Translations under genes and position numbers: made by a program
Part shown: one piece after another, positions 1 to 43,285 of the stretch
Layout: each line of letters begins with the position of its first letter
How positions within the stretch are numbered: the stretch's first letter is position 1
Source of the DNA: Anaerolineae bacterium
Lineage (GTDB): Bacteria; Chloroflexota; Anaerolineae; UBA4142
Reading direction: 5' to 3'
DNA length: 43,285 bases
Assembly: GCA_027457205.1 (NCBI GenBank)
Contig: DAIDTM010000108.1
Coordinates: 1-43,285 of the forward strand
Notes under the pieces: model-generated
The model's input: only the letters and a program-made list of their open reading frames with translations
Databases searched by the model: none
Told to the model about the DNA's origin: nothing

Positions 1-186
1 GTCCACCTCGCCATCGTTCACCCAAGCGCGCGGCGCGACGATCTGCATCAAGTGCTGGACGATGTGAAAGGCGACCTGCGCGTGCATTTCGTCACCGGTC
101 CGAGCCGCACCGCCGACATCGAAAAGACGCTGACGATTGGTGTGCACGGTCCGAAGGCGCTGTACGTGTGGGTGTGGTTGGGATAA
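1..186 (+). CDS. C-terminal fragment of a LUD-domain (LutC/YkgG-like) protein, truncated by the window edge
   Basis: Frame +1 is open from nt 1 to TAA at 184-186. The translation ends ...FVTGPSRTADIEKTLTIGVHGPKALYVWVWLG, which resembles the conserved GPSRT.DIE C-terminal motif I recall for LUD-domain proteins. Not searched. Confidence 0.45.
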   Translation, partial: VHLAIVHPSARRDDLHQVLDDVKGDLRVHFVTGPSRTADIEKTLTIGVHGPKALYVWVWLG

Positions 187-245
187 AAGCACAACAAAGA
201 ATTGAGGATGAAGCGAATTGAGATTCGTTGTTGTAACATTTGCAC

Positions 246-274
246 TTGCGTAACCTGCCAAAAAAGGATAGAAT
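246..274 (+). promoter_or_regulatory. Putative sigma70-type promoter for the zinc-ribbon/korAB operon
   Basis: TTGCGT (246-251), 17-nt spacer, TAGAAT (269-274), about 30 nt upstream of the ATG at 306. It is preceded by an imperfect hairpin at 191-234 that could terminate the upstream gene. Confidence 0.35.
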
Positions 275-305
275 AACAACACTCTAAATCGAAGAGGAAA
301 TAACC

Positions 306-548
306 ATGCCGTATTACGAATTCGTCTGCGAAGACTGCAACACCAAGTTCGAAATGAAGCGCTGCATCGCCGAGATCGACGACCCGGCGGCTTGTCCCCA
401 GTGCCACGGCAATCACGTCGCGCGGCAGGTGTCGCGGGTGATGGCGTTCAGCCACGGCGACGGCGGCAGCGTCAGCGCGCTGGGCGACACCGGCGGCTGC
501 GCGTCTTGCGGCGGTGGTTCGTGCGCCAGCTGCAGCTCTCATAATTGA
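306..548 (+). CDS. FmdB-family putative regulatory zinc-ribbon protein
   Basis: 80 aa. It begins MPYYEFVCEDC...CPQC (paired CxxC motifs typical of the CxxC_CxxC_SSSS family) and has a Gly/Cys/Ser-rich tail. AGAGGAAA lies upstream of the ATG. Confidence 0.8.
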   Translation: MPYYEFVCEDCNTKFEMKRCIAEIDDPAACPQCHGNHVARQVSRVMAFSHGDGGSVSALGDTGGCASCGGGSCASCSSHN

Positions 549-576
549 TTCTGTTTTTACTTTCGAGGGAGGGTAA

Positions 577-2412
577 ATGCCTGGTAATGATCTCACCGTC
601 CGCGTCGGCGGCGATTCCGCGACGGGCGGTATCGTAACGACCGGCGAAGTGTTCGCGCGCATTGCTGCATACGCCGGTTTAGAAGTCTACACCACCCGCA
701 CCATTCCGGCGGAAATCAAGGGCGGGCACGTAATGTTTCAGGCGCGCATCGCGCCGGAAATGGTCTGGTCGCAGGGCGATGATCTGGATATGCTCATCGC
801 GTTCGATCAGGAATCGATCGATCGATACTCGCCGCTGATTCGCCAAGACGGCATTCTAATTTTCAATTCGAACGATAGCAAGCCGCCGGCGCCCAACGGC
901 ATCAAGCAATACCCCCTGCCGCTGAACGATTTGGCGAAATCTATCAATTTTCAGCGTGGGCGCAACATCATCACCATCGGCGCGATGGTCAAATTGTTCG
1001 ACTTGCCTTTCGAAACCGCGACGCTCGTGGTCGAAAAACAACTGGGGCGCAAGAAAGAGATGCTGGAGCAGAACCTGCTCGCGCTCAAGACCGGCTACGA
1101 ATACATCGAGCAGAATGTGACCAAGACCGCGCCGTACCACCTCTCGCCGCGCGCGGGCGCGGAGCACGAGGAACGCCTCGTCCTCAGCGGCAATCAGGCG
1201 TTGTCGATCGGCGCGATTGCCGCGGGCTGCCGGTTCTATGCCGGCTATCCGATCACGCCGGCGTCCGACATTATGGAATTTCTCGCCGCGGAATTTCCCA
1301 AGATCGGCGGGACGATGATCCAAGCGGAAGACGAGATCGCCGCGATCGCGATGACGCTAGGCGCATCGTTCACCGGCTTGCGCGCGATGACCGCGACGTC
1401 CGGTCCCGGCTTGTCGCTGATGGTTGAGCTGATGGGGCACGCGACGATGGCGGAAATTCCAGTCGTCATCGTGGACGTGCAGCGCGCCGGACCATCGACC
1501 GGGATGCCGACGAAAGTATCGCAAGGCGATTTGCGTATCTCCGTCTTTGGCGCGCACGACGACGCGCCGCGTATCGTGGTCGCGCCGGTCTCGGTCGAAG
1601 ATAATTTCTACCAGATCATCAACGCGTTCAACCTCGCGGAAAAATACCAAACGCCGGTGATCTATCTGAGCGATCAAGACATGTCGGTGCGTGTGCAGAC
1701 GATTCCGCCGTTCGATCTCAATCGCGTTAAACTCGTGCCGCGCCTCTTGTGGGATCAAAAACAGAATGGCGACGGCAAGTTCGAACGCTTCGCGGATACG
1801 CCCAACAGTATCTCGCCGATGTCGCTGCCGGGGATGAAAGACGGACAGTACGTCGCGGAAGGGTTGGAACATCTGCCCAGCGGCGAACCGGACTATACGC
1901 CGGAAATGCACAGCGCAAATATGTTCAAGCGCGGCAAGAAGGTGCGCGAAGCCGCGGCAGACGCTGAGGCGTGGGGAATGCTGGAGCGCTTTGGCGACCA
2001 GAACGCGCCGGTCGCGATCCTCGGCTGGGGGTCGACAATCGGACCGGTCCGTGAAGCCGTCGAGCGCGCGGAAGCCGAAGGAATGCCGGTCGCGGTGCTG
2101 TACACCAAGATGATCTACCCGCTGCCGCGTAAAGAGATCGCCGCATTTATCGAGCCGCGTAAAGAGATCATCGTGCCGGAGATGAACTACACCGGTCAGT
2201 TCGCGCGAATGATCCAAGCGGAATTCTGGCGCGAGGTCATCAGTGTCCGCAAGTACGGCGGCGTTCCGTTCGCCACGCACGAGATTTACGCCGAGATTAA
2301 AAAGGCATACGCGAAGCTCAAGCCGGCGAAGAAAGCCGCCGCGCCCCGACGCGTGGCGAAAAGCACAAAGAAGAAACCAGCGCCGAAGAAATCAGCGGCG
2401 CGGAGGAAATAG
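577..2412 (+). CDS. korA: 2-oxoacid:ferredoxin oxidoreductase, fused gamma/alpha subunit (KorA-type), with an unusual Lys/Ala/Pro-rich C-terminal tail
   Basis: 611 aa. Strong SD (GAGGGAGGG) before the ATG at 577. The N-terminal gamma-like region is followed by the pyruvate-flavodoxin/ferredoxin oxidoreductase core (GYPITPASDI, TATSGPGLSLM). It is directly followed by the beta subunit gene. Confidence 0.9.
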   Translation: MPGNDLTVRVGGDSATGGIVTTGEVFARIAAYAGLEVYTTRTIPAEIKGGHVMFQARIAPEMVWSQGDDLDMLIAFDQESIDRYSPLIRQDGILIFNSNDSKPPAPNGIKQYPLPLNDLAKSINFQRGRNIITIGAMVKLFDLPFETATLVVEKQLGRKKEMLEQNLLALKTGYEYIEQNVTKTAPYHLSPRAGAEHEERLVLSGNQALSIGAIAAGCRFYAGYPITPASDIMEFLAAEFPKIGGTMIQAEDEIAAIAMTLGASFTGLRAMTATSGPGLSLMVELMGHATMAEIPVVIVDVQRAGPSTGMPTKVSQGDLRISVFGAHDDAPRIVVAPVSVEDNFYQIINAFNLAEKYQTPVIYLSDQDMSVRVQTIPPFDLNRVKLVPRLLWDQKQNGDGKFERFADTPNSISPMSLPGMKDGQYVAEGLEHLPSGEPDYTPEMHSANMFKRGKKVREAAADAEAWGMLERFGDQNAPVAILGWGSTIGPVREAVERAEAEGMPVAVLYTKMIYPLPRKEIAAFIEPRKEIIVPEMNYTGQFARMIQAEFWREVISVRKYGGVPFATHEIYAEIKKAYAKLKPAKKAAAPRRVAKSTKKKPAPKKSAARRK

Positions 2413-2415
2413 AAT

Positions 2416-3297
2416 ATGATTTCGACGATCGATCCCCGCATAATGACATTCGAGCAAGCCAACTTAGCGCCGAACGATTACAAGAGCGAAGTGCATCCGA
2501 TCTGGTGCCCCGGTTGTGGCGACTTTGGCGTGCTCTCCAGTTTCTATAAAGCCGTTTCGGAAATGCACATCCCAACCGAGCGACTGGTCGTCGCCTCCGG
2601 CATCGGCTGCTCCGGGCGATTCCCGGCGTTCGTGCACGCGTACGGTTTTCACGGTACGCACGGACGCGTACTACCGCTCGCGACCGGCATCAAGATGGCG
2701 AATCCGGAACTCGTCGTCGTTGCCGCCGGCGGCGACGGCGACGCGTTCAGCATCGGGATGGGACACTTGCCGCACGCGATTCGCCGCAATGTCGACATCA
2801 CGTACATCGTCATGGACAATGAGATTTACGGATTGACGAAAGGACAAGCGTCGCCGACCAGCCCGGTGGGAATGGAGCGCAAGGCATCGCCATACGGCAC
2901 GGTCGAGACGCCGCTGAATCCGCTGCTGCTTGCGCTCGCCCGCGGCGCGACCTGGGTAGGGCGCGGCTTTTCGAGCAAGCCAAAAGAATTGGTCGAGCTG
3001 ATCAAGCAGGCGATGCAGCACAAGGGCTTTTCGTTCCTGCAGGTCTATTCGCCGTGCGTCACGTTCTACGATACGTACGATCATTTCAAACAAGTGACTC
3101 AGCCGCTGCCGGCGGATCACAACTCGCGCGACAAGATGAGCGCGATGAAGTACGCGATGAGTGACGAAACGCTTTACCTCGGCGTGTACTATCAAGAAGA
3201 GCGACCGACGTTCGACGAAGGATACGCCGCCAAGCGCGCCAAGGCGCACGCGGAGAATTACGGCGTGCCGCAAATCCTAAGCCGGTTCACGCGATGA
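2416..3297 (+). CDS. korB: 2-oxoacid:ferredoxin oxidoreductase beta subunit (TPP-binding, KorB-type)
   Basis: 293 aa. Contains WCPGCGDFG and the GGDGD...DN.IYGLTKGQ TPP-binding signature. The start is 3 nt after the korA stop. Confidence 0.9.
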   Translation: MISTIDPRIMTFEQANLAPNDYKSEVHPIWCPGCGDFGVLSSFYKAVSEMHIPTERLVVASGIGCSGRFPAFVHAYGFHGTHGRVLPLATGIKMANPELVVVAAGGDGDAFSIGMGHLPHAIRRNVDITYIVMDNEIYGLTKGQASPTSPVGMERKASPYGTVETPLNPLLLALARGATWVGRGFSSKPKELVELIKQAMQHKGFSFLQVYSPCVTFYDTYDHFKQVTQPLPADHNSRDKMSAMKYAMSDETLYLGVYYQEERPTFDEGYAAKRAKAHAENYGVPQILSRFTR

Positions 3298-3307
3298 AAA
3301 ACGCGGC

Positions 3308-3382
3308 GTCATTGCGAGCGAAACAATTTCCGTGCTGATTTGGAGATTGCTTCGTCGCCGCTTCGCGGCTCCTCGCAATGAC
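3308..3382. repeat. REP/MITE-like intergenic palindromic element
   Basis: Perfect 11-bp terminal inverted repeat, GTCATTGCGAG (3308-3318) / CTCGCAATGAC (3372-3382), enclosing a second imperfect inverted pair (GCGAAACAATTTCC / GGAGATTGCTTCG). It gives the familiar spurious peptide ...VIARSREAATKQSP... on the minus strand. Confidence 0.5.
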
Positions 3383-3410
3383 ACTCGCACTTTCCTGAAA
3401 GCATCCGCCT

Positions 3411-4634
3411 TTGCAATCTCGATATCTGATTCTCTTGGCGATTGTTACGCTGCTGGCGCTGGGAACCGGCTGCTCCATCCTCGCGCCGGCGGCGACGCCG
3501 TTGCCAGTTTTTCCGACGGCGACCGCTCCGAGCGCCAGTCCCACCGCCGCAACAACAAACACGCTCGCGCCCGCGCCAACACCCGGCACGCCGACCGTGC
3601 CTCCACAGCCGCCTACGAGCGCGCCGGTCGCGCCGCCGTCCGCATCGAACGCGCAACCGCAGCGCATCAACTTTCCACCGGGCGGCACAGCGGCGACGCT
3701 GCAAGGTACGCTTGCGCCGAACGGCATCGCTCACTATGTCTTGCGCGCGCTGGCTGGGCAAACGATGACGGTGAACTTTGCCGCGTCCGCTGCGCCGGTG
3801 AATATGGCGATTCGCGGCGCGGACGGCACAGTCCTGGTTTCGAGCAGCGCGCTGGTGCCGTCCTGGAGCGGTCAACTGCCAGCGACACAGGACTATTACA
3901 TCGACGCGGTATCGTACGCGCCCGTCCCAGCGACATTCACGCTGCAAGTGGCGATCCTGCCGCTCGGCGCAACGCCAGTGATAGATCAACCGCGCCGCAT
4001 CACGTTTACGCCCGGCGCAACGAGCGTGACGATACAAGGCACGACCGCGACGCCGGGTGCGGATCGATTTGTGATCCGCGCGCTCGCCGGACAAACGATG
4101 GCGGCGAGCATTACCGCGCTGCAAGGTCCGGTGATTCTAATCATCTACGGCGCGGACGGCAACGTCCTAATCTCCGATCACGCCGGCACGAGCACCTGTA
4201 GCGGCGTGCTGCCGACAACCCAAGACTATTTCATCGATACGCGGTCGGTCGGCAACGCCGTTGTTCCGTTCACTTTGACGATCACGATCCCGCCGCTGGC
4301 GACGGTTCCGCCGGTGATACCCAAACACATCTTATTCCCGCCCGGCGGTACGTCGGTGACCGTGCAAGGCAGTCTGCCGGTGAATGGAATGGACCGCTGG
4401 ATGCTGCGCGCGCTCATCGGTCAAACGATGACGGTGAACACCGCGACAACGCAGGGGCAGGTGATCCTGATCATCTTCGGCGTGGAAGACGGCGACGTGC
4501 TGATCTCCGATCATGCCGGCGCGACGAGTTGGACCGGGCAGTTGCCGGCGACCGAGGATTATTACATCGATGTTCGATCCGTTGGGAACGTCGCGGCAAA
4601 CTATTCGCTACAAGTGACGATCCCGCCGCCATAA
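3411..4634 (+). CDS. Secreted/lipoprotein with a Pro/Thr/Ala-rich linker and three tandem ~100-aa repeat domains
   Basis: 407 aa with a TTG start. Signal peptide with a lipobox-like LALGTGC. Three repeats (nt 3663-3995, 3996-4325, 4326-4631) share R/HI.F.PGGTS.T.QG...RALAGQTM...G.DG.VLIS...W.G.LP.T.DY.ID...TL...IPP. Confidence 0.75.
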   Translation: MQSRYLILLAIVTLLALGTGCSILAPAATPLPVFPTATAPSASPTAATTNTLAPAPTPGTPTVPPQPPTSAPVAPPSASNAQPQRINFPPGGTAATLQGTLAPNGIAHYVLRALAGQTMTVNFAASAAPVNMAIRGADGTVLVSSSALVPSWSGQLPATQDYYIDAVSYAPVPATFTLQVAILPLGATPVIDQPRRITFTPGATSVTIQGTTATPGADRFVIRALAGQTMAASITALQGPVILIIYGADGNVLISDHAGTSTCSGVLPTTQDYFIDTRSVGNAVVPFTLTITIPPLATVPPVIPKHILFPPGGTSVTVQGSLPVNGMDRWMLRALIGQTMTVNTATTQGQVILIIFGVEDGDVLISDHAGATSWTGQLPATEDYYIDVRSVGNVAANYSLQVTIPPP

Positions 4635-4635
4635 T

Positions 4636-4705
4636 CTGACGGACGACGAAGGACGGAAGACGGATGCTATCGAGATTCCGTCAACGGTCATTCGTCCTCC
4701 GTCAG
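4636..4705. terminator. Long imperfect hairpin / REP-like element between the lipoprotein gene and lipA
   Basis: CTGACGGACGACGAAGGACGG... pairs with ...CCGTCAACGGTCATTCGTCCTCCGTCAG (8 perfect terminal bp, then interrupted pairing). It lies immediately after the TAA at 4632-4634. Confidence 0.4.
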
Positions 4706-4719
4706 TGTGAAAGATACAA

Positions 4720-5628
4720 ATGACTGAAAGCAATCTGATAACATCGGCGGTGACGCGTCCACGCCACCCGGACTGGATCCGCGTGCGCGCGCCGATTGGC
4801 GAAAAGTACGTGCACCTGAAAGGATTGGTGCGCGGGCTGCAACTGCACACCGTCTGCGAAGAAGCGCTGTGCCCGAACATCGGCGAGTGCTGGGGCGCGG
4901 GCACCGCGACGATTATGATCCTCGGAGATACGTGCACGCGCGCGTGCCGCTTTTGCGCGGTCAAGACCGGCAACCCGCGCGGCATCGTCGATACGGAAGA
5001 ACCGTACCGCGTCGCGGACGCAATCGCGGAATTGCAGTTGAACTATGTCGTCATCACGTCGGTGGACCGCGACGATTTGCCGGACGGCGGCGCGGGCATC
5101 TTCGCCGAGACGGTGCGGCAGATCAAGACGAAATCGCCGCGCACCAAAGTCGAAGTGCTCACCGGCGATTTTCGCGGCGACCGCGCGTGCGTGCAAACGG
5201 TCGTCGAAGCCAAGCCGGACGTGTTCGGACAGAACATCGAAACGGTGCGGCGGCTGACCCACGTCGTCCGCGACCGCCGCGCCGGGTACGAGCAGACGAT
5301 GAACGTGCTGCAGATGATCAAGGAGATCGATCCGACGCGGCGCACCAAATCGTCCATCCTGGTCGGCATCGGCGAGACGCCAGCGGAAGTGATCGAGACG
5401 ATGCGCGATCTACGCGCGGCGAACGTCGATCTCCTCGCCATCGGACAATATTTGCAGCCGACGCATCTCAAGCGGCACGTGCCGCTCGTCGAGTACGTGA
5501 CGCCGGAACAGTTCGCGCGCTACAAAGAAGAAGGCATGCAATTGGGCTTCCGCTACGTCGCAGCCGGACCGCTCGTCCGCAGCTCCTACAAGGCGTGGGA
5601 AGCGATGATGGTGTTAGCCGAAGCATAA
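4720..5628 (+). CDS. lipA: Lipoyl synthase
   Basis: 302 aa. Has both LipA cysteine clusters: [12 protein letters not shown] and the radical-SAM CTRACRFC. Also carries the C-terminal RSSY motif. Confidence 0.95.
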
Positions 5629-5638
5629 GAGTTTCATC

Positions 5639-6205
5639 GTGGATTACAGCGCACTCACCGACGAAGAAATCATAGCGCGATTGAAGAACGGCGAAAGCTG
5701 GGCGATGTCGGTCTTGTACGACCGCTACGCCCGGCTTGTTTTTTCGCTCGCGCTCAAAATCCTGAATGATCGCGGCGCGGCTGAAGAGACGGTGCAGGAA
5801 GTGTTCGTCAAAGTGTGGAAACGTTGCCGCGAGTACGACGCCCGGCGCGGCAAGTTTTCGTCATGGCTCACTGGCATCGCGCACAATCACGCCATCGACG
5901 AGCTGCGCCGGCGGCGCGTGCGCCCATCCGCTTCGGAAGGCGATGACGACGCGATGGATACGGTGTTGGACGAGGGACCCGCGCCGCTCGATCTAGCGGT
6001 GCAGAGTCTGGAACGCCGCCGCATCGTCGACGCGTTGAGGGGAATTCCGCAAGAGCAGCGCCGCGCGATCGAGATGGCGTACTTTGAAGGTCTGACGCAG
6101 CAGGAAATCTCGGATCGGCTTGGACAGCCGCTCGGCACGATCAAGACGCGAATGCGCCTGGGGATGCAAAAACTCAAGACGCTGCTGGAAGAGCCGGCGA
6201 CCTAA
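5639..6205 (+). CDS. ECF-type RNA polymerase sigma-70 family factor
   Basis: 188 aa with a GTG start. Region 2 (AEETVQEVFVKVW...WLTGIAHNHAIDELRRR) and region 4 (MAYFEGLTQQEISDRLGQPLGTIKTRMRLG) are recognisable. Confidence 0.9.
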   Translation: MDYSALTDEEIIARLKNGESWAMSVLYDRYARLVFSLALKILNDRGAAEETVQEVFVKVWKRCREYDARRGKFSSWLTGIAHNHAIDELRRRRVRPSASEGDDDAMDTVLDEGPAPLDLAVQSLERRRIVDALRGIPQEQRRAIEMAYFEGLTQQEISDRLGQPLGTIKTRMRLGMQKLKTLLEEPAT

Positions 6206-6309
6206 AAGCCACTCGACGTGATCGCCCGGCGCTGTCTCGATAAAATCGATGTATTAAACAAATCTAAATGTACGCCTTCTTCGTAGAATAGTTGGAAGGT
6301 GTTCTAGAA

Positions 6310-7086
6310 ATGTCGATTTGTGATGAACTACAGGAATTGTATCCGGCGTATGTGCTGGATGGCGTAGAGGATGCCGACCGCGCGCGTATCGAACAGCATT
6401 TGCCGCACTGCGCGAATTGCACGCGCATCGTCGCGGATTATCGTCCGATCGTCGATCTGCTGCCGTTCGCGGCGACGCCGGTGGAACCGCCGGCGGACTT
6501 GAAATATCGCGTTCTCGCGGCGACGATGCCAAAGGCGCGTCCCGCGCCGGCGTCGTTTGCCGCGCGCGTTTCCACCGGCTTTTCGAATTTCTTCCGCGCG
6601 CCGGCGTTCTCAGCCGTAGCGTTGCTGCTTATCGTCGCCCTTGGCATTTGGAATCTTTCGCTGCAAAACCAGATCACGCAGCAGGCAGCGTCGAATCAGC
6701 AGATGCTGACGGAATTGATGCGGCAGCGCGATTTTCTGATGACGATGTCGTACGCGAGCGGTCAGCCGCGGCAGTTGCAACCAACCCAGGTTGCGTCGCG
6801 CGCGGTCGGACGGCTGTACGGCTCGCCAGACGAGACGACGCTGGCGTTGATCGCGCTCGACCTACCGACGCTGCCCGCTGGTAAAGTTTATCAAGTGTGG
6901 CTCATCGATGCGAACGGCGACCGCACCAGCGGCGGTACGTTCAAGGTGGATGACCAGGGGCGCGGCTGGCTGCTGATCCGCGCGCCCAAGCCGCTCGGCA
7001 GTTATCAAGGGGTGGGCATTACTGAGGAGCCGGAAGGCGGCAGCCCTGCGCCTACTGGCGCAAAGATGCTGGGCACCAATCTGTGA
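6310..7086 (+). CDS. Anti-sigma factor (zf-HC2 N-terminus, one TM helix, RskA-type C-terminal domain)
   Basis: The ORF is open from TTG 6292, but ATG 6310 (MSICDELQ...) is the more likely start. Contains the H..HL..C..C zinc motif (HLPHCANCTR) and a TM helix (FSAVALLLIVALGIW). The C-terminus (KVYQVWLIDANGDRTSGGTF...GITEEPEGG) is typical of anti-sigma-K RskA domains. Confidence 0.85.
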   Translation: MSICDELQELYPAYVLDGVEDADRARIEQHLPHCANCTRIVADYRPIVDLLPFAATPVEPPADLKYRVLAATMPKARPAPASFAARVSTGFSNFFRAPAFSAVALLLIVALGIWNLSLQNQITQQAASNQQMLTELMRQRDFLMTMSYASGQPRQLQPTQVASRAVGRLYGSPDETTLALIALDLPTLPAGKVYQVWLIDANGDRTSGGTFKVDDQGRGWLLIRAPKPLGSYQGVGITEEPEGGSPAPTGAKMLGTNL

Positions 7087-7123
7087 TTGGGCTAATGGCA
7101 GGCAAAAGACGTACGCGCCAATG

Positions 7124-7166
7124 AAAAATATTCGCGGGAGAAACTACCTCTCCCGCGAATATTTTT
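7124..7166. terminator. Bidirectional intrinsic terminator between the anti-sigma gene and the island operon
   Basis: Perfect 18-bp stem, AAAAATATTCGCGGGAGA (7124-7141) / TCTCCCGCGAATATTTTT (7149-7166), with a 7-nt loop. An A-run precedes it and a T-run follows, so either strand reads hairpin plus U-tract. It lies 2 nt from the stop at 7169-7171. Confidence 0.7.
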
Positions 7167-7168
7167 GG

Positions 7169-8698
7169 TTATTTACCCACGCCCATCAAGATGCTGGAAG
7201 TTGGCTGCTTTAAATCTATCCGTACCGACGGACTGGGCGCACTTTCATTTTTGGCTACGTCGCTGAGCACATTTCGAAATACACGTGAAACCGGATGAGC
7301 CGAGGCGAAATTGAATGGACGAGTCCTCACTTTCGAGTTATTTAGGTGCATCATGAAAGATTCAAGCCTTAAATAGTCAGATGCCCTCAGCCATGGATAC
7401 TTTTGCTGATTGTACTCGAGGAATGGCAGCAATTTGCCATTCAGGTCTTGCAAATCCCAGCGTTCCCCATCTGGTGCCCTGGGAGAAAAGAGATAGTCCT
7501 CGTGTTGGCGAAAGAGAATCGAACCCGGGACCGGCGTAAATAGCATCGGAATGACCGATCCGACCTTCTGCGATGCATAGAGTGCAGTGTTGATTGTTAC
7601 CTGCAAATCCTCATCAGGTAGCCCAAAAATCACAAACGCATTCAAGTCTTGGCTACCGACTGCCCAGCCTGCCTTTTTCGCCACCTCAACTGCTCGCTCG
7701 AATGCTTCAATCGTGGCTTGTTTGCGATTCCAACCCCGTGCAATTTCATTGTCAATGGTCTCAAGCGCGAGGTGCAACTTACGAAAACCCGTTGCGCGCA
7801 TCTCGTTGAGAAACTCTAGATCAACGAGGCGCGGCTCAATGCCTTCGGGTGCGTAAATAGAAATCTTCAAGCCGCGCTTGCGAATTTCCGCAAGTCGCTC
7901 GAGAAAATCATCGCGGTTGAAAAGAAGATTGTCTTCATAGAACGCGAACTCGCGGACGCCGTATTTTTTGTATTTTTCTTCGATCTCGTCCGCAATCTCC
8001 TGAGGCGAACGACTCCTAACTTTTGGATTCTCGTGGTTTAGTTTAAGTTGTGCACAGTAGGCACAGTTAAAACGGCAACCACGGCTTCCGGTAATCAGAG
8101 CGTAGCGAGGTTTCGTTTCATAAAGATCGTCATTGTAGTAAAGCGACAGATCCGTCCTTGCGTTAGCCGCGTCGTCACAGATTTCACCGTCGACGACGTT
8201 TATGTCAATTCCTGCCCGTTCGCCCAGATGTCTGTTTGCGTGCTCGGGGTCAAGTGTTGGATAGATACCACCTACTAATATACGAGGAGTGTTTTGCGGG
8301 TAGACCCTCTTGACGACATCGATGACGTCACGCGTGCTCTCCCACCAGTACGTCATTATGGACGTGATCCAAATCTCTCCTGGGACGAATGACGTTTCTC
8401 TGAGACGTATTTCCAACTCGTCCAGAGACATCCCGAATGTCCAAAGCTGTTTGGCAATGTCGTCTCGTTGGACGACATCTCTGTGGCGCTGCCGCACACG
8501 GCGCTTACTATCAGTGGCGAGGCAATCAATCAGTCGCAGTTGCTCGTATCCATTCTTTCTCAGCCACGTTGCGACCTTGAGTAAGCCGTGTGGCTGACTC
8601 CAATAAGCCCAGTACTGTGTGTCGTAAATGGGCGGATTGATCAAGATTGCGCTTTTGGCACCATTCAGAACTTGAGATGGATTGTCACGTATAATCAC
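7169..8698 (-). CDS. Radical SAM enzyme with an N-terminal B12-binding-like (class-B-type) domain; intact CX3CX2C
   Basis: 509 aa. GSRGCRFNCAYC gives C208-x3-C212-x2-C215 (nt 8054-8077). The N-terminal ~150 aa has the Rossmann-like layout of class B radical SAM proteins (AILINPP...QPHGLL...GY..L.LIDCL; ITSIMTYWW). GTG 8698 is preceded by AAGGA. Last gene of the island operon. Confidence 0.85.
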   Translation of the reverse strand: MIIRDNPSQVLNGAKSAILINPPIYDTQYWAYWSQPHGLLKVATWLRKNGYEQLRLIDCLATDSKRRVRQRHRDVVQRDDIAKQLWTFGMSLDELEIRLRETSFVPGEIWITSIMTYWWESTRDVIDVVKRVYPQNTPRILVGGIYPTLDPEHANRHLGERAGIDINVVDGEICDDAANARTDLSLYYNDDLYETKPRYALITGSRGCRFNCAYCAQLKLNHENPKVRSRSPQEIADEIEEKYKKYGVREFAFYEDNLLFNRDDFLERLAEIRKRGLKISIYAPEGIEPRLVDLEFLNEMRATGFRKLHLALETIDNEIARGWNRKQATIEAFERAVEVAKKAGWAVGSQDLNAFVIFGLPDEDLQVTINTALYASQKVGSVIPMLFTPVPGSILFRQHEDYLFSPRAPDGERWDLQDLNGKLLPFLEYNQQKYPWLRASDYLRLESFMMHLNNSKVRTRPFNFASAHPVSRVFRNVLSDVAKNESAPSPSVRIDLKQPTSSILMGVGK

Positions 8699-8709
8699 GG
8701 GATTATTCC

Positions 8710-10041
8710 TTATCTAGTCGCGAGCGGAAGTGTTACCCTTAATTTAGGTTTCCACGTTTCGTTGGCAATGCTGTATCGCACCATCTGAGCAATTTGGTCG
8801 TCACCCAGGAAATCAAAGGTCGTGCTGCGATATTTGCTATTTAGGAGCGCAGCCAGTCGAGTCAGTTCTTGATAATCGGAGAAACTGGCACCATTAAACT
8901 TTGCAAACGGAAATAGTTTTCCGTTCTGTTTTTCCAACTCGGGAGGTAGATGTTTTTCGTATCTCTGATAGATGTCCGTGCCCGGAGTAGGTTGGAAAGG
9001 CACTAGATTCACAGATCCAACAATGTGTGCTAACCTCGTAAGGCGTTCCACTGTGTGGTCAAGATTCTCACTGGGATACCCAACTAGAACCATCGCCGTG
9101 ATGTCTTCCGTGCGCGGCTTATACCCACCGTGCGTCAACAAAAGTTCGATTCCGCGTTCGTAAGCACTCAAATCACCCTTTGCATCGGGGTCCAATGCAC
9201 GGTCATCATGCAGGAAAATTTGGCGATATCCTGCTTCTCTCATTTTGATGACTAGGTTCTGCGTTAATGCTTTGGGAGAAAGGTTGCCCAACGCGCGCAG
9301 TTTTATGTCGAGTCCCTTTTGAATAATTAGGTCAAGCACACCCTCGAAGTGTTTTGGATTCTTGCCGGGAATCTCGTCGTCAAAAAAAGCAAATTCCCGC
9401 ACGCCCAACGCGATCTTGGCTTCGATTTCCTTTACGATTTGATTGGCAGAGCGCGACCGGTTGAGTAGAACGCCCGAGAAGTGTGGCATCCTTTCGTACA
9501 AAGAAAGATCGGTCGCTTCTGTTTTTGCTTTCTTTCCAATTGTAGAGTCAAGTCGAACTCCGCGTAATTGCTGTCTAGCGTGGTTTGGGCACAGAGAAGC
9601 ATACACGCCGCCTAAGATGATCCGCGCCTTTGGAAATCGCTTCCGAACAAGTCTAACTAAATCCCGCGTGCTTTCCCACCAAAACGTCATCATACAGGTT
9701 ACGTAAATAACATCCGGCTTCCATTTTTCTTCTTTGAGGTCTTCAATCTTATCTTCGATCTGCTCCCATGACCAGCCAAAATGCCAGCGTGCAAGTTCAT
9801 GGTTTTCAACAGAGACCGAATCCAGTTTTTTTCGCTGAACGCGCTTGCCTTGTAATGGCTGTAAACAATCAAACAGCCGCACACCATAACCGCGTTCAAG
9901 TAGTAGGCTTCCAACTTGGAGTAATCCAAGTGGTTGATGCCAACGTGCCCAGTCGAGGCGAATGTCATAAACCGGTGGAGAGACGAGCAAGATTCGCTGT
10001 TGTTGGGTGTGCTGCTTTTTCAAAGATTTGCGTTTCATCAT
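8710..10041 (-). CDS. Radical-SAM-like paralog of 7169..8698 lacking the CX3CX2C cluster (probable pseudoenzyme partner)
   Basis: 443 aa. It aligns by eye to the downstream protein along its whole length: PP[IV]YD, QP.GLL, MT[YF]WWESTRD, ILGG[IV]Y, TDLSLY, GVREFAF, GSV...F.P.PG, NGKL.PF. The segment that should hold the Cys triad is deleted (...HFSGVLLNRSRSANQIVKEIE...). Only three Cys occur (C59, C116, C151), none clustered. The ATG overlaps the upstream stop (ATGA at 10038-10041). Confidence 0.8.
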   Translation of the reverse strand: MMKRKSLKKQHTQQQRILLVSPPVYDIRLDWARWHQPLGLLQVGSLLLERGYGVRLFDCLQPLQGKRVQRKKLDSVSVENHELARWHFGWSWEQIEDKIEDLKEEKWKPDVIYVTCMMTFWWESTRDLVRLVRKRFPKARIILGGVYASLCPNHARQQLRGVRLDSTIGKKAKTEATDLSLYERMPHFSGVLLNRSRSANQIVKEIEAKIALGVREFAFFDDEIPGKNPKHFEGVLDLIIQKGLDIKLRALGNLSPKALTQNLVIKMREAGYRQIFLHDDRALDPDAKGDLSAYERGIELLLTHGGYKPRTEDITAMVLVGYPSENLDHTVERLTRLAHIVGSVNLVPFQPTPGTDIYQRYEKHLPPELEKQNGKLFPFAKFNGASFSDYQELTRLAALLNSKYRSTTFDFLGDDQIAQMVRYSIANETWKPKLRVTLPLATR

Positions 10042-10994
10042 TTGGACTGTATGCCCAGTTGACGAAGCACATCTAGTCCATCTTGCTTGCGACAGCCGGG
10101 GTGTTGGAAAGATGCAAGAACGAACTTCCCGCTATGAACTTCGACTAACGGCATTTCAACAACCTGCCCGAGTTGCTGTTTGCTAAATGCGGGCAAAGTT
10201 GTTCCTTGGGGAGTTAGAGTGAATACAAAATGAAGTAAGTGCTCTTTCCAGCCTTCATAGTACACGGGTGGATAACAATAGCAGTCGAAGGAATTTATAT
10301 GAGCGATTTGGCGGATGAACAAAGGCACAGTCGCCTTAGTGCGGTAGTGTTCGGTGCTATCTATTGCCTTTCTCTCCGAGTACCATTTCAAAATACGCTG
10401 ATGTTTTCTCGAATAGGTTTCATTACCTATCCCGGTAAGGTAGCGGGAGAGTTCTGTGCCCAATGTATGCCGAACATTCAGCGTTAGTAGCAAAAGAAAG
10501 GGATGCGCCCTTTGCAGTTCTATCAAACGTTTTAGTGCCTGAATGCGCTTTGCTTCGCCCTTACTTTTATATCCCAAGCCGCCTTGGAAATCCCAATTGT
10601 GCAAATCGTACGTCATTCTTGGATTTTTGGTGCCTTCGGTTGCCAACAAGGCCGGAGCATTACCATCTATATCGACCCCATCCAGAATAATGTTTTCCAA
10701 GAAACCTCTTCGCAATTGCCAGTTCTCACTGAACCCATCCAATATCACATTTGTCTCGAGAGCATTGACTTTCCTAAGTTGCTCTTCAACTACTTTACCC
10801 CTCTTTGTTACAACTTCAATGCCTGTCTTGAATCCCAGATACTTTCCCCAATCGTGAAAATCACGAATGTCAGGACCCGGCAAACCGAAGTAATCTAGCG
10901 GTTTCTTTATACTACGACTGAACTTGGCAATTATGGGTTTGTCCCATCTACGCCGGATTGCCTCTTTATTCTGAGTTGAAGCAAGAGGGAGCAT
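10038..10994 (-). CDS. Hypothetical protein, island-specific; possible degenerate Rossmann/methyltransferase-like fold
   Basis: 318 aa. The ATG at 10994 directly abuts the upstream TAA (TAAATG). The stop overlaps the next start. I recognise no family. Motifs DYFGLPGPD (aa 34-42) and YDLHNWDFQGG (aa 129-139) loosely recall MTase motif I and the D.DPFG-type motif IV. Confidence 0.65.
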   Translation of the reverse strand: MLPLASTQNKEAIRRRWDKPIIAKFSRSIKKPLDYFGLPGPDIRDFHDWGKYLGFKTGIEVVTKRGKVVEEQLRKVNALETNVILDGFSENWQLRRGFLENIILDGVDIDGNAPALLATEGTKNPRMTYDLHNWDFQGGLGYKSKGEAKRIQALKRLIELQRAHPFLLLLTLNVRHTLGTELSRYLTGIGNETYSRKHQRILKWYSERKAIDSTEHYRTKATVPLFIRQIAHINSFDCYCYPPVYYEGWKEHLLHFVFTLTPQGTTLPAFSKQQLGQVVEMPLVEVHSGKFVLASFQHPGCRKQDGLDVLRQLGIQSK

Positions 10995-12683
10995 TTATTT
11001 CGCCTCCCCCAGGTCGCCTAATCGTGCAGCAATATCTTCCAATAAACGCTCATAGAGATCTGTATTAATACCTATATTGTCAGCTAGGGCGTCACTAATC
11101 GCAGAAATGATTTGCACATCCTCTTCCCGCATGCGCCAACCGCTATGAGTAATCACTTGTAGTAAGTTCAATATTGGAAGCTGTTTTGGTGCACCGCTCT
11201 CTGCGCTAGGTATCGGAATTGGAAGACCAACGTCCGTTGCCGCCTTTGCACCTTTTCGCTTTCGAACGGAAACAGGAGTTTGGTCGTCGATTTCCTTTTT
11301 CACCTGTTTCTGCAGATTCTTGGCGGTTGTTATTAAGCGAGTAGCCAAGGTTCTCTTGTCGCCGCTCGCTTTACCCTTTTGGCTCTGCAAATCACTCAAA
11401 ATGTCATCAAGTGCTGAGTATGCTTGGAACTCGTCGTAGGAACCCTCTGTGACTTTCTCTTTGACTTCCTTTATCCTATCAGGAGCATTTTGGATTATCT
11501 GGTCGGCTCGACGTGAGGCTTGTGCTTCCAGCGCAATTTTCTGAAGACTTTCTTTGTTCTGTGCTCCACTCAGGGTATATTTCACTGCCGCTTCTAAAGC
11601 ATCCTTCGCGGGGCTGGCCTCAAAATCATCTCTGGCACTGGTTGGGATTACTTCTGTGCTGATCACATAAACTTCTCCAGTCCACCATGGATAAATCTGT
11701 TTTCTAGTAAAATACGAACTGAGGTAGTTCCTATCCCCAATGGTGAAACCTTTGATTTTGTAGACCAACCCAGCAAACTCTGGAAATCCCCGAGACGACA
11801 AGGACTCGCTCTTACTTGTTAGACAAGCCCAATAGTATGCCATCGGTTTCCCGTTGGAATCATAGACGAATCCAATTCTCGGTGATTCTAGGTCCGGGAT
11901 ATTTGGTTTTTCAACTGTAACAGATTTGCTTCGTTCAATCTTAAGAATTATCTTGGCCGACTTGTATCCCTCAACATTCTTCTGAAGTGCTTTTTCAATC
12001 TCCTTGCCGTACTGAAACTCGGAACTAAATCTAACCGGTAGATTTCGTAGAATATAACCGCGCATCTCGTCAAGGTTTGATAGTCGGGCTATGTGTGTGT
12101 CGCTTAAGTTTTCCAGCTGTATCATTGTGAATGCCATTCCCTTACGTGTACTCTTGGCGAAGTGGTAAGCGATATGCCTATGAAGAAGCGTCGCCAGAGG
12201 AATGACTGGACGATTGGGGTCCTGTCGAGCGGCATCAAGTTTGTGCCGCATCTCACCGAATTCGAATTCAAGAATATGCTCCATCTCTTCCCCAGCGGTC
12301 TTGGTACGAATCACCAGGCGGTTACATAGATCAAATCCAGAATATATTCCGATGCCCCTAAATCCAACGTTTGACATGATGTCTTTTTGGGAAATAGCAA
12401 ACTCACGAGCTTGAAGAAGCTTGTTGTAATCCATTCCGTCGCCATAATCGAGTATGAATACAGAATTTCCCGTGACTTGAATTTCGACTGTCTCGGCATT
12501 CGCGTCTATCGAGTTTTGAGCATATTCTCTAATCGCATCCAAAGGATCTGTGTATAAACCTTTTGAAAGTATGTTTAATAACTCGCCTCCAATTTGACTT
12601 TCTGCAAGAGGGGGGTTGAAAGATTGCCCCTCTCTCAGATCTTTGGGAAATTGGCTTGTTGGTATTGTATCTAGTTTCGGCAT
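10995..12683 (-). CDS. GHKL-superfamily ATPase, Hsp90/MORC-like (HATPase_c_3-type) with a long helical, Lys-rich C-terminal region
   Basis: 562 aa. Has an N-box LYTDPLDAIREYAQNSIDA (compare Hsp90 LYSNKEIFLRELISN.SDA), DYGDGMD (DxGxG), and the G-box GFRGIGIYSGF (compare Hsp90 GQFGVGFYSAF). AAGGAG lies 6 nt before the ATG at 12683. Confidence 0.85.
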   Translation of the reverse strand: MPKLDTIPTSQFPKDLREGQSFNPPLAESQIGGELLNILSKGLYTDPLDAIREYAQNSIDANAETVEIQVTGNSVFILDYGDGMDYNKLLQAREFAISQKDIMSNVGFRGIGIYSGFDLCNRLVIRTKTAGEEMEHILEFEFGEMRHKLDAARQDPNRPVIPLATLLHRHIAYHFAKSTRKGMAFTMIQLENLSDTHIARLSNLDEMRGYILRNLPVRFSSEFQYGKEIEKALQKNVEGYKSAKIILKIERSKSVTVEKPNIPDLESPRIGFVYDSNGKPMAYYWACLTSKSESLSSRGFPEFAGLVYKIKGFTIGDRNYLSSYFTRKQIYPWWTGEVYVISTEVIPTSARDDFEASPAKDALEAAVKYTLSGAQNKESLQKIALEAQASRRADQIIQNAPDRIKEVKEKVTEGSYDEFQAYSALDDILSDLQSQKGKASGDKRTLATRLITTAKNLQKQVKKEIDDQTPVSVRKRKGAKAATDVGLPIPIPSAESGAPKQLPILNLLQVITHSGWRMREEDVQIISAISDALADNIGINTDLYERLLEDIAARLGDLGEAK

Positions 12684-12717
12684 TATAGACTCCTTGTCTT
12701 CACGGTTTTCAGATGAG

Positions 12718-13836
12718 TCATCTCAGGCAGTTACAGTTCGCATTGCACAAGTTCAAAGATCGCCGAATACTGTGGCTCTCCTTGCACAATGAGAACGCTA
12801 CCCTGTTGCCCCACAACGCACGTACTTGACGATGAATTGTGGAATAAACATTGGCGCGTACGGAATCAGGAATATGCCAATGGCTACCATCTTTTTCCAT
12901 ATTGTCAGGTTGCCATCCCATTGGAGGCAAGCCCCAACGCTCTGCACACGCCAGCAATTGGTTGTTTTTTTCGCGGTACGTTCCAACTGTAATATACTCA
13001 GGACGATGTCCGTCTTTATGCGCTTGGGCAAAGAATTCTGAGTATATATCCTCCCAGCCATCGGGTGTTAGAATAGGATCGATTCGCCAACGATAGTGAT
13101 AGCCCCATGATTGCACCTTTAGTCCAGCTTCTAGCCGCTTGCTGATTGGCGGAGTGATGCCTTCCCACAAATCCGCGATAGATTGGGGATTCAGCGAAAA
13201 CGAAACTACTACTCGGTCATTGTGCGGCAGGTCTTTCAGTTGGTCAACGTTCGCACTCTTGGTGAGGAGGATTAGTTTACAGCATTTAGGATTTGTACTT
13301 GTCTCACCAAACATTGGAATCACCCATTGGCTTATGTTCGTGTAACGGTCGTAGAGAAGACTATCAGAGCAATCGATACCCAGCCCGAGTGTTTCAGTCG
13401 AGCGGCGTTTTGAATCCAGTAGCCATGCTTGAATGTCGCGCTTCATTGTATTGTAGTTGGTATAAATCAGATGGCGGCGCGGATCGCGACGAATGCGATG
13501 CGTCAGCATCAAGAAACAACTACGGCATTGTAATCCACACGCGCCGCTACCAATAGCGACATCGTACCATATCGGAGGACAAAATGAGGTGAGGTGATCT
13601 TCAGTCGACATTCGCCAGGGTTTGATGAATGAAGAACGTCGTTCTGTTTCCAAAATACTTACTGGTGCGTCAAGCCCTGTGATCTCGGGAGGTAATGTAA
13701 CTTGGCGCCATTCGCCCATCGCAACTTGTTGATCAACCCACCAACTGACTGGTTTTTCTCGATGAGAAGTATGAGCGTCGCCGGTAACCAGAAGAAAGGG
13801 GTTTGCATCCTTGGTTCGCCTCAGGTCAATCGTCAC
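12718..13836 (-). CDS. Radical SAM protein of the spore-photoproduct-lyase (SplB/COG1533-like) family
   Basis: ACGLQCRSC is a CX3CX2C triad (nt 13516-13539). KLILLTKSANVDQL...VVVSFSLNPQSIADLWEGITPPISKRLEAGLKVQSWGYHYRWRIDPI matches the SPL-family core pattern I recall (LLTKS...SLNP...E..tp....RL.A......GY......PI). The ORF is open to TTG 13860. GTG 13836 has a perfect SD (GGGAGG, 5-nt spacer), so I call that start. The C-terminus has a Cys cluster, CNANCNC. Confidence 0.8.
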   Translation of the reverse strand: MTIDLRRTKDANPFLLVTGDAHTSHREKPVSWWVDQQVAMGEWRQVTLPPEITGLDAPVSILETERRSSFIKPWRMSTEDHLTSFCPPIWYDVAIGSGACGLQCRSCFLMLTHRIRRDPRRHLIYTNYNTMKRDIQAWLLDSKRRSTETLGLGIDCSDSLLYDRYTNISQWVIPMFGETSTNPKCCKLILLTKSANVDQLKDLPHNDRVVVSFSLNPQSIADLWEGITPPISKRLEAGLKVQSWGYHYRWRIDPILTPDGWEDIYSEFFAQAHKDGHRPEYITVGTYREKNNQLLACAERWGLPPMGWQPDNMEKDGSHWHIPDSVRANVYSTIHRQVRALWGNRVAFSLCKESHSIRRSLNLCNANCNCLR

Positions 13837-13898
13837 ATAAGCCTCCCTTGCTAGCTTCAAGGGGATGCATCAAGAGGAACGGTTGTTCGATGACCAGC

Positions 13899-13927
13899 AT
13901 TATAGCATATCGGGCGCGCGGCGTCAA
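13899..13927 (-). promoter_or_regulatory. Near-consensus sigma70 promoter of the island operon
   Basis: Read on the minus strand: TTGACG (13927-13922), 17-nt spacer, TGcTATAAT with the extended -10 (TATAAT = 13904-13899). It lies about 60 nt upstream of the GTG at 13836. Confidence 0.55.
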
Positions 13928-14018
13928 CGCGAAAACGAATATTACAGGAAGCGTGATTCTACGATGCAAAACGGAGCGCCGCGTTACCACAGCACTCCGT
14001 TGAATTCGCGCGATGGCT

Positions 14019-14771
14019 CTATCGCGATGCGCCCGGCGTCGTGGCGACCTTTGACGCCGCTTTGGGCTTGGGAAGCATAAAACGCGAGAGGAAGAGCGCC
14101 AGCTCAAAGAGGATGAGCATCGGCACCATCACCACCATCGGCGCGACAATGGGATCGGACACCGGCGTGATGAGCTCGGCAAAGACGAAGAGCACGAAAT
14201 ACGCGATGCGGCGCTGCTTGCGGAGAAAGTCGGGCGTGACCAGACCGAGTTTCATCAGGATCAGCATGAGGATCGGCAATTCAAACGCGAGACCCACGGC
14301 GATCATGAAATAGACGACGAACGAGATGTACTGGTCTGCCCCCGGCAAATACGTGAGCGAGCTGCCGAACATCGCGCGCATGACGGTCACCATATTTGCC
14401 AGCATCAGGTAGCCAAACAAGTTTCCCAGCAAGAACAGAAACACCATGCCGGCGACGCCGGGAATGACGTACCTCTTTTCGCTACGCGTCAAGCCGGGCT
14501 CGAGGTATCGCACTGTTTGGTAAAGCCACACCGGCGCGGCAAGCGTCACTCCGCCGTATAGCGCGATGCGAAAGTGAATCAGAAAGCCATCCATCAGACC
14601 GTGCGTGACGAGTTTGAGATCGCCGGCGGGACGGGTTAGAATCTCCAAAATCGCATCGGAGAAAACGTACGAGAGCGCGGTGGTTACGAGGATGGCGATA
14701 ATCGATATAATCAGACGGCTGCGGAGTTCTTCGATATGTTCCAGAACTCCCATCCGCTTTTCTTCTGTCAT
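14019..14771 (-). CDS. tatC: Twin-arginine translocase subunit TatC
   Basis: 250 aa. Contains VLEHIEELRSRLI, and the six-TM layout typical of TatC runs through the sequence. Confidence 0.95.
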   Translation of the reverse strand: MTEEKRMGVLEHIEELRSRLIISIIAILVTTALSYVFSDAILEILTRPAGDLKLVTHGLMDGFLIHFRIALYGGVTLAAPVWLYQTVRYLEPGLTRSEKRYVIPGVAGMVFLFLLGNLFGYLMLANMVTVMRAMFGSSLTYLPGADQYISFVVYFMIAVGLAFELPILMLILMKLGLVTPDFLRKQRRIAYFVLFVFAELITPVSDPIVAPMVVMVPMLILFELALFLSRFMLPKPKAASKVATTPGASR

Positions 14772-14871
14772 ATTGCCGAATCGTCCTTACATCACGTCGA
14801 GTAGGTCAAACAGAAAGAGATGCCAGAGCGGCATCCCCTCCCGTTTCCAATCGCAAAACGATCGACCTGTG

Positions 14872-15153
14872 TTACTGCGCCGCGCCGCACTCGGGGCAGA
14901 ATTTCATACCAGCGTTAATGAACTTGTTGCAGCTCTTGCACGCGACCTGGGCGACCGGCTCTTCCTTCCTCACTTCCACCGGTTTCTGGACTTCGTCAGT
15001 AAAACCTTGCGTTGCTTCCCTAGTGGCGGATTGGAATTCTTTGAGCGTCTTTCCGACCGCGCGCCCGATCTCCGGCAAGCGCGAGGGACCAAAAATGATC
15101 AGCGCGGCCACAGCAATGATGACCAAATGAGTGGGCTGTAAACCGAACGGCAT
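14872..15153 (-). CDS. tatA: Twin-arginine translocase TatA/E-family protein fused to a C-terminal zinc-ribbon
   Basis: 93 aa from ATG 15153, with AAAGGAG 8 nt upstream; the ORF track extends to 15210. [41 protein letters not shown] is the canonical TatA TM plus amphipathic helix. The C-terminus [19 protein letters not shown] is a CxxC...CxxC ribbon. Confidence 0.85.
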
Positions 15154-15210
15154 TTCAAACACTCCTTTCAACTCGAACGCGTCTACGGCGACGCGCAACC
15201 TTCCATCCAA

Positions 15211-15239
15211 ATTGTATCACATAATGCGTCGCCGCGCAA
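15211..15239 (-). promoter_or_regulatory. Putative tatA promoter
   Basis: Minus strand: TTGCGC (15239-15234), 17 nt, TGaTACAAT with the extended -10 (TACAAT = 15216-15211). About 58 nt upstream of ATG 15153. Confidence 0.4.
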
Positions 15240-15372
15240 ATTCTGACGGCGAACATCTTGCGCTAGTCGAATCTCTCGTGTTATACTGCGAATATCCTCG
15301 GCTCGTCCATTGGACGGTGTCAGCGTTTGTTTTGATCCGTGCTTATTCGTATCGTATCAAAGGGGGGCGGGT

Positions 15373-15942
15373 ATGCAAGAATTGAAAGAGCGCATCCAGA
15401 AAGAAGGACGCAATCTCGGCGGCGGCATCCTGAAGGTCGATTCGTTTCTGAATCATCAGATCGATCCTGGCTTGATGACGCGGCTAGGCGCAGAACTGGC
15501 GCGGCGATTAGCGTATACGCGCCCAACCAAAGTGCTGACGGCGGAGACGAGCGGGATCGCGCCCGCGCTCGCGACCGCCGCGGCGCTGGGCATCCCGGTC
15601 GTCTTTGCGCGCAAAAGCCCGCCGCTGACGATGGACTATACCATCGTGAAAGAAACCTGCCGCTCGCGCACGCACGATAAGATGGTCGAATTGATGGTAT
15701 CGACCGAGTACCTGACGCCGCATGACCGCGTACTTATCATTGACGATTTCCTCGCGACCGCGCAGACGATCACCGCGCTGGCGCGGCTCGTCGCCAAAGT
15801 CAATGCGACCCTCGTCGGCGTTGGTACGGTCGTGGAGAAGGAATTTGAGTACGGCCGCGTGAATGCCAAGGACTTGAACGTGCCGATCGAAAGTCTCGCG
15901 GTGATTACGAGTATGGACGACGGCAAGATCGTGATTGAATAA
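15373..15942 (+). CDS. xpt: Xanthine phosphoribosyltransferase
   Basis: 189 aa from ATG 15373; the ORF track starts earlier at 15310. MQELKERIQKEG...LKVDSFLNHQIDP...VLIIDDFLATAQT is the Xpt N-terminus plus the PRPP-binding loop. Confidence 0.9.
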   Translation: MQELKERIQKEGRNLGGGILKVDSFLNHQIDPGLMTRLGAELARRLAYTRPTKVLTAETSGIAPALATAAALGIPVVFARKSPPLTMDYTIVKETCRSRTHDKMVELMVSTEYLTPHDRVLIIDDFLATAQTITALARLVAKVNATLVGVGTVVEKEFEYGRVNAKDLNVPIESLAVITSMDDGKIVIE

Positions 15943-16019
15943 CTTCACCTCTCACCTTCTCTGCCCCTCTCCGGTCAAGACGATAGGAGAGGGAGTTGCA
16001 GAGTGGATGAGGAGACTAG

Positions 16020-17564
16020 ATGCCGGACACAATCGTCATCCTCGATTTCGGATCGCAGTATACGCAATTGATCGCGCGGCGCGTGCGCGAGCAGCGCGTC
16101 TATTCCGAAATCCTGCCGCACGACGCGCCGCGCGCAGAAATCGAACGATTAAAGCCGCGTGGCATCATCTTGTCCGGCGGTCCTTCCAGCGTCTACGACG
16201 ACGGCGCGCCCGCGCTCTCGGATTTTCTGCTCGACCTCGACGTGCCGCTGCTCGGCATCTGCTACGGAATGCAGTTGCTCGCGCATCGGCTCGGCGGACG
16301 CGTCGAAAAATCATCGACGCGCGAGTACGGTCACGCGACCGTTCATATCGATTACGCCGCGTCTCTATTTTCCAATCTTCCTTCTCCAATCTCCGTTTGG
16401 ATGAGCCACGGCGATCAAATTACGGCGCTGCCGCGTGATTTCGTCGCGCTGGCGCACAGCGACACTTGTCCCTTTGCCGCCATGGCGAACCCGACGCGCC
16501 AAATCTACGCGCTGCAATTTCATCCCGAAGTCGCGCACACGCCGCAAGGCATCGACATTTTACGGCATTTTCTGTTCGACGTATGCGGCTGCGCGGCCGA
16601 TTGGACGCCGGCGGCGTTCATCAGCAGCACGCTCGACGAGATTCGCACACGCGTCGGCGAGGCGCGCGTTTTGTGCGCGCTCAGCGGCGGCGTCGATTCA
16701 ACGGTCGTAGCGACGCTCGTTGGGCGCGCGATTGGCGAGCGGCTTGTCTGTGTCTTTGTCGATCACGGCTTGCTGCGGGACGGCGAAGCGCGCGCGGTGG
16801 TCAACTTGTTTCAGAATCGACTGGGGCTGGAGATTGTCGCGGTGGACGCGCAGGCGCGGTTCATCGACAAGTTGCAAGGCGTGATCGATCCGGAAGAAAA
16901 GCGCAAGATCATCGGCGCGGAATTCATCCGGGTATTTGAAGAAACCGCGCACTCCATCGCGAGCGCGGCGCCGTTCCGTTTCCTCGCACAGGGAACGTTG
17001 TACCCTGATGTGATCGAATCACGCGGCGTCGGCAAAGCGGCGGCGCGCATCAAGACACACCACAACGTCGGCGGACTGCCGGAGGATTTGCAATTTGAGT
17101 TGATCGAGCCGCTGCGCTGGCTGTTCAAGGACGAAGTGCGCGCGGTGGGATTGGAGCTGGGACTGCCGGAGGAATCGGTTTATCGTCAGCCGTTCCCCGG
17201 ACCCGGATTGGCAGTACGCATTCTGGGCGAAGTGACGCGCGAACGACTGGCGATCCTGCGCGCGGCAGACGCCATTGTCCGCGAGGAGATCGAGCGCGGC
17301 GGTTTAGCGCGCGAAGTCTGGCAGTACTTTGCGATCCTGACGCCGCTTAAAACAGTCGGCGTGATGGGCGACGAGCGGACGTACGAGCACGTCGTCGCGG
17401 TACGCGCGGTGGCGAGCGCGGACGGAATGACGGCGGACTGGGCGCGCCTGCCGCACGATTTGCTCGCGCGCATCGGCAGCCGCATTGTTAATAAAGTGCA
17501 CGGCGTCAATCGCGTCGTCTACGACATCACGAGTAAACCGCCAGGAACGATCGAATGGGAATGA
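16020..17564 (+). CDS. guaA: GMP synthase (glutamine-hydrolysing)
   Basis: 514 aa. GATase domain ([11 protein letters not shown]), the ATP-PPase SGGVDS motif, and the C-terminal ...KPPGTIEWE. Confidence 0.97.
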
Positions 17565-17618
17565 GAAATCGCTGCCGCCCCATGATCGAAAAAAACCGGC
17601 AGACAAAGAATAACGCGT

Positions 17619-17646
17619 TTGCATCGCGCGGCGATTCGCATATAAT
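17619..17646 (+). promoter_or_regulatory. Putative promoter, copy 1 of a duplicated promoter module
   Basis: TTGCAT (17619-17624), 16 nt, TATAAT (17641-17646). AGGAG lies 7 nt before ATG 17712. The module GTTTGCATCGCGCGGCG.TT.G..TATAATA recurs at 18700-18730. Confidence 0.5.
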
Positions 17647-17711
17647 AACCGTCGAACCGCAAGGGAGCAGGGGATTCTCCTCTGTTCCTTTCCATTTTCA
17701 GGAGCGAAACT

Positions 17712-18641
17712 ATGCCTCCGATACTTCATCGGCTGACCGAAAATATCACGACCATTGATTTGCAGTTTCAAGGGCGGACCGAGGTCATCGCGTCGTACCT
17801 TTTTTATGATGGCAACGAAGCCGCGCTAATCGAGACCGGTCCCGCAGTAACGGTGGACAATCTGCTAGAAGGCGCGCAAGCCGCCGGCGTGCCGCTCGAA
17901 GCGCTGCGCCACTTGATCGTCACTCACATTCACCTCGATCATTCCGGCGCGGCGGGCATACTCGTCCGACAGCTGCCCTGGGCGCGCGTCTATGTGCATC
18001 CCAACGGCGCGCCGCATCTTGCCGATCCAGCAAAACTACTCGCGAGCGCGACACGGCTCTACGGCGACAAACTCGAATGGCTGTGGGGCATTCCGCTGCC
18101 CGTGCCCGCCGGAAATCTGGTGGTTGTCAACGATCAAGAAGAACTGCGCGTCGCGGGAACGACACTGCGCGCATTCGATACGCCCGGTCACGCCAAACAT
18201 CATCACGCTTATCTGGATACGCGCAGCGATCTTTTGTTTACCGGCGATGTCGGGGGCGTGCGGATGCCGAGCGTGCGTTACGTTCGCCCGCCCACGCCGC
18301 CGCCCGAACTCGACATTGAAGCGTGGGTGGCGAGCATCGCCAAGTTACGCGCGGTAAAGGCGACGGGGTTGTGTCCGACACATTTCGGATTATTCCGCGG
18401 CAATCTCGATTGGCACTGGAACGATCTGGAGCATCGCCTTGTCGCGTGGGGCGAGATCGTTCGCGCCGAGATCGCTCGTGGCGCGAACGACGACGCGGTG
18501 CTTGAACAAATGAAAACGCATATCGCAACGGAGATGCAAGCGCAAAACGTTGACGCAACCGCGTACGATGTGGCGGTGAGTTACGAGTCCATCGTCGCGG
18601 GATACATTCGGTACTGGAAGAAGAAAACGGAAACCGCATAA
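17712..18641 (+). CDS. MBL-fold metallo-hydrolase
   Basis: 309 aa. Contains [12 protein letters not shown] (the HxHxDH motif), and later the TPGHAKHH and D..H ligands. Confidence 0.85.
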
Positions 18642-18667
18642 AGAGAACTTTTGTTCTACTTGGTCGT

Positions 18668-18703
18668 ATGCGACGCGCTTCCCGAGCGTCGCATTTTCTG
18701 TTT
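18668..18703 (+). terminator. Intrinsic terminator after the MBL hydrolase gene
   Basis: 9-bp stem ATGCGACGC (18668-18676) / GCGTCGCAT (18686-18694) with a 9-nt loop, followed by TTTCTGTTT. Confidence 0.55.
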
Positions 18704-18729
18704 GCATCGCGCGGCGTTTGGCGTATAAT
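18702..18729 (+). promoter_or_regulatory. Putative promoter, copy 2 of the duplicated module
   Basis: TTGCAT (18702-18707), 16 nt, TATAAT (18724-18729). About 40 nt upstream of ATG 18769. Confidence 0.5.
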
Positions 18730-18768
18730 ACAAGCCGGCGTGAAAGCGCACTTCTCCAGGGAAATGAA

Positions 18769-19863
18769 ATGGCTGCTCCGATTTTTCCATTTACCGCAAT
18801 TGTCAATCAAGATAAAATGAAACGCGCGCTCGTGCTGAACGCGATCAACCCGCTCATCGGCGGCGTGTTGATTCGCGGCGAACGCGGCACGGCAAAATCG
18901 ACCGCAGTGCGCGCGCTCGCCGCGTTGCTTCCAGAAATCAATGTCGTCGCCGATTGTCCATTTTCCTGCAATCCGTACGAAAAGGATCGCTTGTGCGACA
19001 ACTGCCGCGCGCGCGTCGCAAACGACGAAGAACTGCCGGTGGCGCGCCGCAAAGTGCGCTTGGTCGATCTGCCGGTCAGCGCGACCGAAGACCGCGTCGT
19101 CGGCACACTCGATATCGAAACGGCGATCAAAAAAGGCGAAAAGAAATTCGAGCCGGGCGTACTCGCCGCGGCGAATCGCGGCATCCTCTACGTCGACGAG
19201 GTCAACCTGCTCGACGATCACGTCGTCGATTTGCTGCTCGACAGCGCGGCGATGGGCGTCAACGTCGTCGAGCGTGAAGGCATCTCGTTCCAGCATCCGG
19301 CGCAATTCGTTTTGGTCGGCACGATGAACCCGGAGGAAGGCGAACTACGCCCGCAGTTGCTGGACCGCTTTGGGTTGTCGGTCGAGATTCGCGGCATCGC
19401 GGACGCGGAGGCGCGCGTCGAGATCATCGAACGCCGGCTCGCGTTCGAGCAAGACCCGATTGGCTTTTGCCAAGAATGGTCGACGGCGGAAGCCAAGTTG
19501 TCGTCCGAGATCGAATCGGCGCGGCACGCGCTGCATTCGGTCACGCATCAACAAGCCGATCTGTACGCCATCGCCGAACTCTCGGCGGGCTTGGAAGTGG
19601 ATGGACACCGCGCCGATCTGGTCATCCTGAAAGGCGCGCGCGCCCACGCCGCATTCGCCAGCCACACCGCGATCACCGAAGAAGATATTTTGCTCGCCGC
19701 TGAACTCGCGCTGCCGCATCGAATGAAACGCAAGGCGTTCGCGGATGTCGAACTGCGCTTCGAGCAACTTGAAAAGCAGCTCGACAAATCCAAGCAAGGT
19801 ATGGCAAGCCAGAGCCAGCCCAAAGGCGAGCAGTCGCGCGACGTAAAAAAAAAGCCAGTTTAG
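18769..19863 (+). CDS. AAA+ ATPase of the Mg/Co-chelatase ChlI/BchI family
   Basis: About 364 aa from ATG 18769. The ORF track start at 18718 would overlap the promoter. Contains [38 protein letters not shown] (Walker A), [10 protein letters not shown] (Walker B), and a Cys4 insert CPFSCNP...CDNC. Confidence 0.9.
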
Positions 19864-19910
19864 CCGCTGACCAGACGGCGGACACCCCGCCCGAACCCAG
19901 CGATCAATCG

Positions 19911-20828
<918 letters not shown>

Positions 20829-20836
20829 AGAACGCG

Positions 20837-21634
20837 ATGACGATCGACCTGGAAGATTGGTTTTGCGCGTACAATCTACGAATCAAGATGCGGGATTGGG
20901 ACAAGCAAGAACTGCGCGTCGTCGCGAACACGCGGCGGATTCTGGATTTGCTCGAAAAGCACAACACGCGCGCAACCTTCTTCGTTCTCGGCTGGATCGC
21001 CGAGCGCGTGCCGGATTTGGTGCGCGAGATCGAGCAGCGCGGGCACGAGATCGCGACCCACGGCTATTCGCACACGGTGTTAACCGAGATGACGCCGGAG
21101 GCATTTGACGCCGACCTGACGCGCGCCCTTGATGTAACGCGCGCGTGTGTGCAACAAGACATCATCGGCTTTCGCGCGCCCTCGTTCACGATCACCCACA
21201 AGACACTGTGGGCAATCGACATTCTCGCGCGGCACGGTATCCGCTACGACTCGTCCGTTTTTCCGATTGGATTCCATCCCGATTACGGCATCGCGGACGC
21301 GGCGCTAGCGATCCATCCACTCGGCGCGCTAACCGAGGTGCCGATGAGCGTCGCCGAAGTATTCGGCAGAAAGATTCCGTGCAGCGGTGGCGGATACTTC
21401 CGAGTCATTCCGTACCCAGTCACGCGATTTCTGATGCGACGATGCAATCAGCAAGGCCGCCCCGTGATTTTCTACGTGCATCCATGGGAGACCGATCCGG
21501 GGCAGCCGCGCGTCAAACTCTCGCTGTCGAAAAGCTTCCGGCATTACTTTAATCTCGACCAGACAATGCATCGGCTCGATCAACTGCTGACCGATTTCGA
21601 ATTCACGCCGATCAAACAGGTGCTGGGATTATGA
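20837..21634 (+). CDS. Polysaccharide deacetylase family protein (DUF3473/exopolysaccharide-locus type)
   Basis: About 265 aa from ATG 20837; GTG 20825, which overlaps the upstream stop, is an alternative. MTIDLEDWF...ATFFVLGWIAERVPDLVREI...GHEIATHGYSH... The long N-terminal extension in ORF 20273..21634 overlaps the VWA gene and is Arg-rich, so it is spurious. Confidence 0.85.
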   Translation: MTIDLEDWFCAYNLRIKMRDWDKQELRVVANTRRILDLLEKHNTRATFFVLGWIAERVPDLVREIEQRGHEIATHGYSHTVLTEMTPEAFDADLTRALDVTRACVQQDIIGFRAPSFTITHKTLWAIDILARHGIRYDSSVFPIGFHPDYGIADAALAIHPLGALTEVPMSVAEVFGRKIPCSGGGYFRVIPYPVTRFLMRRCNQQGRPVIFYVHPWETDPGQPRVKLSLSKSFRHYFNLDQTMHRLDQLLTDFEFTPIKQVLGL

Positions 21635-22281
21635 ATCAGGATCTGCTAAAGCAAAAAGATTACTGGGACCACCAAGTCAACGATTTCGATTCCATCTACG
21701 CGCGCAGCAAAAGCCGGTTCGACAACTGGATCGACGCGACGTTCCGCTGGGATATGTACGTGCGGTTTGATTACACGATGGAAAACGCGGAGCCGATTCA
21801 CGGCAGGACAATTCTCGACGTGGGCTGCGGCACCGGGCGCTACGCGCTGGAATTCGCGCGGCGCGGCGCGCGACGCGTCGTCGGGATCGATATTGCAGAA
21901 AAGATGCTGGCGGTGTGCGAGCAGCGCGCGCGCGAAGAGCATCTGGATGATCGCTGCGTGTTTGTCCACACTGATCTGACCAAGTATCAGCCGGATGAAA
22001 AGTTTGACGTGTGCATCGGCATCGGCTTGTTTGATTACATCCGCGAGCCGTTGCCAGTACTAATCAAAATGCGCGAGGTCGTGACCGACCGCGCGATCGT
22101 AAGTCTGCCGCGCTTTTGGACGTGGCGCGCACCGGTGCGCCGCGCGCGCCTAGCACTGCGCGGCTGCGACGTTTACTTTTATACCAAAGAACACATCGAC
22201 GCATTGCTCCGGCAGGCAGGATTTAAGAAATATACGCTCAAACAGGTTGGACAACTGTATTGCGTGACGGCGTTTGTCTAG
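21631..22281 (+). CDS. Class I SAM-dependent methyltransferase
   Basis: 216 aa. Motif I is ILDVGCGTGRYA. An acidic residue ends beta-2 (VVGIDI). ATGA overlap with the upstream gene. Confidence 0.85.
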   Translation: MNQDLLKQKDYWDHQVNDFDSIYARSKSRFDNWIDATFRWDMYVRFDYTMENAEPIHGRTILDVGCGTGRYALEFARRGARRVVGIDIAEKMLAVCEQRAREEHLDDRCVFVHTDLTKYQPDEKFDVCIGIGLFDYIREPLPVLIKMREVVTDRAIVSLPRFWTWRAPVRRARLALRGCDVYFYTKEHIDALLRQAGFKKYTLKQVGQLYCVTAFV

Positions 22282-22297
22282 TGGACACTAACAATCG

Positions 22298-23053
22298 GTG
22301 AAAACTAGCATATTGTTGTATCAGTTTCACGTGCAACATTTACATAAATCAAAGTTTTGTAAATCGTTTACCAATCTACTTGCCACGCTGACCTTCGCCC
22401 CGCTGTGGTTGCTATGTTCAAGTTGCGCGCCGGCACCACAATCAACCCCTGTGCCAACGCGCGCTGCCACATCAGCCGCAACGCTAACCGTGACCACGAC
22501 AGCAACCGCCGCGCCAGCAATCGCGGACACAAGTCCGTATCACTTGAGCGACACGCAACTTGTACAACTTGGTGATTCTACGCAACCATTCGTCGCGAGC
22601 CGCAGTGTCGTCTTGGAGCGATTTGCAAATGGCGTGATGCTGGTCTTCGCAAAATCGGACAAGGGATTCGACAATTCCGGCGGTGAGTTCATCTTCGCGC
22701 TGACCAAGGACGGTCGCGCCTGGCGCATCGCGGATACATTTGTCGAAACTTCAAAGAATCCTGACAGTTGGTACACCTGCGACCGCAAACCAGGGCTACG
22801 CCCAGAGAGATCCGGTGTTCCGTGGCGCGGCTTTGGAAAAGCGTGGTGCGATCACCCCGAAGTGCGCGCCGCGCTCGGCAGCGCGCGCAGCTATGAAGAA
22901 TCCGACATCGATGCGTCGTTTCAGGCGTACGAAAGAGGTCGCGCCTTCCAACTCTCCGACTGGCGAGGCATCCCTGGCTGGAATAGCGCGAAAGTGTACG
23001 TTGTGCTCTTGGACTCGTCTGATCCCAACTTTGCGCCCGGACGATGGGAATAA
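22298..23053 (+). CDS. Hypothetical secreted protein or lipoprotein
   Basis: 251 aa with a GTG start. Hydrophobic N-terminus with LWLLCSSC, then a Thr/Ala-rich linker. I recognise no family. The start is uncertain. Confidence 0.55.
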   Translation: MKTSILLYQFHVQHLHKSKFCKSFTNLLATLTFAPLWLLCSSCAPAPQSTPVPTRAATSAATLTVTTTATAAPAIADTSPYHLSDTQLVQLGDSTQPFVASRSVVLERFANGVMLVFAKSDKGFDNSGGEFIFALTKDGRAWRIADTFVETSKNPDSWYTCDRKPGLRPERSGVPWRGFGKAWCDHPEVRAALGSARSYEESDIDASFQAYERGRAFQLSDWRGIPGWNSAKVYVVLLDSSDPNFAPGRWE

Positions 23054-23967
23054 CCGCCGAAGTGAAACCCGAAACCCACACCCACACCTTGTCCCCGGAA
23101 ATCTGCGATTACGAAAACTCGCCCTGGCGCACCGAGTTCTGGCACGGTCGCGACTACGAAGATCGCGCGGAACGCATTGCCATCGGGCATATGCTGCCGC
23201 CGCACGGCGCGCGCCTGTGCGAGATTGGCGCAGGGTTCGGGCGGCTGGCAGGTTTCTACTTGGGCTACGAACGCGTCATTCTGGTTGATTACGCGCGCTC
23301 AATGCTCGCCGACGCGCGTGAACGTCTGATGAAAGATTCACGCTTCACCTTCGTCGTCGCCGACCTCTACAACCTGCCACTTGCCGATTCCACGCTCGAT
23401 ACCGGGGTCACCGTGCGCGTCCTGCATCACATCGCCGATATTCCGCGCGCGTTCGCGGAGATTGCACGCGTCGTGCGTCCGCAAGGCACGTACCTCACCG
23501 AGTTCGCGAACAAGCGGCACCTCAAGGCGCGGCTACGATACACCCTGACCCATCACGGAGCCAACCCGTCCGCGCTTGAGCCATACGAGTTCGTCAAGCT
23601 CAATTTCGATTTTCACCCGCGCTACATCGACGAAGAATTGCGGAAGAACGGATTTGTCATCCGCGACCGCCGCGCGGTCTCGACATTTCGCGCCGCGCTG
23701 CTAAAACGAATTGTGCCCGCGAATATCCTTGCTGCGCTCGACGGTCTTGTCCAATCCCCAAGCTCCAATCTCCAGTTGTCGCCAAGCATTTTTCTTCGCT
23801 CTCAATCTGTCAAGCCCGGCGCGCCCACACTCAATCCCGCGCTCTGGCGCTGCCCCGCGTGTGGCTCGACCGACATCACAGAATCGTCCGACGCGCTGAT
23901 GTGCCGCGCGTGTTCGCGCGCGTATCCCATCATCGATGGCATCATTGATTTCAAATCCCAAATGTAG
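23044..23967 (+). CDS. Class I SAM-dependent methyltransferase fused to a C-terminal Trm112-like zinc-ribbon
   Basis: 307 aa. Motif I is LCEIGAGFGRLA. The C-terminus WRCPACGS...LMCRACSRAYPIIDGIIDF matches the Trm112/DUF343 pattern. 10-nt overlap with the upstream gene. Confidence 0.8.
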   Translation: MGITAEVKPETHTHTLSPEICDYENSPWRTEFWHGRDYEDRAERIAIGHMLPPHGARLCEIGAGFGRLAGFYLGYERVILVDYARSMLADARERLMKDSRFTFVVADLYNLPLADSTLDTGVTVRVLHHIADIPRAFAEIARVVRPQGTYLTEFANKRHLKARLRYTLTHHGANPSALEPYEFVKLNFDFHPRYIDEELRKNGFVIRDRRAVSTFRAALLKRIVPANILAALDGLVQSPSSNLQLSPSIFLRSQSVKPGAPTLNPALWRCPACGSTDITESSDALMCRACSRAYPIIDGIIDFKSQM

Positions 23968-24037
23968 TATACTGTTCGCACGTCACTGCTCACCGTCCAC
24001 TATTTCCTGATCACTGCTCCACCTGGAGGTTCGACCA

Positions 24038-25171
24038 ATGAAGGTCTCGTGCTTGCAAGAAAATCTCGCCAAGGGACTATCGATCGTCAGCCGCGCGGTC
24101 GCGTCACGCTCGACGCTGCCGGTGCTGGGTAATGTCTTGATCGCGACCGATCAAGGTCGGTTGAAACTTGCCGCGACAAATCTCGAACTCGCCGTCACCT
24201 GCTGGATCGGCGCGAAAGTCGACGAGGACGGCGCGACCACCGTGCCCGCGCGCGTGCTCAGCGATTTCATCAACTCACTGCCGCCAGAACGTATCGATAT
24301 GGAGTTGAACGTCAAGACACAGACGTTGCATTTAAAATGTGCGCGGTATGACGCCAACATCAAAGGGATCGATGCAACCGAGTTCCCGATCATCCCGTCG
24401 ATTGGCGACGGTAAGAAAATTTCGCTCGAACCCGAAACGCTGCGCGAAATGATCGAGCAGGTGACGTTCGCGGCGGCAACCGATGAATCGCGACCGGTGC
24501 TCACCGGCGTCGTCACAAAATTCGAGAAAGACAAAGTGACCTTCGCGGCGGCGGATGGCTTTCGACTTTCGGTTCGCCACGCGACGCTGAGCACGCCGAT
24601 CGATCAGCCGATCAGCGCGATCGTGCCGGCAAAGGCGCTGCAAGAAGTTGGTCGCGTCAGCGGCGATCAAGAGGACCCGATCGAGATGGCAGTGACGGAG
24701 AACAAATCGCAAGTGCTGTTCAAGTTGACGAACATCGAGATCGTCTCGCAACTCATCGACGGCGTATTTCCGGATTTCACGCGCATCATTCCGGAATCGC
24801 ACGCGACGCGCACGGTCGTCAACACGAGCGAACTACAGAACGCGGTAAAAGCATCGTCGGTTTTTGCGCGCGAGGCGATGAACACCGTGCGGGTGCAGAT
24901 CGCGCCGAGCGGCGAAATGGGCGCGGGTAAAATGACGATGACTGCCGCCAGCGCGGAATCCGGCGATAATGTCGGTGACATCGACGCGACGGTGGACGGC
25001 GAGCCAGTTGAGATCGCATTCAACGCACGCTATCTTGCCGATGTGCTGAACGTGCTGCACGCGCCCCAAGTCGCGATTGAAACGTCCGGCTCGTCGAGTC
25101 CCGGCGTCATCAAAGCCGTGAACCGCGATGATTTCACGCACGTGATCATGCCGATGCATCTCGGAAAATAG
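24038..25171 (+). CDS. dnaN: DNA polymerase III beta sliding clamp
   Basis: 377 aa. MKVSCLQENLAKGLSIVSRAVASRSTLPVLGNVLI...LKLAATNLELA... and the C-terminal ...HVIMPMHL. Confidence 0.95.
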   Translation: MKVSCLQENLAKGLSIVSRAVASRSTLPVLGNVLIATDQGRLKLAATNLELAVTCWIGAKVDEDGATTVPARVLSDFINSLPPERIDMELNVKTQTLHLKCARYDANIKGIDATEFPIIPSIGDGKKISLEPETLREMIEQVTFAAATDESRPVLTGVVTKFEKDKVTFAAADGFRLSVRHATLSTPIDQPISAIVPAKALQEVGRVSGDQEDPIEMAVTENKSQVLFKLTNIEIVSQLIDGVFPDFTRIIPESHATRTVVNTSELQNAVKASSVFAREAMNTVRVQIAPSGEMGAGKMTMTAASAESGDNVGDIDATVDGEPVEIAFNARYLADVLNVLHAPQVAIETSGSSSPGVIKAVNRDDFTHVIMPMHLGK

Positions 25172-25185
25172 AAAAACGTGGGTAG

Positions 25186-25236
25186 AAAGCAGAAGGCAGA
25201 GGACAGGAAGAAATCCCGTTCTCTGCCTTCTGCTTT
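25186..25236. terminator. Bidirectional hairpin terminator between convergent dnaN and rnd
   Basis: Perfect 16-bp stem AAAGCAGAAGGCAGAG (25186-25201) / CTCTGCCTTCTGCTTT (25221-25236) with a 19-nt loop. Confidence 0.6.
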
Positions 25237-25254
25237 GTGCGTTGTGCTTTCTGC

Positions 25255-26448
25255 TTACTTTCCTTTTCCATCCAGCACTCGCAATATTTCCTCGCCATAC
25301 GTCTTCGCTTTCCACGATCCCATGTTGCTGACCGTGATTAGCGCATCCAGCGTCCGCGGATTCTTACGCGCCGCGGCAAACAATACATCGTTCGATACAA
25401 TCACGTCCGGCTCAACGCCGCGCGCGACAGCCCGCTGCTTGCGCCATTCCTTCAAATGCCCCAGCCGCGTCCGTGCATCGTTGTCCAGCGGCGGCTGACC
25501 GCGCGACTGCGGGTGCGGTGTCGCGGTCTGCGGCGCGGCGCGCCCGCGCGCCACCGCGTCGAGGATCGCGGGACCGTACCGCTTCGCTGCGTATACAGAA
25601 ACGCCGCGGACGCGCGCCAGGTCGCGCGGCGCGCTGGGATGCGCCAAAGCCAGTTGCAGCATCGTCGCATCCGACAAGACCTTGAACGGCGGATGATCTT
25701 CCTTGCGCGCCTGAGTGTCGCGGAAGCGGAATAGCTCGCGCAAAATACCCAGCCCGCCCTTATCCAGATCGCGCGCGCCGGCAATACTCCAGTACGCGTC
25801 AGGGTCGAATCGCCGCGCGGCGGCTTGGACGCGCGTCAACCGCTCGAATTCCTCGCGCGCTTCGTCCATCCGATCCAGCCGGTTCAGTTCTTCGATCTGG
25901 ACATCACGCAGCGCGAGCAAATAGTGAGTGTCCTCGCGCGCGTAGGCGATCTGCTCCGCCGTCAGCGGACGATGTCCCCAATCGGCGCGCTGCATCTTTT
26001 TATTGAGCGTCACGCCGAAACGTTCTTGCAAAATATTTCCCAGCCCGACATTCTTCCAGCCCAAAATCCGCGCCGCGATCATCGTGTCGAAAATGTTATT
26101 GAACTCGAAATGATAATCGCGTTTCAAACAGAGAATGTCGTACTCTGCGGCGTGGAAGACCTTTTCGATCCGCGCGTCGCCAAAGACCGGCGCAAGCGCC
26201 GCGACTCCATCCAAACCTGCCAGCGCGAGCGGGTCCACCACATAGTCCGCCACGCGCGTCGAGACCTGCACCAGGCAGACTTTTTCGAAATAAGAAAAAA
26301 GACTGTCTGATTCAGTATCGATGGCAATCAGCGTTTCGCCCAGTAACCGTTGCCGCATCGCGTCGAGCGCGGCAGGTGTCGCAACCCACACCGGCGCGTT
26401 TTCCAAGTCTGGCATTTTGATTTTACGAATGTCTACATAGTTTGGCAT
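25255..26448 (-). CDS. rnd: Ribonuclease D (DEDD 3'-5' exonuclease plus HRDC domain)
   Basis: About 397 aa from ATG 26448. The ORF track extends to 26571, but that part overlaps lgt. Contains IAIDTESDSLFSY (Exo I), FHAAEYDILCL, and YAREDTHYLL (Exo III), followed by an HRDC-like region. Confidence 0.85.
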   Translation of the reverse strand: MPNYVDIRKIKMPDLENAPVWVATPAALDAMRQRLLGETLIAIDTESDSLFSYFEKVCLVQVSTRVADYVVDPLALAGLDGVAALAPVFGDARIEKVFHAAEYDILCLKRDYHFEFNNIFDTMIAARILGWKNVGLGNILQERFGVTLNKKMQRADWGHRPLTAEQIAYAREDTHYLLALRDVQIEELNRLDRMDEAREEFERLTRVQAAARRFDPDAYWSIAGARDLDKGGLGILRELFRFRDTQARKEDHPPFKVLSDATMLQLALAHPSAPRDLARVRGVSVYAAKRYGPAILDAVARGRAAPQTATPHPQSRGQPPLDNDARTRLGHLKEWRKQRAVARGVEPDVIVSNDVLFAAARKNPRTLDALITVSNMGSWKAKTYGEEILRVLDGKGK

Positions 26449-26455
26449 CTCTGAT

Positions 26456-27235
26456 TTATCCCACATTTCCCTCATGCGCCGCCCGCCGCACCGTCGCCCA
26501 TTGCCACAAGCCCAGCAGCGCCGCAAGCACGACGAACCCAGCGTCCACCACCTGGTCGATCCGCAGCGCACCCACGTACACTGTGTCGTCGCCGCGCTGA
26601 AAGCCTAGCGCAAGATTCGCCGCCGACGCCGCCAGGAGATACGCGATAAACAACGTTCCGGCGCGCGGCGACTGAAACGCGACAATGACCAACCCGATGA
26701 ACAGCAGCACAAACAACGCAATCTCGAAATATTGCAGCGGAAAACGCGGCTGCACCAAGCCGTAGAGATCGGGCAGGTCCACCGCGATCTGGCTGTCGCT
26801 GACGACGCCATAGTTCGCGCCCTGCGCCAGCGCGCCCACCCAGCCAATCGCCTGCCCCAGCGCCAACCCGATTGCTGCCGCGTCCGCGAAATACCAGAAC
26901 GAAATTCGGCGCGCCGCCGCGTAGATCACGAGGGCAACCAGCGCGAGGATAAGCGCGCCGCGCATCGCCAAGCCGCCCAAGCCGGGCTGCGCAATCTCGT
27001 CGAGCCGCGCGGTGTAATAGTCCCAATGCGCGGCGACGTGGTACGCGCGCGCGCCGATCCACCCGACCGCAAAGACGATCACCGCCGCGTCGAGAAAGAC
27101 CGGCAGCGCGGAGGCGCGACGCGACCGCGTCCGTAGAAAAAGATACGCGGCGAGCAGCCCTGCCGGCGCGCCGAGCATGATCATCGCGGTATAAACCGGG
27201 ATTTCGAACCAATTCAAATCAATCGTCGGATGCAT
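26456..27235 (-). CDS. lgt: Prolipoprotein diacylglyceryl transferase
   Basis: 259 aa polytopic membrane protein. IGARAYHVAAHWDYY resembles the conserved Lgt GARLYYV..NW.YY segment. The start is 5 nt downstream of the preceding stop. Confidence 0.8.
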   Translation of the reverse strand: MHPTIDLNWFEIPVYTAMIMLGAPAGLLAAYLFLRTRSRRASALPVFLDAAVIVFAVGWIGARAYHVAAHWDYYTARLDEIAQPGLGGLAMRGALILALVALVIYAAARRISFWYFADAAAIGLALGQAIGWVGALAQGANYGVVSDSQIAVDLPDLYGLVQPRFPLQYFEIALFVLLFIGLVIVAFQSPRAGTLFIAYLLAASAANLALGFQRGDDTVYVGALRIDQVVDAGFVVLAALLGLWQWATVRRAAHEGNVG

Positions 27236-27240
27236 GGGCG

Positions 27241-29754
27241 TTACGCGCGCAACCCTTCGATCAGCCGGACGTACCGGTCTGCCAGCGTCCCCGCGGCTTC
27301 GTCAGTCGCGCCTTCAGTGTAGATGTAAAAGACCGGCTCGTCCGCCGCCGGCACGATCAACGCCAACTCGCGTTCGCCCGACCGGATCCGAATGCCGTCC
27401 ACCTGCTCGACGATGCTGTCTTTGTACTGCTCATTGAGCAACCGCATCACTGTCCCTTTTTGATCCCACGCGCAGGGCACCTGCCGTTGGGCGACGTGAT
27501 ACGCCGGCAGCGCTGCCGCCACATCCACCAACGTCGTCTGCTGAAGCGCGAGAAACTCGAGCATCTTTGCGACCGGAAACATCGCATCAATCAGGCGATG
27601 GAACGACGGCACAATGAACTCTCCCGCGCCGCTCAGCGCGAGCATCGTGTCGTCGCCGGCGACCGCCGCCATCAGTGCTTGTGGATCGATCTTGGTGCGG
27701 CGCACCTGCGCGCCGTACCGCGCCGCGATCTCGTCGAACAATTGCGGCTGATTCGCCATCACCGCAATCGTGCGCGTCGCGCCGTCGGTCTGCGCGCGCA
27801 GCGCGAGTTCGAGGAACGCCGCCGCGGCGGTCGTGCCACTCAATTTCTGTCCTTTGCCATCCACCCACCACACGCGTTCGCCGCTCACGTCCAACCGCAC
27901 GCCGAGATCGGCTTTCACCGCCGCGGTGATCGCGGCGAGCTGATCGATGCCGCGCTGGAACAGATCGCTTGGCACCGCCATTTTCGTTTCATCCATCCGC
28001 TCGTTCAACGCGACCACCGTGCAGCCCAGCTCGCCCAGAATCGTCGGCAGCACCAACGAAGTGGGTGCGCTCGCATAATCTACGACGAGACTAAAGTGCG
28101 CGGCGCGAATCGCCTTGACGTTAAGCGCGTTCAGAAATCCTTCAATGTAGCGGCGCTCCGGCAAGCCGGCGACTTCTTCGATTTGACCCAGGTCGTCGAA
28201 CGAAACGCGCCGGAAATCCTCGCGGAAAAAAATATTCTCGATGCTCCGTTCGCTTGCCTTGCTCAAATTCTGCCCGGCTTTATCGAACAAGCGAATATCA
28301 ACCACGCGCTGGTCGTACGGCGAGAGGCGTACGTGCACACCGCCCGTCGCTCCGCTGACCGCGGTGTAATATCGCGCGACCGGCACCGGCACTGATTCCA
28401 GGTCTTGCACCGAGACGCCCGCCGACGGCAAGCCACTTACCATCGCGCGTTTGATCATTCGCGGCGCGCGGTGCGGATCGCGGTTGATGGTCACGACCGA
28501 TCCCTTTGGCAGCGTCGCGCCGAATGCCGTCGAGAGCCGCGCCGCGAATTCCGGCGTCAGATCGACGTTGACCAAACCGGTCACGCCGTACCGCCCGAAC
28601 AAACTGCGCCGCGCCTGCGCGCCCCAGATGAGACTGGACTTGACCGTCGCGCCGGCTTCCACCTCCTTGTTGGGCCACAGTTTGACGTTGGGATGGATCA
28701 CCGCGCCTTCGCCAACGGTACATTCGTCGCCGATGACCGCGCCTTCGAAGACGACTGATTTGCTCTTCAGACTGCACCGCCGCCCGATGATCGCGCCGCG
28801 CAGGTCCGCGCCTTCGCCGATGTACGAATTTCGCCAGACGATGCTGCGGTCGATGTGTACGCGGTTATCGACGATGGTGAACGGTCGGATCGCCGTCGGT
28901 CCGTGAATGACGACGCCGCCCTTGATGCGCACACCGGTCCCCAAATAGATAGGACCGAACAGCTGCGCGTCCGGCGCGATGTCCACGTCATCTTCCACAT
29001 AGATACCGCCGCCAATGTGCTGTCCCGTTTCACCCAAATTCACTTTCCCCGAAAGCAAATCGCCGGTCGCACGCATATACTCGGCGATATTACCCACGTC
29101 GCACCAATAGCCGTTCGCAACGAAACCGAACAGCGGCGCGCCGCGTTTCATCAACAGCGGAAATAAATCTTTGCTAAAATCGAACGGCGTGCCCGGCTCG
29201 ATGTCGTCGAGCACTTCCGGCGAGATCACGTAAATACCGGTGTTGACCGTATCGGAAATGACTTCGCCCCAGGATGGCTTTTCCAAAAATCGTTCGATGC
29301 GCCCCGCGTCGTCAACGATGATGACGCCGTACTCCAGCGGCGTCGGCACGCGATAGAGCGTGATTGTCACCGCCGCGCCGACGCGCTTGTGAAAATCGAC
29401 AATCTCGGTGAGGTTGAAATCGGTCAGCGCATCGCCGCTGATGATGAGGAACGGCTCGTCGCGCGTGAGGTACTTGTCGGCAAATTTGACCGAGCCGGCA
29501 GTGCCAAGCGGTCGCGGCTCGACCGAATAGTTCATCGTCACGCCGGCGTTCGAGCCATCGCCAAAGAATTTTTCGATGTCGTCGGCGCGATATTGCAGTG
29601 TTGCCACCACGTCGGTGATGTTGTGGCGTTTGAGCAATTCGATGATGTGTCCCATGACCGGACGATTCGCGATGGGCACCATCGGCTTGGGACGATTAAT
29701 GGTCAAGGGTCGCAAACGCGAGCCCTCGCCGCCCGCCATGACAACGGCTTGCAT
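27241..29754 (-). CDS. Bifunctional sugar-1-phosphate nucleotidyltransferase (with left-handed beta-helix) / phosphohexomutase
   Basis: 837 aa. N-terminus [21 protein letters not shown] (NTP-transferase G-loop), hexapeptide-repeat middle, and a phosphomanno/phosphoglucomutase-like C-terminal half. SD AGAGGTG. Confidence 0.9.
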
Positions 29755-29766
29755 TCAACACCTCTT

Positions 29767-29852
29767 GTTTCAGCTGGTTGCATGTTGTGTGAGGTGTTTC
29801 AAATTGCTCAACACCATGAAACCATTTGAAACACTGTGAAACGATATTGAAC
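29767..29852 (-). promoter_or_regulatory. Array of helically phased TGAAAC/GTTTCA hexamers upstream of the nucleotidyltransferase/mutase gene
   Basis: TGAAAC at 29817, 29827 and 29837 (exact 10-bp spacing). TGAAC at 29848. Inverted GTTTCA at 29767 and 29796. All lie in the 97-nt gap upstream of ATG 29754. Confidence 0.4.
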
Positions 29853-30118
29853 TATTCGTCTTTTCCCGCTTCCACCGCCGCGGTCGCAATCGCCCAGGCG
29901 ATGAGTCCCCAGCTGCCGCCAGCCAGCACGACCACCAACAAGACCGAACGCAGGTTGATCGGCGTCGCGTCCGCGTTGCGCGCCATTCCAAAAATCGAAA
30001 GTCCGATCGCGATGAGCGCGGCGATCACGCCGATGAGCACCGGCCCGTGCAGCACGCCGCGGACACGCGACCAGAGCGAAGCCGGCGGCGCCGCTGGTTT
30101 GTTCGTCTCTTCTGTCAT
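29852..30118 (-). CDS. Small two-TM membrane protein, hypothetical
   Basis: 88 aa. AAGGA lies 7 nt before the ATG. GC-rich third codon positions. Two hydrophobic helices (VLIGVIAALIAIGLSIFG and LLVVVLAGGSWGLIAWAIA). Confidence 0.5.
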   Translation of the reverse strand: MTEETNKPAAPPASLWSRVRGVLHGPVLIGVIAALIAIGLSIFGMARNADATPINLRSVLLVVVLAGGSWGLIAWAIATAAVEAGKDE

Positions 30119-30256
30119 CGTTCATTCCTTTCGTGCGAAAGAATTCCCGAGTCGCTGGCGGAATTATACATCACGCGCGTAAAAGACGCAAGAAGATTAC
30201 CCAATTTTGGAGAAACCTGATATAATCAGCCGCGATTCCAAAGCGAGGACCGCTTA

Positions 30257-31099
30257 ATGAAAATCGCAATAACCGGCGGGCGCGGACAACTGGGGCGCAC
30301 GTTGGAAACCACGCTCCACACTCGACACCAAATCATTGGTCTCGATTTACCGGAAACCGACGTCACCCAACGCGACGCGATCGACGCCCTCGCCCACCTC
30401 GCGCCCGATTTGGTGATTCACGCCGCCGCGATGACCGATGTGGATGGCTGCGCGCGCAATCCGGACGCCGCGTTCCGCGCGAACGCGCTCGGCACACAGA
30501 ACGTCGCGCTCGCGTGTCAGCGCGCCGGCGCGCCGATGCTGTACATCAGTACGAACGAAGTGTTCGACGGGACCAAGAACGCGCCATACCGCGAACTCGA
30601 CGAGCCGCGCGCGATCAATCCGTACGGCGCGTCGAAACTGGCAGGCGAGCGCTACGTCCAGATGCTGTTGGATCGATTCTACATTGTGCGCATCGCCTGG
30701 CTCTACTCGCCCGGCAACGCAAACACCTTCCCAAGCAAGATTCTCGCCGCCGCGAAACAGAACGACGGTCTCACCGTCGTCGACGACGAGATCGGCAATC
30801 CCACCTACGCGCCCGACCTGGCGCGCGCGATCGCGGAACTGATCGAAACGAATCACTTTGGTATTTACCATCTCGTCGGCGAGGGCATCGCGTCACGGTA
30901 CGATTGGGCGGCGCGCATTCTGCAACTTGCTGGACGGGGGCATATTCCCATCACGCGCAGCAAGCTGGCGGACTATCCACGCGCGTCGACGCCGCCGCGC
31001 TACGGCGCGCTCGCGAACTTTGCCGCCGCGACGACGCTGGGTATCAAGTTGCGTCCGTGGCAAGACGCGCTGGAAGAGTACTTTACGTCACACCGTTGA
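30257..31099 (+). CDS. rfbD: dTDP-4-dehydrorhamnose reductase
   Basis: 280 aa. MKIAITGGRGQLG, ...YISTNEVFDG..., YGASKLAGE (the YxxxK motif). Confidence 0.9.
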   Translation: MKIAITGGRGQLGRTLETTLHTRHQIIGLDLPETDVTQRDAIDALAHLAPDLVIHAAAMTDVDGCARNPDAAFRANALGTQNVALACQRAGAPMLYISTNEVFDGTKNAPYRELDEPRAINPYGASKLAGERYVQMLLDRFYIVRIAWLYSPGNANTFPSKILAAAKQNDGLTVVDDEIGNPTYAPDLARAIAELIETNHFGIYHLVGEGIASRYDWAARILQLAGRGHIPITRSKLADYPRASTPPRYGALANFAAATTLGIKLRPWQDALEEYFTSHR

Positions 31100-31159
31100 A
31101 CCGCAAAGAACGCAGAGACCGCACGGATTTTTCTATTTTTCTTGGCGTCCTTTGCGGTT
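31099..31159. repeat. REP-like palindromic element / possible terminator
   Basis: 10-bp inverted repeat AACCGCAAAG (31099-31108) / CTTTGCGGTT (31150-31159) around a 41-nt spacer. It gives the familiar spurious peptide ...NRKERRDRTDFSIFLGVLCG. Confidence 0.45.
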
Positions 31160-31161
31160 AA

Positions 31162-32103
31162 ATGTTCTCTAAAATGATGACTGTAATAATACCGAACTGG
31201 AACGGCTTGCGCCTTCTCCCCACCTGCCTCAACGCTTTGCGTCAGCAAACCTACCGCGATTTTGAAACGATCGTCGTGGACAATGGCTCGACCGATGGCT
31301 CGCGCGAGCTCATCGCGCGCGAGTACGCCGAAGCGCGCGTCGTCGCGCTCGATTCGAACCGCGGCTTTGCGCCGGCAGTCAACGCGGGCATCCGCGCCGC
31401 GCGCGGCGATGTCGTCGTCTTGCTGAACAATGACACGGAAGCCGATCCGCATTGGCTGGAAGAGATCGCGCGTGCGCTGAACGAGAACCCGCGCGCCGGG
31501 ATGGTCGCGTGCAAACTGCGCCTGTTCGACCAGCGCGATCACCTCCACAGCGCGGGCGATTTCTACCGCGTCGATGGCATCCCCGGCAACCGCGGCGTAT
31601 GGGAAGAAGATCGCGGGCAGTACGACGATGCGCGCGGCGTCTTCGGCGCATGCGGCGGCGCAGCGGCGTACCGCAAAGCCATGCTCGACGAGATTGGCGG
31701 GTTCGACGAGGCGCTGGGCAGTTACTGCGAGGATGTGGATTTGAACTGGCGCGCGCGACTCGCCGGCTACGCGGTCGCCTACGCGCCGCGCGCGATGGTC
31801 TACCACATGGTCAGCGCGACCGGCGGCGGCGCGATCGCGAGTTTTTTCGTCGGACGCAATTTTATTTGGCTGCTGGCAAAGAATTATCCGGCGGCGCTCT
31901 GGAGAAAGCACTGGCAGAAAATTCTCGGGGCGCAGTTGCGGATCACCCAAGACGCCTTGGTGAATTTTCGCGGCGCAGCGGCGCGCGCGCGTCTGCGCGG
32001 ACAAATCGCCGGCGTCCTCGGCTTGCAGCGCTGGTTGAAACGGCGCGGACAAGTGATCCGCCGCGTAAGTGACGCCGAGATCGAAGCGGTATTGGCGCCG
32101 TGA
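31162..32103 (+). CDS. Family 2 glycosyltransferase
   Basis: 313 aa. VIIPNWNG...TIVVDNGSTDGS...LLNNDTE... are the GT2 signatures. Confidence 0.9.
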   Translation: MFSKMMTVIIPNWNGLRLLPTCLNALRQQTYRDFETIVVDNGSTDGSRELIAREYAEARVVALDSNRGFAPAVNAGIRAARGDVVVLLNNDTEADPHWLEEIARALNENPRAGMVACKLRLFDQRDHLHSAGDFYRVDGIPGNRGVWEEDRGQYDDARGVFGACGGAAAYRKAMLDEIGGFDEALGSYCEDVDLNWRARLAGYAVAYAPRAMVYHMVSATGGGAIASFFVGRNFIWLLAKNYPAALWRKHWQKILGAQLRITQDALVNFRGAAARARLRGQIAGVLGLQRWLKRRGQVIRRVSDAEIEAVLAP

Positions 32104-32813
32104 AATTATCCATCCTCGAAAACGAAACCGACAACGACAAATCCAAGCGCGCGTTTGCGTCGCGCATCATCTCCGCGTACCCCGGCTTGATCCAACTCTA
32201 CGCGTTCGTCCGCTTTAAGATCATCCACATTCGCTTCCTCGAAGAGATCGAACAGTACCTGCCCAATCGCGGCGAGATTCTCGACCTGGGCTGCGGCTTT
32301 GGACTCTTTGCGATGTACATCGCGCTGTGCAAGCCGGAGGCGCAGATCATCGGTCTCGATCACGACGCGCGACGATTGCAGATGGCGCGCGACGCCGCAG
32401 CGAAACTGGGCATTCGCAACGTTTCTTTCCGCCAAGAGGATTTGCGTGCCTGGCGACCCGATCAAGTCATCGCCGGCGCGTACGCGCTCGACGTGTTCCA
32501 CCACATTCCGCCAGCCAGCGGCGACCGGCTCCTCTGCGACTTGTTCGCGCACATCGAGCCGGGCGGTCGTTTTCTGCTCAAGGATATCGACACGCTGCCG
32601 CGCGGGATGCTCTGGTTCACCTACCTGCTCGACGCGCTGATGTCGCCGCGCGATGATTTTCATTATCGCTCCGCCGGCGCGTGGCAGCGGCAACTCAGCG
32701 CGAGCGGCTTTGCGCCCATTCACTTACACTATCTCTGGGACATTCTGCCGTACCCGCATATTCTGCTCATTTGCGATAAACCGGCGCGCGAGGGAATAGC
32801 GGATGACCGGTAA
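32100..32813 (+). CDS. Class I SAM-dependent methyltransferase
   Basis: 237 aa. The GTG start overlaps the upstream stop (GTGA). Motif I is ILDLGCGFGLFA, followed by ...IIGLDHD... Confidence 0.8.
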   Translation: MKLSILENETDNDKSKRAFASRIISAYPGLIQLYAFVRFKIIHIRFLEEIEQYLPNRGEILDLGCGFGLFAMYIALCKPEAQIIGLDHDARRLQMARDAAAKLGIRNVSFRQEDLRAWRPDQVIAGAYALDVFHHIPPASGDRLLCDLFAHIEPGGRFLLKDIDTLPRGMLWFTYLLDALMSPRDDFHYRSAGAWQRQLSASGFAPIHLHYLWDILPYPHILLICDKPAREGIADDR

Positions 32814-35208
32814 TTCGCGCGTGTGGAAGGTCGCCTTGCTCGCGCTCGTTCTATTCGCGTTCGCGCTGCGGATGGCGCAGATCGGGCAACTGCGAATGTG
32901 GGGCGACGAAGGGTTCAGCGTCTACTCTGCCAACCGCGACCTCGTTTCCATTTCGTTCGCCAGCCAAGCCGTCGATCCGCATCCGCCGCTGTACTATTAT
33001 CTCCTTCACTTTTATCTGCCGCTCGCCGGCTTTTCCGAACTATCGATCCGTTTCTTCTCTGTGTTCTTCGGCGTCGCGACGGTCGCGTTGATCTTTGCCA
33101 TCGGCAAAACGATGTTCGACGCGCGCGTCGGCATCGTCGCCGCCGCGCTCGCCGCGATCGCGCCCTTCGGCGTGCAGTACTCGCAAGAAGTGCGAATGTA
33201 CGCGCAGGTGATGTTCCTCGGCGCGCTCGCGCTGTGGTTCTTTTGGCGAATTGCAAATCGCGAATTAGGAAAAACGAAACCCGGACGCGCCGCTGCATCG
33301 GACTCGGCTCTTCACCATTCGCCACTCGCCACTCGCAATTCGCTTTGGCGCGGTTTTTTCGCCGCGATGCTCGTCACGCAGTACTCGCTGTACCAGTCCG
33401 CTTTCCTCTTCGTCGCGGAAGGAATCTTTCTACTGCCGTTCCTCAAGCGCCGTTTTGGATTCATCGCACGCTGGCTCGCCGTCTCGCTCACGATTGTCGT
33501 GCTGTTTCTGCCGTGGCTATTCACTCACTCCGGCAGCGCGTTCACCGACGTGAAGAATGTAGCGGGCGATACCGTGCCGATGAGCTTGCTGACGTTTCTC
33601 TGGCGCGGCTTTGCCGCCATCTCGGTCGGTCCCACAATTCCGCTGAACAACGCACTGATGCTCGCCGCGCTGATCGCGGCAGTGATTGCGATCGGGCTAA
33701 TCGCCGCGCTCGTCACGCGCGCGGCAAAGTTGAACGATTGGCTGCTCGTCGTGTTCGTCATCGTCCCGATGGCATCGCTGTATCCCATCTACTTTTTCGC
33801 GCCACTCTACCGCGGACGTTTGTTCGCCGTCTCGTTCGTGCCGTTGATGCTGCTGCTGGCGCGCAGCGCGACGTTGATCGCTTCACGCGCGCGGGTGCTG
33901 GCGATTCCGATCGGGCTGCTGCTCGTCGGCGCGTCGGCGTACTCGCTGGACAGTTATTATTTCCATTACGACCGCTACAGCGCGACAGTGGAAGATTACA
34001 TCCCGGCAATTCACGCGATTGAACAGCGCGCACAGCCCGGCGACGAAGTGCTGTTTCTCGCGTATTGGCAGCAAGGGTATTTTCTCAGCCACTATCACGG
34101 CGCGCCGCTGATCTACGGCTCGCTCGACAGCCGCAGCGATCTTCAAGCGGCGGTGAGTCAGCCGCGTAATGTCTGGGCGATCGTGCAGGCGCTGCCGCAT
34201 CACGCCGCGGAAGATTGGCTGGCGCAACACGCGTTTCCACTCGGCGAGGAAGATTTCGGACAGATGCGCGTGCTCTCGTATCGCGCCGGCACGCCGCCGC
34301 GCGGCGAAACGTTCGCCGCGCCGGTGATGTTCGACAACGGGATGCGGCTGCTGGGCGATCACATCAACGACGCGCCGGTCGAGTCCGGCCGCGGCATCGT
34401 CACCGTCCAACTCGATTGGCAAGCCGCACAAAAAATCGCGGACGATTATATCGTCAGCGTTCGCCTCACAGATCCGCGCGGCGAGGTCGTCTGGGCGCAG
34501 GCAGACAGCCAGCCATCGAGCGGCACACAGCCAACGTCGTCGTGGCAGCCCGGTCAAACCATCACAGACCGCCACGTCTTACTGACGCCCGCCGGCACGC
34601 CGCCAGGGACGTACGCGATCCAGGTCGCGGTATTCAAATCGCCGGGCGGCAGCGCAGTGAGTATCGTCGCGCCGGAAAATCGGCGCGGCGCAACGATCAC
34701 GCTCGGCGACATCTCCGTCATCCTGCCCACGGCTGCGGTTGCCGCGCCGTTGATTCCCAACGCGTTCGACGCGCAATGGAACGAGATCGCGCTTGTCGGT
34801 TTTGCCGCGAACGCGGATACTGTCGCGCCGGGCGGTACGCTGCCGCTAGCGCTCTACTGGCAGGCGCGGCAGAAACCGGCGCACGATTATCGCGTTCACG
34901 TGCTGCTGATCGATTCCGCCGGCGCATGGCGCGCGTCGAACATCCATCGCCTGGCAAACGACGCGTTCCCAACGCGCGCGTGGACGCCGGGCGACGTCTG
35001 GCTCGACAAATTCCAATTGCGCGTCGATCCATGTGCTGCGCTCGGCGACGCGCGCGTCGTTGTTTTCCTGACGGACGAAGCGTCGGACGAAACGCTGCCG
35101 CTCCGAACAAACGCGCCGACGCGCGATCTGGAAATCAAAGGGTTTGTCTCATCGTCGAACATGCTGATCCATGCCGTGCAAGTCACGACGACGAAGATTG
35201 TTCCATAG
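32803..35208 (+). CDS. Polytopic membrane glycosyltransferase of the GT39/GT83 (PMT/ArnT-like) type with a large C-terminal extracytoplasmic domain
   Basis: 801 aa. The N-terminal loop MWGDEGFSVYSA...DPHPPLYYYLLH is the DE-type motif of GT-C enzymes. More than 10 predicted TM helices, then about 330 aa of soluble sequence. Confidence 0.85.
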   Translation: MTGNSRVWKVALLALVLFAFALRMAQIGQLRMWGDEGFSVYSANRDLVSISFASQAVDPHPPLYYYLLHFYLPLAGFSELSIRFFSVFFGVATVALIFAIGKTMFDARVGIVAAALAAIAPFGVQYSQEVRMYAQVMFLGALALWFFWRIANRELGKTKPGRAAASDSALHHSPLATRNSLWRGFFAAMLVTQYSLYQSAFLFVAEGIFLLPFLKRRFGFIARWLAVSLTIVVLFLPWLFTHSGSAFTDVKNVAGDTVPMSLLTFLWRGFAAISVGPTIPLNNALMLAALIAAVIAIGLIAALVTRAAKLNDWLLVVFVIVPMASLYPIYFFAPLYRGRLFAVSFVPLMLLLARSATLIASRARVLAIPIGLLLVGASAYSLDSYYFHYDRYSATVEDYIPAIHAIEQRAQPGDEVLFLAYWQQGYFLSHYHGAPLIYGSLDSRSDLQAAVSQPRNVWAIVQALPHHAAEDWLAQHAFPLGEEDFGQMRVLSYRAGTPPRGETFAAPVMFDNGMRLLGDHINDAPVESGRGIVTVQLDWQAAQKIADDYIVSVRLTDPRGEVVWAQADSQPSSGTQPTSSWQPGQTITDRHVLLTPAGTPPGTYAIQVAVFKSPGGSAVSIVAPENRRGATITLGDISVILPTAAVAAPLIPNAFDAQWNEIALVGFAANADTVAPGGTLPLALYWQARQKPAHDYRVHVLLIDSAGAWRASNIHRLANDAFPTRAWTPGDVWLDKFQLRVDPCAALGDARVVVFLTDEASDETLPLRTNAPTRDLEIKGFVSSSNMLIHAVQVTTTKIVP

Positions 35209-35211
35209 CGT

Positions 35212-35239
35212 TTGTGTTTTTCATTTTTTCTGATAGAAT
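35212..35239 (+). promoter_or_regulatory. Putative promoter upstream of the polyprenol-phosphate glycosyltransferase gene
   Basis: TTGTGT (35212-35217), 16 nt, TGaTAGAAT with the extended -10 (TAGAAT = 35234-35239). Confidence 0.35.
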
Positions 35240-35295
35240 AAGCCCGCATCTTCTTTTTGGAGTAGCGCGCCATTAGCGAACGTCCATTTCTCTCC

Positions 35296-36036
35296 GTGGT
35301 CATCCCCGCCTACAACGAGGAGCGCCGCCTGCCGCAGACGCTGCAAAGCGTCGCCGAGTTTCTCACGCGCCAGTCCTATCTCAGCGAAGTGATTATCGTG
35401 GACGATGGCAGCGTCGACCACACCACCCAAGTCGTCGAGTCGTTCCGCGCCCAGCACCCGATGATCACGCTCATTCGCAACGATCATCGCGGCAAGGGCT
35501 ACGCGGTGCGTACCGGTATGCTCGCGGCGAGTGGGCACATCGTCTTATTCTCCGATGCGGACTTGTCGACGCCAATCGAAGAAGTCGCCAAGTTACTGCC
35601 CTGGTTCGAGCGCGGTTACGGCATCGTCATCGGCTCGCGCGAAGGCAGTGGCGCCAGACGTATCAAAGAACCGTTTTATCGACACCTGATGGGGCGCGTA
35701 TTCAATCTGGTCGTACGCCTGCTGACGGTGCACGGCATCGAGGATACGCAATGCGGCTTCAAGGCGTTCCGCGACGATGTAGCACACGAGGTTTTCGCGC
35801 GCACGCATTTGTACCGCGACGGCTCCCAGCGCGTCGCCGGCGCGATGGTCACCGCCTACGACGTCGAAGTGTTATTTCTCGGACAACGGCTGGGATACAA
35901 GATCAAAGAAGTGCCGGTCGAGTGGCGCTACGGAACAGAATCGAAAGTCAATCCGCTGCGGGATTCCTGGCGCAACTTTCGGGACGTGGTGATGGTGCGG
36001 TGGAATGACTGGCGGGGAAGGTACGCGGTCAAGTAG
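35296..36036 (+). CDS. GT2 polyprenol/dolichol-phosphate hexosyltransferase-like glycosyltransferase
   Basis: 246 aa with a GTG start. VVIPAYNEE...VIIVDDGSVDHT...LFSDADLSTP...DTQCGFKAF. Confidence 0.9.
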   Translation: MVIPAYNEERRLPQTLQSVAEFLTRQSYLSEVIIVDDGSVDHTTQVVESFRAQHPMITLIRNDHRGKGYAVRTGMLAASGHIVLFSDADLSTPIEEVAKLLPWFERGYGIVIGSREGSGARRIKEPFYRHLMGRVFNLVVRLLTVHGIEDTQCGFKAFRDDVAHEVFARTHLYRDGSQRVAGAMVTAYDVEVLFLGQRLGYKIKEVPVEWRYGTESKVNPLRDSWRNFRDVVMVRWNDWRGRYAVK

Positions 36037-36097
36037 GGAACAGTTGCCGTTTCGTCAGACCCTGTTGCGGCAGTGTTTTCTATCCATAGCAAACTGT

Positions 36098-38800
36098 ATG
36101 CCTTCTAAAATTCGTTTCCTCTTTTCTGCCCGGCTCGCGTTTCTCGTTCTTCTCTCCTTTTTCCTCTTCGTTCCTGCGCGCGCCGCCGCGCCATTCTTCC
36201 AAACCTACGCGCAGCACGACGGACTCGCCGGCGATTACATTACCAGCGTCGCGTTCGCGCCGGAGGGCGCGGCATGGATCGGCACAGCGCGCGGCGCGAC
36301 TCGCGTGCAGGGCAAATACTGGGTCACGTACACCGCGGCGAACGGACTAGGCGACTCCTGGGTCAGCAGCATCGCCATCGCGCCCGACGGCAAGACCTAC
36401 GTTGCAACGAGCGGCAGCGGACTGACGCTCTTCGACGGCGCGACACGCAAAACGTTCGATACGTCCAACTCCGCGATCCCCAGCAATTTTCTCACCGCCG
36501 TCGCGGTCGATCACGAGAACCGCGTCTGGGTCGGCACATACGGCGCAGGTGTCGCGCGGTTGCGCGGCGAAACGTGGACCAAATTCTCACTCGCCGATAA
36601 CTATATCAACGCGCTCGCGCTCGACGCGAGCGATCATCCCTGGATCGCGACGGACGATGGCGCGTTTTACTTCGACGGTTCGCAGTGGACGCGGTTCGCA
36701 AAATCCACGGGACTTGCGAGTAGCCGTGTGAACGCGCTCGCGGTTGCGCCAGATGGTACGGTTTGGTTTGCCACCGACAACGGCGTGACCGCGTACGACG
36801 GACAGCAGTATATCTCGTACGATAAAACCGATGGTCTGGCAAGCGACGACACGCGCGCGATTGCCGTCGACGCGCAGCAGCGTGTCTGGGTTGGTACCAC
36901 GCGCGGTGTTTCGGCGCTGGACGGCGGCGCGTGGACGACGTACGCACGCGCGGATGGACTGGCTGACGACGAAGCGACGACGCTCGCGCTCGATGCGCGC
37001 GGCAATCCCTGGATCGGCACGACGCACGGTTTGAGCATCGCCGGCGCGACGCTCCAGCGCGTGACGACGCTGCCGGTGGTTTTGGTGCACGGCTGGCACA
37101 CCGCGGATTCAGATCAGATCGACGACACCGAGTTTCGTTTCATCAAGCATTATCTGGAGCAAGACGGTTTTAGCGTTTTCTATGCGGCGGGCATCTCGCC
37201 GTACCGCACGCTCTTCCAAAACGCGGCGACGCTGCGTGACGACATCGCGGCGGTGAAAGCGCAGACCGGCGCGGCGCGCGTCGATATCATCGCGTTCTCG
37301 ATGGGCGGGCTGAACACGCGCGCGTATTTGGAATCGACGCTCTACCAGAACGACGTGCGCCGCACGATCATCCTCGGCACGCCGGAAGCTGGCGTACGCT
37401 TGTGGTATCCACTCCTCACACGCGAGATCGAAGACCGTCCGAACGAACCGTCGGCAATCGAACTGACGCCAGAGTACGCCGCGCTGTTCAACCAAACGCA
37501 CGCGCCCAATCCGACCGTCCCGTACGATCTGCTCGCCGGCGATGCGCGCAGCCAACCGGGTCTCGACCTCCTGAAAATCTTTCCGCCGAGCGACGGCTTG
37601 ATCGATGCGTGGAGCGCGCTCGCGCTCAACGGTCCGCTCGTTCGCCACATCCTGAGCACCGATGTGCACGCGTGGGACCCCGCGCCCGTACCGTTCAACA
37701 TCACGTCGTATCTCTACCCCGCTCAAACCTACCAGCACTTTATCCGCAACGCGCTGCGCGACCCGGACGTCCGCCCGATTGGACTCGCCGCGCCGATGCT
37801 TGCGCCGGTCGCGCCGCGCAACACGACGCCGCTGAACGTCGATACGCTGCGCGCCGGCGAATCAGTCACGCGCACAGTGACGATCGACGCGAACCGCGCG
37901 GCGCGCTTTTTCGCGCATTGGAATACCGGCGACATCACGCTCACCCTGCGCGCGCCCGATGGTACGTCGTACACGCCAACGCAGCCCCACGACGCAACGT
38001 ACCTGAAAGCCGACATTGCCAGCTTTGCCGGCTACTCGATTCCGCGCGCACAGACAGGCGTTTGGTCGATTCGCGCGACGCGGGTCGATACGGCGACGCA
38101 ACCGCTGACCATCACGACCTACGCCGATCTCGACGCAGACCTAAAACTGGACGCTTCGACCGACCGCGCGTGGTATCCGCTTGGCGCGCCGGTCGTCATC
38201 AGCGCGACGCTGTCGAACCATGCCAGCGGCGCGGACGTGCGCGCCCAAATCGAATGGCTGGGCGATGGAACGACGCCGCGCGGCGCGCCAATTCAAGTTG
38301 GATTACTGGAAGAGGGCGCGCCGGGCACGTACGCGAATACGCTTGCCAGCTTGACGCGCGGCGGCTATTACCTCGTGCGCGTCACCGCGCGTGACGCCAG
38401 TTTTGAGCGCGAACGCGAAACGATTTTTTCGATGTCGCCCCAGACAGCGGCGTTCGCCGGCACGGCGCACGCACGCGCGGAAGGGTCGGCTGGTAATTAC
38501 ACCGCGCTGACGATCGACGCGCCGGTGAACGCGACGCGCGCCGGCGCGTTTGCCTTGGCGGCGACGCTGCGCGGCGCAAGCGGACAACGCGTCACGTCGA
38601 TTACCGCGCCGATCACGCTGACCGTTGGCGCGCAGACCGCGTCGATCTCAATTCCCGGGCGGGACATTCGCGCGGCGGAAATCGACGGACCGTACACCGT
38701 CGATTTGACCTTGATGGACGCATCGTGGGCAGCCGTGCAGGATGACGCCGCGCCGAACGCGCTGACCACCGCCGCGTATCGCGCGAATGATTTTCAGTAG
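36098..38800 (+). CDS. Secreted multidomain protein: beta-propeller (two-component-regulator-propeller-like repeats) + alpha/beta-hydrolase (lipase/esterase GxSxG) + C-terminal beta-rich region
   Basis: About 900 aa from ATG 36098, which gives the signal peptide MPSKIRFLFSARLAFLVLLSFFLFVPARAAAP. The ORF track starts at 36005. Seven or so W.GT..G...FDG..W repeats. PVVLVHGW... and IIAFSMGG (GxSxG). Confidence 0.8.
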   Translation: MPSKIRFLFSARLAFLVLLSFFLFVPARAAAPFFQTYAQHDGLAGDYITSVAFAPEGAAWIGTARGATRVQGKYWVTYTAANGLGDSWVSSIAIAPDGKTYVATSGSGLTLFDGATRKTFDTSNSAIPSNFLTAVAVDHENRVWVGTYGAGVARLRGETWTKFSLADNYINALALDASDHPWIATDDGAFYFDGSQWTRFAKSTGLASSRVNALAVAPDGTVWFATDNGVTAYDGQQYISYDKTDGLASDDTRAIAVDAQQRVWVGTTRGVSALDGGAWTTYARADGLADDEATTLALDARGNPWIGTTHGLSIAGATLQRVTTLPVVLVHGWHTADSDQIDDTEFRFIKHYLEQDGFSVFYAAGISPYRTLFQNAATLRDDIAAVKAQTGAARVDIIAFSMGGLNTRAYLESTLYQNDVRRTIILGTPEAGVRLWYPLLTREIEDRPNEPSAIELTPEYAALFNQTHAPNPTVPYDLLAGDARSQPGLDLLKIFPPSDGLIDAWSALALNGPLVRHILSTDVHAWDPAPVPFNITSYLYPAQTYQHFIRNALRDPDVRPIGLAAPMLAPVAPRNTTPLNVDTLRAGESVTRTVTIDANRAARFFAHWNTGDITLTLRAPDGTSYTPTQPHDATYLKADIASFAGYSIPRAQTGVWSIRATRVDTATQPLTITTYADLDADLKLDASTDRAWYPLGAPVVISATLSNHASGADVRAQIEWLGDGTTPRGAPIQVGLLEEGAPGTYANTLASLTRGGYYLVRVTARDASFERERETIFSMSPQTAAFAGTAHARAEGSAGNYTALTIDAPVNATRAGAFALAATLRGASGQRVTSITAPITLTVGAQTASISIPGRDIRAAEIDGPYTVDLTLMDASWAAVQDDAAPNALTTAAYRANDFQ

Positions 38801-38824
38801 GGGCATAGCATGCTACGCCCTTAC
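38797..38824. repeat. Short GC-rich palindrome (REP-like / terminator) overlapping the stop codon
   Basis: GTAGGGGCATAGCATGCTACGCCCTTAC is near-perfectly self-complementary around the central GCATGC. It gives the spurious peptide ...GIACYAL.... Confidence 0.4.
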
Positions 38825-38835
38825 GGGAGCACGCC

Positions 38836-39993
38836 ATGAAAATAAAATCGAATCGCCGAGTACTGCTTGGACTAGGAATCATCGTCGTTCTCGCTGCTAT
38901 CGTCGCGATCGCTCTCGCGGTCACGTCGCCCAAAGCGCCGCCGGCGAATGTCGCCGTCGTTCGCCGCGGCGACCTGAGCGCGTCGGTAAATGCGACCGGC
39001 AAAGCGACGCCGAAGAAAACGGCGCGGCTCTCGCTGCCAGTCTCTGGCATCGTCGCGAACATTGCCAAGCAGGTCGGCGACACGGTGAAACCGGGCGACG
39101 TGATCCTCTCGCTCCGCGCCGGCGATGCGGAACGCCAAGTCCAGCAAGCCGAGTTGAACTTGCAAGCGCGGCAACTCGACCTTGCGCGCGCCAAAGCCGC
39201 GCCGCCCGACACCAATATCGAAATCGCGCGCGCCAATCTAAACAAGGCGACAATCGCGGCAGCCGCCGCGCAAGCCCTCTACAGCGCCGACCCGAGCGCG
39301 CAGAACGATGCGGCGCGCCAAGCCGCGCAACAAGACCTTGACATCGCGCGCGCAAATTTCGATCAGGTCACGAGCGGTCCAACATCGGGAGAGCTCGACG
39401 CGCTGCAAAATGCCATTACGAGCGCACAGATCAGTCTGGCTTCCGCCAAGCAAACGCTCGCGCAAACGCAATTGACCGCGCCCTACACCTCGACCATCAC
39501 CGAAATTGACGTGCATGCCGGCGAACTGATCGGCGGCTTTAATCAACTCGCCGCGGTCGCCGATCTTACTGCGCTCGAGATCGACGCCGACGTCGACGAG
39601 ATCGATGTAGCGAATGTCCAAGTCGGACAACCGGTCCAAGTCCGTTTCGACGCGTTTCCCGGCGAAACGTTCACGGGAAAATTGACGCGCCTCTTTCCCG
39701 CCGCCTCGACGCAACGCGGCACCACAACGTACAGCGCGATCGTCGATTTCGACGCGCGGAATTTCAACGTTCGCCCGGGGATGGGCGCAAATCTGAAAAT
39801 ACTGACGATTCAGAAAACGGGCGTGCTGCTCGTTCCGAACCGCGCGCTGAAAAGTGTGGGCACGCGTAAAGCGGTGCACGTCCTCGCGCCGGGCGCGCCG
39901 CGCGACGTGATCGTCGAAACCGGCGTGACGGACGGCAACGAAACAGAGATCGTGAGCGGCTTGAACGAAGGCGACCAGGTGCAACTCCAGTAA
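38836..39993 (+). CDS. Efflux-transporter periplasmic adaptor subunit (HlyD/MacA family)
   Basis: 385 aa. N-terminal TM anchor, lipoyl-like hairpin halves flanking a coiled coil (QQAELNLQARQLDLARAK...), and beta-barrel/MP domains. Confidence 0.85.
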   Translation: MKIKSNRRVLLGLGIIVVLAAIVAIALAVTSPKAPPANVAVVRRGDLSASVNATGKATPKKTARLSLPVSGIVANIAKQVGDTVKPGDVILSLRAGDAERQVQQAELNLQARQLDLARAKAAPPDTNIEIARANLNKATIAAAAAQALYSADPSAQNDAARQAAQQDLDIARANFDQVTSGPTSGELDALQNAITSAQISLASAKQTLAQTQLTAPYTSTITEIDVHAGELIGGFNQLAAVADLTALEIDADVDEIDVANVQVGQPVQVRFDAFPGETFTGKLTRLFPAASTQRGTTTYSAIVDFDARNFNVRPGMGANLKILTIQKTGVLLVPNRALKSVGTRKAVHVLAPGAPRDVIVETGVTDGNETEIVSGLNEGDQVQLQ

Positions 39994-41085
39994 ATGCGAA
40001 ACCGTCTCACTCCAGCGCGGCGCACGCGTTTCGCCGCGCGGCTTTTGCTCTGGTACGATCAAAACAAGCGCGATCTGCCCTGGCGGCGCGACGCGCACGA
40101 TCCGTACCGCGTCTGGATTTCCGAAATACTGCTGCAGCAGACCCAGGTCGCCACGGTGATGCCGTACTATGCGCGTTTCCTCGCGCGCTTTCCAACGGTC
40201 CGCGCGCTCGCCGCCGCGTCGCTGGACGATGTGCTTAAAACGTGGGAAGGCGCAGGATATTACGCGCGGGCGCGCCATCTGCACCGCGCCGCGCAAGAAA
40301 TTGTCGCGCGGTTCGACGGCAAGGTTCCGCCAACGGTCGATGAGCTGCTTACGCTGCCGGGCATCGGACGCTACACCGCCGGCGCGATCGCCAGCATCGC
40401 GTTCAACCGTGACGCGCCGGTTCTGGATGGGAACGTGACGCGCGTTCTGTGCCGCTACTTGAACATCGCCGACGATCCGAAAAGCGCGGGGACACAAAAA
40501 GAATTGTGGGCACTGGCAGAGGAACTGCTGCCGCGCGGACGAGCGGGAAAATTCAACCAAGCGCTGATGGATCTCGGCGCGACGGTGTGCACGCCGCGTC
40601 GTCCGCTGTGCAGCGCGTGCCCGCTCAACCGCAGCTGCGCGGCGCGGCGACTGGGGATTCAAGCGCAATTGCCGGCGAAACACCAGAAGAAAACGCTGCC
40701 GCACCACCAAGTTGCGGTAGGGTTAATTTGGAAACGCGGCAGGATTCTGATCGCCAAGCGCTTCGCGAAGGATTTACTGGGCGGATTATGGGAGTTTCCG
40801 GGCGGGCATCAGGAAAAGCGCGAATCGCTCAAGCAATGCGTCCGGCGCGAAGTGCGCGAGGAATTGGAAACCGAGGTGCACGTCGAAGATGAGTTTGCGG
40901 TGGTCGAGCACGCGTACTCGCATTTTCGCATCACGCTGCACGCGTTCAACTGTCAATGGGTGCGCGGGCGTCCACGCGCCATCGGCTGCGCGGAATACAA
41001 GTGGGTGTCGCCGCGCGAGTTATCGCGCTATGCGTTTCCATCAGCGAATCGAAAGATCATTGCGAAAGTGATGGGTGAAAGGTGA
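39994..41085 (+). CDS. mutY: A/G-specific adenine DNA glycosylase
   Basis: 363 aa. LLLWYDQNKRDLPWR, HhH-GPD (LPGIGRYTAGAI), the 4Fe-4S loop C..C...C..CPL...C, and a C-terminal NUDIX-like domain (LWEFPGG). Confidence 0.92.
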   Translation: MRNRLTPARRTRFAARLLLWYDQNKRDLPWRRDAHDPYRVWISEILLQQTQVATVMPYYARFLARFPTVRALAAASLDDVLKTWEGAGYYARARHLHRAAQEIVARFDGKVPPTVDELLTLPGIGRYTAGAIASIAFNRDAPVLDGNVTRVLCRYLNIADDPKSAGTQKELWALAEELLPRGRAGKFNQALMDLGATVCTPRRPLCSACPLNRSCAARRLGIQAQLPAKHQKKTLPHHQVAVGLIWKRGRILIAKRFAKDLLGGLWEFPGGHQEKRESLKQCVRREVREELETEVHVEDEFAVVEHAYSHFRITLHAFNCQWVRGRPRAIGCAEYKWVSPRELSRYAFPSANRKIIAKVMGER

Positions 41086-41122
41086 CGTGTGCCGAAAAAC
41101 CCATCTTGTCATTTGTCACTCG

Positions 41123-43075
41123 TCACTTTGCCGGCGGATCGAACGTCTTGATGTCGTACGTTCCCGTTCCGCTCCAGAACATCCAGCCGTAACTCCCCGC
41201 GTCAATCGCCGCCTGCCTCTGCAGTCGATATTGCGCCACTCCAAAGTCGCCTCGACCCGGATATGCTTGCAACCACAACCGCACTTTGGTCGATGTCTTT
41301 TCCACGGCGTGCTTGTAACTGTTGTAGACGATTTCGTACGGACAGCGCACCGCCTCTGAACAATCGTGGATGCCCAAGCCGTTAGCAATTAAATCGCTCG
41401 CGTCAGCCCAGGTGTCCGGATACACCATCGGCGAAATGTAATCAAGGTACGCTCCGAGGTCGTGCAGCCGCTGTCCGGTGCCTTGATCGTCCGTGGTGGC
41501 GGTCGTCAAGCCGAAAACGTCCGCCGAGAGGAATACGCCGGTCGGTCGCAACTCTTTCTGTGCGCGCGCCAGAAAGCCGGCAATCGCCGCCACGCGTGTG
41601 TCTTCGGTGTTAGGGGTCGCGAAATAAGGACCAACGACGTTACCGGGAAAGCGCACGTAATCGAACTGGACTTCGTAGAAGCCCATGCCGGCAATTTCCT
41701 TTGCCAGCGCGATATTGTAATTCCACGCATCGGCGTTGTACGGGTTCGTCCACGACGCGCCGCCGGCATCGACAAAGACATTACCGGCGTCATTCCGGAT
41801 CGCGAGCTCGGGTCGCGCGTTGGCAAGCAGCGAGTCTTGAAAAACGGCGAGCCGCGCGATGCAGTAGATGTTTTGCGCGCGGCAGCGTGAGACCACCTCG
41901 TGCAAGTCGATGCCGCGCGAGGTTGGCGCGCTGATGTCTTTCGCCAGCGGCACTTGCGAATCCCAGCCGATCTGTCCTTTCTCCGATTTCACGTCGATCA
42001 CGATCGCATTCAATTCAGTCTTGCCGACCATATACATCAATTCACGCACGCGATCCGCCGGAATGCCGAACGGAATGTGAATGCCCTTGACGAGAAACGG
42101 CGCGAGTTTTACATCGCGCCGGGTTGCGCGGCTCACATCGATTTGTGTTTTGCGATAGCCGGGCGCTTTGAAGACGAGCGTTGTTTTCGCCGGCACATGG
42201 TCCAGGTGATACGCGCCTTGAGCATTCGTCGAGACAATGACGGTGCCCGAGTAGACCAGCGTGCCGCTGATGGGCTGACCGGTCGCGGCATCGGTCACGA
42301 CGCCGTCGAGTATATTGGGGCGCAGCGCGATCTGCGCCTCGCCGCCGACGAACGGCGCGCTGCCGTTTTCGTATCCTTGCGCCGATGCGCGGATCACGCC
42401 GGGATTGACGCGCTGCAACACCACTCGCCCCATCGCATCGGTGAATGTGATCGTATCGCTGGTTTGAATCCGCGCGTTGGAAATCGGCTGATTCGTGTAC
42501 TGGTCGATCGCGGTAACCGTAACCGTATTCGGCGTGAGGTTGACTGCAAAATCGCTCGACCCATCAAATATGATGGCGAACGGCTGATAGCCGGGCGCTT
42601 GAGCCGAGATCGACGTGCCTTCTTTCACGCCGCGCGTTTCAAAAATACCCTGCGCGTTCGCCGCGATGCTTTTGTCGCCGATCAAAATTTGCGCGTGAGG
42701 GAGCGGCGCGTTTGTTTCCGCGTCGCGCACAACGCCGGTCACGCGGTTCGGCGTGAGCGACAGATCGAGCGTGAACGAATGCGCGAAGAGACCATCGCCG
42801 TCGACGGTGGTTTGCTGCGGCAAGTAACCGTCGGCGGAAACGTCGAGGGTTGACCTGCCGCGCGAAACGGCAATCGAATAATCTCCTTGCGCGTCGGTCG
42901 TCGCGCGAGCTGCGCCAATCTTGACGATTGCGCCCGCAATCGGCGTGTTGGTCGCCGCATCCCGCACGGCACCGTTGAGTTGTTTCGTTTCTCTGATCTG
43001 AAAAATCAGGACTGCCGCGAGGAGCACAAGCGCGAGGACGACCACGCCGAGGATTCGTTTGAACATCGCCGTCAT
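41123..43075 (-). CDS. Membrane-anchored protein with carboxypeptidase-regulatory-like beta-sandwich repeats and a C-terminal putative glycoside-hydrolase TIM-barrel (DUF4015/COG1306-like)
   Basis: About 650 aa from ATG 43075 (MTAMFKRILGVVVLALVLLAAVLIF TM anchor). ATG 43066 and GTG 43183 are alternative starts. Repeated G.V.DA.T..PI..A units, then the ...GIHIPFG...NAIVIDVKSE.G...YCIARLAVFQD...EVQFDYVRFP core. Confidence 0.8.
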   Translation of the reverse strand: MTAMFKRILGVVVLALVLLAAVLIFQIRETKQLNGAVRDAATNTPIAGAIVKIGAARATTDAQGDYSIAVSRGRSTLDVSADGYLPQQTTVDGDGLFAHSFTLDLSLTPNRVTGVVRDAETNAPLPHAQILIGDKSIAANAQGIFETRGVKEGTSISAQAPGYQPFAIIFDGSSDFAVNLTPNTVTVTAIDQYTNQPISNARIQTSDTITFTDAMGRVVLQRVNPGVIRASAQGYENGSAPFVGGEAQIALRPNILDGVVTDAATGQPISGTLVYSGTVIVSTNAQGAYHLDHVPAKTTLVFKAPGYRKTQIDVSRATRRDVKLAPFLVKGIHIPFGIPADRVRELMYMVGKTELNAIVIDVKSEKGQIGWDSQVPLAKDISAPTSRGIDLHEVVSRCRAQNIYCIARLAVFQDSLLANARPELAIRNDAGNVFVDAGGASWTNPYNADAWNYNIALAKEIAGMGFYEVQFDYVRFPGNVVGPYFATPNTEDTRVAAIAGFLARAQKELRPTGVFLSADVFGLTTATTDDQGTGQRLHDLGAYLDYISPMVYPDTWADASDLIANGLGIHDCSEAVRCPYEIVYNSYKHAVEKTSTKVRLWLQAYPGRGDFGVAQYRLQRQAAIDAGSYGWMFWSGTGTYDIKTFDPPAK

Positions 43076-43285
43076 TATAGCATATTTCTCTCCACAATCA
43101 ATGCACACAAATCCGGCGTGACATCCACAACCCTTGTGTGATATAATATCACCAGACACTACATCTGGTAGTTGATCGAGCACGCGTCCTAACGCTCAAT
43201 CGCCATTCACCGGTTGTCCACAAATTATCGCGCCAAAAATTTTTTCGACGCGAAAAAAATGATCGACGAATACGTTGTGGAGAAA

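What the first reader, a model, noticed from the sequence alone, without database searches (positions are those of the whole stretch)
7100..13930. AT-rich five-gene operon (SPL-like radical SAM, Hsp90/MORC-like GHKL ATPase, orphan protein, dead and live class-B-like radical SAM paralogs): candidate undescribed nucleic-acid modification or defence system
What the sequence shows:
- A block of about 6.8 kb is much more AT-rich than its flanks. Hand counts were 22/60 and 25/60 GC inside versus 35/60 and 39/60 outside.
- It interrupts housekeeping genes (ECF anti-sigma on the left, tatC on the right).
- All five ORFs are on the minus strand with almost no spacing: 34 nt, TAAATG abutment, a 4-nt ATGA overlap, then 11 nt.
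- The operon has a private near-consensus promoter (TTGACG-17-TGcTATAAT) and a perfect 18-bp hairpin terminator.
- The encoded set is an SPL-family radical SAM (CX3CX2C intact), a GHKL ATPase with Hsp90-like N-box, DxGxG and G-box, a 318-aa orphan, a radical-SAM paralog without its Fe-S motif, and the intact paralog.
- There is no room for a small precursor-peptide ORF. No transporter, integrase or transposase is present.

What follows from established knowledge:
- SPL-family enzymes act on DNA.
- GHKL/MORC/Hsp90-like ATPases are recurrent in prokaryotic conflict and restriction-type systems.
- Compositionally foreign, self-contained operons of this kind are typical of defence or modification islands.

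What is inference:
- I do not recognise this gene combination as viperin, Dnd/Ssp, Dpd, BREX/DISARM, Mza or another named system.
- It may be a new DNA/RNA hypermodification or anti-phage module.
- Alternatives are a cofactor or lipid tailoring cassette, or production of a modified-nucleotide effector.
Basis: partly seen in the sequence, partly recalled or inferred. Interest (0 to 1): 0.92.

Follow-up and report, generated by a model that had tools for sequence, protein, structure and literature searches.

The report
Mobile radical-SAM/GHKL/methyltransferase-like gene island
A 6.9-kb foreign DNA island carries a five-gene operon (two radical-SAM enzyme modules, an Hsp90/MORC-like ATPase and a hidden methyltransferase-fold protein) that recurs as a unit in three bacterial phyla and matches no described system, so it is a strong candidate for a new nucleic-acid modification or defence machine whose function is still unproven.

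Summary
Five tightly packed minus-strand genes sit on a low-GC island (GC 0.47 against 0.60; GC3 0.475 against 0.725). A 98%-identical sibling genome has the empty site, which fixes the island at 7167-14019.

- The 18-bp hairpin is host sequence, not island-borne.
- The "orphan" is a Trm1-like class-I methyltransferase-fold protein (MTL), distantly related to the PP_RS20740 family.

Across 46 non-redundant MTL loci from Chloroflexota, Gemmatimonadota and Alphaproteobacteria:
- GHKL and MTL are an almost obligate, co-evolving pair (r = 0.91).
- They come with a DUF5131 radical SAM (29 loci) or, never together with it, an SPL-like one (3 loci, including this window).
- They also carry either the dead/live class-B-like pair (r = 0.94; 0 of 19 dead copies and 23 of 23 live copies have CX3CX2C) or a different radical SAM plus a second GHKL, sometimes with DndB-like proteins.

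Neighbours include BREX, a type IIG R-M enzyme, AbiE, integrases and transposases. PADLOC, NCBIfam, PHROGs and literature searches name no such system.

Best reading (about 0.5): a horizontally mobile, SAM-driven DNA-modifying conflict system.

The parts
7167..14019 (.). Inserted genomic island of 6,853 bp. It replaces 12 nt of the empty site between the tatC stop codon and the host terminator.
   Evidence: blastn against the sibling genome contig L074: L074rc 1-2028 matches window 5141-7166 at 98.0%, and 2041-6021 matches window 14020-18000 at 98.7%. GC is 0.473 against 0.603. No flanking direct repeats and no integrase.
13899..13927 (-). Island-borne sigma-70-type promoter, TTGACG-17 nt-TATAAT, with an extended -10 TG.
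   Evidence: It matches 11 of 12 positions and is the best of the 6 sites found in the region. The sequence was read. It lies inside the island and about 55 nt upstream of the GTG start.
12718..13836 (-). SPL-like radical SAM enzyme, 372 aa. CX3CX2C is at C100/C104/C107. A Cys (C156) aligns with the catalytic Cys of SPL.
   Evidence: PF20903 58 bits. TIGR04070 scores 72 against a cut-off of 400. Match to PDB SPL 4k9r at E 1.7e-10. The Cys triad is invariant in 125 homologs.
10995..12683 (-). GHKL ATPase with a transducer-like middle domain and a helical C-terminal region (Hsp90/SMCHD1/MORC-like). No nuclease domain was detected.
   Evidence: HATPase_c_3 47.6 bits. E53, N57, D60, D79-G81-G83 and G107-G112 are invariant. 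AF2 pLDDT 86. Foldseek matches Hsp90/TRAP1/SMCHD1/MORC3 at E 1e-13 to 1e-12 over 390-510 columns.
10038..10994 (-). MTL: class-I SAM-methyltransferase-fold protein, the former 'orphan'. It is a distant relative of the PP_RS20740 family (PF28273).
   Evidence: AF2 pLDDT 91, pTM 0.91. There were 59 PDB matches at E<=1e-3, and every listed one is a SAM-dependent (mostly methyl-) transferase; the best is Trm1 3axs at E 6e-6. The G-loop YFGLPG, E60 and N133-x-D135-F-x-x-G139 are conserved. NF047698 scores 26.8 bits against a cut-off of 200.
8710..10041 (-). 'Dead' class-B-like radical SAM paralog. It has a B12-binding-type N-terminal domain and the Fe-S cluster motif is deleted.
   Evidence: PF02310 33.9 bits. 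It is 31% identical to the live paralog, with a gap across CX3CX2C. None of 19 distinct orthologs has a Cys triad.
7169..8698 (-). 'Live' class-B-like radical SAM enzyme. CX3CX2C is at C208/C212/C215.
   Evidence: PF04055 80.6 bits. The BchE model TIGR02026 covers residues 35-374 at 72.9 bits, against a cut-off of 481. All 23 distinct orthologs keep the motif. Invariant residues are listed.
7124..7166 (.). 18-bp perfect hairpin that probably terminates the operon. It is host sequence: the pre-existing bidirectional terminator between the convergent tatC and rskA genes.
   Evidence: Inverted repeat I1 and terminator scan. It is present with one base difference in the empty site of L074.

Best explanation
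The window carries a horizontally acquired, self-contained operon. It belongs to a conserved but undescribed multi-protein system that most likely acts on DNA, or less likely RNA, as a SAM-driven covalent modification machine of the conflict/defence type.

Proposed working model:
1. The GHKL ATPase dimerises on ATP like Hsp90, MORC or MutL. It acts as the nucleic-acid clamp or conformational engine and works as an obligate pair with MTL.
2. MTL is a Trm1-like Rossmann-fold SAM-binding protein. It recognises, and possibly N-methylates or otherwise derivatises, a base.
3. A small radical SAM enzyme carries out a radical step directly on the polymer. Here it is SPL-like; in most relatives it is DUF5131. 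The precedents are SPL and phage M6 gp53.
4. A heterodimer of one catalytic class-B-like radical SAM protein and one Fe-S-less paralog adds or rearranges a carbon substituent. The Fe-S-less subunit would serve as scaffold or substrate binder.

Shown here:
- gene content, folds and motifs;
- modular co-conservation and co-evolution of the two pairs;
- mobility of the island;
- defence-type and mobile-element neighbourhoods.

Inferred:
- the substrate (DNA);
- the chemistry;
- that the biological role is self-marking or defence against invading DNA.
For: - **Island status.** A 98%-identical sibling genome has the empty site, and the GC and GC3 shift is real.
- **Promoter.** The operon has its own promoter.
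- **Co-conservation.** There are 46 non-redundant MTL loci. GHKL lies directly upstream of MTL in 30 of 33 loci with more than 1 kb of upstream sequence. DUF5131 is present in 29 loci and SPL-like in 3, never both. The dead/live pair is present in 22 loci and the alternative radical SAM with a second GHKL in 10.
- **Co-evolution.** Pairwise-identity correlation is 0.91 for GHKL-MTL and 0.94 for live-dead, against 0.3-0.7 for other pairs.
- **Catalytic motifs.** They are kept where expected and lost consistently in the dead subunit.
- **Nucleic-acid flavour.**
  - The top PDB matches of MTL include the tRNA methyltransferases Trm1 and a putative TrmK (Sp1610) and the rRNA methyltransferase TFB1M among many small-molecule methyltransferases. 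The viral matches include DNA adenine and mRNA cap methyltransferases.
  - The SPL-like protein matches solved SPL structures.
  - M6 gp53 is an SPL-like radical SAM that edits a DNA base (PMC8989533).
  - The GHKL fold is that of Hsp90, SMCHD1 and MORC.
  - Prokaryotic MORC and paraMORC proteins function in R-M systems with methylases and SFII helicases (PMC2292703).
  - DndB-like proteins sit inside the subtype II operons.
- **Neighbourhoods.** These include BREX (brxL, PglX-like), an Eco57I-like enzyme, REase-ARP, methyltransferase-SNF2 helicase fusions, AbiEii, PD-T4-6, MADS genes, integrases and transposases.
- **Distribution.** Patchy across Chloroflexota, Gemmatimonadota and Alphaproteobacteria.
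Against: - No activity or substrate was tested.
- No nuclease or other obvious effector is present, so a restriction arm is missing.
- The defence neighbourhood is described qualitatively, not tested against a background.
- Close relatives of the SPL-like protein (48-60% identity) are mostly stand-alone genes in housekeeping contexts.
- The nearest named families of the class-B-like enzymes are cofactor, lipid and natural-product enzymes, although all score far below their cut-offs.
- The MTL fold match is modest (TM about 0.4) and does not discriminate between DNA, RNA and small-molecule methyltransferases.
- The system is absent from the phage and plasmid collections searched. That is neutral for defence, but it removes one line of support for a DNA anti-restriction role.
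Confidence: 0.5

Rival explanations
1. RNA rather than DNA is the substrate. On this reading the module installs or removes a complex tRNA or rRNA modification, for example to resist phage- or competitor-encoded RNA-targeting toxins or antibiotics.
For: The best structural match of MTL is the tRNA m2,2G26 methyltransferase Trm1, and its NxDFxGG motif resembles the DxDPFG motif of Trm1. Many radical SAM methylases act on RNA (established knowledge: RlmN, Cfr, MiaB, TYW1).
Against: DndB-like proteins sit inside the subtype II operons. The SPL and M6 gp53 precedents are DNA enzymes. GHKL+S5 ATPases of this fold class that occur in prokaryotic conflict systems are linked to DNA. The neighbours are R-M and BREX systems.
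Confidence: 0.15
2. A small-molecule pathway. The cassette would tailor a cofactor, lipid or natural product, or make a modified-nucleotide effector as viperin does, with the GHKL protein acting as a chaperone or scaffold.
For: The best NCBIfam hits of the class-B-like proteins are BchE, P-methyltransferases, the ladderane-lipid radical SAM and HpnJ. Viperin shows that a radical SAM enzyme can make antiviral nucleotides (established knowledge). No nuclease is present.
Against: All those hits are 5-10 fold below their family cut-offs. No locus has a transporter, precursor peptide, carrier protein or other biosynthetic gene, and no further family recurs in the flanks. The partners are MutL/Hsp90/MORC-like and DndB-like proteins.
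Confidence: 0.13
3. A mobile DNA-repair or damage-reversal cassette. An SPL-like or DUF5131 lyase would reverse a radical or alkyl lesion, assisted by a MutL-like GHKL ATPase. Alternatively it is a toxin/immunity arrangement in which one radical SAM module damages DNA and the other reverses the damage.
For: SPL is a repair enzyme, and the SPL-like family is widespread as a stand-alone gene that JGI annotates as 'DNA repair photolyase'. The closest sequence matches of the GHKL protein are MutL N-terminal domains. Type C loci carry a KOW plus BrnA-antitoxin-like regulator.
Against: A repair function does not explain the strict pairing with a methyltransferase-fold protein and a second radical SAM module, the rarity of the system, or its patchy, island-borne distribution. 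The radical-relay tyrosines of SPL are replaced by S and F.
Confidence: 0.1
4. A fortuitous gene cluster: unrelated genes that happen to be adjacent on a foreign fragment.
For: The SPL-like gene has stand-alone relatives.
Against: The four- to six-gene combination recurs in dozens of loci in three phyla, in several gene orders. Two component pairs co-evolve tightly, and the genes are translationally coupled.
Confidence: 0.02

Closest known systems
TcmP / DUF5131 (phage Gp37/Gp68 family, PF07505) two-gene modules
   Same: Most relatives of this system carry a DUF5131 three-Cys (CX7CX2C) radical-SAM-like protein directly next to MTL. That protein is 54-58% identical to the plasmid-borne DUF5131 proteins that pair with TcmP. 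By eye, TcmP shows methyltransferase-like motifs (YIDAFAG, FLDPYG), so both modules may pair DUF5131 with a Rossmann-type partner. The plasmid examples sit beside Abi genes and DNA methyltransferases.
   Different: The window has no DUF5131; an SPL-like enzyme takes its place. MTL does not match the TcmP model, and profile-profile comparison finds no similarity. TcmP/DUF5131 pairs lack the GHKL ATPase and the class-B-like radical SAM module. They are themselves uncharacterised.
Prokaryotic MORC/paraMORC GHKL ATPases of restriction-modification systems (Iyer, Abhiman, Aravind 2008, PMC2292703), GHKL-fused restriction enzymes (BbrUII/HgiDII), and Tiamat
   Same: The architecture is a GHKL domain, a transducer domain and a C-terminal extension. 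The genes are mobile and sporadically distributed and are linked to methylase-type genes. In L003 and L005 a methyltransferase-SNF2 (SFII) helicase fusion lies next door. There are weak N-terminal hits to NF050001 and to the PADLOC REase_II and TmtA models.
   Different: No nuclease domain or nuclease gene is present. The partners are radical SAM enzymes, which that paper does not mention. The sequence hits are far below family cut-offs.
Spore photoproduct lyase and phage M6 gp53 (SPL-like radical SAM isomerase in thymidine hypermodification, PMC8989533)
   Same: A radical SAM enzyme of the SPL family with an intact CX3CX2C motif. SPL and gp53 are the two examples, named in PMC8989533, of radical SAM enzymes that work directly on DNA bases.
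   Different: TIGR04070 scores 72 bits against a cut-off of 400. The equivalents of Tyr96 and Tyr98 are S and F. The Cys aligned with the catalytic Cys is kept in only 21 of 125 family members. There is no hmU kinase or amino-acid transferase context as in M6.
Dnd / Dpd DNA-modification systems
   Same: Multi-enzyme DNA-modification islands. DndB-like (PF14072) proteins are encoded inside the subtype II versions of this system.
   Different: There is no DndA/C/D/E, DpdA or QueC-type gene. The window version has no DndB-like gene.
Prokaryotic viperins
   Same: A radical SAM enzyme used in antiviral defence.
   Different: No viperin model hit. This is a multi-component system with a GHKL ATPase and a methyltransferase-fold protein. 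Class-B-like and SPL-like enzymes are unrelated to the viperin subgroup.

Membership tests
Spore photoproduct lyase (TIGR04070 equivalog / PF20903) | The HMM score reaches the curated cut-off. | tested here: not met
   TIGR04070 scores 72.2 bits against 400, and TIGR03886 scores 26.4 against 437.6. The broader Pfam family PF20903 is met, at 58.1 against 27. The protein is therefore in the SPL superfamily but is not an SPL equivalog.
Spore photoproduct lyase (TIGR04070 equivalog / PF20903) | Radical SAM CX3CX2C cluster motif. | tested here: met
   CGLQCRSC at C100/C104/C107, invariant in 125 homologs.
Spore photoproduct lyase (TIGR04070 equivalog / PF20903) | Catalytic H-donor Cys and the Tyr96/Tyr98 radical relay (roles recalled from the SPL literature). 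| tested here: not met
   In the alignment to PDB SPL chains, the Tyr positions are S and F. A Cys (C156) aligns with the SPL Cys, but it is R in 104 of 125 family members, including the in-system L005 and L026 proteins.
Class B (cobalamin-binding) radical SAM enzymes | N-terminal B12-binding domain together with a radical SAM core that has CX3CX2C. | tested here: inconclusive
   Dead paralog: PF02310 scores 33.9 against 32.1, but there is no Cys triad. Live paralog: PF04055 scores 80.6 and the triad is present, there is no PF02310 hit, and the N-terminus is homologous to the dead one and aligns with BchE model positions 21-364. Cobalamin binding is not testable here.
GHKL ATPases of the Hsp90/MutL/MORC type | Bergerat-fold motifs (ExxxNxxD, DxGxG, GxxGxG) plus a transducer-like second domain. 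| tested here: met
   Invariant E53/N57/D60, D79/G81/G83 and G107-G112. PF13589 scores 47.6 bits. Foldseek alignments of 390-510 columns to Hsp90, TRAP1, SMCHD1 and MORC3. The MORC-specific S5 motif was not checked.
TcmP-DUF5131 module | Presence of a DUF5131 (PF07505) protein. | tested here: not met
   No PF07505 hit among the five window proteins. The family is present in 29 of 46 related loci.
TcmP-DUF5131 module | The partner protein belongs to TcmP (TIGR04474). | tested here: not met
   No TcmP hit for 34 MTL proteins at E<=1. hhalign of MTL profiles against 1, 2 and 6 TcmP sequences gives E 0.3-0.5.
PP_RS20740 family (NF047698 / PF28273) | The HMM score reaches the curated cut-off. | tested here: not met
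   26.8 bits against 200 for the window protein. All 34 aligned relatives hit weakly (best E 6.9e-11), and more distant relatives reach at most 58 bits. Precomputed PF28273 hits on homologs are 'weak' or 'faint'. MTL is a distant relative, not a member.
Class I SAM-dependent methyltransferase fold | Rossmann-like seven-strand fold with a Gly-rich loop after beta1, an acidic residue at the end of beta2, and a motif IV after beta4. | tested here: met
   AF2 model with pLDDT 91. There were 59 PDB matches at E<=1e-3; the 50 listed are SAM-dependent enzymes of this fold, nearly all methyltransferases. YFGLPG follows beta1 (33-37), invariant E60 ends beta2, and N133-x-D135-F follows beta4. SAM binding and catalysis are not testable here.
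Known anti-phage systems in PADLOC-DB v2.0.0 | Component HMMs match. | tested here: not met
   Only marginal hits at E 1e-4 to 5e-3 to LeoA, TmtA, REase_II and PDC-M51A. SPL, MTL and the dead paralog have none. DefenseFinder and newer PADLOC releases were not available.
Dnd/Dpd systems | DndB/DpdB-like protein together with DndACDE or DpdA-type enzymes. | tested here: not met
   The window has no such domains. DndB-like proteins occur only in subtype II relatives.

The most novel reading that the evidence does not exclude
This is the founding example of a nuclease-free cellular system that writes a radical-SAM-made carbon-linked hypermodification onto its own DNA. The catalysts would be an SPL/DUF5131-type enzyme plus a cobalamin-type radical SAM heterodimer, delivered by an Hsp90/MORC-like clamp paired with a Trm1-like methyltransferase-fold reader/writer. 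The mark would be used for self/non-self discrimination or direct phage exclusion. If true, it would also give a first functional handle on the widespread, uncharacterised DUF5131 (Gp37/Gp68), TcmP and PP_RS20740 families.
Probability: 0.25. Interest if true: 0.92.

Novelty: new variant of a known kind. Interest (0 to 1): 0.8.

Why it matters
- **Rare chemistry.** The only examples of radical SAM enzymes acting directly on DNA that turned up here are SPL and phage M6 gp53. A conserved cellular system that combines two radical SAM modules with a GHKL ATPase and a methyltransferase-fold protein would widen the chemistry known for DNA or RNA marks and for prokaryotic immunity.
- **Functional context for unknown families.** It gives a testable context to several large families of unknown function: DUF5131/Gp37-Gp68, PP_RS20740-like proteins, stand-alone COG1533 'SplB' proteins, and a conserved Fe-S-less radical SAM pseudoenzyme.
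- **A natural experiment.** Sibling genomes with and without the island exist (GCA_027457065.1 and GCA_037445675.1), so island-plus and island-minus material can be compared directly.

Tried and rejected
- **Known-system calls.** PADLOC-DB gave only marginal hits. NCBIfam gave no equivalog for any of the five proteins. PHROGs gave nothing informative.
- **Literature.** Ten full-text searches found no description of the system. Terms covered DUF5131, PF07505, TcmP, PP_RS20740, radical SAM with GHKL/MORC/HATPase_c_3/defence/cobalamin/DndB, and SPL with defence. The only PP_RS20740 paper concerns a furfural-tolerance mutation and gives no function.
- **MTL = TcmP?** Rejected at the sequence level. 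TcmP has no Pfam hit. Its structure could not be predicted because of tool restrictions.
- **SPL-like homologous to DUF5131?** Profile-profile comparison gave no signal. The only link is that RadicalSAM.org places both in Megacluster-5, together with their mutually exclusive presence.
- **Phage or plasmid carriage.** MTL is absent from IMG/VR and PLSDB. The GHKL protein has one weak phage hit.
- **Extra conserved neighbours.** Pfam and PADLOC scans of 111 flanking ORFs from 20 loci found no further recurrent family, only scattered defence genes.
- **Integration scars.** There are no flanking direct repeats and no tRNA or Rfam element in the window.
- **Substrate clue for the live radical SAM.** The profile search of PDB sequences gave only weak generic radical SAM hits, to AprD4, BioB and HydE.
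- **Organism name.** It could not be retrieved.

Full report
**1. The observation**

- Windowed GC falls from about 0.60 to 0.44-0.51 across 7001-14000.
- The island as a whole is 0.473 GC against 0.603 for the rest of the window. GC3 of the five genes (0.43-0.53) does not overlap that of 24 flanking ORFs (0.725 +/- 0.05; Mann-Whitney p = 1.7e-5).
- The promoter TTGACG-17-TGcTATAAT lies at 13927..13899 and the 18-bp perfect hairpin at 7124-7166.
- The real start of the first gene is the GTG at 13836, behind a GGGAGG Shine-Dalgarno sequence. This gives 372 aa and matches the NCBI call.

**2. Exact boundaries and an empty site**

The window is an NCBI MAG contig; a shorter contig that carries the same genes is GCA_027457065.1 DAIDTU010000024.1.
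- A TatC protein from the same 90% cluster led to contig JBBIKB010000131.1 of GCA_037445675.1. There tatA-tatC is directly convergent with the rskA-type anti-sigma gene.
- blastn shows 98.0% identity up to window position 7166 and 98.7% identity from 14020 onward. Only 12 nt lie between these blocks in the sibling genome.
- The island is therefore 7167-14019 (6,853 bp).
- It has no target-site duplication, integrase or transposase.
- The hairpin is host sequence that was already between the convergent genes. The operon appears to use it as its terminator, but it is not 'private'. The promoter is island-borne.

**3. The proteins**

- **SPL-like radical SAM.**
  - PF20903 scores 58 bits. It is far below the SPL equivalog cut-off (72 against 400).
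  - It matches solved SPL structures at E 1.7e-10.
  - The Cys triad is invariant. The two SPL relay tyrosines are S and F. The Cys aligned with the SPL catalytic Cys is kept only in the window's subclade, in 21 of 125 homologs.
- **GHKL ATPase.**
  - All Bergerat motifs are invariant.
  - The AF2 model has pLDDT 86. It aligns over 390-510 columns with Hsp90, TRAP1, SMCHD1 and MORC3.
  - The C-terminal 200 residues are helical and contain no recognisable nuclease.
- **The 'orphan', here called MTL.**
  - It has 66 close homologs and 465 cluster representatives among 1.84 billion, so it is rare.
  - The AF2 model has pLDDT 91.
  - There are 59 PDB matches at E<=1e-3. All 50 listed are SAM-dependent enzymes of the class-I methyltransferase fold, nearly all methyltransferases, and the best is tRNA methyltransferase Trm1. 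Viral matches are also generic methyltransferases.
  - The hallmark positions are conserved: YFGLPG after beta1, invariant E60 at the end of beta2, and N133-x-D135-F-x-x-G139 after beta4.
  - It is a distant relative of the uncharacterised PP_RS20740 family, not a member.
- **Dead and live class-B-like paralogs.**
  - They are 31% identical over their full length, and a deletion removes the CX3CX2C region in the dead copy.
  - None of 19 distinct dead orthologs has a Cys triad, and all 23 live ones do.
  - The dead subunit is therefore a conserved pseudoenzyme, not a decaying gene.

**4. Comparative genomics**

Context look-ups and collection scans gave 69 loci: 63 carry MTL, in 46 non-redundant groups.
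- **GHKL-MTL pair.** GHKL lies directly upstream of MTL in 30 of the 33 groups that have more than 1 kb of upstream sequence.
- **Small radical SAM.**
  - It is always of one of two kinds: DUF5131 (CX7CX2C; 29 groups) or SPL-like (3 groups: the window, L005-7 and L026). The two never occur together.
  - SPL-GHKL adjacency is also seen in L072/73 with a divergent GHKL.
  - L053 shows neither kind although it has about 9 kb on each side. L036 shows neither within about 1.5 kb downstream.
- **Second module.**
  - It is either the dead/live pair (subtype I, 22 groups) or a different live radical SAM (CIRKC[HS]FC) with a second GHKL (subtype II, 10 groups).
  - In some subtype II loci the module sits in a contiguous operon with a DndB-like protein.
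- **Gene order.** It varies, with at least four arrangements, which argues for selection on co-occurrence.
- **Co-evolution.** Pairwise-identity matrices correlate at 0.91 for GHKL-MTL and 0.94 for live-dead, but only 0.3-0.7 for other combinations (not phylogenetically corrected). This points to two tightly interacting pairs that are combined more loosely.
- **Taxa.** Named hosts are Anaerolineales, Chloroflexia, Thermomicrobia, Ca. Ribeiella (Chloroflexota), Gemmatimonadetes, Longimicrobium, Sphingosinicella and Caulobacteraceae.
- **Neighbours.**
  - BREX genes.
  - An Eco57I-like enzyme, REase-ARP and an integrase.
  - DndB-like genes and a recombinase.
  - Transposases and a resolvase.
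  - AbiEii, PD-T4-6 and MADS genes.
- **Collections without the system.** It was not found in IMG/VR, PLSDB or phage genomes.

**5. Status of the SPL-like gene**

- Its family is large, with more than 584 hits. The members inspected at 48-60% identity are stand-alone genes next to housekeeping genes.
- The in-system copies come from two different subclades, and each subclade has stand-alone close relatives.
- The simplest reading is that an SPL-like gene has repeatedly displaced DUF5131 in the same functional slot.
- RadicalSAM.org places DUF5131 and SPL in neighbouring subgroups of Megacluster-5 (PMC9477430). My own profile-profile test did not detect homology.

**6. Most likely mechanism**

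Shown:
- A mobile operon encodes three SAM-related enzyme types and an ATPase of the DNA-clamp/chaperone class.
- Catalytic motifs are conserved.
- The system is modular.
- It sits in conflict-type neighbourhoods.

Inferred:
- The GHKL-MTL pair engages a nucleic acid, most likely DNA.
- The small radical SAM enzyme and the class-B-like heterodimer carry out radical chemistry on a base or sugar to create a complex mark, or possibly to reverse one.
- The mark serves self-marking or defence.

I put about 0.5 on this reading. The rivals are:
- RNA as the substrate (0.15);
- a small-molecule or effector-nucleotide pathway (0.13);
- a repair or toxin-immunity arrangement (0.10).

The absence of any nuclease is the main gap in a classical restriction model.

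**7. Comparison with what is known**

- **TcmP/DUF5131 pairs.** These are the closest known module. On plasmids they sit beside Abi genes and DNA methyltransferases. MTL is not TcmP by any test run here.
- **MORC/paraMORC R-M systems.** These are the closest conceptual frame, and radical SAM enzymes are not part of them (PMC2292703).
- **SPL and M6 gp53.** These are the chemical precedents (PMC8989533).
- **Databases.** No PADLOC, NCBIfam or PHROGs model names the system, and ten literature searches found no description of it.
- **Rating.** I rate it a new variant of a known kind: a modification or defence island. There is a 0.25 chance that it is something categorically new, namely radical-SAM-written DNA marks in a nuclease-free system.

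**8. Limits**

- No experiment was done, no multimer prediction was possible, DefenseFinder was unavailable, and defence enrichment was not tested statistically.
- Most loci come from metagenomic contigs.
- The pattern-based locus scans recover only part of the family.

Noticed in passing
L041:6658-7050 (+). Equivalent ORFs lie between the live radical SAM and GHKL genes in L001, L013, L015, L018, L035, L036, L037, L039 and L047.: Loci with the order dead-live-gap-GHKL-MTL-DUF5131 carry a conserved protein of about 130 aa in the gap. It has an N-terminal KOW motif (23.3 bits against a cut-off of 22.3 in one member) and a C-terminal region with sub-threshold BrnA-antitoxin (ribbon-helix-helix-like) hits. 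It is probably a dedicated regulator. The window has no equivalent.
   Followed up: partly
L003:14718-18602 (-) and L005:15687-19043 (-): A large fusion of a DUF6094 methyltransferase with an SNF2/SFII helicase (1,294 and 1,118 aa) lies convergently, directly after the system, in two loci with different gene orders. This echoes the MORC-SFII helicase theme of R-M systems. It is not seen in the other loci.
   Followed up: partly
L017:6166-14094 (+); also L008, L002, L054, L057/58, L019, L053: Subtype II is a contiguous operon: GHKL, MTL, DUF5131, a DndB-like protein in L008, L017 and L019, a distinct radical SAM (CIRKC[HS]FC, no Pfam hit) and a second, divergent GHKL ATPase. It replaces the dead/live pair.
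   Followed up: partly
L029:242-2900 (-) and L037:10766-13285 (-): A second, very divergent GHKL-MTL pair (23-26% identity) sits next to the main system in opposite orientation. GHKL-MTL pairs may therefore form a broader family with paralogous specificities.
   Followed up: no
L016:5624-9903 (Ca. Ribeiella danica); L011:5622-7163: The GHKL gene and the live radical SAM gene are each split into three ORFs in L016, so the system looks pseudogenised there. In one Logan assembly of the window's own population (SRR9320192) the live radical SAM gene carries an in-frame stop after codon 159. This is either a real inactivating variant or an assembly error.
   Followed up: no
L020-L025 (for example L020:8001-9062): The SPL-like (COG1533 'DNA repair photolyase') family is widespread as a stand-alone gene next to housekeeping genes such as serS in non-spore-forming lineages. 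At the position of the SPL catalytic Cys it splits into an 'R' clade (104 of 125) and a 'C' clade (21 of 125). Its function is unknown.
   Followed up: partly
window 7124-7166 and L074 (empty site): The perfect hairpin is a host bidirectional terminator between the convergent tatC and rskA genes. The island was inserted exactly between it and the tatC stop codon, and the stop codon changed from TAA to TAG.
   Followed up: yes
Contig of P0191 (JGI 3300042731): A 66-70% identical SPL-like gene is preceded by a 531-aa protein with a weak EAD7 (effector-associated domain) hit. This is another conflict-system flavour. The contig ends 200 nt after the SPL-like gene.
   Followed up: no
L070:7723-8556 and L071:7753-8634 (tcmP): TcmP proteins have no Pfam hit. 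By eye they carry methyltransferase-like motifs (Y[IV]D[AG]F[AS]G and FLDP[YE]G, the latter like the DxDPFG of Trm1). The usual DUF5131 partner may therefore also have a Rossmann methyltransferase fold.
   Followed up: partly

Follow-up and report, generated by a model that had tools for sequence, protein, structure and literature searches.

The gene designated D (8710–10041, minus strand) in the window, by which we mean the whole 43,285-nucleotide stretch of DNA analysed, probably encodes a non-catalytic partner subunit of the enzyme encoded by its neighbour, gene E, within an as yet uncharacterised DNA-directed system for defence or modification. D would be a catalytically dead pseudoenzyme paralog of E that originated in one ancient duplication, after which its [4Fe-4S]-binding loop would have been deleted and its SAM-ribose motifs would have decayed. 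The two proteins would be co-expressed, probably via coupled translation, and would act as one functional unit, most likely a D-E heteromer in which the cluster and SAM cleavage reside in E alone.

The ORF map assigns D a product of 443 aa starting at ATG and E (7169–8698, minus strand) a product of 509 aa starting at GTG, with an AAGGA Shine-Dalgarno sequence ahead of it. The two are full-length paralogs: BLASTP aligned them over essentially their full length with 31% identity and 51% positives (E=2e-64), which bears out the homology that a first-pass annotation of the window had proposed on the grounds of blocks shared along the whole length, and all of the blocks quoted there are present (PPVYD/PPIYD, QPLGLL/QPHGLL, MTFWWESTRD/MTYWWESTRD, TDLSLY, GVREFAFF/GVREFAFY, and NGKLFPF/NGKLLPF). 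From its N-terminus, D comprises a Rossmann domain of B12-binding-like type, a degenerate radical SAM barrel, and a C-terminal helical region that carries the D-specific motif RLAALLNSKYRSxTFDFLG; W..P likewise belongs to the conserved residues specific to D. In Pfam searches, E matched the Radical_SAM family (PF04055) with 80.6 bits (cutoff 29.5), and D had no match to it at E ≤ 0.1. The B12-binding family (PF02310) was passed marginally by D (33.9 bits, cutoff 32.1) and stayed under the cutoff in E (15.2 bits), though the domain of E is homologous to that of D; precomputed Pfam assignments likewise place PF02310 on most D orthologs and give most E orthologs PF04055 only. The best curated NCBIfam families were BchE for E (72.9 bits against a trusted cutoff of 481; 2.4e-20) and TIGR04072 for D (30.5 bits against 360), and both proteins fell under every NCBIfam trusted cutoff, including those of BchE, HpnJ, HpnR, PhpK, and the ladderane radical SAM family. 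Searching PDB sequences with E returned HemN alone, at 1e-3, and searching them with the D profile returned no match. Four motifs are conserved in at least 90% of the 118 E-family sequences aligned (GSRGCPFxCxYCAQ, AFYEDNLL, LALETxD, and FGxPxE), and a wider search gave 795 E-family matches at E ≤ 1e-20. By its sequence E is an intact, class-B-like, distantly BchE-like radical SAM enzyme, and it is presumed to be the catalytic subunit of the pair. Source annotations call D-family proteins either 'hypothetical' or 'YgiQ-like radical SAM'.

In E, the CX3CX2C motif (C208, C212, and C215; 8054–8077, minus strand) reads GSRGCRFNCAYCAQ, and its three residues are 100% conserved and the sole invariant cysteines among the 118 E-family members. 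At the same position D has an in-frame gap of approximately 22–27 residues relative to E. Pairwise and family alignments locate the missing cluster-binding loop at residues ~191–202 of D (VLLNRS/RSANQI; 9436–9471, minus strand), with residues 196 and 197 on either side of the gap junction (GVLLNRS/RSANQI; about nt 9453/9454), which falls within the interval of 9442–9480 near which the first-pass annotation had placed the loss of a motif that it found intact in E. Over E residues 200–235, members of the D family have 17–24 gap columns in the family alignment. The three isolated cysteines that had been ascribed to D are exactly what it contains; they are scattered, and no C-x3-C-x2-C occurs. These features leave D unable to coordinate the SAM-cleaving [4Fe-4S] cluster canonically, as the annotation had held.

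An AlphaFold2 model of D was obtained with a pLDDT of 93 and a pTM of 0.88 and has a Rossmann-plus-barrel fold, in which, at the site of the gap, barrel strand 188–191 runs straight into helix 199–211 (pLDDT ~95). The best Foldseek matches were AprD4 (1.3e-10), TokK (1.7e-7), and MtaB, with a probability of 1.0 and a TM score of ~0.5, and the predicted fold is a partial TIM barrel homologous to radical SAM enzymes; D has the fold of that superfamily and has neither CX3CX2C nor a PF04055 score. AprD4, the closest structural neighbour of D, has a B12-like domain that is not known to bind cobalamin, so cobalamin binding does not follow from the fold. An Rfam scan of the window found no cobalamin riboswitch and gave zero matches of any kind.

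The retention of a full-length, tightly coupled paralog, described from the window alone, extends to the wider family. In every one of the 21 distinct loci examined, E follows immediately downstream of D, with a spacing of −4 to +14 nt and, in several loci, a start/stop overlap (ATGA); these loci include all five that were found via E rather than D, and two basal lineages. Gene D evolves under purifying selection (dN/dS 0.11–0.18, versus 0.10–0.14 for E); its divergence is 1.56 times as fast as that of E, and the distance matrices of the two genes correlate (r=0.85). Paralogy, loss of catalytic residues in D, selection on both copies, and co-inheritance, the marks of a pseudoenzyme pair, are all found in D and E. 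The remaining genes of the operons vary between D-E loci while D-E stays constant, so the cassette moves as one unit. Between the window and another locus (L022), D is 88% and E 84% identical and the gene upstream of D is unrelated, and the closest relatives of the two genes that precede D in the window (B and C, below) belong to loci whose D is merely 33–35% identical. In operons of other classes, the proteins encoded upstream of D (~250 aa and ~355 aa) showed no homology to the C profile in hhalign, and the gene upstream of D therefore represents no conserved family. The hosts of the cassette are uncultured Chloroflexota, Acidobacteriota, and Ignavibacteriae. No family members were found in phage or plasmid collections, where tblastn with E retrieved only distant generic radical SAM genes, and a scan of IMG/VR contigs with the D profile found no relatives. 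No natural D-E fusions were found among the long matches; three candidates (P0372, P0398, and P0345) were rejected, each being a fusion in which both radical SAM domains contain the cysteines.

Proteins that act sequentially and do not bind one another could show tight synteny and co-inheritance as well, and D might thus function independently of E, as a ligand carrier or sensor (of cobalamin, SAM or 5'-deoxyadenosine, or a nucleotide), as a regulator, or in a separate pathway step. Such a role, which we regard as unlikely though the strongest of the competing explanations, would agree with the Pfam B12-binding threshold being passed by D and not by E, with the occurrence of PF02310 on most D orthologs, and with the survival in D of some barrel motifs (FxDD, GxPxE, and GSVxxxPxQ). 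However, the short spacing, the ATGA overlaps, and the strict 1:1 co-inheritance through shuffling typify stoichiometric partners, and what D has retained is the whole two-domain architecture of E, which is more than a ligand-binding domain.

In the window, D and E are the last two genes of a five-gene operon, A-B-C-D-E, that occupies an inserted low-GC island (7100–13950; 45–50% GC versus ~60% in the flanks, from the composition profile and ORF map) with an anti-sigma factor gene on one side and tatC on the other. Gene C (10038–10994, minus strand; 318 aa), the stop of which overlaps the start of D by 4 nt, has a class I SAM-methyltransferase fold and belongs to the PP_RS20740 family (NF047698 / PF28273), with an NCBIfam match at 3e-6 and PF28273 on its homologs; its AlphaFold2 model (pLDDT 91.7) matched Trm1 and other SAM methyltransferases in Foldseek (E ~1e-5, probability 1.0). 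Gene B (10995–12683, minus strand; 562 aa) encodes a GHKL ATPase (HATPase_c_3; PF13589, 2.2e-12), the N-terminus of which resembles MutL, MORC, and BbrUII/HgiDII-type restriction enzymes (NCBIfam mutL and restrict_BbrUII, ~1e-6), and ATPases homologous to B adjoin D-E in four other loci (L013, L019, L023, and L024). Gene A (12718–13860, minus strand; 380 aa) encodes a radical SAM protein with an intact CX3CX2C (CGLQCRSC) that matches the spore photoproduct lyase (SPL) family PF20903 (9.2e-16; 58 bits against a cutoff of 27), and since it falls far under the cutoff of TIGR04070 (72 against 400 bits) it is SPL-like and not an SPL ortholog. In related operons (L001, L014, L015, and L018) the place of A is taken by DUF5131 radical SAM genes, one of which matches TIGR04471, 'radical SAM mobile pair protein A' (2.7e-25). 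DUF5131 and SPL share RadicalSAM.org megacluster 5 (PMC9477430), and both are DNA-associated radical SAM types; gene A is not found with every D-E pair. Upstream of A lies a putative near-consensus sigma-70-type promoter (13899–13927, minus strand; TTGACG, 17 nt, TG-TATAAT; 11/12 matches, from the pattern only), which is likely the promoter of the operon, and 3 nt past the stop of E a perfect hairpin (7124–7166; 18-bp stem, 7-nt loop) flanked by A/T runs is likely a bidirectional terminator that closes it. The window contains no tRNA genes, and no flanking direct repeats mark the ends of the island. The operon, the island, and the mobile, defence-like context of D-E lie beyond what the first-pass annotation had covered.

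At other loci, genes beside D-E encode a type IIG REase-MTase (1090 bits), an SNF2 helicase of the ZorD/DpdE kind (1e-56), a DndH-like ATPase (1.6e-47), an MkoA/DpdJ-like helicase, and DUF3800. With the window counted in, GHKL ATPases, a protein with a methyltransferase fold, and radical SAM genes of the SPL and DUF5131 types also accompany the pair, and some loci have toxin-antitoxin genes and group II introns nearby. These neighbours fall into at least four architectures, all of them made up of same-strand, directly adjacent nucleic-acid enzymes: a GHKL ATPase with a methyltransferase-fold protein, a type IIG restriction-modification enzyme, an SNF2 helicase, and a HerA/DndH-like ATPase with DUF5131. 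No recurrent biosynthetic genes were found beside D-E in the loci examined. Searched against PADLOC-DB v2, the five window proteins gave no match for D, only PDC-M51A for E (1e-4), and nothing meaningful for A, B, and C, and at the other D-E loci PADLOC matched single components and no complete known defence system. By guilt by association over ~20 metagenomic loci, the D-E cassette sits in horizontally transferred operons with the appearance of restriction-modification or defence systems, and from this context the likely substrate of D-E is DNA or a nucleotide.

Most class B radical SAM enzymes have metabolic tailoring roles, and if D-E were likewise metabolic, acting on lipids, cofactors, or natural products, its DNA and defence neighbours would be coincidental residents of the island. 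We consider this improbable, more so than an independent function of D. It is in keeping with the closest curated families, BchE, HpnJ, the ladderane lipid enzyme, and P-methyltransferases, all of which are weak matches, with the negative outcome of PADLOC, and with the few interpretable neighbours in two loci (L021 and L010), but it would have to accommodate the repeated, same-strand adjacency of nucleic-acid enzymes in at least four architectures and a set of loci in which biosynthetic genes are not recurrent.

Non-canonical cluster ligation is known elsewhere in radical SAM-type chemistry, and with such precedents and a barrel-like fold still in place D could in principle be a radical enzyme that holds an Fe-S cluster on non-canonical, non-contiguous ligands, as Dph2 or ThiC-type enzymes do. 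This we hold to be very improbable, given that none of the cysteines is invariant in the 66 members of the D family; the best conserved, C59, is present in 79%, belongs to the Rossmann domain, and is common to E. Some D orthologs have zero to two cysteines in total, and the LALET and APEG motifs, which are conserved in the E family, are not conserved in the D family.

The deletion is shared throughout the family, which was one of the questions that the first-pass annotation had raised. CX3CX2C is present in none of ~70 D orthologs, which are 35–100% identical and come from different samples and phyla. Among the best 150 matches of a profile search of 1.84 billion representative proteins, it is present in none of ~60 clear D-type representatives and in all of the full-length E-type and outgroup proteins. 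In the tree the D proteins form a single monophyletic group whose sister is the E clade, all members of which have the cysteines, and on this topology the loss of the motif in D is a single, ancient, and conserved event. One protein (P0068) was considered as a Cys-retaining homolog of D and rejected; in the tree it forms a basal branch of the E clade and is therefore not an intermediate between D and E. That the motif was removed by an assembly or sequencing deletion, or that D is a decaying pseudogene, has a negligible probability and is refuted by the motif-free orthologs (the same in-frame gap in ~70 independent proteins), the monophyly of the clade, the dN/dS values, the survey of 1.84 billion proteins, the intact full-length ORF, and the confident AlphaFold2 fold. 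In the two related MAG loci (L007 and L013) where an apparent frameshift splits one gene of the pair, the gene affected is E rather than D.

As a partner subunit of E, D would retain its Rossmann-like domain, the barrel scaffold, and the highly conserved D-specific C-terminal motif for a role in substrate recognition or in docking E onto variable partner proteins. The cassette is most plausibly a portable module that installs or elaborates a DNA modification, or that serves as a radical-based effector. Going further, we tentatively entertain the possibility that D-E is the conserved catalytic core of an unrecognised family of radical SAM DNA modification or restriction systems and the first class-B-like heteromer with one active and one cluster-less subunit. 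Its target would be DNA, for instance through a radical (possibly cobalamin-dependent) alkylation or elaboration of a base marked by the co-encoded methyltransferase, and it would be combined with interchangeable sensing or restriction modules (the GHKL ATPase, type IIG restriction-modification enzyme, SNF2 helicase, and DndH-like ATPase). Radical SAM enzymes are usually viewed as self-contained catalysts; a long-conserved cluster-less pseudo-subunit that is always paired with an active copy would, if true, constitute a new organisational principle in the class-B-like branch, and the cassette may mark an undescribed family of radical-chemistry DNA modification or defence. D-E would then offer enzymologists a defined two-protein target. 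A radical SAM annotation of D-family proteins is unwarranted.

Class B enzymes (BchE, TokK, and TsrM) and AprD4 have the same N-terminal Rossmann-like B12-binding-type domain ahead of a partial radical SAM barrel; D-E differs from the class B enzymes in being a conserved two-gene pair, one copy of which is without the cluster motif, and in having a DNA and defence context rather than a biosynthetic one. The first-pass annotation's view that such a pairing is uncommon agrees with our literature searches, in which no comparable heteromer or pseudo-subunit came up, and with a term search of a 2026 review devoted to B12-dependent radical SAM enzymes, which gave no mention of heterodimers or partner subunits. 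The D-E pair is likewise undescribed in the literature retrieved on radical SAM pseudoenzymes or heterodimers, on radical SAM proteins with MORC, and on radical SAM proteins with defence and cobalamin, and the literature on DUF5131 and PP_RS20740 contained incidental mentions only.

Analogous pairs are found in Dph1-Dph2 of eukaryotic, radical SAM-type diphthamide synthesis, METTL3-METTL14, and ketosynthase/chain-length-factor, in which, as in D-E, a duplication was followed by the retention of both copies, one of them without catalytic residues. Dph2 keeps an Fe-S cluster and has a fold different from that of D. In all three of these pairs the complex has been demonstrated biochemically, whereas we infer that of D-E from synteny and co-inheritance.

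Among defence systems, prokaryotic viperins (pVips) and Ophion resemble D-E in placing a radical SAM enzyme in a defence-type operon, the radical SAM enzyme of Ophion (OpnA) acting in anti-phage defence with PHP and PRTase partners (bioRxiv 10.1101/2025.09.30.679545). Unlike D-E, pVips and Ophion have a single radical SAM subunit, from a different, viperin-like subfamily, with no B12-like domain, no dead paralog, and other partners. Likeness to SPL, DUF5131, and TIGR04471 concerns gene A and its positional equivalents, not D or E. The organisation of the D-E loci is that of the DNA-modification defence systems Dnd and Dpd, which have swappable restriction modules and in which a conserved core is combined with variable helicase and ATPase modules, and several neighbours of D-E are akin to parts of those systems (the DndH-like ATPase, the DpdE/ZorD-like SNF2 helicase, the DpdJ/MkoA-like helicase, DNA methyltransferases, and GHKL ATPases); DndA-E and DpdA-C are absent, however, and the core here is the radical SAM pair.

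The cluster-less radical SAM paralog D (8710-10041, minus strand, 443 aa) is followed, 11 nt downstream on the same strand, by its intact counterpart E (7169-8698, minus strand, 509 aa), which has a GTG start and an AAGGA Shine-Dalgarno sequence. The two are homologous, aligning by BLASTP at 31% identity across their full length (E-value 2e-64), and every shared sequence block quoted in the first-pass annotation was found. The annotation's claim that D had lost the CX3CX2C motif was likewise borne out: E contains GSRGCRFNCAYCAQ and matches Pfam Radical_SAM at 80.6 bits, whereas D has an in-frame gap at precisely this position (GVLLNRS running directly into RSANQI), three cysteines only, and no Radical_SAM match.

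All 21 distinct loci examined have D immediately before E in the same orientation, the two genes overlapping by 4 nt at one extreme and lying 14 nt apart at the other; five of these loci were found from E-family proteins, and two basal lineages, whose D proteins go unrecognised by Pfam, are among them. The hosts are chiefly Chloroflexota, with others in Pyrinomonadaceae (Acidobacteriota) and Ignavibacteriae; no family member was found in phage records, plasmid records, or IMG/VR contigs, and a search for natural D-E fusions found none. Between the window and the related locus L022, D is 88% and E 84% identical, yet the upstream genes are unrelated, and the window's B and C, the genes preceding D, are nearest those of loci where D identity is just 33-35%. 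Since the remaining operon genes are not conserved alongside D-E, the pair is inherited and exchanged as one cassette. Against the closest ortholog (L022, 88% amino acid identity for D), dN/dS was 0.11-0.18 for D and 0.10-0.14 for E; across 16 loci, D diverges 1.56x faster than E, with a correlation of r=0.85 between their distance matrices. Two MAG loci have an intact D and an apparent frameshift that breaks E into two ORFs (L007, 11238-12795; L013, 11350-12784), either through misassembly or because the catalytic copy is occasionally inactivated.

A comparison of 66 D-family and 118 E-family sequences separated retained from lost features. At least 90% conserved in E are the cluster loop GSRGCPFxCxYCAQ and the motifs AFYEDNLL, APEGxEPRL, LALETxD, NAFVxFGxPxE, and GSVxPMLFTPVPGS; in D, the cluster loop is replaced by 17-24 gap columns and the APEG and LALET motifs are also lost, whereas the N-terminal Rossmann signature (LLxxPPxYDxRLxW..WxQPxGLL, WW, LGGxY..HA) and FxDD, GxPxE, and GSV..P.Q are kept. 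D has a very strongly conserved C-terminal motif of its own, RLAALLNSKYRSxTFDFLG…W.P, and is more basic (median pI 8.45 vs 6.86). The AlphaFold2 model of D (pLDDT 93, pTM 0.88) predicts a Rossmann domain and a barrel, strand 1 of which (188-191) leads straight to helix 199-211, followed by a C-terminal helical region; its top Foldseek matches in the PDB, AprD4 (first), TokK, and MtaB, are all structures or models of radical SAM enzymes whose N-terminal domain is of Rossmann type. In D and E alike, the Rossmann domain carries an inserted basic beta-hairpin that ends in a conserved W-x-FG (D residues 70-88, window about 9778-9834; E residues about 70-90, window about 8429-8491), and this hairpin could be a nucleic-acid-binding element.

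D is full length and under purifying selection, cannot ligate the radical SAM cluster in the canonical way, and is presumably co-expressed and is co-inherited with its paralog E; its most plausible role is that of a non-catalytic subunit of E, with which it would form a physical complex. Less probably, D has an independent ligand-binding role: the Pfam B12-binding domain passes marginally on D (33.9 bits, cutoff 32.1) and falls below threshold on E, and set against this are the tight spacing and strict co-inheritance of the two genes. On possible cobalamin binding by either protein, these Pfam scores stand beside AprD4 as the nearest structural neighbour of the D model.

In the window, D and E are the last two genes of a five-gene operon, A-B-C-D-E, in which neighbouring genes overlap or abut. 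A (12718-13860, minus) is a spore photoproduct lyase (SPL)-like radical SAM enzyme that scores well short of the true-SPL cutoff; its CX3CX2C is intact, and A brings the operon's radical-SAM-fold proteins to three. Its slot is that of DUF5131 radical SAM genes in L001, L014, L015, and L018. B (10995-12683, minus) is a GHKL ATPase (HATPase_c_3). C (10038-10994, minus) belongs to the PP_RS20740 family, which has no useful annotation, and is predicted with high confidence to adopt a class I SAM-methyltransferase fold (AF2 pLDDT 91.7; Foldseek); its invariant motifs are YFGLPGPDIxD, E60, and N133-W-D135-F, the last an unusual replacement for (D/N)PP(Y/F). Pattern matching placed a near-consensus promoter at 13927-13899 (minus), and a hairpin (7124-7166) with a perfect 18-bp stem, a 7-nt loop, and A/T-rich sequence on either side, located 3' of E and before a convergent anti-sigma gene, is probably a bidirectional terminator. 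The operon occupies a 6.8-kb island (7100-13950) of 45-50% GC, compared with ~60% in the flanks and genome, between an ECF sigma/anti-sigma pair (5639-7086) and tatC/tatA (14019-15210), and was thus probably acquired horizontally; the island showed no tRNA gene, no integrase, and no direct repeats at its borders.

At least four operon architectures carry D-E. The pair is preceded in the first by a DUF5131 radical SAM gene, a GHKL ATPase, a ~250-aa protein, and sometimes a HerA/DndH-like ATPase; in the second, which includes the window and L019, by a GHKL ATPase and a PP_RS20740-like protein; in the third, by a ZorD/DpdE-like SNF2 helicase between two ~355-aa paralogs; and in the fourth, by a type IIG methyltransferase. 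DUF5131 and SPL fall into one RadicalSAM.org megacluster (PMC9477430), the L015 DUF5131 gene matches 'radical SAM mobile pair protein A', and L019 additionally has a type IIG REase-MTase (1090 bits). The ~355-aa family (L022, 213-1289; L016, 3949-5013 and 6895-7962; L007, 5948-7042 and 8931-9974) has no Pfam match, and both L016 copies match PADLOC PDC-M38A and PD-Lambda-5_A weakly; its two copies around the SNF2 helicase, just upstream of D-E, replace the GHKL ATPase and methyltransferase-fold genes in this class. DUF3800 genes, an MkoA/DpdJ-like helicase, toxin-antitoxin pairs, and group II introns also occur near the cassette. By association, such a neighbourhood suggests that D-E acts on DNA or nucleotides, in modification or defence. 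Given this company, a metabolic function for D-E is an unlikely alternative. PADLOC recognised no known defence system at the window operon. Downstream of D-E in the basal locus L023 lie an unknown 227-aa protein and an NT5C-family 5'(3')-deoxyribonucleotidase (5977-7244), a hint that in some lineages D-E may act on nucleotides instead of DNA.

Non-canonical cluster binding by D is very unlikely: the D family has no invariant cysteine, the sole invariant cysteines of the E family being the three cluster ligands. The loss is conserved across the D family. None of the ~74 D-type homologs (35-100% identity) from a search of 5.8 billion proteins carries C-x3-C-x2-C; P0068, a candidate homolog with the motif, was rejected because it branches basally in the E clade. 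When 1.84 billion cluster representatives were searched by profile and sorted with separate D-family and E-family HMMs, the split was clean, the motif being in none of the clear D-type proteins (~60 representatives, including fragments) and in all E-type and outgroup proteins of full length. The neighbour-joining tree has a monophyletic D clade whose sister is the E clade, placing the loss as one event after a single duplication. That the loss is an artefact, or D a pseudogene, is ruled out by the motif-less orthologs, this clade pattern, and the dN/dS of D.

Literature searches found no description of a cluster-less radical SAM paralog paired with an active copy, or of such an operon, and term searches of a 2026 review on B12-dependent radical SAM enzymes and of a preprint on defence-system discovery likewise came up empty. 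D-E may, though less probably than not, represent a new family of DNA modification or defence systems based on radical SAM chemistry. The pair resembles an already known kind, the enzyme-pseudoenzyme paralog pairs, and radical SAM enzymes are already known in defence from the viperins and Ophion.

Follow-up and report, generated by a model that had tools for sequence, protein, structure and literature searches.

The GHKL ATPase encoded in the 43,285-nt stretch of DNA analysed here (the window) may form, together with an obligate methyltransferase-fold partner, the stable core of a mobile cassette in which an ATP-gated clamp or switch positions enzymes that modify nucleic acid, most probably DNA. 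We hold this reading with middling confidence. The other members of the cassette are radical SAM enzymes: in the window, a dead/live pair of B12-type proteins and an enzyme resembling spore photoproduct lyase (SPL).

The island and its operon

The ATPase gene is the second of five genes in a low-GC island, whose features are as follows.

7168..14018, no strand: horizontally acquired low-GC island of 6.9 kb (45-50% GC versus about 60%)
13899..13927, minus strand: promoter-like site (TTGACG, 17 nt, TG-n-TATAAT), agreeing with 11/12 consensus positions plus an extended -10 TG
12718..13836, minus strand: gene 1, SPL-family radical SAM protein (CGLQCRSC; Pfam SPL, E 9e-16)
10995..12683, minus strand: gene 2, GHKL ATPase, 562-aa ORF with an ATG start and AAGGAG 7 nt upstream
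10038..10994, minus strand: gene 3, 318-aa protein of the class-I (Rossmann) SAM-methyltransferase fold (AF2 and Foldseek)
8710..10041, minus strand: gene 4, radical SAM paralogue with a B12-binding domain (Pfam B12-binding, E 3e-8) and the CxxxCxxC loop lost
7169..8698, minus strand: gene 5, intact B12-type (class-B-like) radical SAM protein (CRFNCAYC; Pfam Radical_SAM, E 2e-22)
7124..7166, no strand: terminator hairpin with an 18-bp stem, at the left border of the island and serving the upstream anti-sigma gene too

The island was acquired horizontally. Its insertion point lies between the terminator of the anti-sigma gene and the stop codon of tatC, and a genome of the same genus (G001) has an empty site, with the anti-sigma gene and tatC ~90 bp apart and the terminator hairpin also there. 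None of 40 related genomes has the GHKL gene, and the tree of the ATPase mixes phyla. Because the ATPase is missing from these relatives and resides on a mobile island with enzyme partners, it is no stand-alone housekeeping gene. One homologue, 22% identical, is found on an 8.9-kb unannotated contig labelled 'Bacteriophage sp.', which does not speak for a phage origin.

Judging from the sequence, the five genes form a single, translationally coupled operon with a strong promoter and terminator of its own. The gaps between them are 34 nt or less, the ATPase and gene 3 meet at TAAATG (the ATG directly after the stop), and genes 3 and 4 overlap at ATGA. The promoter-like site is the best within 6900-14200. 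The SPL-like gene is upstream of the ATPase gene, and the two B12-type paralogues are downstream, beyond one intervening gene. An earlier note on this DNA had counted three radical SAM genes around the ATPase. The neighbours do belong to that family, but gene 4 (8710-10041) has no CxxxCxxC cluster loop: in its full-length alignment to gene 5 (31% identity, E 2e-64), a gap falls opposite CRFNCAYC. Gene 5 resembles the BchE, HpnJ and P-methyltransferase-type families, scoring far under every equivalog cut-off.

Gene 1 probably starts at the GTG at 13836, which is preceded by GGGAGG; its ORF opens at a TTG at 13860. Its homology to spore photoproduct lyase (PDB 4k9r, E 1.7e-10), a radical SAM enzyme that acts on DNA, favours DNA as the substrate. 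Against the NCBIfam SPL equivalog, gene 1 scores 72 bits, far under the cut-off of 400. A single match (E 2e-4) was found in phages.

The product of gene 3 was modelled well by AF2 (pLDDT 92.3, pTM 0.92), and its Foldseek list from the PDB is filled by class-I methyltransferases. The top match is the tRNA methyltransferase Trm1 (3axs, E 9e-6), so that RNA may also be considered as a substrate. Its methyltransferase fold was identified only by fold comparison, as a profile search of the family against PDB sequences gave no match. The protein carries the motifs YFGLPG and N-x-D-F/Y and the invariant residues K10, R14, Y35, G37, D45, W49, D135, T171 and Y246. It is distantly PP_RS20740-like (NF047698, E 3e-6, below the cut-off, with only ~50 residues of the model matched), PP_RS20740 itself being merely a 'hypothetical protein' from a furfural-tolerance study. 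A search for the NF047698 family returned nothing in either the window's own genome or the control genomes, and is uninformative. Identity with TcmP, the partner of DUF5131 'radical SAM mobile pair' proteins, is unsupported (hhalign probability 0.2%).

Motifs and predicted structure of the ATPase

The earlier note had placed the ATPase, without naming a strand, at 10995-12683, which is exactly one minus-strand ORF, and had picked out three Bergerat motifs, all of which are present. In an alignment of 34 homologues (36-57% identical), the three motifs are invariant at E53/N57/D60 (EYAQNSIDA), D79-x-G81-x-G83 (DYGDGMD) and G107-F-R-G-I-G112 (GFRGIGIYSGF). The N-terminal box LYTDPLDAIREYAQNSIDA is, as had been claimed, similar to the Hsp90 signature. 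The Pfam profile proposed for comparison, HATPase_c_3 (PF13589), matches residues 49-144 (E 2.2e-12; 47.6 bits against a cut-off of 25), far above chance. With ExxxNxxD, DxGxG and GxxGxG motifs, and the fold seen in the AF2 model and by Foldseek, the protein belongs to the GHKL (Bergerat-fold) superfamily. Its ATPase module looks intact and active, and we predict that it is catalytically competent.

By sequence, the nearest families are MutL and the BbrUII/HgiDII restriction enzyme, though the similarity is weak. MutL 5x9y is the closest relative of solved structure (E 3e-4). The ATPase is not itself a MutL: it scores 27.9 bits against a cut-off of 180, and Pfam finds no MutL_C domain. Nor is it Hsp90/HtpG, as no HtpG/Hsp90 NCBIfam model was matched and the likeness is structural only (TM 0.33-0.38). 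The description 'divergent Hsp90/MORC-like' given earlier can be refined: the sequence matches HATPase_c_3 without reaching any HtpG, MutL or MORC family threshold.

The C-terminal ~350 residues had been described as devoid of recognisable motifs. The AF2 model (pLDDT 86.5) instead resolves a middle domain, a helical bundle, a linker and a C-terminal helical domain behind the Bergerat fold. The predicted domains, in the ATPase gene, are as follows.

12084-12596, minus strand: Bergerat fold, residues 30-200 (approximate)
11613-12083, minus strand: transducer-like alpha/beta middle domain, residues about 200-357
11229-11612, minus strand: helical bundle, residues 358-485
11181-11228, minus strand: basic disordered linker, residues 486-501
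10998-11180, minus strand: conserved C-terminal helical domain, residues about 502-562, or 507-561 by the AF2 model

Foldseek matched the N-terminal and middle domains of the model to the ATPase modules of Hsp90, SMCHD1, MutL and MORC (E 1e-12 to 1e-10). Hsp90, TRAP1 and GRP94 come first (E ~1e-12, at the low TM given above), followed by SMCHD1 (E 1e-11, TM 0.41-0.45) and by MutL LN40 and MORC2/3 (E 1e-10; target-normalised TM 0.58 for LN40). The topmost, of the Hsp90 family, are protein chaperones, which counts against the reading that we prefer, and the sequence holds no proof of DNA binding. Invariant residues of the middle domain are W285, G305, G312-F313, W333, G336-E337, P347, R351 and F354-E355. 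R351 is the invariant Arg of an A-R-D-D-F-E motif. In GHKL+S5 ATPases, the second domain supplies a basic residue to the active site (PMC2292703), and R351 is a candidate for the equivalent catalytic residue, by analogy.

Linkage across loci

The survey took in 56 non-redundant loci, spread over many phyla of bacteria and archaea and each with 4 kb or more of flanking sequence. A B12-type radical SAM gene lies within 5 kb of the ATPase gene in 49/56 loci; in the remaining 7/56, it lies within ~8 kb and is paired with a second GHKL gene. The earlier note had raised the prospect of homologues that are mainly stand-alone chaperones, and the B12-type radical SAM near all 56/56 loci speaks against it. 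The methyltransferase-fold gene is directly downstream of the ATPase gene in 39/56 loci. The clade that includes the window ATPase has 48 members, 42 of them with this partner, while the radical-SAM-adjacent 'GHKL2' proteins make up a separate clade of 27. When distance matrices were compared, the correlation with the ATPase was 0.96 for the methyltransferase-fold protein and 0.44 for the nearest radical SAM, values not reached in any of 2000 permutations (0/2000 in each case). The tightest partner of the ATPase is the methyltransferase-fold protein, not the radical SAM. Given a B12-type radical SAM at every locus and the co-evolution of the ATPase with gene 3, it follows that the ATPase is not a stand-alone chaperone.

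Three features define the cassette: a GHKL gene from this clade, a PP_RS20740-like methyltransferase-fold gene immediately after it, and a B12-type radical SAM with CxxxCxxC in the vicinity. The window has all three. The ATPase family is compact and widely transferred, with 164 clusters at E 1e-30 among 1.8 billion representatives. Cultured carriers are Rhizobium leguminosarum Tri-43, Mucilaginibacter sp. X4EP1 and Methanohalophilus euhalobius; a distant form occurs in cultured N. aromaticivorans, on pNL1.

One alternative is a dedicated chaperone. The ATPase could be an Hsp90-like chaperone or activase that helps the cofactor-heavy B12-type radical SAM enzymes to fold or assemble, or that (re)activates them, perhaps through cluster or cobalamin loading or ATP-coupled reactivation, and that never touches nucleic acid. 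This would fit the best Foldseek matches, the B12-type enzyme at every locus, a sister clade with the ATPase and radical SAM genes immediately side by side, and the absence of a conserved nuclease or DNA-binding gene. However, in the window's clade it is the methyltransferase-fold protein that co-evolves with the ATPase and is translationally coupled to it (0.96 versus 0.44), the ATPase is HATPase_c_3/MutL-like by sequence with no HtpG model matched, and the accessory genes of related loci are DNA-centred. Known ATP-dependent corrinoid activators, moreover, have a different fold. On balance, we judge a chaperone unlikely, if credible.

Related loci add DGQHR/DndB/DpdB-like, ParB-like, SNF2 and PIN_8 proteins, Eco57I-type enzymes, integrases and recombinases. 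Some contain SNF2/ResIII helicases, some have TIR, AbiEii, R-M or integrase neighbours, and some a small KOW-domain (NusG-like) protein. On plasmids pNL1 and pR132505, a PIN_8 nuclease-like protein fills the position beside the homologous ATPase. In related loci, a DUF5131 gene sits in the slot of the SPL-like gene; hhalign found no significant homology between the two, and their sole link is shared membership of megacluster 5 at RadicalSAM.org. Among 139 flanking proteins, only a few are of R-M or defence type, a count that covers cassette flanks alone. No accessory nuclease, helicase or DNA-binding gene was found in the window's island, and none is conserved across the family. The DGQHR/DndB-like, ParB-like, SNF2 and PIN neighbours suggest DNA as the substrate.

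The same neighbours bear on two other substrates. An RNA (tRNA or rRNA) modification module, horizontally acquired like the resistance methylase Cfr, would explain why the partner's top structural match is Trm1, and many radical SAM enzymes modify RNA. DGQHR, ParB, SNF2 and PIN proteins are, however, typical of DNA systems, gene 1 falls in the DNA-acting SPL family, and we know of no GHKL ATPase in RNA modification; we consider an RNA module quite improbable. Alternatively, the B12-type radical SAM and the methyltransferase could tailor a metabolite in a peptide (RiPP) or small-molecule cluster. Such clusters commonly contain both kinds of enzyme, and the small KOW-domain protein of some related loci would be in keeping with it, but conserved genes for a transporter, a protease or a scaffold enzyme are missing, the accessory genes centre on DNA, and the short intergenic gaps of the window operon leave no space for a precursor peptide. 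A metabolite cluster is highly improbable.

Proposed mechanism and relation to known systems

In the reading that we prefer, the ATPase would be a constitutive dimer, held together by its C-terminal domain. ATP binding would close the N-terminal domains, presumably by dimerisation as in MutL, MORC and Hsp90, and the resulting clamp or switch would grip the nucleic-acid substrate, most probably DNA. It would then place the methyltransferase-fold subunit and the radical SAM enzymes, in a putative physical complex, on this substrate, where they may install or remodel a covalent modification. We infer both the clamp or switch activity and DNA as the substrate. A more specific version makes the ATPase and its partner an ATP-gated DNA clamp and base-presenting module that recruits radical SAM enzymes of the B12 and SPL types to genomic DNA for a chemically new, radical-made mark, such as a base or sugar methylated or alkylated at an unactivated carbon. 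We entertain this version only tentatively.

The model case for such gating is MutL, in which the N-terminal domains form an ATP-gated clamp and the C-terminal domains the dimer, but no MutL C-terminal endonuclease domain was detected in the ATPase here. A dimer architecture with a C-terminal helical domain, as in Hsp90/HtpG, TRAP1 and GRP94, is plausibly similar. Prokaryotic MORC/paraMORC GHKL+S5 ATPases are found in restriction-modification operons and have been proposed to be ATP-driven engines that reorganise protein-DNA complexes (Iyer, Abhiman and Aravind 2008, PMC2292703). The paraMORCs of that study and the ATPase have in common an N-terminal GHKL domain with all ATP motifs, a following domain that is at least transducer-like, family-specific C-terminal extensions and a sporadic, laterally mobile distribution. 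The likeness extends to operon partners that act, here putatively, on DNA, methylases and SF2 helicases among them. The conserved partners differ. For MORC/paraMORC1-5, they are an SF2 helicase, an RE-fold or HNH endonuclease and a DNA methylase, and the term radical SAM has 0 occurrences in the paper (PMC2292703). Here, in place of endonucleases, the methyltransferase-fold protein, which is non-canonical, is joined by radical SAM enzymes of the B12 or SPL type, and Pfam found no helicase or endonuclease in the window's operon.

Dpd (7-deazaguanine) and Dnd/Ssp (phosphorothioate) systems are likewise multi-gene mobile cassettes, and the likeness extends to the DGQHR (DndB/DpdB-like) proteins and SNF2 helicases in related loci of the ATPase family. 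The cassette nonetheless lacks Dpd or Dnd enzymes, the window lacks a DGQHR protein or helicase, and the chemistry would be radical-SAM based. A precedent for DNA modification by the SPL family is the SPL-like radical SAM isomerase gp53 of phage M6, which serves in thymidine hypermodification (PMC8989533). The M6 pathway has neither a GHKL ATPase nor a B12-type radical SAM, and no close sequence relationship of gp53 to gene 1 was found.

A scan of the five operon proteins against PADLOC-DB v2 gave marginal matches only (E 0.003-0.005 for the ATPase; 1e-4 for a radical SAM to candidate model PDC-M51A), and a PHROGs scan of all five gave nothing informative. The earlier note's author knew of no such architecture, and indeed we found the GHKL plus radical SAM cassette, which is conserved in a wide range of phyla, neither in the literature nor in PADLOC. 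The systems Ophion, Ambrosia, Tiamat and HXS differ from it.

The cassette may have a role in defence. It could be a self-contained anti-phage or anti-plasmid system without a self-mark, in which the ATPase is the sensor or switch that licenses the methyltransferase-fold and radical SAM effectors to make an antiviral small molecule or to damage invader nucleic acid. The mobile, sporadic low-GC island is consistent with this, as are the TIR, AbiEii, R-M or integrase genes near some loci (seen in cassette flanks alone), and PIN_8 beside the ATPase in pNL1 and pR132505 hints that the effector in this slot can be exchanged. The radical SAM enzymes known from defence (viperins; Ophion and HXS) make small molecules or mature effectors. 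On the other hand, a PADLOC match is absent, and none of the window's five genes has an evident toxic effector domain. A system of this kind is distinctly unlikely.

MORC/paraMORC GHKL ATPases are known as engines of restriction-modification-like systems, and eukaryotic descendants of ATPases of this type silence chromatin. Here the partners are not nucleases: what the window's clade conserves is the non-canonical methyltransferase-fold protein together with as many as three proteins of the radical SAM family. So far as we know, a single radical SAM enzyme, that of a phage, has a demonstrated part in making a DNA modification (PMC8989533). If DNA is the substrate, the cassette would be a cellular system that marks DNA by radical chemistry, possibly cobalamin-dependent. 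Should the DNA-clamp reading be true, it would represent a cellular DNA-modification pathway unlike any yet described, and would give Hsp90/MORC-like ATPases a new task.

ATP-binding and middle domains of the ATPase

The interval 10995-12683 is exactly one minus-strand ORF of 562 aa, with an ATG start and AAGGAG 7 nt upstream. All three motifs quoted in the earlier note are found in this ORF, and a profile search bears out the GHKL assignment, with Pfam HATPase_c_3 matching residues 49-144 (E 2.2e-12; 47.6 bits, with the gathering threshold at 25), which places the protein in HATPase_c_3 and the GHKL superfamily. NCBIfam matches were all sub-threshold: E 6e-8 for the ATP-binding domain of sacsin, and E 1e-6 both for MutL (27.9 bits, where the cut-off is 180) and for the BbrUII/HgiDII restriction enzyme. 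Among solved structures, the MutL N-terminal domain is nearest in sequence (E 3e-4). Across 34 aligned full-length homologues, which are 36-57% identical, the catalytic and ATP boxes are invariant: E53, N57 and D60 (34/34; the catalytic Glu and Mg-binding Asn are among them), the DxGxG box (D79, G81, G83) and the GFRGIG box (G107-G112). The GHKL motif observation is genuine and far above chance. Beyond the ATP-binding domain, W285, G305, G312-F313, W333, G336-E337, P347, R351 and F354-E355 are also invariant.

An AlphaFold2 model built on this alignment is confident (mean pLDDT 86.5, pTM 0.74).

Predicted domains of the ATPase (AlphaFold2 model)
residues ~30-200: Bergerat-fold domain
residues ~200-357: alpha/beta middle domain
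residues 358-485: long-helix bundle
residues 486-501: disordered linker, with a conserved basic patch (consensus R-x-K-x-A) just before it
residues 507-561: conserved C-terminal helical domain

The Lys/Glu/Gln-rich stretch, earlier thought to be probably coiled, falls inside the predicted helix bundle. Foldseek matches in the PDB span the ATP-binding and middle domains and include Hsp90, TRAP1 and GRP94 (E ~1e-12), the SMCHD1 ATPase module (1e-11; query-normalised TM 0.41, the highest among the top matches), and MutL LN40, MORC3 and MORC2 (about 1e-10). Because these fold matches cover both domains, we take the protein to be a GHKL ATPase with a probable transducer-type second domain. This supports the Hsp90/MORC-like kind supposed from sequence, with the protein reaching neither the HtpG nor the MutL family threshold. 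Structure matches among viral models were generic (RIIA, Hsp90-like and topoisomerase ATPases). Second domains of this ATPase class supply a basic residue to catalysis (PMC2292703), and the invariant R351 (motif A-R-D-D-F-E) is probably that residue.

The operon, its island and the partner gene

Five closely spaced minus-strand genes form the operon, with the ATPase gene in second place.

Features of the operon
13927-13899, minus: near-consensus promoter upstream of gene 1 (11/12 positions plus TG)
12718-13836, minus: gene 1, spore photoproduct lyase (SPL)-family radical SAM protein with CGLQCRSC; PDB spore photoproduct lyase, E 1.7e-10
10995-12683, minus: gene 2, GHKL ATPase
10038-10994, minus: gene 3, 318-aa protein; its start follows the ATPase stop and its own stop overlaps the next start
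8710-10041, minus: gene 4, B12-binding-domain protein without a cluster motif
7169-8698, minus: gene 5, B12-type radical SAM protein with CRFNCAYC; Pfam Radical_SAM, E 2e-22
7124-7166: terminator with an 18-bp stem, after gene 5

The ATPase had been described as embedded between radical SAM genes. This holds for genes 1 and 5, which carry cluster motifs, but not fully for gene 4, which aligns with its paralogue gene 5 from end to end (31% identity, E 2e-64) and has lost the cluster loop.

The cassette block has a GC content of 45-50%, compared to a background of roughly 60%. In a same-genus genome the site is empty: about 90 bp, including the same terminator hairpin, separate the anti-sigma gene from tatC. 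An ATPase homologue is missing from all 40 related genomes searched, which range from the same genus to the same class and gave only weak generic ATP-binding-domain matches. Low GC, the empty site and absence from relatives together indicate that the cassette, which has no integrase, is an island of 6.9 kb gained by horizontal transfer. The island sits exactly between the anti-sigma terminator hairpin and the tatC stop codon (window 7087-7168 and 13928-14018; 2160-2255 in locus L098). Its right border has another hairpin, along with a short GAATTCGCG-like stretch resembling part of the terminator; no clear direct repeats were seen at the borders.

Gene 3 has no match in Pfam, and its sole NCBIfam match, to PP_RS20740_fam, is sub-threshold and covers 50 residues; in the literature this family was found only as 'hypothetical protein'. 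The AlphaFold2 model is very confident (pLDDT 92.3, pTM 0.92), and its Foldseek PDB list is full of class-I SAM methyltransferases, the best being the tRNA methyltransferase Trm1 (E 9e-6). Two conserved motifs fit the predicted fold: Y-F-G-L-P-G at the motif I position, and, at the motif IV position, N-L/W-D-F/Y, in which an aromatic residue comes after an invariant Asp. The latter resembles the D-P-F/Y type of amino-methyltransferases; methyltransferase activity of the gene 3 protein is putative.

Conservation and co-evolution of the cassette

The ATPase family is real and not large: 359 proteins at E <= 1e-3 among scored candidates of 90% clusters. Searching 1.84 billion 50% representatives exhaustively gave 164 clusters at E <= 1e-30; the count rises to 722 at <= 1e-10 and to 1267 at <= 1e-3. 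We fetched 79 genome and 6 assembly loci, from Chloroflexota, Caldisericales, Gemmatimonadota, Pseudomonadota, Bacteroidota, Planctomycetota, Spirochaetota, Elusimicrobiota, Armatimonadota, Bacillota and several methanogen lineages, and mapped profiles of the five window proteins and DUF5131 onto all ORFs (our own ORF-based gene calls). Counts refer to the non-redundant loci, 56 in all, that have 4 kb or more on either side.

A B12-type radical SAM gene lies within 5 kb of the ATPase in 49/56 loci (with CxxxCxxC in 48 of the 49). In the other seven the distance is up to about 8 kb and this gene is paired with a second GHKL, so the linkage to radical SAM neighbours suspected earlier is found at every locus. 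A gene 3 homologue is directly downstream of the ATPase in 39/56, a second GHKL is present in 23/56, and an SPL or DUF5131 radical SAM in 12/56. The nearest cassettes (54-56% identity; Anaerolineaceae and Caldisericales MAGs) have the identical five genes in identical order.

Other arrangements
two B12-type genes, ATPase, partner, DUF5131
ATPase and partner, plus a separate pair of radical SAM and GHKL2 (the second GHKL type)
ATPase, partner, short (~375 aa) or long (~650 aa) radical SAM
archaeal ATPase-radical SAM pair without the partner gene

In L020, L022, L035 and L074 (about 4730-6720), loci from Latescibacterota and Dehalococcoidia, a pair of radical SAM paralogues without and with CxxxCxxC comes after a third GHKL ATPase, 663 aa long and very divergent (HATPase_c_3 E 2e-15); some cassettes therefore hold two different GHKL proteins and the pair. 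The sole match in the phage collection was a homologue of the window ATPase, 22% identical over 75% of its length, at 4333-5625 of MT836743.1, an unannotated 8.9-kb 'Bacteriophage sp.' contig from human faecal samples.

In a maximum-likelihood tree of 93 GHKL proteins (quick method), the window ATPase falls in a clade of 48, and in 42 of these the gene 3 partner lies downstream; the GHKL2 proteins encoded next to radical SAM genes group apart, in a clade of 27. Phyla are intermixed, and partner labels are strongly clustered (16 changes versus 42.8 in shuffles). Pairwise-distance matrices of ATPase and partner correlate at r = 0.96, compared to r = 0.44 for the ATPase and nearest radical SAM (0/2000 permutations as high in either case), indicating that the stable unit is ATPase plus partner. 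Radical SAM modules are always present, yet exchanged between cassettes. The much tighter co-evolution with the partner weakens the idea that the ATPase is a dedicated Hsp90-like chaperone or activase for radical SAM enzymes, which we consider unlikely.

Accessory genes and proposed function

At related loci the recurring accessory genes are DNA-centred; none is universal, and none lies on the window island. They include DGQHR (DndB/DpdB-like) proteins (TIGR03187, E 6e-31), integrases and serine recombinases. At 12 loci (among them L017, L019, L021, L026, L028, L031, L044, L056, L064 and L085) a four-gene module beside the radical SAM-GHKL2 pair encodes a ~340-aa protein with a weak ParB match, a ~150-aa protein, a ~490-aa SNF2 helicase and a second ~340-aa paralogue. 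Two proteins of ~384 and ~560 aa, without Pfam or NCBIfam matches, accompany radical SAM-GHKL units at eight loci (L001 660-3497; also L063, L077, L078, L082, L083), including the nearest cassette, where the pair is upstream and separated from it by an Eco57I-type 1081-aa enzyme. Helicase, R-M, TIR or Abi-type proteins are a handful of 139 flanking or embedded proteins, counted at cassette loci only and without a control set.

At six loci (L009 9249-9641, L011 9532-9990, L059-L061, L083) the radical SAM pair and the GHKL gene flank a gene for a small KOW-domain (NusG/Spt5-like) protein, perhaps a transcription factor specific to the operon; the window operon does not have it.

Distant versions of the system occur on the conjugative plasmids pNL1 of Novosphingobium aromaticivorans (NC_009426, 114946-125348; L090) and pR132505 of Rhizobium leguminosarum (NC_012854; L091). 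In both, a distant ATPase homologue adjoins a PIN_8 protein, and next to these lies a unit of DGQHR, radical SAM and GHKL2 with a large DGQHR protein; pR132505 additionally has ParB-N, a DEAD helicase and a second ParB-like gene. This replacement of the methyltransferase by PIN favours a self-contained defence system with enzymatic effectors in which the ATPase would be the sensor, a reading we hold to be distinctly improbable.

The best-supported reading, to which we give roughly even credence, is that the ATPase would be an ATP-gated dimeric clamp or switch within a multi-enzyme nucleic-acid-modifying complex, acting together with its methyltransferase-fold partner and organising radical SAM chemistry on DNA. 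We assign the substrate to DNA because gene 1 is of SPL ancestry and a phage offers the precedent of an SPL-like enzyme making a DNA hypermodification (PMC8989533), because the accessory genes are DNA-centred, and because the ATPase sequence is MutL/restriction-enzyme-flavoured and MORC/paraMORC ATPases have a known role in R-M operons (PMC2292703). RNA modification would be very unlikely. A metabolite or RiPP cluster is more improbable still, as a precursor gene would not fit in the operon and transporters and proteases are not conserved. We claim no restriction-modification-like self/non-self logic; nucleases are not conserved.

Functionally, the ATPase looks like an engine of the MORC/paraMORC type; the 2008 paraMORC survey mentions radical SAM nowhere (PMC2292703). 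PADLOC has no model for a GHKL-methyltransferase-fold-radical SAM cassette, and we found no description of one in the literature. GHKL ATPases of mobile nucleic-acid systems are a kind already known; what is new is the separate ATPase clade defined by its methyltransferase-fold partner, the identified fold of that partner, the measured co-evolution of the two and the clean empty site of the island. That the ATPase underlies a new kind of DNA chemistry is a doubtful but real prospect, and the hosts of pNL1 and pR132505 are cultured alphaproteobacteria, tractable for experiments.
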